Of a DNA stretch of 64,000 nucleotides, positions 1-64,000 are shown piece after piece. A program made the translations under genes and the position numbers. The stretch is taken from the NCBI GenBank assembly GCA_043826435.1, contig JBDRQF010000053.1, positions 896-64,895 on the forward strand. The letters are read 5' to 3'. Within the stretch, counting starts at the first letter, position 1. Each line of letters begins with the position of its first letter. The stretch is from Elusimicrobiota bacterium (lineage in GTDB: Bacteria > Elusimicrobiota > Endomicrobiia > CG1-02-37-114 > JAHJSO01). The notes beneath the pieces are model-generated. The model saw nothing but the letters and a program-made list of their open reading frames with translations. It was not told the DNA's origin and ran no database searches.

Positions 1-17
1 CTGACCTTGGTTCTGGT

Positions 18-3000
18 GTGACCACAGGACAGTACTCAATTTCAGGTGCAGGTATTGGCTGGACGGACATTTTTAATATTCCTACCGGGACACAGGCGTA
101 CACATCCAACTGGGGTCTGCAGTCAGGTCACTGGGGACTGTTAACCCCAGGAACAAACTATGTTTCTGTCCGGGGTTTTGATAAAGTTAATCTATCAACC
201 AGTGTGCCAAATTTATTCTTGGTGCTCAAGGATACCGAGCCACCCGCCGGCATCACAAATCTAACATGTAATCCGGGAATATCAGGGGGAGAAATTTTAT
301 TGAGTTGGACTGCACCGCAGGATATTCCGAGCGGGGTTGAGAGTTATTTAGTAAAATATACTACGGGTCCGCAGTTTATTAACCGTACTGATTTTTTGGC
401 TCGTGGGACAACATTTTATCAGTCCTGGACACCCCTTTTGTCGTCCCAGACAGAAAACAAATCAGTTACTGGACTTATAGAGGGAAGCACATATTATATT
501 GGTATTTTAAGTAAAGACAGAACAACGCCGCCTACAAATTATTCTCCACTGCTATATGGTTCAACAAACCAGTCATCTGCACAAAGAGTTGCCCCGGCGC
601 GGATAACAACCCTTGCGGGCTCTTCTCCTGGTGACTTAAATCCTTCAGAGGTCCGACTGACATGGACTGCAGTTGGCGATGATGGGACAACGGGTAATGC
701 CTCAGGATATGTTGTTAAATATGCGACTTATGCCTTTACATCAGCGGAGTGGAATAGCTCTGTTGTATCAACTTACACGCAGTCATGGACTCCTCTCTCA
801 TCAGGCTCACAGGAGGAAAAAGTACTTTCAATGCCACAGTCAGGGACAACCTATTATTTTGCAATCAGGGTATTTGATGACGCATCTCCGGGAGAGAATT
901 ATTCACTAATGTCCAATACAGTTGCAGTCCAGTCACGACCAACAGGCCCTGCTGATGGCATGATCGTATTCCCAGACGGCACATCAGGAACGCCTAAATA
1001 CCGCAAATACACAGCAGCAAATAATTCTTGGGGAACGACATCAGATGCAGCAGGTAGTGCAGGAACAGTCAGATGGGCGGTACTTCGTGCCTGCCCCACC
1101 ATCAGAAACGAAAAACTTCTTGGTATTCAGTCAGGCGGTGGAACAGAACCCGATGGTCGGCTATATTTACAACGATGGAATGGCAGCACATGGGCGGGGA
1201 TGTCACCATTGACTCCTTCGTCACAAATAAATTCTACAAAATATGATTCCAGGTATCGGGCGTTTGATATTGCCTATGAGCAGACAAACGGTAGGGCGAT
1301 GATTGTGTTTTCAACAAACGGCGTGGGTGCGGTTCAATATCACCTGTGGTCATCCACTGCTGAAGCGTTTGTTATATACGGTGGAACGGTCCCACTTTCT
1401 GGCTCCAGCGGGGTTGTCCGTTGGGTCCGTTTAGAGCCGCAACCTGGGACAAACCGGATAATGTTGTCAGCACTTGATGCAAACAATGACCTTTACTCTA
1501 TCTGTTGGAATGGTTCGTCCTGGGTTGAGGGGAATATGAATACCGTCGGGACAGCGGTCAATATATATCAGTGTTATGATGTCGCCTGGGAATTGACCTC
1601 CGGGAGATGTTTGGTTCTCTGGGCTGAAGGAACTGCTACACAATATAAAATTTATACTCCCGGAACTGGTTGGGGAATTGCAACAGCAGGACCCAACCCC
1701 GCTGCTACTGTAAACTGGATAAAACTTGCCTCTGACAGGGTTAGCGGAACAAACCGTATAGGTGCCTCAATACTGGATGCCTCCGGGGCACCCAATGACT
1801 GGTGGGTGAGTATATGGGAAGGCAGTTCATGGATTAATACGACGGAAATATCCGCCAGTATGGATGCCGCAACCCAGCGACTTATGGACATTGCCTGGGA
1901 AAAAGACGGAAGGTGCATTGTCGTCGGAGTGCAGAATGCAGCACCTGCAAGTTCCCTGAGTTACGCTATATGGTCGGCAGGTTGGTCGGGTCTTACGACA
2001 CTCTCCGATGATTTGGGAAATTCCGTTGACCTGAGATGGTTACAACTTATTCCTGACCCGAACTCCAATAAAATGATTGTTGCAGGGACAAATGCAAACA
2101 CGTCAAACAATGCCTCTGTAAGGACGCAGAACTGGTCGGGGACATCCTGGTCGGGTGTGACCGCCCACACTGCTCTGGCTCCTTCCGGCACTTATGAGTG
2201 TGCAGTCATTACTCTGGATAGACACGATACAGTCGCACCTACTTTTACCAATAACCAATCAGGAGATGGGATATGGCGTTCAATAAATAATGGTGTGTAC
2301 GATGTTGACTTCTTTGACACGGGCGACTCTAAACTTTCAAAGGTCCAGACGCAGTTGGCATCAGGTTCAGGTGGCAGCGGCGTTTACAGGACATGGACGG
2401 ATGAAATTACCGGAATTAACGCGGAGTCCTATACAACTAACTGGGGTTTGACCGGGACTACATGGCAGCAGTTAAATCAGGGAAAAACATTCATATCGCT
2501 TAAAATTTTTGACGGTGTAGGAAACAATGTTTCACTCACAGATGCATTTTATGTTCAGAAGGATACACAGCCACCAACTATTACTAACAACATGGCCGGT
2601 GGACTTACAACATGGTTCAATAATAACCCGGGTGCTGTGATGGATATTGATTTTGCTGACCAGTCAGGGTTATCACTTCTTTCTACGGCACAATATTTAA
2701 TATATGCACAGTCAAATATGACGGGCTCACAGATTGTTGTCGGGACAATATTTAACTATGCACCTTCTCGTTTGGGATGGACTGATAACTTTGGTTTGAA
2801 TACAGGTCACTGGGAATTGTTATTGAATTCAACCAACTATGTTTCAGTTAGATGTTTTGATGTTGCCGGTTCAACACGGACAGCCATTGACGCATTTGTG
2901 GTCTTAAAGGATACTGTCCCGCCAGCAGGTATTACAGGGTTGTCTGCGCTTCCTGGTGGCTTTAAGGGAGCGATAGCCCTTACATGGACCGCTCCGTCGG

Positions 3001-6000
3001 ACACAGGTTCTGGAAAAGTGAGACAATATATGATAAAATATTCATCCACGGTTGAAATCTCAACGGATGGCCAGTTTGATTCAGCCATGACATGGCCAAA
3101 TAATATCATCCCGTCATCAGCAGGGACAACGGAGAATATAACACTCACAGGGCTTGACATAAACACCACATATTATTTCCGTCTAAAATCAAAGGATGTT
3201 TCAGAGCCAGTGTCTCTCTCATCATGGTCTGTAATGTCAAGTTCTGCCGGGTGCAGACCGCAGAGGGCGAATGTTTATATAAACGACATTGTCCCGTCTT
3301 TGTCGGCAGGTTCTGACTGGGTAGAACTCTTCAGCAACCTGTCGGCGAGTCAGACGCTCAATGGGTGGACGCTCGTGTATAACCAGGGCAGTATTGATTC
3401 GCCCGGCAGCGAATCAACCGTGTGGACCGGCGGGGCGGCTCACTACGTGTCTTCAGGCGGATTTTTTGTAATAGACGGGCTCTCACTTGATTCTTCCCAG
3501 AGTTATCATGTCCAACTAAGGGACAACCTGAACCGCCTGATAGACATTGTCCAGTGGCCCGCAGGGCTGGTTTCTGGCAATTCGTTTAGCCGTATTACAG
3601 ACGGAAATGACAATTATTTTGAAATTGACCCGACTCCAACAAAGAACTATGCCAACCACACAACTACGGGCGTTATAAAACTGAATGAGATTGACTATGT
3701 TTCTTCAGAAGAGTTTATTGAGATATACAACTCCTCGGATACTGTCCAGTCCATGACCGGCTGGTCTGTCAGGAATTACAACAATATCGTATTCAGGTGG
3801 ACAAGGCAGTGCTATCCACGAACATTTTCAGGGCTGTGTTGGACTTCCGTTGACAATACAGGCAAGACGTGGACGAACGCTTTTGGTAGCGGCGGGCTGG
3901 ACAGTGTGTCTGATTTTGTAGTCCTTGAAAATAATTCCGGGCAGGTTATTGACAGGACTACCTGGCAGTCAGGTTCAACTTACAGATACCGGAATTACAA
4001 GGGACAATTAGTTTCTTACGGCGCACCTGCGCCGGGTGGTGCGGTGTCAGGAGAGACCATAGGCAGACAACCGTCCGAGGGTGCGGATACGGACAATGAC
4101 TCAAACGACTGGATTGTGTTTTCTGCATCTTCCCTTGGCAGGAGGAACAACAATCCGACGCCAGCAACAACAAACAATTTGGGTTATCCTGCGTCTGATT
4201 CTTTCATCCCCCGAAGAGCAAAACTTGAACTAACCCTCGGGTCTGACTCATCCGGTGGCTGGACAGATACTTTATGGTTTGTCCGCACAGGGGGTTCAGC
4301 GGACAACAGGTCGCCACACATTTATCGTCTCACTGACCTGGGATTTGTTCTGTCTTCAATATCTGCACAGACAACTCGGCATGTCTGGATAAACAGACCC
4401 GACATTGATGGTTGGACACTTATTAACGGGACAATCTACAAATGTATTTTGAATACAGATACCGGTTCAGGTGCAACCCCTCAGATAATCCCGAGCAATA
4501 TCACTTATGATGCATCAGTCCACACTATTAGTGTTGTTGATTGTGCCAAACCACTGGTCAACAATGGTAAAAGGACAGCGATGCTCAGGGCTGATATAAA
4601 GTCAAACAGCCCGTCAGGCGCAAATGCAATCGGCGTTTCAATGGTGAAAGTAAAATTGACAGACGGCTCCGGCACAGCCCTTACAACCCTGCAGGCGCAG
4701 AGTATTTTTGGAAATATATACCTTATTGCAGACAGTTTAACGTCGGGCAGCACCGGGGTTTATCAGTATGAGATGGACACTGGCACTGCCGCCCATGCGA
4801 GTAGCAGTGAAATTTCACTGGATGGGGACGGCTACCAGACGATAAACTTATCCACCCCGAACACTGCTGGAAGGGTTTCAGCAGGGCAGTCAAAAATTTA
4901 TTTTATGGTCGTTGACCTTACGGATAATGCGGACTCGCAATCACCCAATAATTTCAGGGCGGGGATGGATGCTGATTCAGACACTACTCTTGTTGATATG
5001 CCATCCCTGGTCTATCAGGATATTCAGGGCACATCGCTTGTTACCTCTGTGTCGTCTTATGCTATTGCCCCTGCGTCCGCACCTGCCGGCACGTACTGGC
5101 CTTATGATTCAGGCACTATAACAACGATTGAATCAACCCCTGAAATTTATGATAAAATATACGTGGGCATGGGCAACGGCACTCTGATAGCATTGAGCGA
5201 TGCAGGTGAGTATAATTCTGATTATGCGGGGACAGGGGTTTTGCTCACCCCTTTAAGAAGTGATTACTGGACAGGCGAAAATAATTATGTATATTTTGTA
5301 AGTAAGTCGGGATATATATATAAGAATACGACGGCAAATAGTAATGTGTGGACAAGGACGCTTTCTGCAGACATAAGTTCGGATTTTTCCGCCTACACCT
5401 CGCTTTATGCAGGCACATCAGACGGCAGGTTTTACCGTCTGGATACCTCGGGCGCTGACGTATGGAGCCCCGCGCCGACGCTGCCCAGCGGGGCGATGGC
5501 CGGCTCACCAGTGATAGACGATGGTTTTTCGACGGGCATAGGCGAAAGTTCTGTGTGGGTGGGGACGAATTCCGGATGGGTTTACCGTTTGAAATTATTA
5601 GATGCAACGGTTCTTTCTTCAACCTATGTCGCCTCTGCAATAACGACTTCTATATGTTATGATTCGGGATATTATGCCCAGTCATTGAACAAAATGAATG
5701 TGTATTTTGGTACAGAAAATGGAAAGGTATATTGTAGATATGGTTTGACACTCAGCAGTGTGCCGGCTAACTGGCAGGACTGCAGTTTCAATTCAAAAAT
5801 AAACTCACTGGTCGGGCCGCAGATAGAAGGCACGGACAAGTATTTATATTTGGCGTGCGAAAACGGCATGGTGTATAAAATAAATGCGGAAACAGGTGCG
5901 ACGGTCTGGTCATACCAGGCGGGCGGTGCGGTCAGGGCAGGATTGTTCGCTGCTACCTCTATGGCAAGTCCAGATATTAATTCCCCATTTTACAACCTCA

Positions 6001-6185
6001 ATTACATATACTTCGGCTGTGAAGACGGCAACCTGTATGCTGTCCACAAAGACACGGCAGGGATGAAGCAGGGTTTCCCGGTGTCCGTCGGAGCGGAAAT
6101 AAAAGGGAGCATAAAATATGACACATCAAATCACAGGGTTTATTTCGGAGCGAATAATGGAAAGATATACTGCATCCAGCAGTAA
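18..6185 (+). CDS. Giant secreted surface protein, 5' end cut by the window edge. It has FN3-like repeats, four ~95-aa Trp-rich repeats, three ~120-aa repeats ending in 'KDTxPP', two lamin-tail domains (LTD) and a C-terminal PQQ-like beta-propeller. There is no C-terminal sorting domain.
   Basis: The frame is open from the window edge. The FN3 signature 'LSWTAP...YLVKY...TYY' recurs. The LTD motifs are 'VYINDIVPSL...WVELFSN...NGWTL' and 'IKLNEIDYVSSEEFIEIYN...MTGWSV'. The PQQ-like blades are 'VYFGTENGKVYC', 'YIYFGCEDGNLYAV' and 'RVYFGANNGKIYCI'. Confidence 0.8.
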   Translation: MTTGQYSISGAGIGWTDIFNIPTGTQAYTSNWGLQSGHWGLLTPGTNYVSVRGFDKVNLSTSVPNLFLVLKDTEPPAGITNLTCNPGISGGEILLSWTAPQDIPSGVESYLVKYTTGPQFINRTDFLARGTTFYQSWTPLLSSQTENKSVTGLIEGSTYYIGILSKDRTTPPTNYSPLLYGSTNQSSAQRVAPARITTLAGSSPGDLNPSEVRLTWTAVGDDGTTGNASGYVVKYATYAFTSAEWNSSVVSTYTQSWTPLSSGSQEEKVLSMPQSGTTYYFAIRVFDDASPGENYSLMSNTVAVQSRPTGPADGMIVFPDGTSGTPKYRKYTAANNSWGTTSDAAGSAGTVRWAVLRACPTIRNEKLLGIQSGGGTEPDGRLYLQRWNGSTWAGMSPLTPSSQINSTKYDSRYRAFDIAYEQTNGRAMIVFSTNGVGAVQYHLWSSTAEAFVIYGGTVPLSGSSGVVRWVRLEPQPGTNRIMLSALDANNDLYSICWNGSSWVEGNMNTVGTAVNIYQCYDVAWELTSGRCLVLWAEGTATQYKIYTPGTGWGIATAGPNPAATVNWIKLASDRVSGTNRIGASILDASGAPNDWWVSIWEGSSWINTTEISASMDAATQRLMDIAWEKDGRCIVVGVQNAAPASSLSYAIWSAGWSGLTTLSDDLGNSVDLRWLQLIPDPNSNKMIVAGTNANTSNNASVRTQNWSGTSWSGVTAHTALAPSGTYECAVITLDRHDTVAPTFTNNQSGDGIWRSINNGVYDVDFFDTGDSKLSKVQTQLASGSGGSGVYRTWTDEITGINAESYTTNWGLTGTTWQQLNQGKTFISLKIFDGVGNNVSLTDAFYVQKDTQPPTITNNMAGGLTTWFNNNPGAVMDIDFADQSGLSLLSTAQYLIYAQSNMTGSQIVVGTIFNYAPSRLGWTDNFGLNTGHWELLLNSTNYVSVRCFDVAGSTRTAIDAFVVLKDTVPPAGITGLSALPGGFKGAIALTWTAPSDTGSGKVRQYMIKYSSTVEISTDGQFDSAMTWPNNIIPSSAGTTENITLTGLDINTTYYFRLKSKDVSEPVSLSSWSVMSSSAGCRPQRANVYINDIVPSLSAGSDWVELFSNLSASQTLNGWTLVYNQGSIDSPGSESTVWTGGAAHYVSSGGFFVIDGLSLDSSQSYHVQLRDNLNRLIDIVQWPAGLVSGNSFSRITDGNDNYFEIDPTPTKNYANHTTTGVIKLNEIDYVSSEEFIEIYNSSDTVQSMTGWSVRNYNNIVFRWTRQCYPRTFSGLCWTSVDNTGKTWTNAFGSGGLDSVSDFVVLENNSGQVIDRTTWQSGSTYRYRNYKGQLVSYGAPAPGGAVSGETIGRQPSEGADTDNDSNDWIVFSASSLGRRNNNPTPATTNNLGYPASDSFIPRRAKLELTLGSDSSGGWTDTLWFVRTGGSADNRSPHIYRLTDLGFVLSSISAQTTRHVWINRPDIDGWTLINGTIYKCILNTDTGSGATPQIIPSNITYDASVHTISVVDCAKPLVNNGKRTAMLRADIKSNSPSGANAIGVSMVKVKLTDGSGTALTTLQAQSIFGNIYLIADSLTSGSTGVYQYEMDTGTAAHASSSEISLDGDGYQTINLSTPNTAGRVSAGQSKIYFMVVDLTDNADSQSPNNFRAGMDADSDTTLVDMPSLVYQDIQGTSLVTSVSSYAIAPASAPAGTYWPYDSGTITTIESTPEIYDKIYVGMGNGTLIALSDAGEYNSDYAGTGVLLTPLRSDYWTGENNYVYFVSKSGYIYKNTTANSNVWTRTLSADISSDFSAYTSLYAGTSDGRFYRLDTSGADVWSPAPTLPSGAMAGSPVIDDGFSTGIGESSVWVGTNSGWVYRLKLLDATVLSSTYVASAITTSICYDSGYYAQSLNKMNVYFGTENGKVYCRYGLTLSSVPANWQDCSFNSKINSLVGPQIEGTDKYLYLACENGMVYKINAETGATVWSYQAGGAVRAGLFAATSMASPDINSPFYNLNYIYFGCEDGNLYAVHKDTAGMKQGFPVSVGAEIKGSIKYDTSNHRVYFGANNGKIYCIQQ

Positions 6186-6194
6186 CACCAGCGG

Positions 6195-6393
6195 TGTCAT
6201 TGCGAGCCACCGTGTCATTGCGAGGGGCGAAGCCCCGAAGCAATCTCTTCGCCCACTCTGTCATTGCGAGGAGCGAAGCCCCGAAGCAATCCCCTTTTAC
6301 CGACGAGATTGCCACGCCCTTCGGGCTCGCAATGACAATCCAACGGGTATTCAAATGATGTGTCATTGCGAGGCGCAGCCGAAGCAATCCCTT
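6195..6393. repeat. Cluster of MITE-like palindromic repeat units (TGTCATTGCGAGG...GAAGCAATC) at the junction of the two giant ORFs. Three to four forward units and one inverted unit (6308-6337).
   Basis: Forward units begin near 6195, 6213, 6259 and 6361. 'GATTGCCACGCCCTTCGGGCTCGCAATGACA' at 6308-6338 is the reverse complement of the unit start. The same termini recur at 8.6 kb, 12.6 kb and 55.9 kb. Confidence 0.8.
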
Positions 6394-8634
6394 TTGCTAT
6401 GGGCTATCCTTATCTGTTTTGTCTCTGTTGATTTCACATCCGCCGCCTCATGGAAGGCGTTCAGAAGAGGCGCCGGCAGGGAGGGGTTTATCAACGAGCA
6501 GGCATACCCTTACGCAGCCAACCCGCCCGGTTGGAATTATAACGTATTTTCTCCGGTTTTGTCTTCCCCTGCCGTCAAGGACGGCGTAATATATTTTGGC
6601 TCAAGAGACGGTTCCGTATGGGCATTAAATGCCCTGACAGGGGAAGTCCTGTGGCAGTACTCAACAAGCGGTTGGGTTGATTCAACCCCTGTCGTTGGAG
6701 ATTCCTTCGTCTATGTCCTGTCCAGGGACGGTGTCGTTTATTGTTTCAAAAAGAAGTATGGGGAGGAGGAGGACATGCGTCCCGTCTGGGAATATAACAC
6801 GTCCGCCACGAACTGTTCTTCTCCCCTGTACACCGACGGAAAGATTATTTTTCTTACCGGCCCTGCATTTGCAGGGACCGAGCAGAAAGCATACCTGTAC
6901 TCGCTGGACGCCCTGACGGGCGCCCTGGTTGAAAAAAGGCAATTGGGCCAGTTCAGTTATTCATCCGTTGCAACCGATAAAGACCGTTTTTACTTCTGCA
7001 CCAGCGACGGTAACTTTAACTGTTATGAAGGGGGCAAACCGCTCTGGACGAAAAAGACAATGGGCGGGCTGTACTTCACTACGCTTGCGGTTAAAGACGG
7101 GAAGGTTTACGGTTACGCCGGTTCTATTGACAACAGGGTTTATTCAATTTCCGGGGACGGTTCCGTTCTGTGGTCATCCCCTGAATTGAGCAACGTGGCT
7201 ACCGACGGAACTTCAATATCCGTTGCCGGGGATAAGGTGGTCGTGAACGTTTACCCGTTCGGGAAGGGATGGAACGGTTCGCAGTACACCTCATGGGCAG
7301 GCCGTCTTTACTGCCTTGATTTGCAAAACGGGACGACGCTCTGGTTCAAGGAATACACACCTGCAATAGACCCGTCCAAATCATACGGGCTTACTTCTTC
7401 TCCTGCAATCGCCGGCAAGGTTGTTTATGTCGGCACGACCGAAGAAGTCCTGTATGCGCTTGACATTGACAGCGGGACGGTTATAGCGAATTACTCTCTG
7501 GACGGCGGGATTGTCGCTTCGCCGGCTGTTTCAAACGGATGGATTTATATCGGCACGCTTTCAGGCAAATTCTACGGCATTAAGGCGGAAAAGATAACGG
7601 CGATATCTTCACCTGACGACGGGGATTCGGTTGGCGGCAGGGTTCCGTTAAAGGGACATGTAGTCCAGAAGCCGGCTGAATACGAAAAATACCGGATTGA
7701 CTATTCCCTCAATGATAACCCCTCAGTTTACGGGACCATTGCAGAATCATCCGCCACACCGTCAATAGAAGGGGACACACTCGCAACATGGGACGTTACG
7801 GGACTGCCCCAGGGCGAATACACAGTCAAACTTTATACCCTTGGTTCAACCGGAGGCGTTTTAGGAAGTGCTGCTGTGCAGTATTTTGTCAACCAGTCAA
7901 CGAGCGTTTTTGTCGGCAGGCAGGGCGGCACACTGCAGTTCTTCAGTGACGGCACTGAGATAGTAATCCCAGAGGGTGCGGTTGAGCAGACCGTTGAGAT
8001 TTCAGCCAGGAAATACACCGACCAGGAAGATTGGACGGGCAAAAACACGGGTATTCCGTCGGACGTCCGGGCCGCGGGAGACGCCAGAGAGTTTACCGTA
8101 TCGCCGTTGGTGGAGTTTAGCAAGAATGTCACGATTAAACTCCCTTATGAACTTGGTAAAAGCGGCATTTCACTGTCGGCAAAAGAGAAAAATCTCCGGC
8201 TCTTCTGGTGGGATGCAGACAAAAACAAATGGCGTATGGTCAATAACTCAACCCCGCATTCCGACGACACCCCGAAAAGGGTGTGGGCTGACATTCCGCA
8301 TTTTTCAACGTACAGGGTAGGCGAGTTTATTTCATCCGATACATTGCTGTTGGATGTTTATACCTACCCGAACCCCGCTCGTCTGACGGACAAACTTTAT
8401 TTTAAATTTTCATTGGGGGCTGAGAAAACGGACGTCATCATAGACGTTTACAACGTTGCAGGCGAATTAGTGGCGCACCTTGTGCGTCCGGGCCAGGACG
8501 ACGATGCGGGCCAGGTAAGGCAGTTTGAATGGGACATATCAAACATTGCAAGCGGTATGTATGTTTACAGGGTTGAGGCGAACTCATCCGGCAGGAAACA
8601 GTCGGTTACCAAAAAACTTGCAATAATACATTAG
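6355..8634 (+). CDS. Secreted PQQ-like beta-propeller protein with a conserved C-terminal cassette (two Ig-like domains plus a T9SS-type C-terminal sorting domain). It may be the split-off C-terminal half of the upstream giant gene.
   Basis: ATG at 6355 lies inside the repeat element and gives a signal-peptide-like N-terminus (MMCHCEAQPKQSLLLWAILICFVSVDFTSAAS). The ORF-track frame 6118-6354 is only the repeat read through. The PQQ blades include 'VIYFGSRDGSVWALNALTGEVLWQY'. The C-terminus is 'YTYPNPARLTDKLYF...VYNVAGELVA...ASGMYVYRVEA...KKLAIIH'. Confidence 0.7.
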   Translation: MMCHCEAQPKQSLLLWAILICFVSVDFTSAASWKAFRRGAGREGFINEQAYPYAANPPGWNYNVFSPVLSSPAVKDGVIYFGSRDGSVWALNALTGEVLWQYSTSGWVDSTPVVGDSFVYVLSRDGVVYCFKKKYGEEEDMRPVWEYNTSATNCSSPLYTDGKIIFLTGPAFAGTEQKAYLYSLDALTGALVEKRQLGQFSYSSVATDKDRFYFCTSDGNFNCYEGGKPLWTKKTMGGLYFTTLAVKDGKVYGYAGSIDNRVYSISGDGSVLWSSPELSNVATDGTSISVAGDKVVVNVYPFGKGWNGSQYTSWAGRLYCLDLQNGTTLWFKEYTPAIDPSKSYGLTSSPAIAGKVVYVGTTEEVLYALDIDSGTVIANYSLDGGIVASPAVSNGWIYIGTLSGKFYGIKAEKITAISSPDDGDSVGGRVPLKGHVVQKPAEYEKYRIDYSLNDNPSVYGTIAESSATPSIEGDTLATWDVTGLPQGEYTVKLYTLGSTGGVLGSAAVQYFVNQSTSVFVGRQGGTLQFFSDGTEIVIPEGAVEQTVEISARKYTDQEDWTGKNTGIPSDVRAAGDAREFTVSPLVEFSKNVTIKLPYELGKSGISLSAKEKNLRLFWWDADKNKWRMVNNSTPHSDDTPKRVWADIPHFSTYRVGEFISSDTLLLDVYTYPNPARLTDKLYFKFSLGAEKTDVIIDVYNVAGELVAHLVRPGQDDDAGQVRQFEWDISNIASGMYVYRVEANSSGRKQSVTKKLAIIH

Positions 8635-8718
8635 CGTCATTGCGAGGGCGAAGCCCGTGGCAATCTTGTAAATACATTAGCGTCATTGCGAGGGCGAAGC
8701 CCGTGGCAATCTTGTAAA
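8627..8718. repeat. Perfect tandem duplication of a 47-bp unit that includes the last codons and stop of the upstream gene plus one MITE-like unit (ACATTAGCGTCATTGCGAGGGCGAAGCCCGTGGCAATCTTGTAAA).
   Basis: Two identical copies follow each other directly. The first copy contains the TAG stop at 8632-8634. Confidence 0.85.
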
Positions 8719-8730
8719 AGTTAAACTGTT

Positions 8731-10371
8731 ATGAGGTTTTTTATGAAAATGAAAACTGTTAGCTGCATTTTTTCGCTGGGATTGTTTCTGGTTTTATTAC
8801 GGCCGACGTTCTATGGGACGCAGTTGAGGGCGGACGTCCGAATTCACCCCGACGCCGGCAACACCTCCGCCGCCTTTCTGAAGTTGAGCATAGGGGCAAG
8901 GCCGATATCCATGGGTAATAGTTTTGTTGCCCTTGCCGACGACGTGAACGCCCTCTGGTGGAACCCCGCTGGACTTGTCTCTGCGACGGAAAAAACGGCT
9001 GGCATTACCCACAACGAACACTTCCAGGACATAAGGCATGAGTTTGCCGGGTTCGTTTGTCCCCTCGGGGATGCCGGGGAAAATGGGGATACCCGCCGTA
9101 ATACGGATGCCGGGTTGCAAAAACATGTTGAGCGCCGGGCGATTGGGTTCGCTTTGTTAGGCCTTTATACCAAAAAGGAACTGGAAGGCAGAAGAGGGCT
9201 GAATGAGTTGGATCCCTACGAGCCGCTTACTCCGGTTGAATATTATTTTATGGTGTATGATATAGCGGCGCAGGTTTCGTATGCAATGCGTCTGCACAGG
9301 AACCTTGATGCGGGTTGTTCAATAAAGGGCATCCAGCAGACCATTGACGACGTTTCTGCCTGGGGCGGTGCGGTTGATGCCGGCGTTTTATACAGGCATC
9401 CCGGTTTAAATAAATGGCAGTTTGGCGCCGTTGTCCAGAACGCCGGGCCTTCAATAAAATTCATTGAGAAGGGCTTCCCGCTCCCGCTTACCTTCAGGGC
9501 CGGAATGAATTACAGGCATTCGGACAAACTGACGATTGTTTCTGATTTTGTCCAGCCCATAGACAACTATCTCTTTGTGTCGGCCGGGGTAGAATATAAA
9601 CCGATAAAACTTTTATCGCTACGCGCCGGTTACAGGTACCGTTTATACGGGCTGGAATTGGGAGACCTTTCAGGGCTGTCCTGCGGGTTGGGGGTTGATT
9701 TTTCTGGCTTTAACCTGGACTACGCCTTTGTGCCGTTCGGCGCACTGGGGGTTTCTCACCGCCTGTCTCTTTCCATGAAGATAGGCACGGTGTTCGGCAA
9801 AAAGGCAGACGCACCTGCATCCGCAGAACCGGCCGAAATACGGCAAAAGCCCCCGGCTCCGCTCCCGATTTTGACCGCTGAAAAAACAAAAGTTGATTTG
9901 TCAAAAATCCCGTTCGTTTACAGGCCATTCACGGCGAAAACCAATCTGCGGGACATAAACCCGTCGGGGATCGCGGTGTTCAGGTTTGAGATTGAAGACA
10001 GCACGGGCGGGATTTCCGTAATACATGGGACGGTGAGATCGCGTTCCTTTATGGCCAGGGTTGATTTTGAGATAGGAGAATGGACGCCCCTACCCGGCTC
10101 GCATGTCTCCGGTATGGAAGTGGTCAGATACTTTAACGTCAAAAAGAATTTTGCCGAAGAGGTCATCGGGGCGGAGATTACCCTGCGTCTCCCGAAGGCG
10201 GATATCGTCCGGGGACAGGGGAAAATTTACGTCCAACTGCTGGACGGCAGCGGTACGATTATTGAGCCGGAAATTTCCGAGGAGGGGGAATATTTGTATT
10301 ACCGTTTCCGTCTTGATAAACTCTCGCCATTTGCGGTGGTGAAACAGGGGAGAAATCCAATCAAAAATTAA
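8731..10371 (+). CDS. PorV/PorQ-family-like (FadL-type) outer-membrane beta-barrel protein with an extra C-terminal domain of about 190 aa
   Basis: The N-terminus is a signal peptide followed by 'FLKLSIGARPISMGNSFVALADDVNALWWNPAGL', which is shared with the two 323-aa paralogs downstream of the other cargo genes. Alternating beta-strand patterning continues to 'FVPFGALGVSHRLSLSM'. After a Pro/Ala linker comes a further domain (aa ~350-546). Confidence 0.55.
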   Translation: MRFFMKMKTVSCIFSLGLFLVLLRPTFYGTQLRADVRIHPDAGNTSAAFLKLSIGARPISMGNSFVALADDVNALWWNPAGLVSATEKTAGITHNEHFQDIRHEFAGFVCPLGDAGENGDTRRNTDAGLQKHVERRAIGFALLGLYTKKELEGRRGLNELDPYEPLTPVEYYFMVYDIAAQVSYAMRLHRNLDAGCSIKGIQQTIDDVSAWGGAVDAGVLYRHPGLNKWQFGAVVQNAGPSIKFIEKGFPLPLTFRAGMNYRHSDKLTIVSDFVQPIDNYLFVSAGVEYKPIKLLSLRAGYRYRLYGLELGDLSGLSCGLGVDFSGFNLDYAFVPFGALGVSHRLSLSMKIGTVFGKKADAPASAEPAEIRQKPPAPLPILTAEKTKVDLSKIPFVYRPFTAKTNLRDINPSGIAVFRFEIEDSTGGISVIHGTVRSRSFMARVDFEIGEWTPLPGSHVSGMEVVRYFNVKKNFAEEVIGAEITLRLPKADIVRGQGKIYVQLLDGSGTIIEPEISEEGEYLYYRFRLDKLSPFAVVKQGRNPIKN

Positions 10372-10397
10372 AAAAGATATTCAGCCAGATAAAATTT
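10366..10397. repeat. Left copy of a 32-bp perfect direct repeat (AATTAAAAAAGATATTCAGCCAGATAAAATTT) flanking the AlbA_2 regulator cassette
   Basis: Identical 32-mer at 11662-11693. Confidence 0.9.
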
Positions 10398-10413
10398 GAT
10401 AGGGAATAATTAA

Positions 10414-11593
10414 ATGAATAAACTAAAACTTGGAAAATTTGAAACAAAAAATATTGAATACAAAGAGGCAAAAAGTCGGTTGCCTGAAAACACTTATAAG
10501 ACGATTTCATCTTTTGCAAACACAAAAGGTGGAGTAATCTATTTGGGTATAAAACAGGATGGAGATAGGATAATCAGGCAGGGAGTGGAAAATCCGCAAA
10601 AGATTGTTGATGATTTGGTTTCAACGGTCAGTCAGAAGTATAATTTTTGTCCAGTCATTAAACCCGTCATAGAAAAGACAGGGATATTCAGAGGTTTTAT
10701 CAGGAGCGAGAAGGTTCACTTGATGCGCATACATTACCATGGCAGGACTGCTTCTTTTTGGTAAAACTACGGAAATTAAAAGGCATGTCCCTCATTTCAG
10801 GATTGATGTAATCAGGATAAGGGGAATAGAATGGGGCAAGGATAAAGACCCTTTCTTGTCTGCCGACTTATTCGGCAATCTTTTAAATATCAGGATACAG
10901 GTCATTGATATATTTGAGAGATTTTTCCTGACGCCGTTTAAGCTCGGTAAAGACCTGACCCGTATAGACGATGACCCGTTCAAGAATGCGTTGAGAGAAG
11001 CTCTGAGCAATCTCCTGATGCACCAGAACTATTTTCATTATTCTCCTTCACAAATCAGGATTTATAATGACAGAATTGAATTTTATAATCCCGGGTATTC
11101 ACTTAAAGACCCTGATAATTTTGCAACTCCCGGCTCTGAATTGCGTAATAGCCTGATTACTCCTGTGTTTTACGATATGGGTTGGGCTGAATCAAAAGGT
11201 ACAGGTTTTCGGACGCAGATTTTAGAATTGAAAAAATACGGATTACCGGAAGCCAAATGGGAAAGTGATGAGAAAAATGATAAGTTTACAATAGTATTTC
11301 CTTACCCCGAGGAACAGGTTGGTCAACGAGTCGCCCCACAAGTCACTGACCAAGTCACCGCACAAGTTACCGCACAAGTGGAAAAGAGAGACAGGATAGC
11401 TAAAATATTAAAATTTTGCGAGCAGCCGCAAACATTAAAAGAAATGATGCAATTCATAAATCTGAAACACAGGGTATACTTTTTAAAAGAAATATTAACA
11501 CCTTTATTAGAGAAAAAATATTTAAAGCGGACAATACCCGATAAACCAAAAAGCAGGTTTCAGAAATACATAACGAGTAAAAGGATTAAATGA
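10414..11593 (+). pseudogene. AlbA_2 (Schlafen-like) + HATPase_c_4 + wHTH putative transcriptional regulator ('RecG-C-terminal-like/Fic-associated' family), split by a frameshift near 10740-10765
   Basis: ORF 10414-10764 carries the AlbA_2 motif 'ISSFANTKGGVIYLGI'. It overlaps ORF 10739-11593 in another frame, which begins with the family-typical 'AGLLLFGK', carries an HATPase_c_4-like core, and has '[14 protein letters not shown]' linker repeats plus a wHTH tail. Confidence 0.65.
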
Positions 11594-11661
11594 AAGACCA
11601 CTCCCGGAAATTCTTGAAGATATCAAAACGCTTGATGAAAAATCAAAAGAACTGGATAAAG

Positions 11662-11693
11662 AATTAAAAAAGATATTCAGCCAGATAAAATTT
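11662..11693. repeat. Right copy of the 32-bp direct repeat
   Basis: Identical to 10366-10397. Confidence 0.9.
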
Positions 11694-11757
11694 TAATGTG
11701 TTTTGTAGGGCAGAGATTTAGCCCTGCTAAGACAGATGTTAAAAACAGGAGAAAAAT

Positions 11758-12576
11758 GTGACAACAAAAATAGCGGTTTTCAAAGGTAAAGGTATCAGAA
11801 AAACAATTCATAAGAATGAATGGTGGTTTGTTATTGTGGATGTGATATCGGCATTAACGGATTCTACAGATCCAAGTGGCTATTTAAAAGATATGCGTAG
11901 AAGAGATGAGCAATTACATAAAGGGTGGGGGCAAATTGCCACCCCCCTTCCCGTTAAGACAGAGGGTGGCATACAAAAACTGAATTGTGCTAATACAGAA
12001 GGTATATTTCGTATTATTCAGACAATCCCTTCGCCAAAGGCGGAGCCGTTTAAGAGGTGGCTGGCAAAAGTCGGATATGAGCGTATACAGGAAATAGAAA
12101 ACCCCGAGATTGCAACCAAAAGGACAAGAGCATTATATAAGGCAAAAGGATATTCTGATGCATGGATAGAAAAAAGAGTGCGTGGAATTGCCATAAGAGA
12201 AGACCTGACAGATGAGTGGGATAAAAGAGGAGTAAAAGAAGATAGGGAGTATTCAATATTAACAGCAGAAATCTCAAAAGCAACCTTTGGGATGACACCA
12301 TCAGAATATATGAAATATAAAGGGCTGGATAGAGAAAACCTAAGAGACCATATGACTGACCTTGAACTGATTTTCTCAATGTTAGGTGAAGCTTCCACTA
12401 CAGAAATAACCAAGAAGAGAGATGCTCAGGGTTTTATAGAAAATAAGCAGGCAGCAAAAGAAGGCGGAAAAATTGCAGGAAATGCCAGGAAGGAACTTGA
12501 AAGAAAAGCAAAGAGTAAAGTGGTTTCCAAAGAGAATTACTTAGATAAACCACAGGATAAGAAACTATTAAAATGA
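11758..12576 (+). CDS. dinD: DNA-damage-inducible protein D (DinD)-like protein with an N-terminal Bro-N/KilA-N-type domain
   Basis: GTG start 8 nt after an AGGAG. The N-terminal 'EGGIQKLNCANTEGIFRIIQTIPSPKAEPFKRWLAKV' is Bro-N-like. The overall length (272 aa) and the C-terminal region resemble E. coli DinD. Confidence 0.55.
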   Translation: MTTKIAVFKGKGIRKTIHKNEWWFVIVDVISALTDSTDPSGYLKDMRRRDEQLHKGWGQIATPLPVKTEGGIQKLNCANTEGIFRIIQTIPSPKAEPFKRWLAKVGYERIQEIENPEIATKRTRALYKAKGYSDAWIEKRVRGIAIREDLTDEWDKRGVKEDREYSILTAEISKATFGMTPSEYMKYKGLDRENLRDHMTDLELIFSMLGEASTTEITKKRDAQGFIENKQAAKEGGKIAGNARKELERKAKSKVVSKENYLDKPQDKKLLK

Positions 12577-12624
12577 GTAATTTGCGATACAGTGTTGCGT
12601 AATTCTGAAAATCGCAGACGGAAA

Positions 12625-12660
12625 AGATGTCATTGCGAGGAATGTAATGACGAAGCAGTC
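12625..12660. repeat. Degenerate partial copy of the GTCATTGCGAGG repeat unit
   Basis: 'GTCATTGCGAGGAATGTAATGACGAAGCA' is seen directly in the sequence. Confidence 0.5.
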
Positions 12661-12848
12661 ACGATGCAACATCTCTTTACGCATGGAACTCGCGGGGAAA
12701 AAACAAAACAAACAGAAATCTGTGGTGAGCAGGGTCGAACCATCGGCGAAATCCCTGAAAGATGGGAAGTGGTTGAATTAAGCAGCATTTGTGATTACGC
12801 AACTAGAAAATTGACATGGCCGGTGTATATCTCCGGTAGCCAAAGTTA

Positions 12849-13664
12849 ATGAATAATCATACTATAGCAAAAAACATCCTAATTCACAAACAGATAGGTG
12901 AGGTTGTTTCTGAATTTAACAGGGAGAATATTGACTTTATACTCCTGAAGGGGGCGGCACTCATAGAGATATTTCCCGACTATGCCTTTTCCCGCGATAT
13001 GGAAGATATAGACATCCTGGTAAAAAAAAGGTCTTTTTTGATGGCGAAACACATCCTGATAAACATTGGATATTCCTGTGCAATAGAGGACCCTGGTGCA
13101 TTTTTTAAGCAGGGGTTTCCCGCCCGTATTGACCTGTGTGATGGGTTGTGGTATCTGGACAGATCCGAGAACATCCTGTTGTTTAAAGAAGCAAAAATTT
13201 TTTTTGATATATCCGTTCTTTCCCCGGAGGATTTTTACATCCATGTTTTTGCGCACGCCTTTTTACATCACGCCAGAAGAGAGAGGGCGTGGTTGGATGA
13301 CTTGGCATTGCTTTCCGAGAGGTGGGCAGAGACAATAGATAAAAAGACATTAAGTTTAAAAATAAAAAAATACGGGTTTGACAGGGTGAGTAGCAACCCT
13401 TTTTATAACTGGTTTCTTGACAAGGAAATACCGCTTAAAGGACACATATTCAGATTTTTTTTCCTCCCGGTGAGAAAAAAGTTTTTATACATCAACGACC
13501 TTTTATTCCCGTCAGTTGATTTTCTTACGGGGAGGTATTCATTGAGAGGGTTCGGGCAGGTAGTTTGTTTTAGAATCATAAGACCCGCAATGTTGTTGTT
13601 TCAGTTTTTGAGATTTCTAACAGGGGTTGTTGGTTCCCTGTTTTTGCGCACCCAAAGTACTTAA
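12849..13664 (+). CDS. NTP_transf_5-type (PF14907-like) nucleotidyltransferase of unknown function
   Basis: 'QIGEVVSEFNRENIDFILLKGAAL...DMEDIDILVKK...GY' matches the family's N-terminal signature. Confidence 0.5.
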   Translation: MNNHTIAKNILIHKQIGEVVSEFNRENIDFILLKGAALIEIFPDYAFSRDMEDIDILVKKRSFLMAKHILINIGYSCAIEDPGAFFKQGFPARIDLCDGLWYLDRSENILLFKEAKIFFDISVLSPEDFYIHVFAHAFLHHARRERAWLDDLALLSERWAETIDKKTLSLKIKKYGFDRVSSNPFYNWFLDKEIPLKGHIFRFFFLPVRKKFLYINDLLFPSVDFLTGRYSLRGFGQVVCFRIIRPAMLLFQFLRFLTGVVGSLFLRTQST

Positions 13665-13680
13665 CATTCCGAACAATGTG

Positions 13681-13712
13681 GGAACTCAATGAAGCATCAG
13701 AGTTCCTTTCCT
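13681..13712 (+). terminator. Putative rho-independent terminator after the NTP_transf_5 gene
   Basis: Hairpin GGAACTC-(12 nt)-GAGTTCC followed by TTTCC. Confidence 0.35.
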
Positions 13713-13740
13713 GCGGCAGTAATCAATTGAATAATTAAAA

Positions 13741-13920
13741 AAATGCCAGCCCGCCAATCCTTGCAGTTCCATCGGTTGGTATAATTATGGTGGAAAGAAT
13801 TTTCAAAAGGGTGGTTTTACCAGCACCGTTTGGCCCGATGACAGCAGTTATTGAAGAAGGGGGAGATTCAAAAGATAACCCTGAGAGGGCAATAATTATA
13901 CTGTCCCCCATTAGTAGGGC
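13741..13920 (-). pseudogene. Truncated remnant of an ABC-transporter ATP-binding protein (N-terminal ~60 aa with Walker A)
   Basis: The minus-strand translation is 'LSGLSFESPPSSITAVIGPNGAGKTTLLKILSTIIIPTDGTARIGGLAFF*'. It stops right after the Walker A region and lies between the NTase gene and the IS remnant. Confidence 0.6.
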
Positions 13921-14000
13921 AGGCGAGTTAAGTTAGAGAAGGGCCTCTTGAAAAGACCTTACAAAAGAAGTAAAATAGGGGTCAAAAAGGAGGCACGGAG

Positions 14001-15064
14001 ATGGAGCGAAGGAAATGGGACAGTGCAAAGAAGTTTGAGGTGGTAGTGGAAGGGCTAAAGAGCGGGGTGTCAATCAGTGAGATGTGCAATCGGCACCAGA
14101 TATCGCAGGCGCAGTATTACAAATGGCGAGACCAGTTCATCAACAACGGCAGAAAAGTGTTTGAGATGCCTGCTAAGAACAAGGGGAGGAGCGGTTGAAG
14201 CAGGAGATAAGGAAGTTAAAGACAATCATTGGAGATTTGACGACGGAGTTAAAAAAAAACGACTACGAGTGAAACGGGCAAAATCACAAAAAGTTATGAA
14301 AAGGAATGCGGGGATAGTATCACAGATAAAAGAGATAAAAAGCGAGCATCCTTTGTGGGGATTTCGCCGGGTGTGGGCGTATATAAGATTTTAGAGGGGG
14401 ATTTTGGTAAATCGGAAACGGATATATCGTTTGATGAAAGAAAACGATTTGCTGGTTAGTCAGATAAAAAAGTTAAAAGCGGCCAAGAAAAATTAGAGCG
14501 ACAAAACCCGGCGAGGTTTGGGGCATAGATATGACGAAGGTTCTCACAAAAACTGGTTGGATAAATTTGGTCATAGTGCTTGACTGGTACACAAAGAAAA
14601 TAGTTGGTTTTAATGCAGAAGTTTACTCACGAGCCGATGAGTGGCTTAAGGCGTTGAACTTTGTGGTATTGGAACAGTTTCCCAACGGCATAAAGGAACA
14701 CGGGCCTCTATCACTGGTAAGCGACAACGGGAGTCAGCCGACGAGCGTTAAATTTATGAAGGAAACGTCGCTGCTCGGCATAAAACAGATATTCGCCAGT
14801 TACGACAATCCGAAAGGCAACGCCGACACTGAGCGAGTAATAAGGAAGCTAAAAGAGGATTTGGTCTGGCCGAGAGAGTTTGAAAATATTTATGAGTTCA
14901 AAGATGCGCTGTGTAAATTGGTGAACGATTACAACACGGACTTTCCGCATTCGTCGTTGAATTATCTGACGCCGGTAAAGTTTGAAGAAATATACCTGGC
15001 TGACCTGGCGCAGCAAAATATATTAAACCAGGGGGCCTTAAACTCTAACTTATTTTTCGCTTGA
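14001..15064 (+). mobile_element. Decayed IS3-family insertion sequence: an OrfA HTH fragment, then an OrfB (DDE/rve integrase) broken by frameshifts and stops
   Basis: OrfA-like 'SISEMCNRHQISQAQYYKWRDQF'. OrfB N-terminal 'IKEIKSEHPLWGFRRVWAYIRF'. An in-frame stop precedes 'ATKPGEVWGIDMTKV...GWINLVIVLDWYTKKIVG', then comes the rve core ending '...LNYLTPVKFEE'. Inverted terminal repeats were not identified. Confidence 0.7.
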
Positions 15065-15265
15065 CAAACGGGGGACAGTACATAATCTGTTTACCTCTGA
15101 CACGGAATACCTTTTTTAATCTCTCCGCATTTATGCTTATCATAATACCCGTTGCCTCAGGCCATCTGTTCCTCTGGCCACCTATTTCCCTTGCCGCTTA
15201 ACTTATGATATTCTGCCTCTTACTTCTTGCCCCCCGCCCTGTAGTCCACATTTTACCATTTTGTA

Positions 15266-15294
15266 TTGACAAATTCAAATATTTATAGTATAAT
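15266..15294 (+). promoter_or_regulatory. Perfect sigma70 consensus promoter, TTGACA-17 nt-TATAAT
   Basis: TTGACA at 15266-15271, a 17-nt spacer, TATAAT at 15289-15294. A 12-codon hydrophobic mini-ORF (MRVLKNLFLISF, 15304-15342) starts almost at the predicted transcription start. The HEPN gene lies about 230 nt downstream. Confidence 0.5.
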
Positions 15295-15527
15295 TCTAAC
15301 ATAATGAGAGTGTTGAAAAACCTCTTTTTGATTTCATTCTGAGTGAAACGAATAATCTCAATCAGTCGGAGTCGGGAATGACTATAGGTCTTTCCAATCT
15401 ATCGGGAAAAGGTTGATTTGATAACTGCAGGTTTGAAAAATAATTGAGTATTGAAAAAAAGTTGTTGATTTGCTACCATATTTGACAAGAGAGAAGGTCT
15501 CATAATTTCTATTAGAGTTTCACCAAT

Positions 15528-15914
15528 ATGAAAAACATTACAAAAAAATGGCTCGAGTTTGCTGAAAAAGATTTGAAAGTTGCTAATGATTTGTTAGAAA
15601 AGAAACACTGGCAGTATTGTGCTCTTTTCTGCCATCAAGCAATAGAAAAAATATTGAAAGCATACATTATTGAAAAAGGCAAGACTCCAAGAAAAATTCA
15701 TGATTTAACCAGTCTTTTGGTAGATGCGGGAATTAAGGTTTCCGAGCGTATTATTTCAATTGTTGAGACCTTAAATCCTCATTATATGCCACCACGATAT
15801 CCTGATATAGCTTACAAAATAAAACTCATTTATACCGAAGAAATTGCTTGGAATTTACTAAAATCTACACAGGAGATATTCAAATGGCTAAAAGACAAGT
15901 TGCACGAGAAATAG
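15528..15914 (+). CDS. HEPN-domain protein, the toxin partner of a HEPN/MNT pair
   Basis: 'CFCHQAIEKILKAYI...HDLTSL' is the HEPN signature. It overlaps the downstream MNT gene. Confidence 0.7.
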   Translation: MKNITKKWLEFAEKDLKVANDLLEKKHWQYCALFCHQAIEKILKAYIIEKGKTPRKIHDLTSLLVDAGIKVSERIISIVETLNPHYMPPRYPDIAYKIKLIYTEEIAWNLLKSTQEIFKWLKDKLHEK

Positions 15915-16219
15915 TTTATCAGTATATTCAACTTTTAGAAAATAAGATACGAATAGATAAAGTTATTCTCTTTGGTTCAAGTGCGAATGGAAAAATTGGA
16001 AGAAATAGTGACCTTGATATCATTATACTCTCGGATGACTTTAAGAAAATGAACTTCTTGAAAAGATTGGAACTTTTATCACGTGCGCGAGGCAGGGAAT
16101 GTATCTCGGTGCCAATGGATATTATTGGATATACTACAAAAGAGTTTTCCCGATCAAGTAAAGAATCATTAATTCTCGGGGAAGCCAAAAAGAACGGACA
16201 AGTAATTTGGTCAAGATAA
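15884..16219 (+). CDS. Minimal nucleotidyltransferase (MNT, Pol-beta superfamily), antitoxin partner of the HEPN protein
   Basis: 'ILFGSSANGKIGRNSDLDIIIL' matches the GS-x9-DxD NTase motif. The probable ATG at 15884 overlaps the HEPN 3' end. Confidence 0.7.
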   Translation: MAKRQVAREIVYQYIQLLENKIRIDKVILFGSSANGKIGRNSDLDIIILSDDFKKMNFLKRLELLSRARGRECISVPMDIIGYTTKEFSRSSKESLILGEAKKNGQVIWSR

Positions 16220-16237
16220 ATTATAGGGTTAGTTTGA

Positions 16238-16564
16238 TTGCTAAAAAATTTTTCTAAGAAAGAAATGATAGAAGTATATTCGTGGTTATTTGTATACAAG
16301 GAGTGGAGTAAACAGGAGAGAAAACCATTACAAGATAAGGGTTTTGAAGAAAGTTTCCGAGACTATCTTTGTAGGCATCAAATGAATTTTGATAGAGTGT
16401 CCAATGTTAGAGATATGGGATTTGGATTGTCTTACCAAACATTATCAGATATCCCTCATGAGTTAGATGTGATTTGTGTAAGAGGTAGTGAAATACATTC
16501 ACCTGGAGACGATGGAAACGATAGGAGTTTTGTTGTGAGGTCGTTTTATATAATTACAAGATAG
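16238..16564 (+). CDS. Hypothetical protein (108 aa) with no recognisable domain
   Basis: ORF with a TTG start (or the ATG at 16265). No signature recognised. Confidence 0.3.
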   Translation: MLKNFSKKEMIEVYSWLFVYKEWSKQERKPLQDKGFEESFRDYLCRHQMNFDRVSNVRDMGFGLSYQTLSDIPHELDVICVRGSEIHSPGDDGNDRSFVVRSFYIITR

Positions 16565-16575
16565 AGAAGTAAAAA

Positions 16576-18417
16576 ATGGCAAAAAATACAACCCAGTCAT
16601 TTTCAACTCATTGTAGCGAAAGATTTCAAAATCTGAGAATATACTTCTGGCCAGTTGTTATATTTTTATTTGCACTTTTGGTACGGTTATTTTACTGGAT
16701 GCAATTAAAAAATTTTCCTTTATCTCAGGTACCAGTTGTTGACGGTTTGTTCTATATAAAGTGGGCTGAGAGTATTAGTTTGGGTGATTGGTTAACTAAA
16801 TGGCAGGGAATATATTATTTAAATCCTGGTTATCCTTATCTTCTTTCATTCATTTTTTTGATTTTTGGGCGACAGATGCATTCTATACTTTTAATACAAT
16901 TTATTATAGGCACATTTAGTTGTGTGTTTGTTTATCTTCTTGCAAAAGAATATTTTAACCATAGAGTAGGAATTATATCTTCTATTGTTGCTTTGTTATA
17001 CGGTGTGTCACTTTTTTTAGAAGGGCTTCCTGTTACCGCCAGTTGGATTAATTTTTGGAATCTACTGATGTTACTGACCATCACAATTGCTCTTAAAAGA
17101 AATTCACTTTTGCTTTCTTTTTTTGCAGGAATATTCTTGGGATTATCAAATTTATTTAGAGCCGGCCCCGTAATATTGATTCCTGGAATTATTTTATATA
17201 TGTTTATTTCTGGTAAAAAGAAGAGGGAGATTGCGTATATATCAAGTTCGTTAATCCTGGGTTTTTTACTATTCTTTTTGCCAGTTATTTTGAGGAATTC
17301 TCTCTTTTCCAAACAACTTATTTTATCACCAACCGCTCATTCTGGAATAAATTTTTATATCGGTAACCATCTCCACGCAACTGGTTCATATGTACAAACA
17401 GAGTTTGATACAGGTGATCCTAAACTACAAATTCAAGATTACAGAAAAAGAGCAAGTCAAATTCTCGGGAGAGAGGTTTCTCTTAATGAATCTTCAAATT
17501 TTTGGTTTTCTGAAGGAATGAAGTTTATCAAGGGGAATCCTTTAAAGTGGTTAGCCCTCGTTGGAAGAAAGTTTTATTTACTCTTAGGTTATTATGAAAC
17601 AGGGTTAAATTATAGTTATTACTTTTTTCAAGAACAGATTTCGTTTTTAAAACTTCCATTTTTACTATCTTACGGTTTTATCGTTCCCTTTGCCTTAATA
17701 GGTCTGGTTTTATCTATAGAGCGAAAGAATCTACTCTTGCATTTTTTTATTATTTGTGCCGTTGTGGTATTACTTCTTTTTTATGTTACTACTGAATATA
17801 GATATTCTATTGTTCCGATTTTTATAATTTTTCACTCATACTTTCTTTATTGGATGTATGAACAGATAAAAACAAAAAGGTATAAGGTCCTTTGTCTCTC
17901 TTTGATGGCATCTTTAGGATGGGCACTATTTATTAATTTCCCAAGGAAGGAAATAAAGTTTGATAGAGATTATGTTAAATTGGCTACTGCGCATCTCACA
18001 TTAGGAGAAGCCGACCAAGGAATAGCATTGCTGGAGCGGGCTCTGGAATATAAGAAAGAAAGTTACATATATTATAACCTTGCTCATGCATATGCTTACG
18101 AGAAACATGACTATGTAAGAGCCATTGAAAATTACAAAAAAGCAATTGAATCAGACCTTAACAACCTGAATGCCTACGAAGAATTAGTTGAAGTATACTT
18201 AAAAACCAAAGAATATGAAAATGCAGAGAAGACATGTGAAGGGTTAATCAAAATATATCCCAAACATTATCCGATACATCAAATCCTGGGAAATATTTAT
18301 TATTTGCGAGGGAAGAAGAAACAGGCAATCCAATCCTGGGAAAATTCCCTTAGAATTTACCCGAATAACCCAGAATTGAGGAAAAACATAGAACGTCTTT
18401 TAGAGAAAAAAGGTTAA
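16576..18417 (+). CDS. Polytopic GT39/PMT_2 (ArnT-like) family glycosyltransferase with C-terminal TPR repeats
   Basis: About 10 predicted TM helices with PMT_2-like N-terminal loops ('DGLFYIKWAESI', 'NPGYPYLL'). The C-terminal 130 aa are TPR-like ('YNLAHAYAYEKHDYVRAIENYKKAIE...'). Confidence 0.55.
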   Translation: MAKNTTQSFSTHCSERFQNLRIYFWPVVIFLFALLVRLFYWMQLKNFPLSQVPVVDGLFYIKWAESISLGDWLTKWQGIYYLNPGYPYLLSFIFLIFGRQMHSILLIQFIIGTFSCVFVYLLAKEYFNHRVGIISSIVALLYGVSLFLEGLPVTASWINFWNLLMLLTITIALKRNSLLLSFFAGIFLGLSNLFRAGPVILIPGIILYMFISGKKKREIAYISSSLILGFLLFFLPVILRNSLFSKQLILSPTAHSGINFYIGNHLHATGSYVQTEFDTGDPKLQIQDYRKRASQILGREVSLNESSNFWFSEGMKFIKGNPLKWLALVGRKFYLLLGYYETGLNYSYYFFQEQISFLKLPFLLSYGFIVPFALIGLVLSIERKNLLLHFFIICAVVVLLLFYVTTEYRYSIVPIFIIFHSYFLYWMYEQIKTKRYKVLCLSLMASLGWALFINFPRKEIKFDRDYVKLATAHLTLGEADQGIALLERALEYKKESYIYYNLAHAYAYEKHDYVRAIENYKKAIESDLNNLNAYEELVEVYLKTKEYENAEKTCEGLIKIYPKHYPIHQILGNIYYLRGKKKQAIQSWENSLRIYPNNPELRKNIERLLEKKG

Positions 18418-18421
18418 AGTC

Positions 18422-20275
18422 ATGAAAAATTTTAAAACAACCCCTATTCTTGTAATATTTTTTCTTTTTTGTTTTACATTATTAGGTATTGATTCTCTTC
18501 GGCAAGAATCAGCTACCTTTGATGAATCTGAGCATTTAGCTGCTGGTTATTCTTATTGGAAAACGGGTGATTATAGATTAAATCCTGAGCATCCACCACT
18601 TATAAAAATGATTGCTGCGTTACCTTTGCTTTTATTCAATCCCACTTTCCCTAAAGAACATATCGCTTGGGAGAAAAGGTTACAGTTTGTAATCGGTGAC
18701 ATTTTCCTTTATCATAACTCTGTCGATGCCGAAAAGATGCTTTACCTTGGACGTATAATGCTCCTTCTAGTTATCACTATTCTTCTTGGTTGGATAATTT
18801 ATCGTTGGGGAACTGAACTTTATGGACATTTTGGAGGTTTATCAGCTTTATTCTTTTTCTCTTTTTGTCCGCCAATTATTGCTCATACAAAATTGATTAC
18901 TACTGATATGGGACTAACCTGTTTCTTTTTTTTATCTATCTATTTATTGTGGAAATTAAAGCGAAATCCATCCATATATCACGTTATTCTTTTTGGTTTA
19001 GCTTTCGGCGCCGCGTTAGAATCAAAATATTCAGCAATTCTTCTTTTTCCGATTTGTAGTCTATTAATCTTTTTATGGATAAGTGAACAGTATAAAAAAA
19101 CTAAATGGACAAAAGAAAGTGCTAGAATACTATATTATACAGCAGTCTTTTTTGTAGTTACTTTTTCTGTTGTTTTTCTCGTTTCTGGCTGTAGGATTAA
19201 TAATCTACACTGGTATTGGATAGGTTTGAATAAAGTTTTAACTAAATCCGCCGACGGAATGCCATCTTTTCTTATAGGGAAATATTCTACTGATGGCTGG
19301 TGGTATTATTTCTTAATAACTTTTCTGCTTAAAACACCTATTCCATTCCTAATTCTGTTATGTCTGGGTATTCGGTTTAGTTCTTTAAAGGAATCAAATT
19401 ATGTACGAAAAGAAATATTATGGCTTCTTATTCCTGTAATTATCTATTTTTTTATCGCTTCTTTTTCAAAGGTACAAATTGGACACAGATACATTCTGCC
19501 TATTTATCCTTTTCTCTTTGTCTGGGCTGGAGGAATTTCTTCTTCAATACAAGGAAAATTCAGATATTTACTATTAGGTGGACTTGCTGTGTGGTATGCA
19601 GGGAATACGTTGTATACCCATCCGCATCATCTATCATATTTTAATGAATTTGTCGGTCATCCGTCTAATGGGTATAAATATTTGGTTGAATCAAATCTGG
19701 ACTGGGGACAAGGACTGAAATTGCTCGGTCGATATCTTAAAAGTCAGCATGTGCAAAGTATTTATTTTTCTTATTTTGGTACCGCTGACCCAGCCTATTA
19801 TGGAATTAAATATGTCCCTATCAGCTTCGTAAGTGCTATAAATCGCACTGGTGATGAAGTTAACCCGCTAGACGAGCACCGCTGTTTATTCGCTATTTCA
19901 GCGACCAATCTCCAAGGGGTATATACACAGGGGCCTAACCGTTTCAGCTGGTTAAAAACGCGCTCCCCCATAAAAATTATTGCTAATTCAATATTTGTGT
20001 ACGATATTACTGACGATGTCGAAGCACATGAAATACTAGCGAGATATTTCACGATAGAAAAACAATATGATAAATCAATAAATCATTATAAACAAATAGT
20101 AAAATTGAACCCTGAGAATGGATTGGCATATCAATGTCTTGGTAATATATATTATATTCAAGGGAGAAAAGATTTAGCAAAAAAATATTGGGGGATTTCA
20201 TTAAATATTGAACCTAACAATCCTTTATTAAAAGAGAACTTGAAGAAGTTATCAGTCAATTTGAAAGAATGTTAA
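18422..20275 (+). CDS. Second GT39/PMT_2-family glycosyltransferase with C-terminal TPR repeats, a tandem paralog of the first
   Basis: 'FDESEHLAAGYSYWKTGDYRLNPEHPPLIKMIAALPL' is the conserved PMT_2/ArnT loop motif. The protein is polytopic, has a TPR tail, and starts 5 nt after the previous stop. Confidence 0.6.
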   Translation: MKNFKTTPILVIFFLFCFTLLGIDSLRQESATFDESEHLAAGYSYWKTGDYRLNPEHPPLIKMIAALPLLLFNPTFPKEHIAWEKRLQFVIGDIFLYHNSVDAEKMLYLGRIMLLLVITILLGWIIYRWGTELYGHFGGLSALFFFSFCPPIIAHTKLITTDMGLTCFFFLSIYLLWKLKRNPSIYHVILFGLAFGAALESKYSAILLFPICSLLIFLWISEQYKKTKWTKESARILYYTAVFFVVTFSVVFLVSGCRINNLHWYWIGLNKVLTKSADGMPSFLIGKYSTDGWWYYFLITFLLKTPIPFLILLCLGIRFSSLKESNYVRKEILWLLIPVIIYFFIASFSKVQIGHRYILPIYPFLFVWAGGISSSIQGKFRYLLLGGLAVWYAGNTLYTHPHHLSYFNEFVGHPSNGYKYLVESNLDWGQGLKLLGRYLKSQHVQSIYFSYFGTADPAYYGIKYVPISFVSAINRTGDEVNPLDEHRCLFAISATNLQGVYTQGPNRFSWLKTRSPIKIIANSIFVYDITDDVEAHEILARYFTIEKQYDKSINHYKQIVKLNPENGLAYQCLGNIYYIQGRKDLAKKYWGISLNIEPNNPLLKENLKKLSVNLKEC

Positions 20276-20347
20276 TCTTTTACTAAATATACGAGAAAAG
20301 AGAATGAAAAGATTAAAAACCTGAATTTAATGGGGACAAAATAGTTC

Positions 20348-23300
20348 ATGAAAAGAAAACAGATATTCTTAAAGTGTATGTTGTTGTGTTTATTCACAAT
20401 TGGACAAGGAACCTCAACAGCATCGATAATTTCTGGAACAGGTACCCATTTTGAGATATCTATTGAGGATTCGCAAACACTAACTTTGGATAGTAGTCAA
20501 GATATCAATGTTCTGTTAGAATATACACCCGCTTGTGAGATTAGTATCTTGATAGGAAGTACCACACTTACTTCAACGCATCTTACATTGGGTGGACTTA
20601 CAGCCAATACGACATATTACAAATATCTAAATGGGGTGCTTTCAGAGCATTTCTTATCTCAACAGGATGGGAAATACGTCTTTTTGCAGGACCTTTCTGA
20701 ACCGTGCCACATCTTCTTTAGTATGGACAAGTTAACTCTATCTTATATTACACCAGATGGAAATGTTACACCAGCCACGGTGCCTATTAAAAGAGTTACT
20801 GATGAGACATATGTTCTTATTGGTGATATTGAGGGTTCCATAGTAGTTCAAAAGGATGGTATAACCATAGACCAGAATGGTTACGCTATTCGTGGTCAGA
20901 GTTCTTTCGGATATTATATAGTTTTCGGAAGAGATATAACCATAGAAAATGTAAATATTCAAGGATACACCTACGGTGTTTTCGCAGCATATTCTTATAG
21001 AATTTCTGTAATCAAAAGCACTATTACCTTGAATACAAATGGACTTTTCTTTCACTCGCAAGGCGGCGCTTTGATTTCTCAAAATTTAATATCTTCAAAT
21101 ACTATAGGAATTCACTTCTGGTCGCCAGGGCATGAAAATACAATAGAGGGTAATCATATTTGCAATAATGACATAGGTATACGAATAGCATCAGATATAT
21201 ACATTAGCCGCTACAACACTGTTAGAGGAAACACAATAACACAGAATACCTACGGAATAAATATAAGTTATTGTGAGGAATTTGAAGCAATACACAACAA
21301 CTTTATCAATAATACAACTCAAGTAGAAATAGGTCCATGGTGTAGGGGTCTTCGGTGGGACGATGGTTATCCATATGGTGGTAATTATTGGAGTGACTAC
21401 GTCGGAATTGACAATTACAGTGGTTCCAATCAAGACCAACCGAGGAGTGATTGGATTGGCGATACTCCATATATTATTAATGCGTCTTATAAAGACAATT
21501 ATCCATTCATGATGAAAGATGGCTGGCGTCTTGATACAACCCCACCAGTAAGTAAGTTAGAAGTTGGAAATCCAAAGTATGAATATGAAGGTAAAATCTA
21601 TGTATCTACGATAACAGAATTTACAATAACTGCTGACGATGGTGAAGGACGTGGTGTAAAACTGACCAAATACCGTATTGACGATCAACAACCGTGGATA
21701 CTTTATAAAGGCAATTTTACATTAGCCGGTATATCCGGTATTTCTATAATTCCAGGAGGATGCGTGGGATACTGGAAATTTGATGAAGGTGAAGGGGCAA
21801 CCGTAATTGATTCTGTTGGTACAAATGACGGGACAATCTGTAGCGCAACATGGACAGCAGGAAAAATTGGTAATGCATTAAGTTTTGATGGTGTAGATGA
21901 TTATGTGAGAGTTCCAAATAGTGATAGTTTTAATTTACATAAAAACAGTTTAACACTTGAGGCTTGGGTTTATCCAAAAGCATATACCGGATACTGGGAG
22001 GGAGGGATAATTGGTAGAGTTATAGATCCATACGGTTGGAGATTAAGTGTAAGAAGCACGCGATATTCTCCGGGAACAATTTGTGGGGGTGTACAGAATC
22101 TTGTTTGGATAGATTCTGTAGAGAAAGCACCGTTAAATATTTGGACACACATTGTTATGGTGTATGATTTTGATAAAGATATAGAACAACTTTGGGTAAA
22201 TGGAGTAAAAGATAATGAGGTGAGTTCTGTAAGGGATAAAGAAATTTACGCTAATTTCAATATTAATAGTCCTCTTGGGATTGGACTTTATTATTATCAG
22301 GGAAATCCAAATATGGGTGCGTGTTTTAACGGTCTTATCGATGAAGTAGCCATCTACAACCGGGCATTAACTCCTGAGGAAATATACTCAAGATATACAG
22401 TCACAATAGTCCCAATAACAGAAGGACATCACACGTTTTCATATTACAGTACTGACGTTGTAGATAACAAAGAGGTAGTGAAAAGTACAAACATTGTTGT
22501 CGATGTAACCTCACCAGATACACCACAAATGAACCTTGAGCCAGAATTCACTAGTTCTCTACAGAATACCGTTTCCTGGTTGGAATCAACTGATACCTTA
22601 AGTGGAGTTTATGGCTATTTAGTTGAATGTTCTACAATTGAGGATTTCACTACTATTTTTTCATCATCCAGCTGGATTAAAATTACAAGTTATACTTTCG
22701 CAAATCTTTCAGATGGTATAAAATACTTTTATCGTGTGAAAGCAAAAGATAATGTTGGGAATGAAACTATTTGGTCAAATGTTGTATGGTCAATACAAGA
22801 TAATACAGCTGCAACTTTTGAAGTAATACCCTCAACTGGTGGAATATCTGTTACTGCCGCAGGCACTATTAACATTGATATAATTGCCAGCGAACCTTTA
22901 GTTGCTGCGCCAACTGTTTATGTAACCCAGAGTGGTCAGGAATTTGCTACTGATATTACAGCAACATTAACCACTACTGATAATATTTCCTGGACAGGAA
23001 CTTATGATGTAACAAATAATTACGATGGTATAGCGATTATTGAAGTAACTGGTAAAGACCGGGTGGGCTATACCAGTAAAGGACGAGGTGGTTTTGAAGT
23101 AGCAATTGGTCCTACAGGTCAAAATATTATCATTAGTAATGTTTCTGATTCACCAGATCCTTTTTCGCCGAGGACAGGTGAATCAACAACAATCTATTAT
23201 GAACTTTCTACAAGTGGCGGACAAATTAGTATTACCACAACAACAATAACTTTTGAAAATGCTCAAGGAGTTATTGTTGACAGCGTAACTATTTTTAACC

Positions 23301-24904
23301 AAACAACGGGGGCACAACAAACTTTATGGGGCGGACTTGATACTAATAATTTTCCATTTCCCGATAGTAAATATACCTATCGTATAAATGTTTCTGGCTT
23401 CAAACAGCAAGGCCCAAACCAAGTACCAGTAAGTGCAATTGAAAAAGTTGGAGAAATAACGCTTCTAAGTTATGCAGAGTTAGACACAACAGGATGTACA
23501 ATATCTAATCCATCTAATGCAGAGATTACAATTACCCCGGTAAGTGCAGTTTTGCCCTCAGCATTTGGAATACAATCAGGTAATGTTGGCTCAATTTATG
23601 AAATAGAACCAACCAATACAACATTTTCACCAGCAGCGATTTTGATTTTACGCTATACTGATGACGAATTAGCTGAAAAAGGAATTGATGAAAACACATT
23701 AGATATATACAAATTTATAGACGGTGTATGGGTTGCTCAAGGTGCAACATTAGACACAGTAAATAATACTTTAACCCTTGCTGTTACTTCTTTATCTTAT
23801 TTTGTTATACTAACCTCGGAATTTGTTGCTACTCCTGTTGCAGAACTTGACACAACACCACCAACCTTTGTGACTCATCTGACCATTGACCCCGAAGTAA
23901 CAGATAATTTAACAATAACTATAACTGCTTCTGAACTACTACTATTACCACCTAAAGTAACGGTTTATCCACATGGTAATAGTCCTCAAAAAGAGAGTGT
24001 AAAGGTAAATGTGAGTTTAGTGGAAGGTAGTGAGACAGTTTATGCAGGAACATTCAGTAGCATTACTGGTTTTGGTGACATAGATAGAATAGTTGTAGTC
24101 GGGAGAGATTTAGCAGGGAATGAAGGAGTAAGCGACGGAACATATACAAAGAATGTAATTTCTTCTGCTGGTGGAGTAATTTCTGATGCCAGAGGAAAAG
24201 GTGTAACAGTAGATATTCCAGAAGGAGCGATAACCGGAGAAATAATTGTCACTATCAGGGCTGAAGATAAAAGTAATTCAGTTCTGGAAAACAAGAAAAA
24301 GGCATCTGCTCAAAAACAGGAACTTAAACTTATTGGAGTAGGATACAAATTTGGTCCTGATGGGACACAGTTTTCTAAACCTGTGAATATTAGTATTCCT
24401 TATAGTAATGAAGACATTGATGGTATAGATGAAAAAACATTGAAAATGGCTTATTGGAATGTATCTATTAGTAAATGGGAATTACTTAAAACTTCACAAT
24501 CCAGGACAGAAGAAAATATAGTAACAGCAGAAGTTACTCATTTTTCGCTCTATAAAATTGTTGCTGGAGTAGAAAAAGTTTTAGGGCCACAACCAGATGC
24601 AACATTCAAAGAAGGAGAAATATATGCATATCCAAACCCAGCAAAGGGTAGCAAAAACCCAACGATACATGTAGAATGTGGTATTGCCGACGGGGTAGAG
24701 ATAAGATTTTACAATCTTGCTGCCGAACTTGTGAGTGCCGTGGAATTAGCAGGAACTGACTGGAAAATCAGAGACAACGAATACTATTATGAATACACAT
24801 GGGATGTATCAAATGTAGCGAGCGGTGTGTATGTGTATTTAGTGCAAGCAAAGAAAGACGATAAGGTAATAAGAACAGTAAAAAAAGTTGCAGTAATAAA
24901 ATAG
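20348..24904 (+). CDS. Giant secreted surface protein (1518 aa): signal peptide, right-handed parallel beta-helix repeats, a LamG-like domain, FN3/Ig-like domains, and a conserved C-terminal cassette ending in a T9SS-type sorting domain
   Basis: Signal peptide 'MKRKQIFLKCMLLCLFTIGQG'. Beta-helix repeats 'NTIEGNHICNNDIGIRIA...RGNTITQNTYGINISY...HNNFINNT'. LamG motif 'GYWKFDEGEGATVIDSVGTNDGTI...ALSFDGVDDYVRVPNS...LTLEAWVYP'. C-terminus 'YAYPNPAKGSKNPTIHV...FYNLAAELV...ASGVYVYLVQA...KKVAVIK'. Confidence 0.75.
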   Translation: MKRKQIFLKCMLLCLFTIGQGTSTASIISGTGTHFEISIEDSQTLTLDSSQDINVLLEYTPACEISILIGSTTLTSTHLTLGGLTANTTYYKYLNGVLSEHFLSQQDGKYVFLQDLSEPCHIFFSMDKLTLSYITPDGNVTPATVPIKRVTDETYVLIGDIEGSIVVQKDGITIDQNGYAIRGQSSFGYYIVFGRDITIENVNIQGYTYGVFAAYSYRISVIKSTITLNTNGLFFHSQGGALISQNLISSNTIGIHFWSPGHENTIEGNHICNNDIGIRIASDIYISRYNTVRGNTITQNTYGINISYCEEFEAIHNNFINNTTQVEIGPWCRGLRWDDGYPYGGNYWSDYVGIDNYSGSNQDQPRSDWIGDTPYIINASYKDNYPFMMKDGWRLDTTPPVSKLEVGNPKYEYEGKIYVSTITEFTITADDGEGRGVKLTKYRIDDQQPWILYKGNFTLAGISGISIIPGGCVGYWKFDEGEGATVIDSVGTNDGTICSATWTAGKIGNALSFDGVDDYVRVPNSDSFNLHKNSLTLEAWVYPKAYTGYWEGGIIGRVIDPYGWRLSVRSTRYSPGTICGGVQNLVWIDSVEKAPLNIWTHIVMVYDFDKDIEQLWVNGVKDNEVSSVRDKEIYANFNINSPLGIGLYYYQGNPNMGACFNGLIDEVAIYNRALTPEEIYSRYTVTIVPITEGHHTFSYYSTDVVDNKEVVKSTNIVVDVTSPDTPQMNLEPEFTSSLQNTVSWLESTDTLSGVYGYLVECSTIEDFTTIFSSSSWIKITSYTFANLSDGIKYFYRVKAKDNVGNETIWSNVVWSIQDNTAATFEVIPSTGGISVTAAGTINIDIIASEPLVAAPTVYVTQSGQEFATDITATLTTTDNISWTGTYDVTNNYDGIAIIEVTGKDRVGYTSKGRGGFEVAIGPTGQNIIISNVSDSPDPFSPRTGESTTIYYELSTSGGQISITTTTITFENAQGVIVDSVTIFNQTTGAQQTLWGGLDTNNFPFPDSKYTYRINVSGFKQQGPNQVPVSAIEKVGEITLLSYAELDTTGCTISNPSNAEITITPVSAVLPSAFGIQSGNVGSIYEIEPTNTTFSPAAILILRYTDDELAEKGIDENTLDIYKFIDGVWVAQGATLDTVNNTLTLAVTSLSYFVILTSEFVATPVAELDTTPPTFVTHLTIDPEVTDNLTITITASELLLLPPKVTVYPHGNSPQKESVKVNVSLVEGSETVYAGTFSSITGFGDIDRIVVVGRDLAGNEGVSDGTYTKNVISSAGGVISDARGKGVTVDIPEGAITGEIIVTIRAEDKSNSVLENKKKASAQKQELKLIGVGYKFGPDGTQFSKPVNISIPYSNEDIDGIDEKTLKMAYWNVSISKWELLKTSQSRTEENIVTAEVTHFSLYKIVAGVEKVLGPQPDATFKEGEIYAYPNPAKGSKNPTIHVECGIADGVEIRFYNLAAELVSAVELAGTDWKIRDNEYYYEYTWDVSNVASGVYVYLVQAKKDDKVIRTVKKVAVIK

Positions 24905-24930
24905 TAAATAAAACAAGGGGTAGAAAATCA

Positions 24931-25902
24931 ATGAATAAAAACATTATAAAAAAAGTTTTGGGATTATCAATTGGAAATATGTTATTATGCTGTTTTGCAG
25001 TAACTAATTGTTTATCAGAAACAACAGGTGCCTCTTTTCTAAAAATTGGTGTTGGAGCAAGACCGATTGCTATGGGTTCCGCATTCACAGCAGTAGCAAA
25101 CGATGTCACCGGGATATACTGGAATCCTGCCGGACTACTACAATTAACCAAAAGAGAAATTTCAGCAATGCATACAGAATGGATAGCAAACACACGGCTT
25201 GACTTTATTGGATATGCCCAGCCAACAAGAGCGGGTGTGTTTGGCTGTGGTATAATCTACTTATCACAGCAAGATATAGAAGGCAGAGATGAAAACCGAC
25301 AGATAACCAGTCCATTTGGTGCAAGTGACCTTGCAGTGACATTGAGTTATAGTCGTCACCTGACCGAGTTATCAAGATTAGTATCAGCAGGACTAAATGT
25401 AAAATTCATCCAGCAGAACATAGAAAATTATACAGCTCATGGAATAGCAATAGACATAGGCACACTTTATCAGACACCGATAAACAATCTCAAAGCAGGG
25501 CTATCAATTCAGAATATAGGACCACAGATGAAGTTCATCAGCCAGACATATAATCTACCCTTGACAGCGACATTTGGGATTGGGTACACAATGAGCGGAA
25601 TAGTCATTGCATTAGACCTCAAACAGCAGGTATATGAAGGCAGAACAATAATTTCAGCAGGAACAGAGTATTGTCCAATGAACTTAATTGTTCTGCGGAT
25701 AGGCTATGCTGGAAAGTTGACAGAAAGCATACTTTCAAACAGGGATATAATTCAAGGAAACAATACAGACAGCACAAACTTCACTGGCTTTGGTGCAGGG
25801 CTCGGCTTACGACTTTTTACCAACTATCAAATGGACTACTCATTTGCTCCTTATGGTCTGCTGGGGGATACACACAGGATAAGTTTTTTGGCAAGATTTT
25901 AG
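24931..25902 (+). CDS. PorV/PorQ-family-like outer-membrane beta-barrel protein (323 aa) directly downstream of the sorting-domain cargo gene
   Basis: Signal peptide, then 'TTGASFLKIGVGARPIAMGSAFTAVANDVTGIYWNPAGL'. Amphipathic beta-strand patterning to a C-terminal '...GLLGDTHRISFLARF'. About 80% aa identity to ORF 32574-33545. Confidence 0.55.
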   Translation: MNKNIIKKVLGLSIGNMLLCCFAVTNCLSETTGASFLKIGVGARPIAMGSAFTAVANDVTGIYWNPAGLLQLTKREISAMHTEWIANTRLDFIGYAQPTRAGVFGCGIIYLSQQDIEGRDENRQITSPFGASDLAVTLSYSRHLTELSRLVSAGLNVKFIQQNIENYTAHGIAIDIGTLYQTPINNLKAGLSIQNIGPQMKFISQTYNLPLTATFGIGYTMSGIVIALDLKQQVYEGRTIISAGTEYCPMNLIVLRIGYAGKLTESILSNRDIIQGNNTDSTNFTGFGAGLGLRLFTNYQMDYSFAPYGLLGDTHRISFLARF

Positions 25903-25959
25903 AAAGAGAGGTTATCAAAAGGGGAAAATTCCGAAAATCCCCTTGAATATCTTATAACT

Positions 25960-26376
25960 ATGATAAAATTTATTTTTTCTGACGCCATCTCCTTTCTGGC
26001 AGGTGTTTTAATCGTCGGTGGTTTATTGCTTTTTGTCATTGTTATGAGAGCCATTTTTGTGGGCGCGAAAACACGCAAAGCCCGTCGGAATGACACATTA
26101 AGCGATGAAGAAAAAACCCCATCAGCCGCTGAAAGACCGAAGGAAACAGACGGCGCACTCATAGAAGCACATCTGAATGCAATCGCCCAGGAGATTGCCG
26201 TGATAAAGCAGATTGTTTCCGACAAATCCGCAATTGAAGATGTCCAGAAACAGATTGACGCTCTCCTCACCCGAAAGGATACCGGCGGCGCCGACTATCT
26301 CCAGAAAGAAATCCTGAAGATTAATGCAAAACTGGAAGCGATATACAATGTGATGTCCGACCTTGCCAAAGGATAG
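25960..26376 (+). CDS. Small membrane-anchored coiled-coil protein, hypothetical, co-oriented with the Wza/Wzc genes
   Basis: The N-terminus has one TM helix and the rest is predicted helical. Its stop abuts the Wza-like start. Confidence 0.35.
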   Translation: MIKFIFSDAISFLAGVLIVGGLLLFVIVMRAIFVGAKTRKARRNDTLSDEEKTPSAAERPKETDGALIEAHLNAIAQEIAVIKQIVSDKSAIEDVQKQIDALLTRKDTGGADYLQKEILKINAKLEAIYNVMSDLAKG

Positions 26377-27582
26377 ATGAAAAACCCCCTGTTAGCATTT
26401 TTCATTTCGGTGAGTTTGTTTCTTGCAGTCAGCCAGGCAAGGGCGCAAGAGTTATCCCCCGGTACATTCCATGACGATCTCGCGTATTATTACAGGGTCA
26501 GCGAAAAGCAGGACCTAAGTCCCAACGACAGGTATTACATCCTCCTGAAAATAAAAAATAAATACAAGAACACGAACATAAACATTTCAAAACTGGAAAC
26601 AGAAATTGATAAACTGAAGGTTGAAAAGAGCAAACTGATTGACGGCCAGACGGCTGTCGCACCTGAACTTCCGAAGAACAGCCAGCCCCCGGTCCTGCCC
26701 CAGACAATGCCTCAGTCCCGGACATCCTCACCGCCCGTGGACAAGAAATACAAAATTGAACAGGGAGACATCCTTGCCATCAACGTAACGCCGGCTGAAG
26801 AGGTTTCAAGGGAAGTAATAGTCAAGCCGGACGGGACTATCTCGTTGCCGCTCGTCGGCAGCATTAAGGCGGAAGGCATGACTGCCGAAGAACTTTCAAG
26901 GATGCTTGAGAAGAATCTTTCAGTTTACATTACAGGCCCGAAGGTCTCAATAAACATGAAGCATTTCAGCAGGAGACAGATTTTTGTAATGGGCCAGATA
27001 AACAGGGCGGGGGCGTATGAATTCAGGCCGGGGTTGCGTATTTTTGAACTAATTTCCATTGCAGGAGGCCTCGGGAAAGAGGCATCTGCAAAGAATATCA
27101 GGGTGCACCGCGGCGAGAGGGAAAACAGGAAGACATTTACCGTGAACCTTGACGAGGTAATAAAATCAGGCGACCTGTCAAAGGATTTTGCCCTTGAATC
27201 GGGGGACATAATTGAAATCCCGAGAGAGCCGAAAAGTGTTTCTGTGATAGGGGCAGTAAATTCGCCGGGCGTGTATGAATGGCACGGGGGTATGCGCGTG
27301 CTGGATGCAATCTCTGCTGCAAAAGGACATTCCGAAATTGCAAGTTTAGGGGCGGTGAGGGTTTTCCGGGAGACATCCGAAGGCAAAAAAAGATTAAAGA
27401 TAGTCCCCGTGAATAAAGTGCTGGCAGGGAACACACAGCACGATATTGACCTTGAGCCGGGAGACATTGTATATGTGCCGAAAAGGGCGCTTGCCACAGG
27501 CCAGTGGTTTGTCCAGACCGTTCTGCCGTGGCTTTCGCTGATATCTTTGGTTCTTGTAATTATTGCCTATACTCCGAAATAG
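26377..27582 (+). CDS. wza: Wza-like outer-membrane polysaccharide export protein (Poly_export + SLBB domains) with an N-terminal coiled-coil extension
   Basis: 'YKIEQGDILAINV...VIVKPDGTISLPLVGSIKAEGMTAEELSRMLEKNL' (Poly_export). 'SVIGAVNSPGVYEW' (SLBB). C-terminal hydrophobic helix. Confidence 0.6.
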   Translation: MKNPLLAFFISVSLFLAVSQARAQELSPGTFHDDLAYYYRVSEKQDLSPNDRYYILLKIKNKYKNTNINISKLETEIDKLKVEKSKLIDGQTAVAPELPKNSQPPVLPQTMPQSRTSSPPVDKKYKIEQGDILAINVTPAEEVSREVIVKPDGTISLPLVGSIKAEGMTAEELSRMLEKNLSVYITGPKVSINMKHFSRRQIFVMGQINRAGAYEFRPGLRIFELISIAGGLGKEASAKNIRVHRGERENRKTFTVNLDEVIKSGDLSKDFALESGDIIEIPREPKSVSVIGAVNSPGVYEWHGGMRVLDAISAAKGHSEIASLGAVRVFRETSEGKKRLKIVPVNKVLAGNTQHDIDLEPGDIVYVPKRALATGQWFVQTVLPWLSLISLVLVIIAYTPK

Positions 27583-27617
27583 GAATACCGGCAGCAATCA
27601 ACATGGAGGAGATTTAA

Positions 27618-29507
27618 TTGGAACAATACGGGCTGACCGTCTATGATTACTGGCGTATAATAAGACGCAGGAAATTCATAATATTTTTCAGCGTAGTGAG
27701 CGTCCTAATTTTCACCTGGATTTTTACGAACCTGCAGACCCAGGTATATCAGGCGACGGTGGTAGTTAAGGTTGAACCATCTCTTATTGTTCCCGGCGTT
27801 TCAACCGAGTTGTTAGGGTGGGACATGCTTGCCGCAATAAACACCGAGGTGAAGATAATAAAGAGCGCCGTGGTGGCTAAAAGGACGGCGTTAAAACTCG
27901 GGCTGCTTCCCCCTGTTATAACCGAAGAAGAACAAAATTCAATAATAGCGAACGTGCAATCAAAGATAGAGGCGGAAAGGGTAAGCGACACAAACCTTAT
28001 AAAAATAATGAGCACGGGCGCCGACCCCGATGAGTTATACAAATTAGCGAACGTCACGGCGGAGGTTTACATAGAAAAGGGTATTGAAGACAGGACGAGG
28101 AGGGCAAGGGAGTTAAGGGAGTTTATAGAAACGCAGCTGACGGATGCAGGACAGAAATTGAAAGAGTCGGAGGAGAAACTAAGAAAATGGACGGAACAGA
28201 CGGGCGCCACTGGGATGGGGGGACACCTTGCCCTGCAGGCCGTGAACCTTCAGACACGGCAGGCGGACCTGCTTAAAAAATACACCGCGAAACACCCTGA
28301 CGTCGTTGAAATAAAAAAGCAGATTAAAACAATTGAAGACCAGATGAGGCAACTGCCGAGGGAGGAACTGGAATACGCCCGCCTGATTCGCGACGCAAAA
28401 CTGAATGAGGAACTCTACACCCTCCTTGCAAAGAGGCACAAAGAGGCGCAGATATCAGAGGCGGACAGGGTCCAGAGTGCGTTTATTGTGACGCCCGCAA
28501 CGAGGCCGTCTTACCCGATAAAACCCAACAAGATTATGAATATTACTCTTGGAGGCCTGGTGGGTATTTTCGTCGGGTTTATCTTTGCGCTTGTTACCGA
28601 GCACATAGACACGTCTATCGGGACCATAGAGGAACTTGAAACATACCTGCAGTTGCCTGCGATAGGGATAATACCGCACATAGAGGGGGTGTCTAGAAGA
28701 GGGGGGTTCAGGATTGATGCGGGGTTGTTCCGCAGGGCGGACGACATTGACGATATAAGAAGAAAACTCATTGTCTCCCACTCAACAAAATCTCCTTTTG
28801 TAGAGGCGTATCACACGCTCAGGACAAACATAAAATTTGTGAAAGAGGAAATGCCCGGGCCAGGCGCCAGCATCCTGGTTACCTCATCAGGGGTAAGCGA
28901 GGGGAAAACGTTGACTGCAATAAACTTTGCACTCGCTGCCTCGCAGGTAGGCATAAAGACCCTGTACATGGAACTGGACCTCCGCCGGCCGGCCGTTCAT
29001 AAAATTTTTGGAATTAAGAGAGCACCTGGTTTCAGCGATTGCATCCTCGGAAAGAAAAGATGGACGGACATCCTCCGCGGCACGACCGATTTCCTGATGG
29101 GAGAAATCGCACTGGATAAAATCATCAGGAGCCCGGGGCTTGAAAACCTGAAAATTATTCCGTGCGGCTCAATACCGCCAAACCCGGTTGACACGTTGAA
29201 CTCGCCGTTTGTGGGAGAGGTGCTGGACGAGATGCGCCGGAGTTTTGAACTGATTGTCTGCGACTGCCCGCCCGTCCTGCTATTTGCGGATTCGCTTATC
29301 CTGTCAAAACACGTGAACTCGGTTATAATAGTTTACAGGGTAGGCAGGATAGCCCGCGGGGCGCTGAAGAGGACAAAGGAGCAATTGGTGTCCGCAAAGG
29401 CAAACGTTTTAGGGGTTGTTCTGAATGACATAAAGGCAAGCGAGATGGAACCGAGATACGGATATTATTACGATTACAAGTATTACGCGGATGCGGAAAA
29501 GAAATAG
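27618..29507 (+). CDS. wzc: Wzc-like polysaccharide co-polymerase / BY-family tyrosine autokinase
   Basis: TTG start after GGAGGA. Wzz-type N-terminus with a TM helix. Periplasmic coiled coil. Second TM. Walker A 'VTSSGVSEGKT'. Tyr-rich tail 'YGYYYDYKYY'. Confidence 0.7.
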   Translation: MEQYGLTVYDYWRIIRRRKFIIFFSVVSVLIFTWIFTNLQTQVYQATVVVKVEPSLIVPGVSTELLGWDMLAAINTEVKIIKSAVVAKRTALKLGLLPPVITEEEQNSIIANVQSKIEAERVSDTNLIKIMSTGADPDELYKLANVTAEVYIEKGIEDRTRRARELREFIETQLTDAGQKLKESEEKLRKWTEQTGATGMGGHLALQAVNLQTRQADLLKKYTAKHPDVVEIKKQIKTIEDQMRQLPREELEYARLIRDAKLNEELYTLLAKRHKEAQISEADRVQSAFIVTPATRPSYPIKPNKIMNITLGGLVGIFVGFIFALVTEHIDTSIGTIEELETYLQLPAIGIIPHIEGVSRRGGFRIDAGLFRRADDIDDIRRKLIVSHSTKSPFVEAYHTLRTNIKFVKEEMPGPGASILVTSSGVSEGKTLTAINFALAASQVGIKTLYMELDLRRPAVHKIFGIKRAPGFSDCILGKKRWTDILRGTTDFLMGEIALDKIIRSPGLENLKIIPCGSIPPNPVDTLNSPFVGEVLDEMRRSFELIVCDCPPVLLFADSLILSKHVNSVIIVYRVGRIARGALKRTKEQLVSAKANVLGVVLNDIKASEMEPRYGYYYDYKYYADAEKK

Positions 29508-30907
29508 GATACGATGCTCCGGGCAGCCCTCTTGCCCATGCCCATCGCTTCAATAACTGTCCCTTCCCCTCCGACGATGTCACCCCCCGCAAACACCTTC
29601 TTTATTGATGTTTCCATCGTGTCGGGGTTCACCCTGATACTGCCGTCACCGGCGGTTTCCAGCCCGGCGGTAACCCTCTGGATAACAGGATTGGGTTTAA
29701 GCCCCATTGCAATGATTGCGGTGTCCGCAGGTAGAACAAATTCAGAACCGCGGACAGGTACGGGCGACTGCCTGCCGGAAGAGTCCTTCTCTCCGAGCGT
29801 GCATTTTAGACATTTAACGCCCGTTACGTATCCGTTTTTATCTCCGGTAAATTCTACCGGCTGGGTCAAAAATGTAAATTTTATTCCTTCCTCTTTTGCG
29901 TGCCGAATCTCCGCCAGGCGCGCAGGCATTTCCTTTTCTGTCCTCCGGTATAATATTGTGACGTCACAGCCCAGACGCAGGGCTGACCTTGCAGCGTCCA
30001 TTGCCGTGTTGCCCCCGCCTATGACCGCGACATTTTTTCCCGTGTTTATTGGCGTGTCGTATTTCCCGGGGTCGTTGCCGCCCATGAGATTTATTCTCGT
30101 TAAAAACTCATTCGCCGAATAAATCCTGCAGAGGTTTACCCCGGGTGCGCCCGGAAAAACGGGCAGTCCGGCGCCCGTTCCAATGAAGATTGAAGAATAT
30201 CCCATTTTGAATAAGTCATCCAGCGTCCGGAGTTTGCCGATTATCGCATTGCAGATAACCTCAACCCCTAACGATTTAACATATTGAATCTCCCGCTCAA
30301 TAATATTTTTCGGCAGGCGGAATGAGGGTATGCCATATCTTAAAACGCCCCCGGGTTCGTGCAGCGCCTCAAAGATGGTAACGCTGACCCCTGCTTTTGC
30401 AAGGTCGGCGGCGCAGGTGAGCCCTGCAGGGCCTGACCCGACGACAGCGACCTTCTTTTTACCGTCAGCAACGGTTTTTTCGTCCGGTGGATGTTTGCCG
30501 TCCGTTTCGGTTTTCGGGCAGTCCTCCCCGACCGCGTTGCTTATCTCCCAATCAGCAGCGAACCTTTCCAGACATCCGATTGCGACGGATAACCCGCCCT
30601 TTTTGCCTAACACGCATTTTATTTCACACTGGGTCTCTTGCGGGCATACCCTGCCGCATACACCCGGAAGGTTATTCTTTTCCTTCAGGGTTTTTATCGC
30701 CCCGGAAAAATTCTTTTCGGCAATCTCTTTTATGAATTTAGAGATGTCTATGCCGACCGGGCACCCTTCAATGCACTTTGGTTTCTTGCACCGGATGCAC
30801 CTGGCCGCTTCCATTATTGCCTGCTGTTCCGTATATCCGAGGGCGACCTCAGTAAAGTTGTTTTTTCTTTCGGCCGCAGGGGCTTCAGGCATCTTATTTC
30901 TTGTCAT
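29483..30907 (-). CDS. nfnB: NfnB/SudA/GltD-like NAD(P)H-dependent FAD/FeS oxidoreductase large subunit
   Basis: Cys clusters 'CIRCKKPKCIEGCP' and 'CPQETQCEIKC'. FAD/NAD folds 'VAVVGSGPAGL' and 'VAVIGGGNTAMD'. It pairs with the NfnA-like gene upstream. Confidence 0.6.
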   Translation of the reverse strand: MTRNKMPEAPAAERKNNFTEVALGYTEQQAIMEAARCIRCKKPKCIEGCPVGIDISKFIKEIAEKNFSGAIKTLKEKNNLPGVCGRVCPQETQCEIKCVLGKKGGLSVAIGCLERFAADWEISNAVGEDCPKTETDGKHPPDEKTVADGKKKVAVVGSGPAGLTCAADLAKAGVSVTIFEALHEPGGVLRYGIPSFRLPKNIIEREIQYVKSLGVEVICNAIIGKLRTLDDLFKMGYSSIFIGTGAGLPVFPGAPGVNLCRIYSANEFLTRINLMGGNDPGKYDTPINTGKNVAVIGGGNTAMDAARSALRLGCDVTILYRRTEKEMPARLAEIRHAKEEGIKFTFLTQPVEFTGDKNGYVTGVKCLKCTLGEKDSSGRQSPVPVRGSEFVLPADTAIIAMGLKPNPVIQRVTAGLETAGDGSIRVNPDTMETSIKKVFAGGDIVGGEGTVIEAMGMGKRAARSIVSYFFSASA

Positions 30908-31760
30908 TTAATTTTTTTATTGCCTCCCGCTCCTGCCCGGAAAAAAGTTTAACGCGGTTTTCAAGTTCATCCCAGTTTATGTCATCTCCGTCAAATTCAG
31001 GCCCGTCAACACATGCAAATTTCATTTTTCCCGAGACGGTTACCCTGCAACTGCCGCACATGCCCGTACCGTCAATCATAATGGGGTTAAGGGAAACAAC
31101 GGTTCTTATGCCTGCCTCTTTTGCAATTTCACAAACCCTTTTCATCATGAGGACCGGCCCCGCAGAATAAACGAGCGAAATCCCTCCGCTCCCCGGCGCC
31201 GTCACAAGTTTTTTAAGAACGTCCGTTACGAACCCCTTGTCTCCCGCAGTCCCGTCGTCGGTAGCGATGAAGAGCCGGTCGCCCGCCTTTTTAAAATCGT
31301 CCAGAAGTATCAGCATTGACGCCGACCTCGCCCCGACAATGACGTCCACCGTATTGCCTTTTGATTTAAGCGCCCCGCACACCGGAAGGACTTCCGCGGC
31401 CCCGACTCCGCCCGCCACGACTACCACATTCCCATAATACATTATTTCAGCCGCTTTGCCTAATGGACCTGCGATGTCATGCAGGGCATCCCCGGGTTTG
31501 AGACGTCCGAGCAGAGTGGTAGTAACCCCTACTTCCTGGAATACGATTGTAAGAATGCCCGTGGCAGGGGTTTTTTTAGCAACGGTCAGGGGGATTCTCT
31601 CCCCGTTCTTATGGACCCTTATAATTACAAACTGTCCCGGCTGAATTTTCCGTGCGATTTCAGGCGAGAACACTTCAATTTGTTTGATTTTTTCTGCAAG
31701 CGGCAGGATGCTTATGATGTTATTCTTTTTCAAGTTCAATGTTCCAGTAAACGCTGTCAA
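30894..31760 (-). CDS. nfnA: NfnA/SudB-like ferredoxin-NADP reductase-type small subunit (PyrK-like, [2Fe-2S])
   Basis: 'GQFVIIRVHKNGERIPLT' (FAD-binding barrel). 'VVAGGVGAA'. C-terminal 'CGSCRV' Cys motif. Confidence 0.55.
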   Translation of the reverse strand: MTAFTGTLNLKKNNIISILPLAEKIKQIEVFSPEIARKIQPGQFVIIRVHKNGERIPLTVAKKTPATGILTIVFQEVGVTTTLLGRLKPGDALHDIAGPLGKAAEIMYYGNVVVVAGGVGAAEVLPVCGALKSKGNTVDVIVGARSASMLILLDDFKKAGDRLFIATDDGTAGDKGFVTDVLKKLVTAPGSGGISLVYSAGPVLMMKRVCEIAKEAGIRTVVSLNPIMIDGTGMCGSCRVTVSGKMKFACVDGPEFDGDDINWDELENRVKLFSGQEREAIKKLNDKK

Positions 31761-32316
31761 TAAATTTCTGCCAGGATGATTTTACTTTAGCAGGGCTTTT
31801 CAGAATTAACGAGAGGCATGGGTTTACCGCAGGACGGTTCGGTTTGATTTTAAGTTTCATCCCTGCCTCTTCAAGCAGGAAACTACCCTTTTTAAGGTTG
31901 CATGAGATACAGGAAGTTACCACATTTTTCCAGTCGGTCCTACCTCCGCGGGAGCGCGGGACAACGTGGTCAAGGTTTAATTGTGTCGGAGGTAACTTTT
32001 TACCGCAGTAACAGCACTTGTAGTTGTAGTGTTCGTATATGTTTCGTCTTGTGAATTTCACGTCCCTGAAAGGCACCCTGTCGTAGAATTTCAGGGCGAT
32101 GACCTCTGGTATGGCGATTCTCAATGCAGGGGTTTTTACAAACCCGCCCGGGTGGGCCTTTATATACCGGGAGATTTCACACCAGTCACCGAAGGAATAC
32201 GTCTTGTATTCTTCGTCAACGACGGATGCCCTGTCCATATAGACAAGACGCAGAGCCCTCCGCCATGTAGTAATCTGTATTGCAAAAAAGTTTCTGTTTA
32301 ATACAAGGACATCCAT
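31720..32316 (-). CDS. Stand-alone HNH endonuclease
   Basis: 'CCYCGKK...LDHVVPRSRGGRTDWKNVVTSCISCN' is the HNH/zinc-finger motif. The 3' end overlaps the nfnA start by 41 bp. Confidence 0.65.
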   Translation of the reverse strand: MDVLVLNRNFFAIQITTWRRALRLVYMDRASVVDEEYKTYSFGDWCEISRYIKAHPGGFVKTPALRIAIPEVIALKFYDRVPFRDVKFTRRNIYEHYNYKCCYCGKKLPPTQLNLDHVVPRSRGGRTDWKNVVTSCISCNLKKGSFLLEEAGMKLKIKPNRPAVNPCLSLILKSPAKVKSSWQKFIDSVYWNIELEKE

Positions 32317-32573
32317 TGTTAAGTTATTCTTGATTTAGTCGATTTTCTGACATGGCGCACATCTGTTTCTTCTTTTGTTTTGATTTTTTCGGGTCTTTCA
32401 ATAAAGTGAGCAATCGGGGATAACTTCATCTAATATAGTGGGCAAAATTATCCTATTAACTTTAATTCTGCCACCCAAAATGCTCCACTTTTTTCCTTTC
32501 TTCCGTAATAAAGCAAAAATCTTAATCTGTCTGTACTACCCACTCTTTTAGAAAGACCTAAATAATGGAATGA

Positions 32574-33545
32574 TTAAAATCTTGCAGAAAAACTTATTCT
32601 GTGTGTATCACCAAGTAAACCATATGGCACAAATGAATAATCCATCTGGTAGTTGGTGAAGAGTTTCAAGCCAAGCCCTGCTCCAAAGCCTGTGAAATTT
32701 GTCTTATCTATATTATCTTGTGTTATTATGTCTTTATTTGATATTACACCTTCTATTAACTTACCTGCATATCCTGCTCGTAGTGCTAATATATTTACTG
32801 GACAATATTCTGTCCCTACACTTACTATTGTTCTTCCTTCGTATATTTGTTGTTTTATATCAACTGCTACTGTTATTGCACTTATAGTGTAGCCGAGTCC
32901 TGCTGTAACGGTTAATGGCAGATTGTATCCTTCTGAGATAAATTTCATCTGTGGACCTATGTTCTGTATTGATAGCCCTGCTTTCAGGTTGTTTATTGGT
33001 GTCTGGTAAAGTGTTCCTAAATCTATTGCTACTCCCTGTGCTGTGTGGTTTTCTATGTTTTGCTGAATGATCTTAAGATTTAATCCTGCTGAGAGTGATT
33101 TTGAAAGTTCTGGCATGACTTTACTATAACTCAATGTTACTGCAAGGTCATTTGCAGAAAATGGATTGGTTCTTTGACGATTCACATCTCTACCTTCTAT
33201 TTCTCCTTGAGATAAATATATTACACTCCCTGCAACAACTCCTGACTTGAGAGGGTGAGCATAACTAATAAAGTCAAGTTTTGTATCTACTAACCATTCT
33301 GTATGCATTGCTGAGATTTCTCTTTTGCTTAATTGTGCAAGTCCTGCTGGATTCCAGTGTATTGCTGTTACATCGGTTGCTACAGCGGTAAATGCAGAAC
33401 CCATTCCTATTGGACGAGCACCTATGCCAATATTAAGAAACGAAGCACCTGTTGTTTCTGAAAAACAGTTAGCAATTGTAAAACAGAATAATAGTAAAGT
33501 TACAGTTGATAACACTGAAATTTTTTTGATAATGTTTCTGTTCAT
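32574..33545 (-). CDS. PorV/PorQ-family-like outer-membrane beta-barrel protein, paralog of 24931-25902, directly downstream of the minus-strand cargo gene
   Basis: 'TTGASFLNIGIGARPIGMGSAFTAVATDVTAIHWNPAGL'. C-terminal '...GLLGDTHRISFSARF'. 323 aa. Confidence 0.55.
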   Translation of the reverse strand: MNRNIIKKISVLSTVTLLLFCFTIANCFSETTGASFLNIGIGARPIGMGSAFTAVATDVTAIHWNPAGLAQLSKREISAMHTEWLVDTKLDFISYAHPLKSGVVAGSVIYLSQGEIEGRDVNRQRTNPFSANDLAVTLSYSKVMPELSKSLSAGLNLKIIQQNIENHTAQGVAIDLGTLYQTPINNLKAGLSIQNIGPQMKFISEGYNLPLTVTAGLGYTISAITVAVDIKQQIYEGRTIVSVGTEYCPVNILALRAGYAGKLIEGVISNKDIITQDNIDKTNFTGFGAGLGLKLFTNYQMDYSFVPYGLLGDTHRISFSARF

Positions 33546-33581
33546 TGATTTTCTACCTCTACAGTAGTTTCTTGCTCACTA

Positions 33582-36500
33582 TTATTTTATCACTGCAACT
33601 TTATTCAGTGATTTTATTACTTTGTCATCTTTCTGTGCACGGACTAGATATATGAATACACCTGATGCTACATCGGGAGTATCCCAGGTGTATTCATACG
33701 CATATTTGTTGTCTATGATTTTCCAGTCATTACCAGAAATTTCAACTGAATGCACCAACTCTGCTGCTATGTTGTATATTTGTATTTCAATTTTATCTGC
33801 AGTACCTACTTCTATGTGTATCGTTGGGTTCTTACCTTCTTTTGCTGGATTTGGAAACGCATATACTTCACCAAGTTTGAATGTTGGGTCTGCAGTAATT
33901 TTTGGTTCTGGTTGTTCATCTGTTGACGGTGGTTCAGAAATAGCCACACCAGGAATGGGTGACATAATCTGATATAGTGAGAAATGGTTTGTCTCACAGG
34001 AAAGAGTATTTTCATCTGGATTGACTTTTGAACTTTCTATAGGTTCCCACAAACTTTTTTCTTCATTCCAGTAATATATTTTTAAGTCAGTCTCATCAAT
34101 ATATTTCACATTTTCATCAGTATAGTTCATTACAATTGTTATTGGTTTAGCAAATTGATTTGTGTCAGCATTAAATTCATAGCCTTTACCAACAGGTCTA
34201 ATTTTTATTTTCTCTGCTGATAATTTCTTACCATAACTAACCTGAACTGACATTGCAAGTATTTCTGTTTCTTTTCCTAACGCTCCTTTCGGTATAATCA
34301 ACTTTACACCGTCAGAACTTGTCAATTCGTCACCTTCAGATGAAACTTTTGTCATTATACTCGGTGAAATTATTTTGATTGTATCACTACCTATAAATTT
34401 TATCGGTTTGGATTCTATGTCAATTTCACCTTCAACTGTAATTTTTATTTCATCAGCAGGTATTACTACTTTTTGTAGTGCCTCTCTATCAAACTTCACC
34501 ATAAGGTCAGGTATACCGTCGTTGTCATGGTCGCCAATTCCTTTTGGTTTTGTCTCGGCATAAATTGGCTCTATTTCCATATTACCAATTTTTGTAATCT
34601 TTAATGTATTAATATTAACATCTTTCAGGTTATATTCAGTCGGTAATTCAATATATGCCGTAACCCATTTACCTTTTGATTTCAAGTTTAATGTATCAGG
34701 GTCAATATCAACAATAGCAACAACATGCGGTTCTTTACTAAATAGCGCATATAAAGATACTTGATATATCTCTGCTACTATACGATTGTTTGCTAAGTCA
34801 ACAAATTGATTTATTCCTGTAGTAACCCAAGTTGTTCCATCATACCGACGAATTTCTAAATTATTCCCGTCAAGTACAGGATCGTAAAGAAAAACTAAAA
34901 TTGCAGGTGCTAGAAAACTGCCCTGCGTTACATTTATATCATAAATAGCACTTTGTAAGAAAAGTCCTTTGTCGTTTATAGCATATGCTGTAGTAACCGG
35001 GATAGAAACTGTAGTAATACTTACATCAAAAGTAGGGTCGTGTCGTAAAATAATGTCTAAATAACTTGTACTAATTGTATTTGATTTAACTAATTCTATT
35101 GTTCCACTTTTGGGCTCTGAAGTAATCCATGGTACTGTAGGGGCTGGTTTATATCTTACCCAGGTATCATATTTATACACAGCAAAATTATAGTTGTCTG
35201 TATACCAGGAAACATTTTGAGTTAGACCTTCTGTAAACTTACCAAGGTCGCCAAAATCAATTGTTGTTATTGGGAGGATACTTGTTGAAGTTATTACTAT
35301 CTTAAACTGAAGTTCTACATTATCACCAGGAGCACATCCAGTAAAACTTATTGTTGATGTACTACCAATCACTATCGGGTCGGGGAAATCAATTAAATCA
35401 ACTACAATAGGTGCTGCTGTATCTACCTTTATAGCAAATGCACTTATCTTTTCTTGGCTTTCTTGTAGTGAAGGATTACTTGCTTTAACCTTGAGATAAT
35501 AGTTCCCGGATTTGATTTCTCCTGTTTGTTTCTTACCATCCCAGACAAATGAATGTAATCCACCAGATTGTGAAATTCTAGTTGCAAGTGTTCGTGCAAC
35601 TGTGCTTTTGTCTGATTCAAGTATTTCAACAGTTACTTCTTCTGCGGTTTCACTTAATATATATGAAACCGTACTTGTTTCACTTTCAAAAGGATTAAAT
35701 CTACTTGGTGTTGCTGATAAATTACTTATCGTTATTGATTTAACATTTATTACAAATTTGTCATTAGTATCAGGTAACATTACATTACCAACTAAATCAC
35801 TCGCATTCATAACAGTTATCTTTGCTATACCATCACCAGTATTCGGGTCAATTGCTACATCACTTGCAACTGTATATGTATCACTTGATTTATATGTAGT
35901 TGACCAAACAGGATTTGTATTTGCATATAAAGGTGGTACAACACCTTCCGGGTCAAAATATACCGTCGGTGGCTTTGTCAAATCCATCGATTCAGAGAAA
36001 ATTATCTTAAATATAGGTAATGTTCCAACTGCAGTAACTGTGCTTGGTGTAACTGTAATTGAAGTTGCTACTGGTGGAACACCATCCTTTGCTTGAATTG
36101 ATGAACCGATGACAGCATAATTTCCTGCTAGATCTGCAATTGAACTTACAATTATTACCCAGGGGTTAGCATCTGTTGGCATTACTGATGTTAAAGTTAT
36201 TTCAACTATTGTGTCTGTAATCAAACTGCCTGATTGCACAGTAAAACTTTCAACATTAAAGTCATTGCCACTTACTGTAGCAGCATCTAATTTCTCACTG
36301 AAAATTACATGAATTGTTGACGTACTTTTTGTTACTGCTGAAATTAATGATGGCGGAGTTTTATCACAAATTGCCCATGCTTGATTATTACCTACAGTTT
36401 GAATATTACCATCTTTATCCACTGGTTGAATAGTGTAGTAATAAACTACTCCGTCGATCAAACCTATACCTGAATCAATATATTTTGTAACTGTTGTTGT

Positions 36501-36857
36501 GGCAATTTCTATTCCTAATACAGGGTAAGTTGCTCTGAAAATTTTATAGTACCCTATACCTGTATTATCGTCAGTAACTTCTGACCAAGACAGTTCAATG
36601 TTACCTTGTATTCGGGCAGTTGCTGTTAAATCAACAACTGCGAATGGTGGTATGGTGTCTACATATTGGATATAGTCATATTCAATTATGGCTGAACGAA
36701 GCAACAGTTTATTACAAGTTATATCTTTATAGTCATATTCCAGTGTAGTTGAATGCAGTGTCAATGGTTGCGCCCCCGAATAAGTAATACAAAAAACAAG
36801 ATACAGAAGAAAAAAACAAAATGTGATTTTCTGCCAAATCCTTGACCTGAAGAACAT
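33582..36857 (-). CDS. Giant secreted surface protein (1091 aa) with FN3/Ig-like repeats and the conserved C-terminal cassette ending in a T9SS-type sorting domain
   Basis: N-terminal signal anchor. FN3-like 'IELSWSEV...YYKIFR...YYYTI'. The C-terminal 250 aa are homologous to the other two cargos, ending 'VYAFPNPAKEGKNPTIHI...IYNIAAELV...ASGVFIYLVRA...NKVAVIK'. Confidence 0.75.
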   Translation of the reverse strand: MFFRSRIWQKITFCFFLLYLVFCITYSGAQPLTLHSTTLEYDYKDITCNKLLLRSAIIEYDYIQYVDTIPPFAVVDLTATARIQGNIELSWSEVTDDNTGIGYYKIFRATYPVLGIEIATTTVTKYIDSGIGLIDGVVYYYTIQPVDKDGNIQTVGNNQAWAICDKTPPSLISAVTKSTSTIHVIFSEKLDAATVSGNDFNVESFTVQSGSLITDTIVEITLTSVMPTDANPWVIIVSSIADLAGNYAVIGSSIQAKDGVPPVATSITVTPSTVTAVGTLPIFKIIFSESMDLTKPPTVYFDPEGVVPPLYANTNPVWSTTYKSSDTYTVASDVAIDPNTGDGIAKITVMNASDLVGNVMLPDTNDKFVINVKSITISNLSATPSRFNPFESETSTVSYILSETAEEVTVEILESDKSTVARTLATRISQSGGLHSFVWDGKKQTGEIKSGNYYLKVKASNPSLQESQEKISAFAIKVDTAAPIVVDLIDFPDPIVIGSTSTISFTGCAPGDNVELQFKIVITSTSILPITTIDFGDLGKFTEGLTQNVSWYTDNYNFAVYKYDTWVRYKPAPTVPWITSEPKSGTIELVKSNTISTSYLDIILRHDPTFDVSITTVSIPVTTAYAINDKGLFLQSAIYDINVTQGSFLAPAILVFLYDPVLDGNNLEIRRYDGTTWVTTGINQFVDLANNRIVAEIYQVSLYALFSKEPHVVAIVDIDPDTLNLKSKGKWVTAYIELPTEYNLKDVNINTLKITKIGNMEIEPIYAETKPKGIGDHDNDGIPDLMVKFDREALQKVVIPADEIKITVEGEIDIESKPIKFIGSDTIKIISPSIMTKVSSEGDELTSSDGVKLIIPKGALGKETEILAMSVQVSYGKKLSAEKIKIRPVGKGYEFNADTNQFAKPITIVMNYTDENVKYIDETDLKIYYWNEEKSLWEPIESSKVNPDENTLSCETNHFSLYQIMSPIPGVAISEPPSTDEQPEPKITADPTFKLGEVYAFPNPAKEGKNPTIHIEVGTADKIEIQIYNIAAELVHSVEISGNDWKIIDNKYAYEYTWDTPDVASGVFIYLVRAQKDDKVIKSLNKVAVIK

Positions 36858-36887
36858 ATGTTACACTTCCTTTATCCCAAGCGGTAA

Positions 36888-37265
36888 TTATCTATTTCCA
36901 TATAAAATATCTACTATCTTAAATATAGAGTAGACAACCTTATCTTTAGTCCTTTCAGGAAAATCGTTTTTTAAATTGAGTAGTCCGTATTTCGTCAATA
37001 ACTTTATTGGTTTCCTTTGAAATTGATAACACTTATAAGGAGAAAGTATTTTGAAACCAGCAGAAACGAGATATCTTTTCATTACCTCATAAGTGAAATA
37101 ATAAATATGTCCTTCAGGCATGACATAATGTGATTTTTCACCTTTATACCTAAATCTGTCAAAATTAGAAGTTGAATGATAAAACAGGCCTTTTTCTTTG
37201 TCCAAAAACTGCGAATCTTTACTGATATCATGTGTTCCTATATCGGTATAGGGCGGTAATACCAA
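36888..37265 (-). CDS. Hypothetical protein, possibly a C-terminal fragment of a class I methyltransferase
   Basis: Weak resemblance to the Methyltransf_23 C-terminal region. No motifs. Confidence 0.25.
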   Translation of the reverse strand: MVLPPYTDIGTHDISKDSQFLDKEKGLFYHSTSNFDRFRYKGEKSHYVMPEGHIYYFTYEVMKRYLVSAGFKILSPYKCYQFQRKPIKLLTKYGLLNLKNDFPERTKDKVVYSIFKIVDILYGNR

Positions 37266-37396
37266 ATTGAATTTTTCGCCTGTATTGTTTTAAAATTTTT
37301 TTAATCACGATATAATATTTGATTGAAAGAAGGAATATAAATAGCATTTTCACCTGTACTGAAAACTTTTCCAGCATACAATTCTTTTATTGGTAA

Positions 37397-38119
37397 TCAA
37401 TATGGTTTTTTCGCAACAAAAATGAGGCCATCTGACCACATCACATTTTTTTGATTATTGAATTTTATGGATTGTTCATAATTCAAAAAAAGCAGAGGGA
37501 ATTTTTTATGTAATATTCGGCTTAAAAATGAAAAAAAACATGTTATTAAAGGATGCAACCAAATATAATAGCTTTTTAAACTAGCGCGATAAATTCTGAT
37601 CTCTTGAAATTTATTTTTTTCTAAATACGAGTTCAATAAATATGGTGGAAGGACACTTATATGGTTGTGTTCTGAGAGCCAGAATGGATCAAAAAGAAAG
37701 AAACCTCCGGTCAGAAGGAATTTTACTCTTGAGTAAAGCGAGTTTATGTTGGGTATATCTAAGATGAAAATACCCTTTGGTGAGAGAATACGAAAAAATT
37801 CAGATAATGTGAACATAGGATTTTCAACATGTTCAATACCAGCAAGACACACCACCGCATCGAAGAAATTATCTTCAAAGGGTAAACGCTTGTTCATGTC
37901 AGCAAAAACACATTTAACTTTTTCAAAAGACATTTTTTCCGGTAAAATGTCCGCCGCATATACTTTATATTTATTTTCAAATAGTATCGATGTAAACAAA
38001 CCACTCCCTGCTGGAATGTCTAATACAGTTGACACATTGGGATAGGTTTTTAGAATTGATAAAACTTGTTCGTAAATTCCTAACATGGTTTGCCTCACCA
38101 TCTCATTGTTGGTTCCCAT
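37397..38119 (-). CDS. Class I SAM-dependent methyltransferase
   Basis: 'VLDIPAGSGLFT' (motif I) and 'FDAVVCLAGIEHVENP' (motif II/post-I). Confidence 0.65.
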   Translation of the reverse strand: MGTNNEMVRQTMLGIYEQVLSILKTYPNVSTVLDIPAGSGLFTSILFENKYKVYAADILPEKMSFEKVKCVFADMNKRLPFEDNFFDAVVCLAGIEHVENPMFTLSEFFRILSPKGIFILDIPNINSLYSRVKFLLTGGFFLFDPFWLSEHNHISVLPPYLLNSYLEKNKFQEIRIYRASLKSYYIWLHPLITCFFSFLSRILHKKFPLLFLNYEQSIKFNNQKNVMWSDGLIFVAKKPY

Positions 38120-38189
38120 AAGCGTTCCTTGACCTTTATTGATTAGAGAAATAAATCAAATTCACAATAACGGAATTATCTATTAAAAT

Positions 38190-39524
38190 TCATTTTGCGT
38201 CAGTTCTTAATGTAATTTCTATTTGTATATATCTGTGGTTAGCAGGACCGTTAATTTTTTGTGTTTTGTATACTTGGTGATATGTAGGCAATACATCAGT
38301 AGAAGCAAATGGAGCATTGCTTCCTCGCCATCTTACTTCGCGAGTAATTGTTATTCCATCGTAATCTATCACTTGTCTATAACCCGACGGTAATTCCGGA
38401 TATTCATCGGCAATGAAAGTTATTGACTTGATCCGTCCAGTATCTTTCTGTGTATCAATCACAGGACTTCTTATTGACGCCGAGACAACCCCAGGTTTAA
38501 GTTTAATATTCCCATTAACATCCAATTCAACTAATGCACTTGTTGTGATAGGAGTGCCATTTTCATCTATCCACCCAGACCATTGATCATTAAACCAAGA
38601 AGAAATTCTTCCAATGCCGTGAGCGCCAATGTTCTGAAATTCCCCATTTTCTACCGAGCCCGCCTTAAGACAAAGGGATGATGACTTTAAAAGAAATATC
38701 TCTTTGTCAATATCTAAAAACTGGGGATCTACGGAAATACTTTTCTGACCTATTTTCTGAGGAACTGGAAGTGGTGCATAGTTCACTTTTTCATTTTGAA
38801 AGAAATTGTTGTAGTCGCAATATAAAACTCTATCCCAAGAACGCACGACAATACTTTCTGACCCCTTATTTTCTACAAAATTGCAATTTTTGACACTGCC
38901 TATATCAACAAAATAACAAATTCCATCCCGTGTGGCAGAATTTCTAACGAAATTGCAATTCCTTATACTGTAGGAACCATAATAGCGTGAAACAATACAT
39001 GCACCTTCTGTTGCTTTATTGTTGAAAAAATCGCAAAATTCAATACTAATAAAATATCCACTGATATATATCGCTCCGCCAGTGTGCGCAACATTATCTT
39101 TGAATACACAATTTCTAATAGTGATGAAACTACCACCCATAAAATTACTTCCTTCAAAAACTCCAAAGCAGTTTTGTATTATAAATGAATCAATCGCAAT
39201 GTAATCTCGGTTAATAACAAAACCCATTCGCGTTTTCTCTCCATCAATAACCACCTCACCAACACCTTTAAGATAAATATTTGCTTCTTTCGTTCCTGAA
39301 TTAACAAATGTTATTGTTTCTTTATATGTTCCCTGATTGACATAAAGGGTATCACCTGCCACTGCTTTGCTGGTTGCTGCATTGATAGTTTTAAATGCCG
39401 TATCCCAACATAGTCCGTTATTAGTGTCACTCCCATTTAAAGAATCAACATAATAATTTGTTGCATTTACTGTAAACCAAACTGATAAAACTAAAACTGT
39501 TGCAAGAAATAATGTTTTCTTCAT
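38190..39524 (-). CDS. Secreted right-handed parallel beta-helix (pectin-lyase-fold) repeat protein
   Basis: Probable start at 'MKKTLFLATVLVLSVWFTVNA' (signal peptide). The ORF-track start at 39557 is 11 codons upstream. Repeats 'IRNCVFKDNVAHTGGAIYI', 'FCDFFNNKATEGACIV', 'IRNCNFVRNSATRDG', 'VKNCNFVENKGSES'. Confidence 0.6.
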   Translation of the reverse strand: MKKTLFLATVLVLSVWFTVNATNYYVDSLNGSDTNNGLCWDTAFKTINAATSKAVAGDTLYVNQGTYKETITFVNSGTKEANIYLKGVGEVVIDGEKTRMGFVINRDYIAIDSFIIQNCFGVFEGSNFMGGSFITIRNCVFKDNVAHTGGAIYISGYFISIEFCDFFNNKATEGACIVSRYYGSYSIRNCNFVRNSATRDGICYFVDIGSVKNCNFVENKGSESIVVRSWDRVLYCDYNNFFQNEKVNYAPLPVPQKIGQKSISVDPQFLDIDKEIFLLKSSSLCLKAGSVENGEFQNIGAHGIGRISSWFNDQWSGWIDENGTPITTSALVELDVNGNIKLKPGVVSASIRSPVIDTQKDTGRIKSITFIADEYPELPSGYRQVIDYDGITITREVRWRGSNAPFASTDVLPTYHQVYKTQKINGPANHRYIQIEITLRTDAK

Positions 39525-39765
39525 CTGTGAATAACCCCCTAAGTTATTGCCAAACATCTATAGTTCTTCTTTGACCTTTCTGGTAAATGACTGCCAGTGG
39601 GATAAACGTCTTGATATAATTTTACAATACTTAAATCATTTTGTCAAGTACACCGGATAACAGTACACAGGATATCTGTAATGTCTTTATCTTTTTCCGA
39701 CGATTTTTTGCACAAAATTTTACAATAAAAAAGGATAGCCCCCGCCAGGATGTCATGTTGATTTT

Positions 39766-40620
39766 TCAGGAGTTTTTATAAGCTAGTACAATAAAACTTT
39801 TTGCAAGTAATTTTGCCAGTTTCAGAGCGAGTATTGTTTTTATGTAAAACAATTTTATGTCCGGGTGAGCGTCAATGTTCAGGTTTTTATATTTAGCATA
39901 GATTCCGGCATTTTGCCTGTCACAAGCATAACCTTTTTCTTCAATATTAATAACCCCGCACGGATACTGATAGTTGATTACCGGCATATATACCGTGCTT
40001 CCGGCAAACCCTGCAGACCCGACCATCCCTTTTAATTTCCGGTAAGAATAGATGGGCGTTTTGTAGAGGCGCCCCGCCAGAAGGTAGGAAACAAAATCAG
40101 CGATTTTTCTCGGTAACATACAAACAAAGGGTAAACTGACGTGCGGGTCCCACAAAAGATTTAAGGGGAACCATCTGTTTTCTATCCCGAGGTATAACAC
40201 GCCGCCGTTTTTTAACAATGAAAACGCCCGTGACAGGACCCGTTGATGGACGTTTTCAAAATCCCCTGCCTCGTTTATTGCCGTCCATTCCAGTACGCCG
40301 TTAAGCAAAATCAGGTCAAAGGAATTTTCAGCCAGGCGGGCGGACAGGAACGGCTCCTGTATCAATGAAATGTTATTAACGTTGCCATTCTTAATCCTTT
40401 CCCTTATTATGCCCGCATATTCATCGGATGGCTCCACCGCGGTTACTTTTAGGCAGTGTTTCGCAAAGGCAATGCTTATGCCCCCGCCGCCGGCTCCGAT
40501 ATCCAGGATATTTTTGTTTTTTAACAGGCCGGTTTCCCGCATGATAAATTGGGCCATCATTTCCCCGCGGTTTAACCCGTCCAGCCAGGAGGATAGTTTA
40601 TTGGTTTCTGAGTTTTTCAT
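39766..40620 (-). CDS. Class I SAM-dependent methyltransferase
   Basis: 'ILDIGAGGGGISIAFAKHCLKVTAVEPS'. Confidence 0.65.
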   Translation of the reverse strand: MKNSETNKLSSWLDGLNRGEMMAQFIMRETGLLKNKNILDIGAGGGGISIAFAKHCLKVTAVEPSDEYAGIIRERIKNGNVNNISLIQEPFLSARLAENSFDLILLNGVLEWTAINEAGDFENVHQRVLSRAFSLLKNGGVLYLGIENRWFPLNLLWDPHVSLPFVCMLPRKIADFVSYLLAGRLYKTPIYSYRKLKGMVGSAGFAGSTVYMPVINYQYPCGVINIEEKGYACDRQNAGIYAKYKNLNIDAHPDIKLFYIKTILALKLAKLLAKSFIVLAYKNS

Positions 40621-42658
40621 TTGATAAAATCCATTTGGTTGTGTAATTGATTATTCTTCTGAAAAATATCCTTTTTAATACAGGAGGCCTGCCTGCATTA
40701 AAAGCAAACTCATTGCCCGTTATATGAACGAAATAGCGTATTTCAAAAAAGGACAACAGGTCGTCATTAACGACAGATTCAGACGCGTACGCCTGCAGAA
40801 ATATCCTTTTTAGTTCTTTTATCTTTTTATAATCAACAAAAGGACGTTTTAGTTTAAACATGTCCATACAAACCAAAAAGGTTGCCGGGTCATCATATAT
40901 AGTCCTGTAATCAAAATTTTCAAAATCCACGATACATATCTTGTTTTGTTTGTTGATTAAAATGTTTCTTGGTCCGAAATCCCCGTGACACCCGGTGACG
41001 TCAAAAGACATTTTCCTTATTCCGGGCAGGTTTTTTTTGAAATACGTCCTGAAAATATTTACTGCCTTTGCCGGCATGCCCATCTTTTCCAGGTTAAACA
41101 AATCATTTTGTATGACCCGGTCGTCCGTAAGGAATAGCTCCCCGCCGGGTAATTTTGTTTTTTGCGGCGTTTTATTTTGAAATATTAACAGCCATTCAGC
41201 GCATTTTTGTATAAGTTGTTGGACATGGATGCGTCCATATGGGGGGAAGATGGGGCGGGCATATTTAACCAAGGCGTCTCTAAATTGTGAGGCGTCCTTA
41301 ATAACCTCTGTGGCCACGTAGTTGAAGTCCGACGAGTAACATACGGGGTTTTCAGTTATAAAGCCATTTTCCTGATTAAAAATATCGCCCAATCTTACCA
41401 TAAGACCAAAAATCTCCGGCGCCTTTTTTCCGGGGACAGGTTTTACAACGACGGTTTTCTCCGTATAGTCGGAAAAGGCCAGATTTATTTTCATAATCCT
41501 TTTGCCACGCGCGGAAAATTTAATTATTTTTTTACCGCAGGCGTTTTCTATGTCTGTCTTTAGTTGGTTTATAAAACCCTCAGGATAGAGTTTTCGCGGG
41601 AGCGGCCTGGCAATCACGCCGTACAATTTTTCCAGTTCCTGCATTTGTTTGCCTGTGTCAAACTTCTCTTTTATTTTTATTCTCGCATTTTCCCCGGCGA
41701 TGTTTCTTAATTTTTCATCCCCCAGTACTTTTAATAAAATTCCTGACAATTCCAAAGCATTGGGTTTAACCAGAAAACCGTCCCTGTTATTCTCAATGAT
41801 TTCTATGGGACCACCGGTGTTCGTTGATATTACCGCTTTGCCGCATGCCATCGCTTCAATTATTATCCTGCCGAACGGCTCGGGCTGGATTGACGGGTTA
41901 ACGACGATGTCGCAGATGCTCATCAACTGCGGGACATCTTTTCTGAACCCGGCAATTATAACGTCGCCAGTTAATCCCAAATCCCGGATTTTTGTTTCTA
42001 TGTTATTTTTCTCGGGCCCATCGCCGGCTATCAAAAACACAACGTTATTTATGTTTTCTTTAACTATTTTCGCTGCTTCCAGAAACAGGGAATGTCCTTT
42101 CCACGAATCAAAGCGGGAGAACATGCCTACAACCATTTTGCCATTTTCTATGTTTAAGCCCTTACGAAGTTCCCCTGTATCAATGCCCGGTTTAAACGTT
42201 TCCGTGTCCACTGCATTGTATATTTTTATGATTTTATCCTTTTGCCTTTCCCGGGATAACTGTTCGCCCACGGCGTCGGAGATAACTATAATCCTCGCAG
42301 ACAAAGAGGCAATTAACCTGTCTCTCCAGCCGTGCGGATGTATTACGCGGACGTGCCATACAAAAGGTATCCCTAACAGTTTTGATATGAGCGCTGCAGC
42401 GAAAGCGTACTTTTTCACGGGCGCGTTGCAATGGACGATTGACGGCATAAATTTTTTGATGGCGGAAAACAAGCCCCGCAACGGCACCACCCGGCATGGA
42501 ATATTTTCCGCTTCAAGCAGGTTAGTGTAGGAGGACCTGCCGGGGACAAACACGACAGGGTCGTATTTTGACCTGTCCAGGTGTTTTAATATGAGCAACA
42601 AACTTATCTGCCCGCCTCCCGGCGGCTCAATCGGAGTATCAAGATATAAAACTTTCAT
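40598..42658 (-). CDS. Fusion protein: N-terminal GT4 glycosyltransferase plus C-terminal APH/Kdo-kinase-like phosphotransferase domain
   Basis: GT4 N-terminus ('MKVLYLDTP...GGGQISLL', 'EPFGRIIIEAMACGKAVIST'). C-terminal kinase motif 'CHGDFGPRNILI...IVDFEN'. Confidence 0.6.
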   Translation of the reverse strand: MKVLYLDTPIEPPGGGQISLLLILKHLDRSKYDPVVFVPGRSSYTNLLEAENIPCRVVPLRGLFSAIKKFMPSIVHCNAPVKKYAFAAALISKLLGIPFVWHVRVIHPHGWRDRLIASLSARIIVISDAVGEQLSRERQKDKIIKIYNAVDTETFKPGIDTGELRKGLNIENGKMVVGMFSRFDSWKGHSLFLEAAKIVKENINNVVFLIAGDGPEKNNIETKIRDLGLTGDVIIAGFRKDVPQLMSICDIVVNPSIQPEPFGRIIIEAMACGKAVISTNTGGPIEIIENNRDGFLVKPNALELSGILLKVLGDEKLRNIAGENARIKIKEKFDTGKQMQELEKLYGVIARPLPRKLYPEGFINQLKTDIENACGKKIIKFSARGKRIMKINLAFSDYTEKTVVVKPVPGKKAPEIFGLMVRLGDIFNQENGFITENPVCYSSDFNYVATEVIKDASQFRDALVKYARPIFPPYGRIHVQQLIQKCAEWLLIFQNKTPQKTKLPGGELFLTDDRVIQNDLFNLEKMGMPAKAVNIFRTYFKKNLPGIRKMSFDVTGCHGDFGPRNILINKQNKICIVDFENFDYRTIYDDPATFLVCMDMFKLKRPFVDYKKIKELKRIFLQAYASESVVNDDLLSFFEIRYFVHITGNEFAFNAGRPPVLKRIFFRRIINYTTKWILSNEKLRNQ

Positions 42659-42702
42659 AAAAACTGTCGGCTAAGAGTTACGCCATTCATGTCCGAGGTA
42701 AT

Positions 42703-43527
42703 TTACTTCCTTGCTACGGCTAAAATTGACAAATACCAGTCCTTTCCGAATAATTTTGAAACGTAGTATGAGATTTTTTCTATTATTTTCCAGTAGGGGT
42801 CAACCTGACAAAAGTCAGGCCCCAATCTTACCACCCTGAAATTGTTTTTTTCAAGTAGAAGTTTTAATGTGATATAAGAAAAGTGATACAGATGCGGTTC
42901 TTTAGAATCCGACGTATATATTTGGAAATAATATCCATTAATTAATCTATAAAATTTTTGTCCGATTATATCGTGTATGTTTGGCACAGCAACGAACAGA
43001 TGTCCACCGGGTTTAAGTAAATGGTATGCCTTTTTTAATGTAATCTCTGGATGTGATAAATGTTCAAGTGTATGCCAGAATGTAATAATATCAAACGAAT
43101 TTTCCTGCAACCCGGAATCTTCCAATGTTGTCTTGGTAATATCAAGGCCGAAATTATCTTTTGCATATTGAACAGCAAACCCTGAAATTTCTACGCCTGA
43201 AATATCATAACCGGCATTTTTAGCACGGTAAAGGAACAGCCCCTCCCCGCAGCCGACATCAAGAAGTTTACCAGATGGCATAACTCTTTTTACAACCTTA
43301 ACTCGGTTCTGCCACAGTTTTTGTCTTCTTAATTGTTGTTTTGGTGTAATCCAGTGTGAATAATAATCGCTCCCGTATTTTTCTAATAATTCATTTTGGT
43401 CAGGTTGTAGGTTGGTAAAAACCAATTTACAATTTGTACAAATATAGATATGGATGCCATAGAGACCATTTTTATATGGGATGAAATCAGTACCATTACA
43501 AATTATGCATTGACTCACTTCGAGCAT
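42703..43527 (-). CDS. Class I SAM-dependent methyltransferase with an N-terminal Cys4 zinc ribbon
   Basis: 'CIICNGTDF...CTNCKLVF'. 'LLDVGCGEGLF'. 'FDIITFWHTLEHL'. Confidence 0.65.
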   Translation of the reverse strand: MLEVSQCIICNGTDFIPYKNGLYGIHIYICTNCKLVFTNLQPDQNELLEKYGSDYYSHWITPKQQLRRQKLWQNRVKVVKRVMPSGKLLDVGCGEGLFLYRAKNAGYDISGVEISGFAVQYAKDNFGLDITKTTLEDSGLQENSFDIITFWHTLEHLSHPEITLKKAYHLLKPGGHLFVAVPNIHDIIGQKFYRLINGYYFQIYTSDSKEPHLYHFSYITLKLLLEKNNFRVVRLGPDFCQVDPYWKIIEKISYYVSKLFGKDWYLSILAVARK

Positions 43528-44507
43528 AACTTTACAATCCTTCCAATATCAAACATAACATCAGCGGTCAATTTGATACACGGAAAAACAAAAAAGGTTA
43601 TTATTCTTTTACCTTTACTAAAATTAGATAAATGAAAATAATTAAACATAAATCTTGTTCTGGATATTTGTAAAAAATACCAGACAAAAAATGCTACCGG
43701 TAAAATTATCCAACCAAAGATAACACTCAATACTATAACAGGTAAAAGTTTCAATATTATTGATGTTGAAATTAGATAGTTAGTGTGAACAGTATGTTTT
43801 AGAAATAAATCAGCATCGGCTTTACCTCTACGAATGTACCATTTTATTATCTTAAAAAAATTGTTTCTCGGATGGTGCCATACCACAGCATCCGGCACAT
43901 ATCCAAAAGCATTATTTCCAAGTTTTTTTGTTATTCTTATTGACAAATCTGTATCCTCGCTACCGTAACGATTTTTCAAATCAAACCAGCCTACATTTTG
44001 GATAACTGATTTTTTAATTATGGTATTACAGGTAGCAACCTGGGACAATGGAATAACCTTGCCTTTAGAAAAATTATGTAAACGGAAACCACCCCCGGGA
44101 TGGCCCAAAACACCCTCACAGAAACCAATAATGTTGGGTTGACCGGGGAACACTGCGCCCATTACGCCGCCCATTACGCCGACAAGATTTTTGGGTTCTT
44201 GTATCTCTTTTGTAAGTTCGTAAAACCAACTTTCCGTAACCTCCACATCATCATCAATAAAAACAATATAATCACCACCTGCATTTTTTACACCGATATT
44301 TCTCTGATTGCTGTACCCGGCTTCTGAAAACGGCAGTTTGATATGTTGGACAGGATATTTTAAATCAGATATAGCCCCTCCTGACTCAACAACAATAACC
44401 TCAACTTCCGAGGGGATAAATTCCAGAAGTTTTTTCAGACAATTTATTAAAAGTTCCCTGTTATCTTTTGAGATTATCACTATTGAGAATTTCATTGTAA
44501 TATTCAA
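43515..44507 (-). CDS. GT2-family glycosyltransferase with a C-terminal membrane segment
   Basis: 'FSIVIISKDNRELLINCL' and 'DYIVFIDDDVEV' (DxD). Confidence 0.65.
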   Translation of the reverse strand: MNITMKFSIVIISKDNRELLINCLKKLLEFIPSEVEVIVVESGGAISDLKYPVQHIKLPFSEAGYSNQRNIGVKNAGGDYIVFIDDDVEVTESWFYELTKEIQEPKNLVGVMGGVMGAVFPGQPNIIGFCEGVLGHPGGGFRLHNFSKGKVIPLSQVATCNTIIKKSVIQNVGWFDLKNRYGSEDTDLSIRITKKLGNNAFGYVPDAVVWHHPRNNFFKIIKWYIRRGKADADLFLKHTVHTNYLISTSIILKLLPVIVLSVIFGWIILPVAFFVWYFLQISRTRFMFNYFHLSNFSKGKRIITFFVFPCIKLTADVMFDIGRIVKLCSK

Positions 44508-45639
44508 TCATTTTGCTAACAATATGTTTCCACTGATATTTTTCTTCAATAAGTTTTCCACTGTTCTTTCCGAGCATTATTCTTTTTTGAGAATTGTTTA
44601 ACAATTCAATAACAGCATTAGCAAATGCAAGAGGGGTTTCCGCAAACACAATGTTATGATTGTTTTCAACCTCAATTCCTTCACAAGCATTTCTTGTTGC
44701 CACCACAGGAAGCCCGAACGCGAGTGCTTCTAAGATTTTATTTCTAATCCCGAGACCGCTTCGTATCGGGGCAACAAAGATACTGGAATTTTTTAAATAA
44801 TCGTAGATATTACTAACATAACCTGTAACAATTATGGACTTATCTTTAACAGCGAGGGCTGAAACTTTTTTTGACGGATTTCTGCCCACTATATAAAATT
44901 TAACATTTTTTATTTTATTTTTTATTTTTGGATAAATTCTTTCAACAAAATATAAAACAGTATCAACATTTGGAAAAAATGACATATCCCCGGTAAAGAT
45001 AAGGGTTTTGTTATTTGGCGAAACGCCTGATGGAAAACTTTCAGTATCTACCCCAGAAGGAACTATATAAACCTTCTTGTTCTTATATCTTTTTAATATA
45101 TAATCTCTTGCTTCCTCGGAGACCACAAAAAAATATTTATAATGAGCGTAAAATTTTCTATCTGCGAGATAAAACCTGGGTATTCTTAAAAGTTTTATTA
45201 ATTTTCTTAAAATATTACATTCATACCAGACCTCATACCATGCACCCTTCAACCCACAAGCCCATAAATCTATAATTAGAGGTATATCTTTAACATTTAC
45301 AAAATACTCGGCCATTTGAAATTTATGAACATGGATTAAATCATATTTATTCTTGCCAAAGATATCATTTACTACGGTCTCAAATTTTTTGTCTTTGCTG
45401 TACGCCTTCAGTAAAAAAAGATTCTTTAGACGCGATGTAACATTGTCCCGACATTCAACAGTATGGATGTTATCCACAAGGTCCTTAATTTCGTCCGTTA
45501 TTTCTGCGGAAGGTTCAGCAAAAGTGAGCAAGTCCACATCCACCTTTTCTTTTTTTAGATATTTCAACTGATGATACATTCTTGAACCACCACCGCCGAG
45601 AAGATGAGGGGGGCCAGGTGTAACAAAAAGTATTTTCAT
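44461..45639 (-). CDS. GT4-family glycosyltransferase
   Basis: 'GLGIRNKILEALAFGLPVVAT' is the GT4 C-terminal E-x7-E region. Confidence 0.65.
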   Translation of the reverse strand: MKILFVTPGPPHLLGGGGSRMYHQLKYLKKEKVDVDLLTFAEPSAEITDEIKDLVDNIHTVECRDNVTSRLKNLFLLKAYSKDKKFETVVNDIFGKNKYDLIHVHKFQMAEYFVNVKDIPLIIDLWACGLKGAWYEVWYECNILRKLIKLLRIPRFYLADRKFYAHYKYFFVVSEEARDYILKRYKNKKVYIVPSGVDTESFPSGVSPNNKTLIFTGDMSFFPNVDTVLYFVERIYPKIKNKIKNVKFYIVGRNPSKKVSALAVKDKSIIVTGYVSNIYDYLKNSSIFVAPIRSGLGIRNKILEALAFGLPVVATRNACEGIEVENNHNIVFAETPLAFANAVIELLNNSQKRIMLGKNSGKLIEEKYQWKHIVSKMIEYYNEILNSDNLKR

Positions 45640-46766
45640 TGTAGCGCTCTCTTAAAAACTTCTAAAGTTTCTCTGGCTGTTTTTTCCCAACTAAAAAATT
45701 TGGCACGGTTAATGCCTTTAAGACCTAATTCTTTTTTTAATTGTCCATCATTTAAAACTTTAAGTATAGCGGTTAAAATTTCTTCTTCGTTTAATGGGTT
45801 CACCAATATCCCGGCATCACCGACAACCTCCGGAATAGAAGTTGTATTAGAAGCAATCACAGGCACTCCACAAGCCATCGCTTCTACCACTGGGAGGCCA
45901 AACCCTTCATACAGGGAAATAAATACAAACATCTCGGCACCGCTATAAATATAAGGCAAATCCTCATCAGGAATATAATCCAAAACCAATATTTCTTCTT
46001 GTAGATTTAATCTGTGAATTGTTTCTATAATTTCTTGGCCCCAATATTTCTTTCCACAAAGAACCAATTTGTGCGGTATTCCATGAACCCTCTTGAGTTT
46101 TTCAAAAACATTTACCAATCTATGCAGGTTTTTATGTGGTCCGAGGTTGCCAACATAAAGTATATATCTTTCATCTATCTTGTATTTTCTTAAGACAGCT
46201 ATAATCCTCTCTTTATCTTCAATCATGTTAAAAATTTCATCAGCAGCAAGCGGAATAACAACTATTCTGTCTGGTTGAACATCATAATATTTACATAAAT
46301 CGTTTTTCGTATATTCTGAAATAGTTATCAAATATTTTGACCTTTTAATTGTATTTTTGAGACGTAAATCAAATATTTCTCTGTGTTCTTTATACCCGTC
46401 ATATTTCATTGTGGTAATATCATAAACCACTGAAACAATCTGACATTTCTTAAATACAGGAGAAAAATAAATTGTAGAAAAATAAATATCCGGATTACCA
46501 AAAAGTTTTTTTGTTAACGGCATACAAATATTTTCCCTGGTCCAAAAAAACTCTAAAATTCTATTAGGTATTCTAATTTTAGATAACAACACATTGGATG
46601 GAAAACTAAAATTATCTATGAGATTATTTTTTTTCACCCCAATCCTGAAAGATAAGGTATAGTGGTTTTCACTATCAATACTGAAAATATGTTTTAAAAC
46701 AGAATTCAAATATGATCTTCCACCTGCTTGACCAAGCAGAGGAAGTGCATCAATTGCTATTTTCAT
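45636..46766 (-). CDS. GT4-family glycosyltransferase
   Basis: 'EGFGLPVVEAMACGVPVIAS'. Confidence 0.7.
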   Translation of the reverse strand: MKIAIDALPLLGQAGGRSYLNSVLKHIFSIDSENHYTLSFRIGVKKNNLIDNFSFPSNVLLSKIRIPNRILEFFWTRENICMPLTKKLFGNPDIYFSTIYFSPVFKKCQIVSVVYDITTMKYDGYKEHREIFDLRLKNTIKRSKYLITISEYTKNDLCKYYDVQPDRIVVIPLAADEIFNMIEDKERIIAVLRKYKIDERYILYVGNLGPHKNLHRLVNVFEKLKRVHGIPHKLVLCGKKYWGQEIIETIHRLNLQEEILVLDYIPDEDLPYIYSGAEMFVFISLYEGFGLPVVEAMACGVPVIASNTTSIPEVVGDAGILVNPLNEEEILTAILKVLNDGQLKKELGLKGINRAKFFSWEKTARETLEVFKRALQ

Positions 46767-48042
46767 CCCAATTCCTCATCTCTTTAAAATCTAAAATTAA
46801 ATTGTTCGGGGAAAATACAACTTTTTTTTTCAATACACGATAAAAAATATAGCAACACAAACTAAAACCAAATATTTGTGTAAAAGCCGTTGCTATGGCG
46901 GCGCCAGACGGTCCAATTTTAGGAATTAACAGTAAATTTAAAGCGATATTCAGGAACAGATTAAATATTGCAACCATTAAAATTTTTTTTTGTTGATTTA
47001 TTGCAATAAATATACTACCAAAGATGATATTTGCGAACAAGAAAGGAACGCCTATCAACAAATAGTTAAAAACACTCACTGAATCTTTGAATTTCAAAGA
47101 TAAAAACGATAAAATGAATACTCTACCGAATAAAACAAATATTAAAAGAATTGCTACGCCAAGCAAAAATATTCCCGTTAAAGTTACTCTGATTAACGCG
47201 GCAAATCTTTTCATATCATTGGAATATTTAGAAATCAGAGGAAAAACGACCGAATTGACAACCGCTGGGAAGAACAATAAAAAATTATAAAATTGCAAAG
47301 CGCCATTGTATATTCCGACTTCGTTTTCTGATTTAAGAAACATCAACATTAGCGTGTCAATCTTTGTATATAACAGAGAAATTATTACTATCAAAAACAA
47401 GGGCATTGACTCTTTTAATAAAAACTTAATTTTCTCGTAGGAGGGCTTATAAATAGGAGTAACAATTCTTCTGCCGATTACAAACGAAATTGTGCTTACA
47501 ACATATTCATTAAAAACTTGAAATAGAAAATAATAAACAAAATCTAATTTTAAAACTATAGATATTATTATCTGCAGTAAAAAAAGCAACTTCTTGAAAT
47601 TGTTGAATATAACGAGGTACCATATTTTTAATTCTGAGTAATAGACCGAATTAACGGCGGTAATGGGGTATACCAAAAGTATAAAGGAATACAGAATAAC
47701 ATAAATTTTTTTTGTATTATCCAAAAAAATACTTGAAAATAATAATATTATTATAAAAGTAAAAAATGTTAAAAATGTTCTAAGCAAAATAACATTTCCT
47801 AAAAACCCCCCTCCATTTTTTTTATCTTTAGAAAGTTCTCGCGTCAAAATAGGAGACATTCCTATATCAGCAATTGGAGAAAATATTGAGATAAAACTGA
47901 AAACAAACCAGTATATGCCAAATTCTTCTACTGATAAATACCGCGCTAACAATGAAATAGTAGCGATTGAAAGTAATGTCTCAGGTATTTTTCCAAAAAT
48001 CTGCGACGATATATTAGCAAAAACTACTTTTGTGAATTTCAT
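46750..48042 (-). CDS. wzx: Wzx-like oligosaccharide flippase (MOP superfamily)
   Basis: 12 or more predicted TM helices. N-terminal 'ISSQIFGKIPETLLSIATISLLARYLSVEEFGIY' is typical of the polysaccharide-biosynthesis protein family. Confidence 0.6.
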   Translation of the reverse strand: MKFTKVVFANISSQIFGKIPETLLSIATISLLARYLSVEEFGIYWFVFSFISIFSPIADIGMSPILTRELSKDKKNGGGFLGNVILLRTFLTFFTFIIILLFSSIFLDNTKKIYVILYSFILLVYPITAVNSVYYSELKIWYLVIFNNFKKLLFLLQIIISIVLKLDFVYYFLFQVFNEYVVSTISFVIGRRIVTPIYKPSYEKIKFLLKESMPLFLIVIISLLYTKIDTLMLMFLKSENEVGIYNGALQFYNFLLFFPAVVNSVVFPLISKYSNDMKRFAALIRVTLTGIFLLGVAILLIFVLFGRVFILSFLSLKFKDSVSVFNYLLIGVPFLFANIIFGSIFIAINQQKKILMVAIFNLFLNIALNLLLIPKIGPSGAAIATAFTQIFGFSLCCYIFYRVLKKKVVFSPNNLILDFKEMRNWDENSN

Positions 48043-48819
48043 TTATTTTCTTGCCTTTATCACACACACACCATTGACCCCACAAATTGAAGGCGCATTT
48101 TCCTTCTCTAATTCGTCCGACTTAGAGACATTCCAATATTTATTATCTGTTCTTTTATAGTAAAGTTCTTTCTCAATTTTAAAACCTTCCAATAATTTCA
48201 AAATCCTATCTTTATCATATACCCTGTAGTTTTTTGTTATCATGTTTTTGCCAAAAGGAACTGAAAGTATAAATATTCCATTTTCTTTTAATAGCCCATA
48301 AACTTTTTTTGCTACCATCATATCTCCATCAATATATTTTTCAGAACCATATACTTCCAACCCGATGTGTTCTAATACCGATATTGCAACGACAGCATCA
48401 AACTTCTCATTAAAATCTATACAATTTAAATCACCTTTAATAAATGTCAATCTATTGTGTGAAATATCATAGTCCCTGATATCTACCCCAAAAACTTCAT
48501 AACCAATGCTTGCCAGTTCCAATGCCTCATAACTGCCGCTACATCCAAACACTAATACTTTGCTGCCAAATGGTATATCTAATAATCTGAACAAGAGAGG
48601 ATACTCTACGATTCTTTCTGTCACATAAAAGTCAAAGTGTTTTGGTAACTTCTTCCGCCATAAAAATTCAAAGACACCACGCAATCTAAAAAAAATATTA
48701 TTGGGTGCTTTGTAATAATATACCAGGGGAAAACTTTCATATGGATGTTCAAAAAACCTATGCTGGATAAAAAGTTGCAAAGATAGAAATTTTTTGCATT
48801 TTTTTATTATATTTGTCAT
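48043..48819 (-). CDS. Class I SAM-dependent methyltransferase
   Basis: 'VLVFGCSGSYEALELA' and 'FDAVVAISVLEHI'. Confidence 0.6.
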   Translation of the reverse strand: MTNIIKKCKKFLSLQLFIQHRFFEHPYESFPLVYYYKAPNNIFFRLRGVFEFLWRKKLPKHFDFYVTERIVEYPLLFRLLDIPFGSKVLVFGCSGSYEALELASIGYEVFGVDIRDYDISHNRLTFIKGDLNCIDFNEKFDAVVAISVLEHIGLEVYGSEKYIDGDMMVAKKVYGLLKENGIFILSVPFGKNMITKNYRVYDKDRILKLLEGFKIEKELYYKRTDNKYWNVSKSDELEKENAPSICGVNGVCVIKARK

Positions 48820-50225
48820 AATTTTTTCCCCCTTATAGTGTAAATCTCAGGTAATCTGAGTACGATAGCAGTCAAAAACCAGAATGGCCCCATGATCCTT
48901 ATAATGATAAAGGTATTCACGGCAACAGATTGAAAAATTAAGGCGATTAACGCCGAGAAAAGCCCCAGCGCAAGACCCTTAGCAAGCCAGTCATCAATTG
49001 TGTTGAAAATTTTAATGGCATTTTTCCCGACGGAATACATCAGCCATATAAAAGCCAGGAGTCCGACAATTCCTGTTTCTCCAAGAATCAGAGGAAACAT
49101 GGTATCAACAAGCCCTACGCCTGTTAATCCATGACCCATCAGAGGTTCTCTCGGAAGCCACACAAAGAAGGCCTTTTTCCAACTTTCAACCCTTGCAAGG
49201 GCGGATGCTTCCCTTACCCTTATTCCGCCGACTGCCGTTTGCTCGTCGGTCCCTGCAAATGTTTCCTGTATTCTGCCAAGGACATCCTGTGTTGGTTTCG
49301 GGAATAAAATTGGAGAAAACAACAGCCCAGTTATAAAAATCATTATCAATAACAGTTTTCTTTTTTGTGCGAGCAGGACAACGCTCATGCACATCGGAAT
49401 AAATGCAAAGAATGAGGCGCGGGAGAATGTGTATGCAAGGGTAGGCAGCGCAAAAACAAACAAACCCATAAACAATATCGCATATTTTGTGGTGGGGGCA
49501 TAACAGAAAAGCCCCAACAGGACGGACATAACTATCAGGAGGTAGCCCCCGAGGGATGCGGACTCACCTGTCCCGCTAACGGGGTCAAAGTCAAAGGGCG
49601 CATAAATCCTGCCAACCCTGCCGATGAGCGTGTATCCGTACAGGTTGACGATAATAAAGGTTATCAGTCCCGCGATAAGGAGGTGTTTAACCTGGCGGGT
49701 ATCCCTGACGATATTTGCGGTCATAATGAACAGAATGAAATATTCAATATATTTCAGGAGATAAAAGAATGATTTTACCGGTTTAATATAACCGAGGACA
49801 ATTCCCCGGGCAGTGAAAAGGACGCATATAAGCGTGTAAATGAAAATCTGGCGGTTGATTGGCGTTCGGACAAAAAGGGCCATTTCCTTTCTTATCGCCA
49901 TGTGCACAAGCCAGACGACGAAGAGCGCCAGCAATATAAAATCGTCGTACCTGACCACGACGGACCTGCCGGGGAGCTGGGCGAGCGGGATTTCAGGGGA
50001 GAGGAGCATTGAGAATACCAGAGTGACGAGTCCGTATTGAATGTTCAGGAAAGATATGAAAATGAATGCGAGGCCGAGGATGAGCGCGAACAAAAAATGA
50101 ATTTTTATGTTGACGATTATTACGCCCGCCAGAAACGCCAGCAGGATGACTGCAAAAAACATTATGAGGGGGGTTGAATAAACCGGCATTTCAGTCATTA
50201 TACAAAAAAGATTTTTTTTAATCAA
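48816..50225 (-). CDS. Wzy/O-antigen-ligase-family (Wzy_C) polytopic membrane protein, putative polymerase
   Basis: About 11 TM helices with a large loop. The arrangement resembles O-antigen polymerase/ligase family proteins and it sits next to the Wzx gene. Confidence 0.5.
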   Translation of the reverse strand: MIKKNLFCIMTEMPVYSTPLIMFFAVILLAFLAGVIIVNIKIHFLFALILGLAFIFISFLNIQYGLVTLVFSMLLSPEIPLAQLPGRSVVVRYDDFILLALFVVWLVHMAIRKEMALFVRTPINRQIFIYTLICVLFTARGIVLGYIKPVKSFFYLLKYIEYFILFIMTANIVRDTRQVKHLLIAGLITFIIVNLYGYTLIGRVGRIYAPFDFDPVSGTGESASLGGYLLIVMSVLLGLFCYAPTTKYAILFMGLFVFALPTLAYTFSRASFFAFIPMCMSVVLLAQKRKLLLIMIFITGLLFSPILFPKPTQDVLGRIQETFAGTDEQTAVGGIRVREASALARVESWKKAFFVWLPREPLMGHGLTGVGLVDTMFPLILGETGIVGLLAFIWLMYSVGKNAIKIFNTIDDWLAKGLALGLFSALIALIFQSVAVNTFIIIRIMGPFWFLTAIVLRLPEIYTIRGKKL

Positions 50226-50230
50226 GGGGC

Positions 50231-50259
50231 TTGATTTTTCACAAAAAATTTTGTATTAT
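50231..50259 (+). promoter_or_regulatory. Sigma70-like promoter (TTGATT-17 nt-TATTAT) placed to give a leaderless or near-leaderless transcript of the DUF2062 gene
   Basis: The -10 element ends 7 nt before the ATG at 50267. It lies in the divergent intergenic region with the Wzy-like gene. Confidence 0.4.
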
Positions 50260-50266
50260 GTAGTGT

Positions 50267-50782
50267 ATGTTCTGGTTTAAAATACTCAAGAAAATCGTTA
50301 AACTCCTCAATTCAAACATATCACCCGACGAGTTAGCACTCGGCGCGGCGCTGGGCGCCGTTGTCGGGCTGACCCCTCTGGTCGGACTGCACAACCTCTT
50401 CATAGTGGTTCTCATAATTGTTTTGAACGTGAACCCTGCCGCCTCGGGGTTGTCCGCCCTGTTTTTTGGATTTTTGTCTCTGTTGACCGACCCGCTGGCG
50501 CACCGCATAGGACATTACCTTCTGGTCCAGAACGGAGCGCTTACGCCGTTGTGGACCTCCCTTTACAATATGCCCGTTGTCCCGTGGACGAGGTTTTATA
50601 ACACCGTCTTTATGGGGAGTTTTGTCATCTCCCTTGTCCTGTTTGTTCCGGTGCTTGTTTTTTCAAGGAAATTCATCGTCTATTACAGGAAGAACCTTAT
50701 GGGCAGGGTTCAGAATATGAAGATAACGAAAATGCTGAAGTTGACGGGTGTCTATAAATTTTATGACAAACTGAGAGGGTAG
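50267..50782 (+). CDS. DUF2062 (TIGR03546-like) small membrane protein
   Basis: 'SPDELALGAALGAVVGLTPLVGLHNLF' is the DUF2062 signature. Confidence 0.6.
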   Translation: MFWFKILKKIVKLLNSNISPDELALGAALGAVVGLTPLVGLHNLFIVVLIIVLNVNPAASGLSALFFGFLSLLTDPLAHRIGHYLLVQNGALTPLWTSLYNMPVVPWTRFYNTVFMGSFVISLVLFVPVLVFSRKFIVYYRKNLMGRVQNMKITKMLKLTGVYKFYDKLRG

Positions 50783-50790
50783 TCCGGATA

Positions 50791-52758
50791 ATGAAATACA
50801 TCAGATGGAAAGCCGTTGTCCCGTTGGTTATAATAACTGCGATTGTGCTTGTCTTTTGCGTGTTTCTGATTGATGGCATAACAAGGAAGATGCTGGTCTC
50901 CGCAGGTGAAATGATATTCTCCGCAAAGGTTGACATCGGCAGTGTCCGTATAAAGTTTAAGGGGCCTTCCATTGAAATTACCGGCATCGGGGTCGCGGAC
51001 AAAAACGACCCGTTCAAGAACTTGTTTGAGGCGGACAGAGTAAAGTTCGGCGTGTCATTTATTCATCTTCTATCAAAAAGGGTTATAATTGACGACATAA
51101 TTGTTGACGGCGTCCGATGGTCAACCCGGAGATTGACTTCGGGGGCGCTCCCTCCGAAGAAACAGAAAAGGATAGAAAAGGCAAAGAAGAAGGAGGATAA
51201 GGACTCCATAACGGCTAAACTGTTAGGCGGACTTAAGGAAAAAGCGGCCAGGGAAATAGCGGCATTGCCGGCAGTAAAGGATGCAAAAGAGTCGGGGGAA
51301 CAACTTAAGGCGTTTGACGGAAAAAAACTCATTGACGAGACGGCGGATGAACTGGAATCAAAAAAGGCGATTGAAGTCCTGAACAAAGAGGTATCTGAAA
51401 AACAGGAAAAATACACTGCCGCTCTAAACAACATAGACGTCCAGCAGCAGGTCAAAACAGTACAGGGACTCTCAGGAGAGATATCGGGGCTGAAGGTTGA
51501 AAAGATGGAGGACGTGCAGCCGGCCCAGGGAAAACTTTCCCAGATGGAGGCGGCCGGAAAATCGCTTGAGGAGACACGCTCAAAACTTGACGGTTTGTGG
51601 AAAGAGGCGTCTGCGGATATCACGGAAAAGCAGAAACTCGTTGAAAGCATAAACGGTTTAATACGAAAGGACTACGAGAAACTTCTGGCAAAGGTCAAAC
51701 TGCCGGACATCTCAAAAGGGAATATATCGCAGGCGCTCTTCGGCCGGATGTGGCTTGACAGGGTTAACAACGTCCTCAGCTACATCCATCTGGCAAGGAA
51801 ATACATGGGGCCCCGCAAAAAGGGAGAGAAAAAGACGGTGCGTCCCCGACTGAAAGGCGTGGACGTTGTTTTTCACAGGGACAAAGGATTGCCCGGTTTT
51901 CTTGTCAGAAACGTCCGGATATCGGCAACGACCGGTGGCAGGGGGAAGGACGAGGAGAGAGCAATTTCACTGGCAGGGGGAGCGTCTGATTGGACTTCGG
52001 ATCCTGTCCTGCTGGGCAGCCCTGCAAAGATTAAGTTGGAAGGAAAATCAAAGGACCGTGTTTATTCAGTGGACGGAATTTTTGACCATACTGGCGAAAC
52101 CCCTCTGGATGAAATTTCCATTGAGATGAAAGGCATTGACATAAGCGGGATTGAATTCGGTGAAAGCGAGTACCTGCCGGCAATGAAAGAGGGGAAGATA
52201 AGGATAAGGTCCGGTTTTGCCCTGAAAGGGGATGCCCTTGACTGCAGGATGTTCATAAACGTTACGGGGTTAAAATTTGCCGTCATAAAGGGAGGCGGCG
52301 ATGAAATGCAAAAAGTTCTGAACGAGGTATATAGGAGCATAGATTCAGTTGAAATAAACGCCCGGCTCTACGGGGTTTCCGGCGATTTAAAGTCAGAGTT
52401 AAATTCAAACCTTGACGGGTTGATATCAAACAAACTGAAATCCATTTATAGCGCAAAGACCGATGAAGTCCGCGCAAAGATTAAAACGTCGCTGGACGAA
52501 TATGTCGGCGCAGAAAAAGACAATCTCCTGAAGGGCTATGACGCCGGCAGGGAAAACATTGAAAAAATGTATTCGGAAAAACGCGGGACGATAGAAGAAC
52601 AGAAGAAAGTAATTGAGGCAAAAGTAAGAGAAATTAACGATAAGATTGACGCGCTGAAAGAACAAGAGAAAAAGAAGAGGGAGAAAGAGTTAAAGCAGAA
52701 AGAAGAAGAGTTAAAACAGAAAGCAGCGCCCCAGATTGAAAAACTCTTTAAGAGATAA
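50791..52758 (+). CDS. TIGR03545-like membrane-anchored, coiled-coil-rich protein (AsmA-like), the usual partner of DUF2062
   Basis: N-terminal TM. Long Lys/Glu-rich coiled coils. Immediately follows the DUF2062 gene. Confidence 0.4.
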   Translation: MKYIRWKAVVPLVIITAIVLVFCVFLIDGITRKMLVSAGEMIFSAKVDIGSVRIKFKGPSIEITGIGVADKNDPFKNLFEADRVKFGVSFIHLLSKRVIIDDIIVDGVRWSTRRLTSGALPPKKQKRIEKAKKKEDKDSITAKLLGGLKEKAAREIAALPAVKDAKESGEQLKAFDGKKLIDETADELESKKAIEVLNKEVSEKQEKYTAALNNIDVQQQVKTVQGLSGEISGLKVEKMEDVQPAQGKLSQMEAAGKSLEETRSKLDGLWKEASADITEKQKLVESINGLIRKDYEKLLAKVKLPDISKGNISQALFGRMWLDRVNNVLSYIHLARKYMGPRKKGEKKTVRPRLKGVDVVFHRDKGLPGFLVRNVRISATTGGRGKDEERAISLAGGASDWTSDPVLLGSPAKIKLEGKSKDRVYSVDGIFDHTGETPLDEISIEMKGIDISGIEFGESEYLPAMKEGKIRIRSGFALKGDALDCRMFINVTGLKFAVIKGGGDEMQKVLNEVYRSIDSVEINARLYGVSGDLKSELNSNLDGLISNKLKSIYSAKTDEVRAKIKTSLDEYVGAEKDNLLKGYDAGRENIEKMYSEKRGTIEEQKKVIEAKVREINDKIDALKEQEKKKREKELKQKEEELKQKAAPQIEKLFKR

Positions 52759-52781
52759 ACATAAGGATGGCGGTGCCGGGT

Positions 52782-53159
52782 TTACTCAAGGAGTTTGGCG
52801 AATATGCTTTCCCTTAAGTATTTAAAATCAAACGGTTTGAATATGCAATCAAAAGCCCCCAGACGGAACGCCTGCACAACCTTTTCCGCATCCCTGTAAG
52901 CAGTAATCATCATAACATGTGTCTCTGGTTTGATTTTTTTTATTTCAACAAGGGTTTCAAGCCCGCCCATCCCCGGCATGGCAAGGTCAAGTAAAACCAT
53001 ATCAATTTGCTCGTTTTTTATTTTTTCAATCGCCTGTTCCCCCGAATGTGATGTATATACCTTGAACCCCTCTTTGGCAAGGAAATCACCTAAAACAAGT
53101 ACCATGTCGGGCTCGTCATCTACGATAAGAACTTTACCATTTTTCTGTTTTTTTGCCAT
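52782..53159 (-). CDS. Stand-alone response-regulator receiver (CheY-like) protein
   Basis: 'KVLIVDDEPDMV', 'DMVLLDLAMPGMGG', 'VMMITAY'. Confidence 0.75.
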   Translation of the reverse strand: MAKKQKNGKVLIVDDEPDMVLVLGDFLAKEGFKVYTSHSGEQAIEKIKNEQIDMVLLDLAMPGMGGLETLVEIKKIKPETHVMMITAYRDAEKVVQAFRLGAFDCIFKPFDFKYLRESIFAKLLE

Positions 53160-53241
53160 TATTCATTGTCTCCTTTCTAAGAGTACAACCAGTGATTCCC
53201 ACCCGCTCTCAGGGGGATTATAGCATCTAAGAAGATGTGTG

Positions 53242-54369
53242 TCAGTCGGCAATCTGTCTGCCTGTAAGCATAAGCAGAACCACGACAAGGAAAAATACGG
53301 TTGCCTGTACGATTAGTATTAAAGAGCCGGTTGTGCCCGCGTCCCGTATAACAAGCGCCCCCAGTCCCAGTGACAAACTCAGCAAGACAATAAAACCCAC
53401 GCTCCGAGGTATTGAGAATCCCATTTTCATAAGACGGTGGTGAAAGTGATCTTTGCCGACATACTCCAGCCACTGCCGGACATTCCGGACCCGCCCGTTT
53501 TTTATGCGGGAGATTGTTGTGTAAATCATGTCAAATATAGGTATGCCGAGAATCAGCAACGGGGTTGACAACGCCACCACGGGGTTGTTTTCCGCCCAGC
53601 TACCCATAACCCCTATTCCGGCGAGCACGAACCCGATAAAGGTTGAGCCGGAATCGCCTAAAAATATTTTTGCGGGGTTCCAGTTGAAAAATAAAAATCC
53701 GGTGCAGGCCCCGGCCAGCGCGATGCACAAAAAACCCAGGAAGGTCTGTTCGGTCGGCATGGCTATGAGGAAGAACAACAGGGAACACATTACGCCGAAA
53801 GAGGAAACAAGCCCGTCAATGCCATCCAGAAAATTCACCGCATTGGCGATGCCGATAAACCACAGGACGGTTATAATTGCCTCAAGCAGTTTCTCCATAG
53901 GCCAGTGCGACGGGATGAAGGTGATGGACACCCCGCTTTTTATAACTATAAGTGAGGCGAGTATTTGCAGTGCAATTCTCGGGACAGCGCCCAGCGGGTA
54001 AACGTCGTCAAGTAAACCGAGAATGAAAATTATCGTCCCGCCGATCAGGAGTCCCATCAGTTCTCTTGAAAATTGCAAATTACGGAGCAGCGTGAACAGG
54101 AACGCCAGGAAAATGGCTATGCCCCCTATCCTCGGCGTCGGAAGAATATGCACCTTCCTCCCGTCAGGGTGGTCCAGGAGTTTCAGTTTGTGGGCTGAGT
54201 ATATGGCTATTATTGTAAAGAATATGCTCATGAAGAAAGAGAGAAGGAAAACATACAGCCATCGGATTCCCAGTATGTAAGCCCATCTCCCGCCCGTCGG
54301 GGAAAGAAGCATAAGCAGGATAGTGCCTGTGAGTATGAGATATATCTTGTGGGAGGTTTTTACGTTCAT
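53242..54369 (-). CDS. wecA: WecA/MraY-family polyprenyl-phosphate N-acetylhexosamine-1-phosphate transferase (initiating transferase)
   Basis: 'IANAVNFLDGIDGL' and 'DDVYPL'. About 10 TM helices. Confidence 0.7.
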   Translation of the reverse strand: MNVKTSHKIYLILTGTILLMLLSPTGGRWAYILGIRWLYVFLLSFFMSIFFTIIAIYSAHKLKLLDHPDGRKVHILPTPRIGGIAIFLAFLFTLLRNLQFSRELMGLLIGGTIIFILGLLDDVYPLGAVPRIALQILASLIVIKSGVSITFIPSHWPMEKLLEAIITVLWFIGIANAVNFLDGIDGLVSSFGVMCSLLFFLIAMPTEQTFLGFLCIALAGACTGFLFFNWNPAKIFLGDSGSTFIGFVLAGIGVMGSWAENNPVVALSTPLLILGIPIFDMIYTTISRIKNGRVRNVRQWLEYVGKDHFHHRLMKMGFSIPRSVGFIVLLSLSLGLGALVIRDAGTTGSLILIVQATVFFLVVVLLMLTGRQIAD

Positions 54370-54983
54370 ATATTAAAGTCCAGGGCAAGACGCAGGGGTG
54401 TAAACCCCTCGGCGTATTTTACCCTATTCTGGAAACCACGGAAAATTGCACAGGAGCGGACGCTCTCCAGTATGGAAAGGCCCGCAACCTTTGTGGCTTG
54501 GACCTGTGAGCGGTGCATTCCGAGGATGAGAAATTTTTGTTTTATCGTTTTCCTGACGTCAACAAAAACGCTCGGCGAAAAGTTTATTGATGTCGGGACC
54601 TCGTAAAACAGGACATTCCGGGCATATCTTGTAGCGGTGATTGTCGCCTGTGCAACGTTCCTGTGGTCCTGGTGGGTGTCTTCCGGGTAGTGTCCGAAAA
54701 TCAGGTTTGGAGATGTTTTCTTTATGATATGTTCAATGTTGTTTATCAGTTCCTTTGTTAACTGGATTTTCGTATCGCCAAAATTCCCCGTAAAAAGTTT
54801 CGCGCCCAGGCGGGCAGCCACTTTCTTCTGCTCGGAAAAACGCTTTTCCGGGTCGCCGCCCACCTCGCCTTTTGTGAGGACGAAAAGGAAGATTTTGTGC
54901 CCCGCGTTTTTGAATTTAATAAGCGTCCCGCCGCATCCGTATTCCAGGTCGTCAGGGTGCGAACCGATAGCAAGGATATTCAT
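54366..54983 (-). CDS. PIG-L/LmbE-family N-acetylglucosaminyl deacetylase
   Basis: 'ILAIGSHPDDLEYGCGGTL' and 'HQDHRNVAQA'. Confidence 0.7.
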   Translation of the reverse strand: MNILAIGSHPDDLEYGCGGTLIKFKNAGHKIFLFVLTKGEVGGDPEKRFSEQKKVAARLGAKLFTGNFGDTKIQLTKELINNIEHIIKKTSPNLIFGHYPEDTHQDHRNVAQATITATRYARNVLFYEVPTSINFSPSVFVDVRKTIKQKFLILGMHRSQVQATKVAGLSILESVRSCAIFRGFQNRVKYAEGFTPLRLALDFNI

Positions 54984-55015
54984 TTTTTATTAACCTCCGT
55001 ATCAATCCCATTTGC

Positions 55016-55831
55016 TCACAAAGACAAACTCTGGATTGTCTCTTTTATCGTTTCGGTATTTATGCCTGAAATTTCCTTGCCGTAACCGACCAGCAGGGCG
55101 GAATCGCAAATCTGGTTTATCCTTCGGGGAATCCCGCCCGAACGTTCGTATATAATGGGGAACACGCCCTGCTCAAAAATCCGATTCTGCGCCCCGGCGA
55201 TCGTCAGGCGGTGTTCTATGTAGCGGGGCAGTTCTTCACGGGTCAGGGCTTCCAGATGAAACTTCATCGCAATCCTCTGGCTCAGTTGTTTTATGCCCTC
55301 TATCCTTTCCTTTAATTCAGGTTGGCCGATAAGCAGAAGTGTAAGCAGGAATTTGTTTTCCGACTGGAAATTCAGCAACAACCGTATCTCCTCAAATATG
55401 TTCTTGTCTTCAATGACGTGCGCCTCGTCTATTACGACTACGGTTTTTTTGCCGTCAGCGAGATTGTTTTTCAGGGTGTTTTCCATGGCGATTAGAACGT
55501 CCGCCTTGCGCGTCGGAGGCGGCTGAATTCCCAGGTTATGGGCAATCATCTTTAACAATTCAAGGTCATCCAGACGGGGGTTATTTATGATTGCAAGTTT
55601 ATATACATCCTGTTCCAGTTCTTTCATCAGCGCCCTTGAGAGAAGGGTTTTCCCACACCCATAAACACCGGTGAGCAGTCCCGCCCCCTTGCTTTCTCTG
55701 ACGACATAAAGCATCCGGGCAAGCCCCTCCTCGTGTTGCTTTGAGTTGTAAAAAAATTTTGGGTCGGGCGTGTTTTCAAAAGGCCTTTCTTTAAGGCCCC
55801 AGTATTCTTCATACATAGTTATCCGTCCCAT
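55016..55831 (-). CDS. ExeA-like AAA ATPase (general-secretion protein A / PEP-CTERM-locus ATPase type)
   Basis: 'YEEYWGLKERPFENTPDPKFFY' (ExeA N-terminus). Walker A 'GVYGCGKTLL'. 'VVVIDEAH'. Confidence 0.6.
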   Translation of the reverse strand: MGRITMYEEYWGLKERPFENTPDPKFFYNSKQHEEGLARMLYVVRESKGAGLLTGVYGCGKTLLSRALMKELEQDVYKLAIINNPRLDDLELLKMIAHNLGIQPPPTRKADVLIAMENTLKNNLADGKKTVVVIDEAHVIEDKNIFEEIRLLLNFQSENKFLLTLLLIGQPELKERIEGIKQLSQRIAMKFHLEALTREELPRYIEHRLTIAGAQNRIFEQGVFPIIYERSGGIPRRINQICDSALLVGYGKEISGINTETIKETIQSLSL

Positions 55832-55842
55832 GTGTGCATGTC

Positions 55843-55990
55843 ATTGCGAGGAGCATCAGCGGTTGCGAGGCGAAGCCGAAGCAAACCCCTTGTCTTATGT
55901 GTGCAACTTCATCCGTATATCTGCACATCCCTCATGCTAAATATTGCGCATGCTGTTTGAGATTGCCACGCCCTTCGGGCTCGCAATGAC
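55843..55990. repeat. MITE-like element bounded by inverted termini TGTCATTGCGAGG ... CTCGCAATGACA (about 148 bp)
   Basis: The 5' end matches the forward units at 6.2 kb. The 3' end 'GAGATTGCCACGCCCTTCGGGCTCGCAATGACA' is identical to 6305-6338. Confidence 0.8.
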
Positions 55991-55995
55991 ACCTT

Positions 55996-56694
55996 TCAGT
56001 GAATAGTTACCCCGCCTCTCATTATGATGTCCCTGCTTTCGTTGCCGCAGTTAAACAATAAGTCAATGGCTGACATAAACGGTAAAAATGTTCCGAAGCA
56101 TTGCCTGTATTCAGGGTGGACGAATTTCTGGTAAACCAGTTTTATGCCGTTTTTTTCAAACAGACCCTCGTCCATGTAATTCATCCCGCCTGCGCCGGAG
56201 AGGTACGTATCTGCCCCAAAATTTTTGCAGATGTCTATTATCCTTTGAGTACTTGTGGTTTCCAGGTTCAATCCGGAACTGAAATGCACCGGCGTTTTTA
56301 TGTCAAAACACCCCGTTAAATATCTTACCGTTTCAACGTTTAAGTCCATAAGGGTTGTCCATTTTTTATTCAAGAGTTCCGAAAAAAAGCCATGGTGCCC
56401 GGTGAAGAAAGGGGCGGCTGCATAAGAGTGCTCAATCGTTTTTATGTGGTCATTTGCCCAGCCCGCATCGTTGTCTATTTCCACCTCTGCGATTTTTTGC
56501 ATATATCTGGATTTGGACACAATAGGGACCGTGAGCCAGAGCCAGCCGTTCCTCGTTTTTATCTTATTGCGGTTCTGGAATTCTCTTTTCTTATACTGGA
56601 CGTCGTCAAGAAAAACAAAAACGTCGCTCTTTGCAATTTTATGAAAATACCCCAACCATGGCATGTATTGCGGCTGATGTACGGAAAGGATCAT
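55996..56694 (-). CDS. wbqC: WbqC-family protein (glycan-biosynthesis associated)
   Basis: 'ILSVHQPQYMPWLGYFHKIAKSDVFVFLDDVQY...EFQNRNKI' is the WbqC signature. Confidence 0.65.
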   Translation of the reverse strand: MILSVHQPQYMPWLGYFHKIAKSDVFVFLDDVQYKKREFQNRNKIKTRNGWLWLTVPIVSKSRYMQKIAEVEIDNDAGWANDHIKTIEHSYAAAPFFTGHHGFFSELLNKKWTTLMDLNVETVRYLTGCFDIKTPVHFSSGLNLETTSTQRIIDICKNFGADTYLSGAGGMNYMDEGLFEKNGIKLVYQKFVHPEYRQCFGTFLPFMSAIDLLFNCGNESRDIIMRGGVTIH

Positions 56695-56695
56695 C

Positions 56696-58147
56696 TCATT
56701 TCATTATACCAAAAAAAAGAGGGTTTGTCACTACCCTGCTGTTATTTTCCGCTTTTACTTCCACCCTGCAGTAATTTTTGCCCCGCAGGATGCCTGAATG
56801 CTTTTGCATGTCAACCTCAATGGCCGCGGGGAGTCGTTTTTTAAGGGTTTCCACGACTATGCCGTTCAGCACTATCTTTATTTCGGCATTGTGTTTGCCT
56901 GTGTCGTCCGCATCAACCACAAATCTTAGCGAAGGATAGGTAGCCGTTTGCAATTCCCCGCCCATTGTCGCCGATACCCCTTTTGACCCCGGCCTGCCGG
57001 GGCCGGGGGACGAATAAATTTCAATCTCTCTTAGAAATACCTGCCAGTCGTCCGGTCGCCATTTGCATACAACGTAAAACCTGCCGGTCCTGATAGCGTC
57101 CAAAACCTCTTCCCGGTTTAGTGAATTAACGAACAGTATGTTCCTGGCCATGTTCATGTAGGTGCCGTTATAGCCGTCGGAGATATAGTCCAGTTCGCCG
57201 AACGCCCACACGGGTTTTTTCCTTTTGTTCTCCTGGTATTCGTTTAATACCCTGTCCCACAGTCCACCCGGAACGCCGACGATATCGTCCCCTTCCCAGA
57301 AGTAGGCAAAGCCGGTGTAGTTTCGCGTTTTCACCAATGAATCGGGGTATGGTTTTGTCCGGACTTTCACGCCGTTTAACTCAGTCGCATTTTCATAATT
57401 CCGCGCCTCGGGGTGCGCCCAGAAGACGATTCCTTTCTGCGAAACCACATAGTCAATGAGCGACTGGTATGGCCCCTCGCCCCCGTCTTTGTATTGACTG
57501 AAATCCGGGGATTTGAATGGAAAGTTATTGACGATAAACACCGCTGAAATCAACAGCACAAAAACCGCGGGGACGGGGCGTTTTTTAACCAGTAGCATGC
57601 CCAATAATAGCGTCGCAACCGGCCAGAGAAGAATTATCCTGAATTTTTCAGCGCCCCTGTTGCCGAGGACAGGCAGGTTTTTAAACTGTTCCGGGTCATC
57701 AAGCCCGGTTACGACCAGGTGTTTGTGGGCATTGTTCAGCGTAAACTCCTTTGTGAACGGCGAGCCGCTCCAGTAGTAATGCGGGGTGGACTCAAAGCCA
57801 GGCATGATTATTATGTCCGGATATTTTTCTTGTAAACGTTTTATCTCGTTTAAATATTTTTCATAGCCGATCTGGAAAATGGAATTTTTCGCGTGCGACC
57901 TCTTCAGTATGTTGCTCAAAGGACGGACGCCGTATTCAGCCATGACAATGTCGTGGTCAGTGAGGATTATAACGTCAATCTTTTCTTTCCGCGCCAGGAG
58001 GACCAGTTCTTCAAGGGAGTGTCTTCCGGATGAACTGAAGGTTGAGTGGATGTGGACAATGCATGAGACCTGCCGGTATGCATGCGGCTCCACGGGGGCG
58101 ATACAGGACGCCAGAATACACAATACGAAGCCCTTAAATATTTTCAT
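56696..58147 (-). CDS. PHP-domain metal-dependent phosphoesterase with a signal peptide and an internal TM segment
   Basis: Probable start 'MKIFKGFVLCILASC'. 'IVHIHSTFSSSGRHSLEELVLLARKEKIDVIILTDHD' is the PHP N-terminal motif. Confidence 0.5.
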   Translation of the reverse strand: MKIFKGFVLCILASCIAPVEPHAYRQVSCIVHIHSTFSSSGRHSLEELVLLARKEKIDVIILTDHDIVMAEYGVRPLSNILKRSHAKNSIFQIGYEKYLNEIKRLQEKYPDIIIMPGFESTPHYYWSGSPFTKEFTLNNAHKHLVVTGLDDPEQFKNLPVLGNRGAEKFRIILLWPVATLLLGMLLVKKRPVPAVFVLLISAVFIVNNFPFKSPDFSQYKDGGEGPYQSLIDYVVSQKGIVFWAHPEARNYENATELNGVKVRTKPYPDSLVKTRNYTGFAYFWEGDDIVGVPGGLWDRVLNEYQENKRKKPVWAFGELDYISDGYNGTYMNMARNILFVNSLNREEVLDAIRTGRFYVVCKWRPDDWQVFLREIEIYSSPGPGRPGSKGVSATMGGELQTATYPSLRFVVDADDTGKHNAEIKIVLNGIVVETLKKRLPAAIEVDMQKHSGILRGKNYCRVEVKAENNSRVVTNPLFFGIMK

Positions 58148-60275
58148 AGATGCGTTCAAGCAGATAAACCGTCCTCTCAATTCCGAATTCCGGCAAGCCG
58201 TCCGCCATCTTATTGATTTTCCTTTTTGCATTTTCGCCGAGTATTTTTGCCAGGTGGGGTTTTTCAATCAGCGTTATCACCGCCGAGGCGATTCCATCCG
58301 CGTCTGCAGGGGGGACAAGCAGCCCGGTTTTGCCGTCCTGAACAATGTCGGGGATGCCCTGCACCCTGGTGGCGACGACCGGTTTTGAGAATGTCTGTGC
58401 AAACAACAGCGTTTTCCCCATACCCTCGTTCTTAGAGGGCTGGATGTATATGTCCATAACCGCAAGAAAAGGGAATACGTCGTCCTGCATCCCGGTAAGT
58501 ATAAAGTCGTTTTCCATATCCTGCCTTTTAATCCTGCCCTCCAGGGCAGCCCTTTCCTCCCCGTCGCCGACAATCAGAAAAACAACCTTTTGCCGGTTAA
58601 CCTGCATCTTTTCCTTTATTATTTTTGCCGCTTTAACGAAGTATTTAACTCCTTTTACGGGAGCCAGCCGGGCGATTGTCCCTATGACAACTGCCCCTTC
58701 GGGAATTTTTAGTTTAGCCCGTAGCCCGCCCGCATCGTCCCGGTATGCTTTTATTTTTGATTCATCGGGATAGAGAATCCCGGCGGGTATTATTTCCCAC
58801 TGCCCTGCCTTGCCGACGCCGAAGCCGGTTGACTCGTTTTTTTCCCCGTCCGTAAGGGCTATAAGACGGTGCGTGAGCCGGGCGGTTAACCGTTCAATAA
58901 GAGTAAAAAATGCCGTTTTCAGTCCGCCGAAATAACCGTAGAAAACATGACCGTGTGGAGAATGTATAACTTTCATATCGCGGCATCCATCTTCCGTTAG
59001 CCGTGCAAGATAACCCGCCCACCGGCCTAAAATCCCGGCTTTGGAAGAATGCGTGTGTACAATATCGGGTTTTTCCGCCCTGATAAGGGCAAGTATTTTC
59101 CAGAAGGCGGCAATGTCTTTCACCGGCGATATTTTCCGCACAAGTTCGTTTATGCAGAATGTCTTTTCCGGCAGGTTGCCGTCGGGGGGCATGTCTCCGG
59201 AATACCCGTGGACGACGATCGTTTCAAATTTATCCCGGTTGATTCTTTCACACACGAGCAACAGGTTTTCGGAAGAGCCGCCCCTGTCAAGACGAGTTAT
59301 AATCTGCATTATCCTTTTCTTTTTACCGGGTGGACGGGCGGATGGGGGACAAACGGACGGTTTACGGGCGGACGCAATAAGCGAGGGCGCCAGGAGTATC
59401 CTGCCGTGCGTGAGGGAGCGGACAGTTTCAGCCGAGAAGTACATAAAGATTTTTGAAAGCGCCACAAACCATCTACCCAGGAACCTGCTTGTTTTATAGG
59501 GGTCACCAGACGTCGCGGGAGAGTTCAGGATTTTAATTTTTTCAAAGCGCACCAGCGTCAATAGTGTTTTCAGGGAGTTTGCGTCAAACCCGAAATTGTG
59601 AAGCACGGAAGGGTAAAGTCCGGCCTTTTCCAGTATGGGCGATAATTTTTCAACGAATACATGAAAATTTACGTTATGGAAACGGATAAACAAAAAGCCG
59701 CCGGGTTTTAATAGACGGTAAATCTCCCTTAAATCAGCCGCGGGGTCCTGCAGGTATTCCAGCGCTCCCCACATTGCTACGCAATCATAATGGCCGGAAG
59801 GAAGGTTTAACTCACGCACAGGTTTGTCATGTACCCTGATGCCATACGTATTTTGCGCAAACTCAGTTGCCTTTTTTGATAATTCTATGCCCTCAACTTC
59901 TTTCCAGCCGGAGTCCTTCGCCATTTTCAGGAAATATCCATGGCCGCAGCCGATATCCAGCAGATAGCCCTTCTCAGCGACATTCCGTTCTATAATCCCA
60001 AGCCCCCTGTTGAAAAGACGGGTTTTTGAACCAAGCCACACGTCCTCTTTGTCTTCCTGCGACGGTAACTCGGCGAAATACTCCGCTATTTGATTCGCCG
60101 GAGGGAGGATGCTTTTGAACGTCAGCCCGCAGTTCTTGCAACGGAGATATTCGCGGCCCGGCGTTTTAAGTGCAACCGTAATTTTTTCCAAACCGCAGAC
60201 GTTACACTTGCTTAATTTCATATAAGATGTTTTCAACCCCGTCCGTAAATTTTTCCCAGGAATATCTTTGTTCAA
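58134..60275 (-). CDS. Fusion protein: N-terminal zinc-ribbon class I SAM methyltransferase plus C-terminal GT4 glycosyltransferase
   Basis: 'CNVCGLEK...CKNCGLTF'. 'LLDIGCGHGYF'. 'VAMWGALEYL'. GT4 region 'EGMGKTLLFAQTFSKPVVATRVQGIPDIV'. Confidence 0.65.
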   Translation of the reverse strand: MNKDIPGKNLRTGLKTSYMKLSKCNVCGLEKITVALKTPGREYLRCKNCGLTFKSILPPANQIAEYFAELPSQEDKEDVWLGSKTRLFNRGLGIIERNVAEKGYLLDIGCGHGYFLKMAKDSGWKEVEGIELSKKATEFAQNTYGIRVHDKPVRELNLPSGHYDCVAMWGALEYLQDPAADLREIYRLLKPGGFLFIRFHNVNFHVFVEKLSPILEKAGLYPSVLHNFGFDANSLKTLLTLVRFEKIKILNSPATSGDPYKTSRFLGRWFVALSKIFMYFSAETVRSLTHGRILLAPSLIASARKPSVCPPSARPPGKKKRIMQIITRLDRGGSSENLLLVCERINRDKFETIVVHGYSGDMPPDGNLPEKTFCINELVRKISPVKDIAAFWKILALIRAEKPDIVHTHSSKAGILGRWAGYLARLTEDGCRDMKVIHSPHGHVFYGYFGGLKTAFFTLIERLTARLTHRLIALTDGEKNESTGFGVGKAGQWEIIPAGILYPDESKIKAYRDDAGGLRAKLKIPEGAVVIGTIARLAPVKGVKYFVKAAKIIKEKMQVNRQKVVFLIVGDGEERAALEGRIKRQDMENDFILTGMQDDVFPFLAVMDIYIQPSKNEGMGKTLLFAQTFSKPVVATRVQGIPDIVQDGKTGLLVPPADADGIASAVITLIEKPHLAKILGENAKRKINKMADGLPEFGIERTVYLLERIYENI

Positions 60276-61410
60276 CGAATCCCCTGCACGTCTGTCTGAT
60301 AATTTCAGGGTCTGAATTTTTGTTCCTGTTGATAAAGTCCCTTATGCCGGTATATATGTGATGATTTTCAGTCCCGTTAAAAATAAGGCGTTTATCAAGC
60401 GGGGCAAGGACTTCGGGTATTGCCCCGACGGGCGTCCCCATCACGGGTGTTCCGCATGCAAGCGACTCAAGTATGACGAGCCCGAAGCCCTCCAGGGATT
60501 TCGTGGGCAGGACAAACAGGTCGGCCGCGCGATAGTATGCCGGAAGTTTTTCCTGCGGGATAAACCCCGTAAAACGAACGGACTTTTCAATTTTTAAATC
60601 ACCCGCCATTTTTTTCAGTTTTGTTTCAAGGTCTCCCCGGCCGCCTATGACGAGAAAAATGATATCCGGAAACTCCGAATAAAGTTTTTGCATTGCCAGG
60701 AGAAGGTTTTCAAGCCCCATCCTTGATTTAAGGTTCCGGACGGTCAGGAGCAGAAATTTATCCTGTGGCAAATTGAGCCCCTTCCTTATTTCCATTTTTT
60801 CGTTTTGCGAATGAGGCGGGTTGAATTTTTTCAGGTCTATGCCGCCCGGGATTAAACGCACCTTGCTGTCAGGCGGGCAGTACAACTCCTTTAGTTTTGA
60901 TTTGATGTAATCGCTCAAAACGACTACGGCATCGGCAGTTGAAACTGCAATTTTCTCCATCAACCGGCGCAATAGGACGCCTGCGGCATGCGTGATAAAT
61001 GGCGTTCTTTTGCCGGAACATTTTAACAGGTACTCTTCAGGCCAGGGTGAATAGAAAAAATGTACGTGCGGTATTTTTTTACGGAACAACCATGGCATTA
61101 ACCCTGATGCTGAGAACGGCTGGTGCGTAAGGAGGACATCAACCGGTTTTTCTTTATTTATCTGCCTGAAATACAGGGAGGATGAAAAAATGTTCCTGCC
61201 GAATCTCCACACAGGGATCCCGTCAATTTCTTCTTTCCTCTTTAACCCTTTTGCACCGCAGGTCAGGACGTTTATTGTGTGTCCTCTTTTTGCAAGTCGT
61301 TTGGCAGTTTCCCACATAGCGGTTGCAGCCCCGCCTTCACCGTCGGCAGGGACGGCATCCGAAGTTATCAGGATATTAAACCTTCCGGCTGGTTTTTGTT
61401 TTTCGTTCAT
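60202..61410 (-). CDS. GT4-family glycosyltransferase
   Basis: 'EGFGLVILESLACGTPVMGT'. Confidence 0.7.
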   Translation of the reverse strand: MNEKQKPAGRFNILITSDAVPADGEGGAATAMWETAKRLAKRGHTINVLTCGAKGLKRKEEIDGIPVWRFGRNIFSSSLYFRQINKEKPVDVLLTHQPFSASGLMPWLFRKKIPHVHFFYSPWPEEYLLKCSGKRTPFITHAAGVLLRRLMEKIAVSTADAVVVLSDYIKSKLKELYCPPDSKVRLIPGGIDLKKFNPPHSQNEKMEIRKGLNLPQDKFLLLTVRNLKSRMGLENLLLAMQKLYSEFPDIIFLVIGGRGDLETKLKKMAGDLKIEKSVRFTGFIPQEKLPAYYRAADLFVLPTKSLEGFGLVILESLACGTPVMGTPVGAIPEVLAPLDKRLIFNGTENHHIYTGIRDFINRNKNSDPEIIRQTCRGFVEQRYSWEKFTDGVENILYEIKQV

Positions 61411-62510
61411 TCCGATAGAACCCCGAGTATTTTCTGCGTCATCCTTTCAGGGGTGTATAGCCCTGCCCTTTCAATGCCTTTCCGACGCACTGTTTGCCTG
61501 AGCCCGTTATCCGCAAGGATTTGTTGTAGCCGGTCTCTTATGTCCTGTGTATTATACGGGTCAAAATACATGCAGGCATCTCCTAATATCTCAGGCATTG
61601 AAGATGTGTTTGAACTTACAACAGGGCATCCGCATGCCATCGCTTCAAGCGGGGGCAGTCCGAACCCCTCGTAGAGCGAGGGGAAAACGAACAAATCTGC
61701 GGCTGAATAAAGAGATGGGACGTCCTCTTCCTGCACGTAACCCGGGAAGACAATTTTGCCGGCACCTGCAACTGTCCCTGCTGTGGTTGTCCCGTTTCCC
61801 CCGGCAAGCACCAGTGAATATTCATCCTTGATGTTATCAGGCAGATGTTTGTATGCATCTGCCAGCCGCGATAAATTTTTGTGCGGGGAAAAGTTTCCAA
61901 GGTAAAGTATAAATTTTCCCTGCAGTTTGTATTTTGACCTTATCTTTTCTATTTCATCCGGGCTCGCCGGTTTAATGTTTTTATTGACAGAAAGGTATGC
62001 GACCTCAATTTTTTCAGGCGACAGTTTGAGTTTTGAAATCAGATCCTTTTTGCTGTTTTCCGAACATGTCAGGACCTTTTTCGCTTTCTTTCCCGCGGTA
62101 GATATGAAATTTTTTAAATAAATGTTATAGAGATATTTCCCGCTGTAGGGTTGAGTAATTAAATAGGTTGTATCAAACATGGAGATTACTGCCGGAATTT
62201 TCAGGAATAATGGCATTTTATAGTATGGCGAGAAAAAGACATCACATCCGCTCCGGCTCATTGCATTCTTTAATTTTACTTGGTCCCACCAGAGCGTACA
62301 TTTTTCCGGTATTATTATTTTTTTGAATGATTTGTTGTTCAAAAAATTATATTCAAAACAAGTATGGTTGTTGCCGAAAAGGACAAAGGTATTACCGCTG
62401 CCCGAAGGGGAAAGAGAAATCCCTGTAAGGAGATTAAACAGCATCCGGCCTATGCCCGTCATGTTTCCCGTAAGTTCCCTTGCATCAATTCCTACGTTCA
62501 TCGCTATCAT
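61407..62510 (-). CDS. GT4-family glycosyltransferase. The probable start is at 'MIAMNVGIDARELTG', and the ORF-track N-terminal 92 aa are likely untranslated.
   Basis: 'EGFGLPPLEAMACGCPVVSS'. The family-typical N-terminus begins at the internal Met. The upstream 5' region overlaps a divergent promoter. Confidence 0.6.
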   Translation of the reverse strand: MIAMNVGIDARELTGNMTGIGRMLFNLLTGISLSPSGSGNTFVLFGNNHTCFEYNFLNNKSFKKIIIPEKCTLWWDQVKLKNAMSRSGCDVFFSPYYKMPLFLKIPAVISMFDTTYLITQPYSGKYLYNIYLKNFISTAGKKAKKVLTCSENSKKDLISKLKLSPEKIEVAYLSVNKNIKPASPDEIEKIRSKYKLQGKFILYLGNFSPHKNLSRLADAYKHLPDNIKDEYSLVLAGGNGTTTAGTVAGAGKIVFPGYVQEEDVPSLYSAADLFVFPSLYEGFGLPPLEAMACGCPVVSSNTSSMPEILGDACMYFDPYNTQDIRDRLQQILADNGLRQTVRRKGIERAGLYTPERMTQKILGVLSE

Positions 62511-62569
62511 TATCTCAAAAAAAACGGGTTTTGTCAAGGAATTTCCGGTGGCGATGCGACAACAATCTA

Positions 62570-62598
62570 TTGACAAAAGGCAAAAATTGAAGTATAAT
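62570..62598 (+). promoter_or_regulatory. Perfect sigma70 consensus promoter TTGACA-17 nt-TATAAT upstream of the PilX-like gene
   Basis: TTGACA at 62570-62575, 17-nt spacer, TATAAT at 62593-62598. About 72 nt of leader containing the hairpin CGGGGA-(10 nt)-TCCCCG. GAGGTG sits 7 nt before the ATG at 62677. Confidence 0.55.
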
Positions 62599-62676
62599 AT
62601 TATCGGGAAACGCAGAGATTTTTGCCGGGTGTCGGGGAGACGCCGGGTTCCCCGTAGGGACGACTGAGGTGCAAGA

Positions 62677-64000
62677 ATGATTGCCAATATGAAACTTACC
62701 GGTAAAAGGCAGGCATTTAATAAAGGCCAGGCAATGGTCCTGGTGATAATAATACTGCTGTTTTTTCTGGTAATGGCGGAACTCATTGTGTTTCAATTGC
62801 GTAACGAGAGTATATGGACAGTCAAGGAAAAAAAGGAAGTCCTTGCGTTTAATGTCACCGATTCAGGACAGGAACGCGCCTACTGGAAGATTACGGAGAC
62901 GACGGACGGATGGGATAAACTTATTATTGATGCCGCATTCCCATCGGGTTTTGACGGTAATACGGTTTACACGGTGGAGGGGAGGGGCAGGTACAAGATT
63001 CATCTTTCTACGGGTAAGTCGGGGGATGATGACATTGTTGTAGTCAGGACGGCCGGAGAGGACATAGACAGCAGGCAGGCCCGCGGCATAAAGGTTATAT
63101 ATAAACGCTCGGGACTACCCCAGTCGGCAATAAACGTAAGGGGAGGGCTGGGTGTAACCGGGAATGTGAGGATTCACTGGGGCTGTATCGTGAGTAAATC
63201 CGGGGATATAAACCTTACAGGTAACGCCAATAAGTGGTGGCCAAGGAAGTTTGCAGGGCTTGGGTATCTGGTTTCTCCGAGGGATGCAAGTGCAACAGAC
63301 ACCCCGCACATCGGCCCTGACAAACCCAGGAATGACAATCCGGATATTTTGTTGGAAGATGAATACAAGGAATGGTCTTCAAACGGTTACCGTGAAGCGG
63401 AGACGGTAGAGGTAGGCCTGTCAACATATGCTGCCAGAGCACAAACATACGGGCCACCACCAGGGATAACAACAAACGGGGCAGGTACCTGCACCGGAGC
63501 ATATTTTGAGGGCTATACCACTGTCTCCTTTCCCAACAACTATCTTGACACCCGTTCTACTGCGTGTTATTACATTAAAGACGCAGATGTTAGTTTTCCC
63601 GCGAATGCATCCATTACGGCATTGGACAATGCTGCCGGAGCAGTTAGCGACATTGTTTTCATTGTAGAAAATGGTGATTTAGACCTACCTCAAAACCCCC
63701 CGGCAGGTAGCCCCGGTAAAACCAATTATACTGTCCGGGTTCCAACAACCTGCTGGAAAGAATATCAAACAGAAGCATCGGGGTTGTCACCCTATGGCGG
63801 ACTCGGTCGTGGAGATACCGCCGCTATAAACGAATATCCCGGTGACCAGGGATACAGGACGTCCGGCGGGACTTTTGACCTGAACAACGTTATATTCCAC
63901 GGTTTGTTGTATGTTGGCGGTGACTTGGGGCAACAAGGGGGCGGCACCAAGAATATGGTAGGCGTGGTAATTGTTAAGGGGGGGGTTAATGATAATGGAA
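62677..64000 (+). CDS. Large PilX-N-like (type IV pilus minor-pilin/pseudopilin-like) protein, 3' end cut by the window edge. It is not in the ORF track because no stop occurs before the window end.
   Basis: Hand translation gives 'MIANMKLTGKRQAFNKGQAMVLVIIILLFFLVMAELIVFQL...'. This is a short charged N-region then a hydrophobic helix, as in PilX N-terminal domains. The frame stays open for 441 or more codons. Confidence 0.45.
   Translation, partial: MIANMKLTGKRQAFNKGQAMVLVIIILLFFLVMAELIVFQLRNESIWTVKEKKEVLAFNVTDSGQERAYWKITETTDGWDKLIIDAAFPSGFDGNTVYTVEGRGRYKIHLSTGKSGDDDIVVVRTAGEDIDSRQARGIKVIYKRSGLPQSAINVRGGLGVTGNVRIHWGCIVSKSGDINLTGNANKWWPRKFAGLGYLVSPRDASATDTPHIGPDKPRNDNPDILLEDEYKEWSSNGYREAETVEVGLSTYAARAQTYGPPPGITTNGAGTCTGAYFEGYTTVSFPNNYLDTRSTACYYIKDADVSFPANASITALDNAAGAVSDIVFIVENGDLDLPQNPPAGSPGKTNYTVRVPTTCWKEYQTEASGLSPYGGLGRGDTAAINEYPGDQGYRTSGGTFDLNNVIFHGLLYVGGDLGQQGGGTKNMVGVVIVKGGVNDNG

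Follow-up and report, generated by a model that had tools for sequence, protein, structure and literature searches.

The repeats found at four intergenic sites in this window (that is, the whole stretch of Elusimicrobiota DNA that was analysed, 64 kb in length) are probably REP-type elements of the CGTC-tagged superfamily, and would form a family outside the four that have been described for it. REPs are an ordinary class of bacterial repeat. What stands out here is the unusually wide and near-exact conservation of the core of the unit, which, judging from sequence matches, spans at least 14 phyla among the matches listed, together with phages. The family is apparently uncatalogued: it is set apart from the published families by the text and the supplementary peptide lists of the paper on the superfamily (Di Nocera, De Gregorio and Rocco 2013, BMC Genomics 14:522, PMC3733652), and a full-text literature search, run with strings of the sequence and with the read-through peptides, found nothing but unrelated primers.

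The unit and its copies in the window

About 500 non-redundant units at 240 foreign loci, the source of our unit statistics, define a hairpin of 26-36 nt, typically about 30 bases, with the consensus Y GTC ATTGC GA [inner stem-loop] G(A/T/C)(A/G) GCAAT C Y. It consists of an unpaired YGTC head, a 5-bp ATTGC/GCAAT stem, a purine internal loop in which GA lies opposite G-N-R, a variable GC-rich stem of 2-9 bp with a C-GNA-G triloop at its apex, and a short C-Y tail. The inner part differs in length and sequence between units yet remains self-complementary, its commonest forms being GAGCGAAGCGAC, (G)CGAAGC(G), CCGAAGG and GGCGAAGCC. The base before GTC is T in 53% and C in 41% of 502 foreign units, and T in eight and C in two of the units in the window. 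In the foreign units GCAAT is always followed by C; the next base is C (54%) or T (44%) and the one after it C or A, and the commonest tail after GCAATC is CAG, giving C-CA. Tails in the window are CTC, CCC or CTT, none of which is CCA.

Covariation supports this hairpin. With the structure ...(((((..(((((...)))))...))))). laid over 100 distinct 32-nt units, 87.7% of cells are paired and both sides have changed in 7 of the 10 pairs; none of 500 shuffles matched any of the measures, and partners slid out of register were paired in 21-54%. The start of the stem is nearly fixed, with column pairs 4-31, 5-30 and 6-29 being A-T or T-A in 91-97% of the same units, and the outer stem covaries occasionally (ATTCC/GGAAT, ATCGC/GCGAT, ATTTC/GAAAT). 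Mismatches within stems are G.A (173, often tandem), G.T (54) and A.C (26). The fold is also specific to one strand, as the G-rich strand, which carries GTCATTGCGAG, folds better than its complement in 329 of 384 units with RNA parameters and in 351 of 384 with DNA parameters. Among 291 unique units outside the ascertainment set, 61% of loops are triloops, of which 60% have the sequence GNA; a C-G pair closes the loop in 72%, and GNRA accounts for 3 of the 69 tetraloops. Such an apex is that of the DNA mini-hairpin d(GCGNAGC) of Hirao and colleagues, in which a GC/GC or CC/GG stem with a GNA loop is extraordinarily stable (reviewed in PMC13037366). Most units have the same GC-GNA-GC or CC-GNA-GG apex; the mini-hairpin is a physical motif rather than a genetic element, and in these units it forms part of a larger conserved hairpin. 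Comparison by eye with the kink-turn, sarcin-ricin, hammerhead-core, SRP domain IV and group II intron domain 5 motifs gave misfits in strand lengths or conserved bases, and these candidates were rejected.

The original prediction placed repeat copies at four intergenic sites, and all four exist. The 11-mer GTCATTGCGAG, allowing at most one mismatch, has 11 matches in the window (10 of them exact) against 0.64 expected, a number that none of 100 shuffles reached. A covariance model trained on 100 foreign units and run with filters off over the whole 64 kb found eight full units and one broken unit, restricted to the four sites, with no scoring match in the 64 kb beyond them. Site A, correctly predicted to be multi-unit between 6195 and 6393, is a mosaic array. 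It opens with a truncated unit at 6196-6206 (+ strand) that consists only of the exact GTCATTGCGAG head, lies 7 nt upstream of the next full unit and has no matching 3' half after it. The full units are 6214-6245 (+; GTCATTGCGAGGGGCGAAGCCCCGAAGCAATC; 54.7 bits, E 7e-10), whose DNA fold has an energy of -8.1 kcal/mol (z -2.6), 6260-6291 (+; 50.6 bits), the inverted unit 6307-6336 (-; 36.4 bits) and a short unit at 6362-6389 (+; 35.9 bits) with the inner hairpin GGC-GCA-GCC. The unit at 6214-6245 is the first full array unit 3' of the stop codon of the ORF at 18-6185. The units at 6260-6291 and 6307-6336 form a convergent pair (-> <-) across a 15-nt spacer, and the last unit, 6362-6389, may fall within the 5' end of the following gene and encode a signal-peptide n-region, as its translation MMCHCEAQPKQSLLLWAILICFVSV suggests.

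Site B (8625-8716, +) is a perfect tandem duplication, 8625-8670 being 100% identical to 8671-8716, and each copy holds one unit with its flanks (8636-8665 and 8682-8711, +, 37.9 bits each). The first copy contains the TAG stop codon at 8632-8634, as had been predicted, although the duplicated length is 46 bp and not 47. The same 46-nt period separates the units that start at 6214 and 6260 and those that start at 8636 and 8682, with repeats of 28-32 nt. Site C holds a single unit at 12629-12660 (+, 42.7 bits), which lies 52 nt 3' of the stop of a Bro-N gene and is degenerate, as first described: its head is intact, its inner part is scrambled (GAATGTAATGAC), its tail is GCAGTC and it takes an alternative fold. 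Site D is an unstranded composite of 153 bp at 55839-55991, bordered by the WbqC stop (55996) and by the start of an AAA_22 gene. It is made up of a left unit that is broken (its head at 55840-55850, its degenerate body, E 0.16, at 55863-55884), a unique 76-bp spacer and an intact inverted right unit (55961-55990, -, matched by the covariance model), with the two heads pointing outward. The perfect inverted termini reported for it are real and 12 nt long (55839-55850 and 55980-55991), but the reported start of 55843 falls about 4 nt late. The terminal segment said to be shared with the 6.3-kb site is indeed identical over 33 nt, 6305-6337 matching 55959-55991, which is the unit at 6307-6336 with its flanks against the copy at 55961-55990. 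Inverted pairs thus occur at two of the four sites. All four sites lie at gene boundaries, as claimed, the first head being 10, 1, 52 and 5 nt after the stop of the upstream gene, in the sense orientation in every case. The window has a GC content of 42%, and its ORFs include type IX secretion domains (Por_Secre_tail, PorV-like).

Distribution, arrangement and turnover

The family is far from confined to this contig region, the outcome that the original prediction had named as its refutation. The pattern GTCATTGCGAG-N(2-7)-GAAG-N(3-10)-GCAATC, for which by our own arithmetic about 10 chance matches are expected in 596 Gb, matched at least 120 viral contigs and at least 120 contigs of species-representative genomes. 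The hosts among the matches listed include Alpha-, Beta-, Gamma- and Deltaproteobacteria, Chloroflexota, Bacillota (Oscillospiraceae), Nitrospirota, Bacteroidota, Patescibacteria, Omnitrophota, Fibrobacterota, Spirochaetota, Atribacterota, Melainabacteria and others, and the isolates among them include Bradyrhizobium, Sphingopyxis, Novosphingobium, Inquilinus, Hymenobacter, Bizionia, Thioalkalivibrio and Rickettsia. Complete genomes with the family include those of Bradyrhizobium genosp. P BDV5111 (CP188195), a Sphingomonadaceae (OZ244721) and a Nitrospiraceae (CP070644). Unannotated units are also carried by plasmids of Methylosinus OB3b, Methylocystis, Novosphingobium, Calothrix, Trichormus variabilis, Tolypothrix, Halomonas and Legionella lytica. 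The core is identical in loci of 31% and 68% GC. Despite this breadth the distribution is patchy, and 80 metagenome loci picked solely for a relative of WbqC (346 kb in total) contained no units.

Units occur singly, in facing pairs and in arrays of one direction whose spacers are short and rich in pyrimidines. Neighbouring units at the 240 loci comprise 138 convergent pairs, whose heads point outward and whose spacer is most often 20-26 nt, together with 53 divergent and 84 direct pairs; pair spacers range from 6 to 40 nt and are mutually unrelated. In alphaproteobacteria the typical element is a long and a short unit with a CAG...CTG spacer. Within arrays the pyrimidine-rich spacer is constant and the inner stems of neighbours differ by compensatory changes. 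With respect to genes, where an ORF of at least 150 aa had units in the 60 nt that follow it, these were sense-only in 136 cases and antisense-only in 60 across all loci, a ratio of 2.2:1, and stop-proximal singleton units were sense in 46 cases and antisense in 21; head-to-stop distances at all loci concentrate under about 25 nt. A cruder count of co-directional intergenic regions showed little bias, with 94 sense and 81 antisense. In several phage contigs every unit is on the same DNA strand, irrespective of gene direction: in one phage (L010) 17 of 17 units are antisense to the genes, and in three others (L062, L098 and L085) all units are sense. The density of copies in phages reaches 17 per 13 kb.

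Phages also provide evidence of turnover. Among about 27 tailed-phage contigs (HK97-like capsid, portal), homologous junctions are filled in some and empty in others, the inserts being 37-48 nt long and consisting of a unit with a C-rich leader and sometimes a G-rich trailer. The presence and absence of units at homologous phage sites implies that they are gained or lost as discrete modules of 37-48 nt. No consistent target-site duplication, which the original prediction had suggested looking for, was seen across six or more such filled and empty pairs. An orthologous empty junction for site D was not found among the 80 metagenome loci with WbqC relatives, the best of which was only 57% identical. 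Units tolerate in-frame residence inside genes, as in a phage portal gene (L012) where a unit pair encodes an in-frame insert of 19 aa (...ARNDSPFVSLRGAEHRSNL...) that another contig (L002) lacks. A search with the read-through peptide of 6187-6402 against a database of 5.8 billion proteins, also suggested by the original prediction, yielded eight word candidates, none of them significant.

Units multiply locally via tandem duplication. Agreement between units is far more frequent at different sites of one locus than between loci, for the base before GTC (80% versus 47%), the 3' loop triplet (64% versus 34%) and the tail (38% versus 9%), and this lineage-specific periphery around an invariant core points to within-genome amplification or homogenisation. 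Two independent short-read assemblies carrying the WbqC gene of the window both end inside a unit, as would be expected for a multi-copy repeat.

Relation to described repeats and rival explanations

In the text and supplementary lists of Di Nocera et al. (2013, PMC3733652), CGTC-tagged REPs are 20-40 nt palindromes with an unpaired CGTC (often TGTC) head, a stem that starts with AT and a tail near CCA; they occur mostly as inverted pairs, often of two unit types, lie less than 20 bp from the 3' end of an ORF where the neighbouring genes are co-directional or convergent, include in-frame intragenic copies, and have no associated transposase. The units described here share the YGTC head and the AT-starting stem; their short unpaired tail is CCA-like in the alphaproteobacterial copies ('C CAG') but not in the window. 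They likewise occur mainly as inverted pairs, often of unlike unit types, with a stop-proximal location, in-frame intragenic copies and no associated transposase. The hosts given there for the superfamily are chiefly alphaproteobacteria, with Chlorobi, Bacteroidetes, Spirochaetes and Thermotogae, and its members include the Neisseria dRS3 (dRS3/NIME) and Rickettsia RPE-4/RPE-6 repeats; hosts overlap with ours in Bradyrhizobium, sphingomonads, Micavibrio, Rickettsia and Bacteroidetes, but the five phyla named in that text compare with about 14 phyla and tailed phages among the matches listed here. The superfamily has tens to thousands of copies per genome (PMC3733652), and the window holds 8-10 units in 64 kb. 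The hairpin itself differs. The families CGTC-1 to CGTC-4 are described as having perfect stems of 8-9 bp with loops of 4-5 nt, whereas the present units have a 5-bp outer stem, a purine internal loop and an inner stem with a loop of mostly 3 nt. As the superfamily tags fit, while the split stem and triloop match no described family, we file these repeats as a new family; the authors of the earlier survey allowed that bulged repeats may have escaped it (PMC3733652). The peptides encoded by the units (VIAS.., HCEE.., SLRG.., ..LAMT) are absent from the supplementary lists for CGTC-1, CGTC-3 and CGTC-4, and the intragenic peptides in those lists (VIPAKAGI, SFPRKRES, VIAGLDPAIH, VIPWLDHGI) never match ATTGCGAG units. 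Canonical CGTC-1 units (YGTC ATTCCCGC GAAA GCGGGAAT CCAG) share loci or genomes with ATTGCGAG units, and CGTC-3/4-like units also occur in the same loci.

Similarities extend to the GTAG REPs, BIMEs and REPINs of E. coli, Pseudomonas and Stenotrophomonas, which are likewise short imperfect hairpins with an unpaired tetranucleotide at the 5' foot, occur as singles, inverted doublets and clusters 3' of genes, and have lineage-specific subfamilies that imply within-genome amplification. GTAG REPs are largely species-specific, unlike the cross-phylum core of the present family. Their foot is GT[AG]G rather than YGTC, and they have RAYT (TnpA-REP, HUH-Y1) enzymes, whereas no flanking RAYT gene of the REPtron kind was seen here. 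The HUH-Y1 survey of Quentin et al. (2018) linked certain subclasses to REPs whose foot is GT[AG]G or CnGA, and linked none to CGTC units. Among the TnpA-Y1 subclasses, 2.1 and 2.3 are without a known REP. The subterminal hairpins of IS200/IS605 elements are comparable in being strand-specific single-stranded DNA hairpins with an adjacent short guide-like sequence, but no tnpA or tnpB lies between the hairpins here, and the unit is far shorter than an insertion sequence and present in many copies. IS200/IS605 elements insert without target duplication, and no consistent duplication was seen for the present units.

The original prediction had taken the repeats for a MITE-like family, and they are indeed dispersed, palindromic and non-coding. 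It is very improbable, however, that site D is a MITE in the sense of a 150-bp non-autonomous transposon with terminal inverted repeats and a DDE transposase that recognises TGTCATTGCGAG. Bacterial MITEs (Correia/NEMIS, RUP, ERIC) are also small, non-coding, intergenic and capable of folding into a long hairpin, and the 12-nt inverted ends of site D, a 9-nt direct repeat ATGTGTGCA flanking the left unit (55830-55838 and 55897-55905) and an rve integrase fragment at 14531-15064, carried by the window along with HNH and HEPN genes, would all suit this explanation. As a target-site duplication, though, the ATGTGTGCA repeat was rejected, having a post hoc chance of roughly 0.04 and bracketing no element with inverted ends. 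The interior of site D (55885-55960) has no other match in the window or at the 240 loci, so the 153-bp element is itself not repeated; its flanks (left GTGTGCA, right CCTTTCA) show no target-site duplication, in keeping with the filled and empty phage junctions, and the whole element, a fold of which had been proposed as a check, shows no gain in folding over shuffled sequences (z -0.40). Units often stand alone or in direct arrays, and the spacers of pairs are as unrelated as they are variable in length. The units therefore lack the target-site duplication, conserved interior and cognate insertion sequence of a MITE, their module is about 30 nt, and the apparent MITE at site D is better described as two outward-facing REP heads. 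Even less probability attaches to a degenerate CRISPR array, integron attC sites or intrinsic terminators, all of which are refuted by the sequence despite the regular repeats of 28-32 nt, the 46-nt period and the position after stop codons. In a CRISPR array the direct repeats are identical and 23-47 nt long, the spacers are unique and measure 26-72 nt, and cas genes lie nearby. The repeats here are unlike one another, some are inverted, and their spacers are 14-25 nt. The original prediction was right to warn of a possible confusion with CRISPR. Among about 40 main window ORFs compared with Pfam there was no cas, integrase or IntI gene beyond the rve fragment, and the four site sequences contain no RYYYAAC/GTTRRRY boxes. 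Terminator scans called no unit terminator-like, because no T-run or U-tract follows any hairpin.

The most serious alternative, although still an unlikely one, is a primary role in RNA, with the unit as a conserved stem-loop of 3' untranslated regions that would be bound by a widespread RNA-binding protein or nuclease, would determine the 3' ends, stability or translation termination of mRNAs, and would have spread only secondarily. The sense orientation of the heads 1-52 nt after stops at all four window sites and the 2.2:1 sense bias overall are what such an element would show, as are the better fold of the G-rich strand, the excess of G.T over A.C mismatches, conservation of the core in genomes of 31-68% GC, and convergent pairs that give both flanking genes a sense copy. 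Di Nocera et al. (2013, PMC3733652) likewise argue in their text that many REPs act as RNA. Against this, Rfam gave no match at gathering thresholds and, for 6150-6450 at E up to 10, only chance-level ones (SAH, mir-8303); GNA triloops are typical of stable DNA hairpins and GNRA tetraloops are almost absent; all units of one phage are antisense, and the co-directional intergenic count is nearly even; and units lie in frame inside coding regions and have no U-tract, hence form no intrinsic terminator. Low probability is also assigned to a host signal in single-stranded DNA, in which an SSB-resistant mini-hairpin would be a priming or protein-entry site, as in phage G4 and ssi origins, or the binding site of a conserved DNA enzyme. 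GCGAAGC and CCGAAGG mini-hairpins do occur at single-stranded replication origins and N4 promoters (PMC13037366), and units on one strand in several phages and a core invariant across phyla agree with such a signal; but the distribution is patchy, the control loci (346 kb) having no units; homologous phage sites may be filled or empty; and arrays and pairs cluster after stops rather than being regularly spaced.

Copying, possible function and significance

That only the G-rich strand folds well, with loops of the mini-hairpin type, suggests that REPs of this family are copied at the level of single-stranded DNA by a putative enzyme, with local tandem duplication in addition. An enzyme acting in trans would copy the unit as a single-stranded DNA hairpin, reading the YGTC head and the ATTGC stem, and by analogy with GTAG REPs and RAYT, and with IS200/IS605, an HUH/Y1-type nuclease would be the leading candidate. 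No Y1 transposase gene was found in the window when about 40 main ORFs, including every gene flanking the sites, were compared with Pfam; no transposase with matching ends was found in the window or at the 240 loci; and no gene was recurrently flanked by units in a REPtron-like manner at the 240 loci, apart from phage structural genes. A crude HUH...Y regular expression gave no matches in any ORF, the pattern being uninformative.

Template switching in quasi-palindromes is an established mutational mechanism. Template switching of this kind within the hairpin may keep the arms complementary, and would explain the concerted compensatory changes in the inner stems. Since each unit is transcribed together with the gene whose 3' end it follows, a secondary role as 3' stem-loops is probable. 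The REPs of E. coli act as 3' stem-loops on mRNA stability or translation termination, and by analogy the present stem-loops probably affect one or the other.

To our knowledge, REPs are among the most abundant bacterial non-coding repeats, and a copying enzyme is known for the GTAG class only; what makes CGTC REPs has been a question since 2013. The present family is an unusually good handle on that question, having a long invariant core and a strand-specific fold that follows the rules of DNA mini-hairpins, and being present in cultured organisms (Bradyrhizobium, Sphingopyxis, Methylosinus, Trichormus, Hymenobacter) as well as phages. Its patchy distribution makes phylogenetic profiling against candidate enzymes feasible. 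There are practical consequences also, as units break short-read assemblies, create spurious ORFs and N-terminal extensions (in the window, the peptides VIARGEAPKQS, CHCEERSPEAI and RARND) and can be mistaken for CRISPR arrays or MITEs. More tentatively, and we hold it doubtful at present, the invariant core could be the recognition site of one widespread putative enzyme that processes single-stranded DNA, or of a universal host factor such as primase, with tailed phages as possible vehicles between phyla. If this were true, ATTGCGAG hairpins would be a handle for finding the mobiliser of the 'orphan' CGTC REPs.

Units in tailed phages and beside CGTC-1 REPs

Some tailed phages carry these REP-type hairpin units within coding sequence. 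About 27 tailed-phage contigs form a family in which a unit pair lies in-frame at one shared position of the portal gene (for example at 4709-4790 of contig L012; also in L070, L087, L050, L097 and L106), where it encodes a 19-aa insert that is missing from L002, and a further unit is located at the portal-scaffold junction of the same family, with its C-rich leader pairing with a Shine-Dalgarno-like region downstream. Within positions 2670-12790 of a 13 kb viral contig, L010, 17 of 17 units are on the + strand in five arrays, opposite to the genes of this contig, including portal and terminase, which are mostly on the - strand. The spacers of these arrays are a constant pyrimidine tract of roughly 11 nt, and the inner stems vary between units. 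Genomes that carry ATTGCGAG units (L124, L190, L151, L209, L221 and L176) also contain canonical CGTC-1 REPs (YGTC ATTCCCGC GAAA GCGGGAAT CCAG) and units with a 9-bp stem and 5-nt loop (ATCCCGCGG CTTGA CCGCGGGAT).

Other repeats and a probable polysaccharide locus in the window

Close to repeat site C (12629-12660) are a truncated rve (IS3-type) integrase fragment (14531-15064) and a HEPN-domain gene (15528-15914), which are remnants of mobile or defence elements. A direct repeat of 38 nt, 95% identical between its copies at 10360-10397 and 11656-11693, is present on either side of a 1.3-kb segment with two genes, AlbA_2/Schlafen (10414-10764) and HATPase_c_4 plus Fic-like_C (10739-11593); the two copies could be the sign of an insertion, or else a regulatory site that has been duplicated. 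GC content is 0.35 in blocks 16000-24000 and 32000-48000 versus 0.42 for the whole window, and these blocks, which encode PMT_2/TPR proteins, a long series of glycosyltransferases and methyltransferases, a Wzx-like flippase and a Wzy-like polymerase, are probably a horizontally acquired polysaccharide locus. Two PorV-like/UPF0164 genes (24931-25902, + strand; 32574-33545, - strand) form inverted arms of 986 nt that are 75% complementary, adjoined by an additional arm pair of 313 nt; the whole arrangement takes in 24594-25902 and 32575-33892. They enclose a 6.7-kb block with genes for Wza-like export, Wzz/tyrosine-kinase-like, glutamate-synthase-beta-like, DHODB-type Fe-S and HNH proteins; this segment may be able to invert, or may have been duplicated.

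Units at gene ends and at a possible gene start

Two contigs from Logan assemblies that encode the WbqC protein of the window (L241 and L242) both break off 30-32 nt past its stop codon, within the repeat unit, as contigs typically do at multi-copy repeats. At repeat site A, a mechanical ORF (6118-8634) spans the entire array, with the translation VIASHRVIARGEAPKQSLRPLCHCEERSPEAI... across 6118-6402. The true start of this gene is probably ATG 6355 or TTG 6394, and the unit at 6362-6389 may therefore encode the signal-peptide n-region of a T9SS-secreted PQQ beta-propeller protein.

Follow-up and report, generated by a model that had tools for sequence, protein, structure and literature searches.

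A probable K-type tip pilin with a predicted beta-solenoid in Elusimicrobiota

The 64,000-nucleotide stretch of Elusimicrobiota DNA analysed here, referred to as the window, ends inside a gene that very probably encodes the K-type tip subunit of a type IV filament, in the class of PilX, GspK, ComGG and ComZ. This reading draws on a predicted fold that joins a GspK-like pilin domain to a triangular beta-solenoid of the ice-binding type in one chain, the combination that defines the ComZ class, on linkage of the gene to two canonical prepilin genes across related loci, and on a distant homologue that closes a type IV filament operon. The architecture and its inferred role are already known from Thermus and the cyanobacteria; what is new is a member in Elusimicrobiota, where it is unannotated.

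The gene and its reading frame

The gene assigned to this K-type (PilX/GspK/ComZ-class) minor pilin lies on the forward strand at 62677..64000, which holds codons 1-441 of 482. The assignment takes into account the open frame, two overlapping loci (L001 and L007), 505 representative relatives and a fold model. From ATG 62677 the frame contains 441 sense codons and stays open up to base 64000, where the window ends. An earlier note on this DNA, made from the letters alone, had claimed just such an open-ended gene and had attributed its absence from the list of open reading frames to the want of a stop; translation confirms the first point, and frames that run off an end are indeed not listed. 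The gene is therefore real and was correctly called. The note's proposal to extend the contig recovers the full frame of 482 codons. L007 is 100% identical to the window over 55964-64000 and continues for 1013 bp beyond it, L001 is 99.98% identical, and both place the stop codon 41 codons further on, 125 nt past the window end. Both thus give a protein of 482 aa, found by matching the 441-aa fragment in a word-indexed protein search and identical to the public protein NCBI MFH2070924.1, so that the description of the protein as large does not hold. The protein, whose body had been described as Gly/Thr-rich, is moderately so, with 12% Gly and 8% Thr.

A Shine-Dalgarno sequence, GAGGTG, can be read at 62666..62671 (forward strand), 5 nt before ATG 62677. 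The in-frame ATG at 62689 has none, and 62677 is therefore taken as the start.

Promoter, leader and the divergent glycosyltransferase gene

Upstream of the gene stands a putative sigma-70 promoter at 62570..62598 (forward strand), with a -35 box TTGACA at 62570-62575, a 17-nt spacer and a -10 box TATAAT at 62593-62598. It matches the consensus at 12 of 12 positions, as had been claimed. The 64-kb window has two perfect TTGACA-N16-18-TATAAT sites, where dinucleotide-preserving shuffles predict 0.07, and the match is therefore unlikely to be due to chance. The promoter region of L001 is identical to that of the window at 62570..62598, and the homologue in L002 has an 11/12 counterpart upstream.

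The position of the -10 box predicts a transcription start that would leave a 5' leader of about 72 nt (62605..62676, forward strand). The claim that this leader is structured stands in part. The 6-bp hairpin is present at 62628-62644, but the 86-nt stretch around it has a folding energy of -26.3 kcal/mol, where shuffles average -24.3 (z = -0.65) and 50 of 200 are at least as stable. A search of the leader against Rfam gives no match. In the L002 homologue, which is 51% identical, the -10 box ends 5 nt before the start codon; L002 therefore has no leader, and the leader is not conserved. On these three results a riboswitch or attenuator is rejected, and 62605..62676 is probably not a regulatory element.

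The promoter does sit back to back with the start of a GT4 glycosyltransferase gene (61407-62501, reverse strand; Pfam Glycos_transf_1, 2e-36). The two gene starts diverge 175 bp apart, and the glycosyltransferase gene has its own promoter, an 11/12 match at 62537..62509 on the opposite strand. The public gene call for the GT4 protein starts at TTG 62537 and not at ATG 62501. The window also contains a glycosyltransferase cluster at 53242-62501 and Wza/Wzc-type genes at 26377-29507.

N-terminus and sequence family

The protein begins MIANMKLTGKRQAFNKG-QAMVLVIIILLFFLVMAELIVF, that is, with a short basic leader that ends in Gly and is followed by a hydrophobic alpha-1N of about 20 residues, as in a class III signal. 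The class-III-like leader peptide covers residues 1-17 (MIANMKLTGKRQAFNKG; 62677..62727, forward strand) and would be cleaved after Gly17. The alpha-1 helix follows at residues 18-72 (62728..62892, forward strand), within a single helix that AlphaFold2 predicts over residues 16-72 with pLDDT above 95; its hydrophobic part, residues 19-39, would serve as the membrane anchor and, in the assembled filament, lie in the core. At position +5, where canonical prepilins carry Glu, the protein has Leu, and the N_methyl models (PF07963 / TIGR02532) do not match it.

A profile search, run exhaustively over 1.84 billion representatives, places the protein in a family that counts 505 members at E<=0.001, of which 159 reach E<=1e-30; almost all are 400-500 aa long. 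At least 90% of 72 relatives share Gly17. Among 146 long relatives, 132 show Gly followed by a hydrophobic stretch; among these 132, Glu stands at position +5 in just 1, and Lys or Arg at position -2, directly before the Gly, in 77. The pattern is characteristic of PilX and GspK, tip subunits that lack Glu5, and the missing Glu5 is the exception to be expected of a K-type subunit. The family N-terminus runs from a short basic leader through Gly, often Gln, and about 20 hydrophobic residues to QnEaKWtVKqkkST-AFhLAEAGiDRGyWKL. Where the alpha-1 consensus reads AFhLAEAGiDRGyWKL the window protein has AFNVTDSGQERAYWKI instead, having diverged in the AFHLAEAG motif that is conserved elsewhere in the family.

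The earlier note had likened the N-terminus to PilX or pseudopilin helices. The core of that idea agrees with the fold, the motif and the gene trio described below, but the reason given for it fails, since the HMM check that it proposed (PilX_N, GspH/I/J/K and TadE/G) comes back empty for the window protein even at E<=10. Neither the 441-aa fragment nor the full protein has a match in Pfam, which covers PilX_N, T2SSK and TadE, even at E<=10, or in NCBIfam, which covers the gspH-K models, even at E<=10 or E<=1. PilX_N (PF14341) matches 6 of the 72 relatives weakly at E<=0.1, with a best E of 0.001; TadE (PF07811) has no Pfam match at E<=10 and none among the 72 relatives. PDB sequences searched by phmmer with the single protein, and with the 72-sequence profile, return chance matches only, ComZ being absent at E<=10. 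Aligned by hhalign to E. coli GspK, the family profile reaches a probability of 4%, over 25 N-terminal, hydrophobic columns only. Because sequence searches miss both ComZ and E. coli GspK, the link to them is structural. In public records, NCBI lists relatives as 'hypothetical protein [Elusimicrobiota bacterium]', and a relative appears in one IMG record as 'Tfp pilus assembly protein PilX'.

Predicted fold

An AlphaFold2 model built on the 72-sequence alignment is confident, with a mean pLDDT of 86.9 and a pTM of 0.82. In order along the chain it consists of the helix (16-72), a sheet of four strands (93-144), a long beta-rich stretch (150-447) and one more strand near the end (462-470). In this model the long alpha-1 helix packs on an antiparallel beta-sheet, which is the pilin fold. 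On the DNA, the predicted four-stranded antiparallel sheet of the pilin head occupies 62953..63108 (forward strand), and the predicted beta-solenoid, of the ice-binding-protein type, covers residues ~150-441 at 63124..64000 (forward strand) and continues to ~447 past the window, where the last strand is also encoded. Read only from this order of elements, the solenoid would be inserted between the penultimate and the last pilin strand.

Structure comparison finds ice-binding proteins with scores of 15.6 (7bwx), 15.1 (5uyt), 15.0 (3wp9) and 13.6 (6bg8). ComZ of Thermus thermophilus (6qvi) scores 11.3 with 261 residues aligned, the Streptococcus sanguinis minor pilin PilA (7o5y) 9.8, GspK (3ci0_K) 8.8, XcpX (5vtm_X) 8.4, and tapirins with a related adhesin 6.9-7.8. 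Foldseek gives much weaker matches, to ice-binding proteins only.

Partner pilins and the three-gene operon

The earlier note had suggested looking for flanking pilus genes, and two genes with prepilin motifs do lie directly downstream in L001. The first, 11 nt after the stop codon, encodes an 887-aa protein that begins MNNKSSDYGLSGLTLVEVMVAV (GLSGLTLVEVMVAV...) and carries a CarboxypepD_reg domain (6e-18) and a weak LTD match. The second, 33 nt further on, encodes a 172-aa pilin that begins MPLRKNSGLTLTELVMAV (SGLTLTELVMAV) and scores 23.0 bits with Pfam N_methyl, above the cutoff of 21.2; tmk follows 4 nt later. Both partners carry the canonical Gly / Glu5 prepilin motif. There is no convincing terminator between the genes of the operon, and the trio and tmk are probably co-transcribed from the promoter at 62570-62598.

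Below the model thresholds, the 172-aa pilin matches NCBIfam GspJ (6e-6), and the N-termini of the large pilins, mainly the homologues in L003 and L004, match NCBIfam ComGE, GspI and PilV. These sub-threshold matches, together with gene order, suggest that the large pilin may be I-type and the small one J-type. The assignment is tentative because hhalign, comparing the K, small-pilin and large-pilin profiles with E. coli GspG-K, aligns little beyond alpha-1N.

The same three families stand together in L002, L003, L004 (an Elusimicrobia MAG), L005 and L006. A metagenome scan added 52 further loci, and all loci were searched with HMMs of the three families. A strong K-family gene is found in 49 non-redundant loci; 43 of the 44 K-family loci with room for it contain the small pilin, and where at least 3.3 kb is available on one side, 31 of 33 loci have both the small and the large pilin. 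The commonest order is large pilin, small pilin, K. In the window lineage and in L002 the K gene comes first, which is why the promoter lies directly before it here. The flanks vary: in L002 the trio sits between a PorV-like gene and rpsR-rplI-dnaB, and in L003 it adjoins tmk-holB and a TPR protein. What stands out most in the find is the conserved partnership with a large modular pilin of ~860 aa, although the gene for that pilin is not in the window.

The protein might instead be a beta-helix protein of the surface or periplasm, held by a signal anchor, whose N-terminus only mimics that of a pilin and which enters no filament. This reading has in its favour the lack of a pilin HMM match, the lack of Glu5 and the fact that ComZ itself is not predicted as a PilD substrate (PMC6561018), but it is most improbable given that the predicted model has the whole pilin alpha-beta fold and not merely a transmembrane helix, that linkage to two canonical prepilins is near-universal, and that a homologue stands at the K position of an E-F-H-I-J-K operon.

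Link to filament assembly machinery

Scanning covered 1-39.6 kb and 50.3-62.5 kb of the window and found there no gene for an assembly ATPase, a platform protein, a secretin, a peptidase or a major pilin. In L044 the region 3-9 kb upstream of the first gene of the trio encodes a PilC/GspF fragment, a GspG-like pilin and an A24 prepilin peptidase, with the peptidase gene at ~3 kb. A distant full-length relative of the K protein (hhalign probability 99.1%) is encoded in L058, where the genes run T2SSE ATPase, GspF, GspH (PF12019, above cutoff), I-like, J-like and K-like. The homologue follows I-like and J-like pseudopilin genes, and its place at the end of the E-F-H-I-J-K series puts the family at the K position of a type IV filament set.

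These loci also bear on what kind of filament the subunit would cap. The same tip subunit could belong to the pseudopilus of a type II secretion system, as part of a GspI-J-K tip on the piston that drives folded proteins through a secretin. The order of genes in L058 is that of type II secretion, with a Pfam GspH domain, and the best named match of the small partner is GspJ. Local phmmer searches with E. coli GspD, GspC, GspL and GspM, however, find no homologue, and so no secretin, in any fetched locus. Moreover, an 887-aa CarboxypepD_reg/LTD pilin and a solenoid of ~300 residues would be bulky for the periplasm; such modules better suit an exposed adhesive tip, as in ComZ and in modular pilins such as S. 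sanguinis PilB. Likeness to type II secretion is also shared by the minor pilins of Thermus, which are nevertheless part of pili (PMC6561018). The pseudopilus is therefore unlikely, and the exposed tip of a pilus is more plausible because the modules are bulky.

If the filament is a pilus, its tip might be a ComZ-like DNA receptor that serves natural transformation. One relative has a weak ComGG_2 match, the large pilins have the ComGE matches noted above, and the L058 ATPase carries an HU DNA-binding domain. Set against this, the protein has no detectable sequence similarity to ComZ, and comEA, comEC and dprA are absent from the Pfam annotations of L001-L003 and L005-L007. Cyanobacterial PilX proteins with this architecture occur in both competence pili and motility/EPS pili, so that the fold does not fix the ligand. 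This DNA-receptor role is decidedly unlikely.

The neighbourhood of the gene suggests yet another role, in an Hps-like system of pilus-dependent polysaccharide secretion or recognition tied to the divergent glycan locus. The back-to-back promoters, the glycosyltransferase cluster and the Wza/Wzc-type genes are consistent with such a tie; the cyanobacterial PilX-EPS/HpsA class, which lies in the hps glycosyltransferase locus, shares the fold, and the small pilin matches HpsC weakly (E 0.013). The window protein, on the other hand, matches neither HpsA nor the other NCBIfam Hps models, and adjacency to glycan genes is not conserved, the flanks of the trio in L002 and L003 being free of glycosyltransferases. 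The link to the glycan locus is set aside on this ground and the role itself is very doubtful; because the relatives do not lie beside glycosyltransferases, the neighbouring glycan locus is treated as coincidental.

Proposed mechanism

As a K-type tip subunit, the protein would be made with its short basic leader and held in the inner membrane by the hydrophobic alpha-1 helix, and prepilin peptidase would, by analogy, remove the leader. It would join the 887-aa GspI/PilV-like modular pilin and the 172-aa GspJ-like pilin through their N-terminal helices. The three pilins would form a tip, or priming, complex on which the filament is built, a position and an assembly proposed from the known systems. 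The K subunit would cap the filament because, without Glu5, nothing could be added above it. At the distal end, the ice-binding-protein-like beta-solenoid would form a plug and, probably, a surface for binding. By analogy with ComZ the ligand could be DNA, by analogy with tapirins and PilX-EPS a polysaccharide, or it could be some other surface.

More broadly, and tentatively, type IV filaments throughout the Elusimicrobiota lineage may carry the trio as a self-contained adhesive tip complex that takes the role of PilY1. If true, large modular pilins would make up two of its three subunits: the solenoid-bearing K protein and the ~860-aa Glu5 pilin with CarboxypepD_reg/LTD modules, the third being the 170-aa pilin. 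None of the curated families describes this composition of a solenoid K, a CarboxypepD_reg/LTD pilin and a 170-aa pilin.

Significance

The analysis offers a functional reading for a family of ~500 clusters at 50% identity that has no Pfam or NCBIfam model. It extends the tip-pilin design of ComZ and the solenoid-bearing PilX proteins to Elusimicrobiota, which supports the view of the solenoid-bearing K subunit as a recurrent alternative to PilY1. HMMs of the three linked families could reveal pilus tip operons in uncultured phyla. The find leaves the understanding of type IV filaments unchanged; it is a fairly ordinary but useful annotation lead and will not surprise specialists.

Comparison with known systems

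The closest parallel is ComZ, the tip pilin of the Thermus thermophilus competence pilus (PDB 6QVI), which has a pilin domain like that of GspK and a solenoid like that of an ice-binding protein and is argued to cap the pilus (PMC6561018). It likewise has an atypical N-terminus without Glu5, is encoded beside genuine pilin genes and is of similar size, with 518 residues in the 6qvi chain against 482 aa here. The two proteins come from different phyla and share no detectable sequence similarity, and their partners differ: PilA1-3 in Thermus, a ~860-aa modular pilin and a 170-aa pilin here.

All cyanobacterial PilX proteins have the same architecture, and their solenoid is proposed to be a tip plug that replaces PilY1 (bioRxiv 10.64898/2026.02.12.705559). 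Both PilX-Com and PilX-EPS/HpsA also lack Glu5, and PilX strictly co-occurs with a partner minor pilin (bioRxiv 10.64898/2026.02.12.705559). The partner here, in contrast, is a large CarboxypepD_reg/LTD pilin, and Hps models find no match. PilX-EPS lies in the hps locus, whereas the glycan link of the window is not conserved in relatives.

GspK/XcpX and proteobacterial PilX show the same N-terminal pattern of basic leader, Gly and hydrophobic helix without Glu5, and the L058 homologue is, like GspK, last in the H-I-J-K order. The insertion of GspK is alpha-helical (PMC6561018), whereas that of the window protein is a predicted beta-solenoid; the T2SSK and PilX_N HMMs do not match it, nor does any Pfam or NCBIfam model, which, with the 4% hhalign probability, sets it apart from GspK proper.

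Modular type IV pilins such as S. sanguinis PilB and CofB of ETEC (PMC6561018) present functional modules on the filament by means of a pilin module, a concept that fits both the window protein and its 887-aa neighbour. The module of S. sanguinis PilB is a vWA domain, as opposed to an ice-binding-like solenoid and CarboxypepD_reg/LTD here, and the solenoid appears, from the predicted order of elements, to be inserted and not appended. With the ice-binding proteins (DUF3494) the similarity is at the level of the fold only, at 12-15% identity, with no DUF3494 Pfam match in the window protein or its relatives. Ice-binding proteins are free secreted solenoids, whereas the predicted solenoid of the window protein shares its chain with a pilin fold.

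The large modular pilin and its neighbors

Just past the window end, on the near-identical contig L001, the K-type minor pilin gene is accompanied by a gene for an 887-aa pilin that carries Glu5 (L001 4624–7287) and matches CarboxypepD_reg, LTD, and fn3_3-like domains. Its homologues range from 601 to 923 aa in length, with a median of 859, and almost always adjoin a K gene. No curated model exists for this family, which comprises unusually large modular pilins.

Several relatives show duplications. Tandem duplications of the K gene are present in L003 (8535–11413), L027 (8637–11209), and L038 (780–3402), while a single contig, L028, holds two complete trios of large pilin, small pilin, and K genes, 2 kb apart (378–4868 and 6863–11284). 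A distant homologue of the window K gene belongs to an E-F-H-I-J-K operon in locus L058, which opens with the gene for a T2SSE/PilB-type ATPase (5323–7269). Besides an MshEN domain, this ATPase carries at its N-terminus a DNA-binding domain of the HU type (Bac_DNA_binding, 5e-13).

The divergent glycosyltransferase gene

The GT4 glycosyltransferase gene on the minus strand, divergent from the K gene, has an 11/12 promoter at 62509–62537. Its ATG at 62501 lies 7 nt from the end of the promoter's −10 box and no Shine-Dalgarno sequence precedes it, so the GT4 mRNA may be leaderless. Public gene calls instead place the start at TTG 62537, within the −35 box, which yields a protein of 376 aa as opposed to 364 aa from ATG 62501. 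Inside the same glycosyltransferase cluster, also on the minus strand, is a gene for a 271-aa AAA_22 ATPase (3e-21; 55016–55831).

Low-GC blocks and type IX secretion pairs

At three places in the window (6118–10371, 20348–25902, and 32574–36857), the gene for a large surface protein whose C-terminal domain is of the type IX secretion kind precedes one for a PorV-like outer-membrane protein. Two of the cargo proteins match Por_Secre_tail, one at 5e-10 and one sub-threshold at 5e-4; the other has a sub-threshold CHU_C match (5e-5). The partner in the first pair has only a weak UPF0164 match, and the PorV matches are 2e-8 and 1e-11. The genome probably belongs to Elusimicrobiota.

The sole other perfect TTGACA-17-TATAAT promoter within the 64-kb window, at 15266–15294 on the plus strand, sits immediately 3' of an integrase-core (rve) fragment (14531–15064), and two PMT_2/TPR glycosyltransferase-like genes (16576–20275) lie downstream of it.

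Two blocks, 10001–26000 and 32001–50000, have a GC content of 0.29–0.43, compared with 0.46–0.52 in the sequence flanking both. The first contains Fic-like, Bro-N, and nucleotidyltransferase genes along with an integrase fragment. In the second, the scanned ORFs, those of 32.6–39.6 kb, include genes for a methyltransferase, a CHU_C cargo protein, and a PorV protein. These blocks may be horizontally acquired or hypervariable surface-glycan regions.
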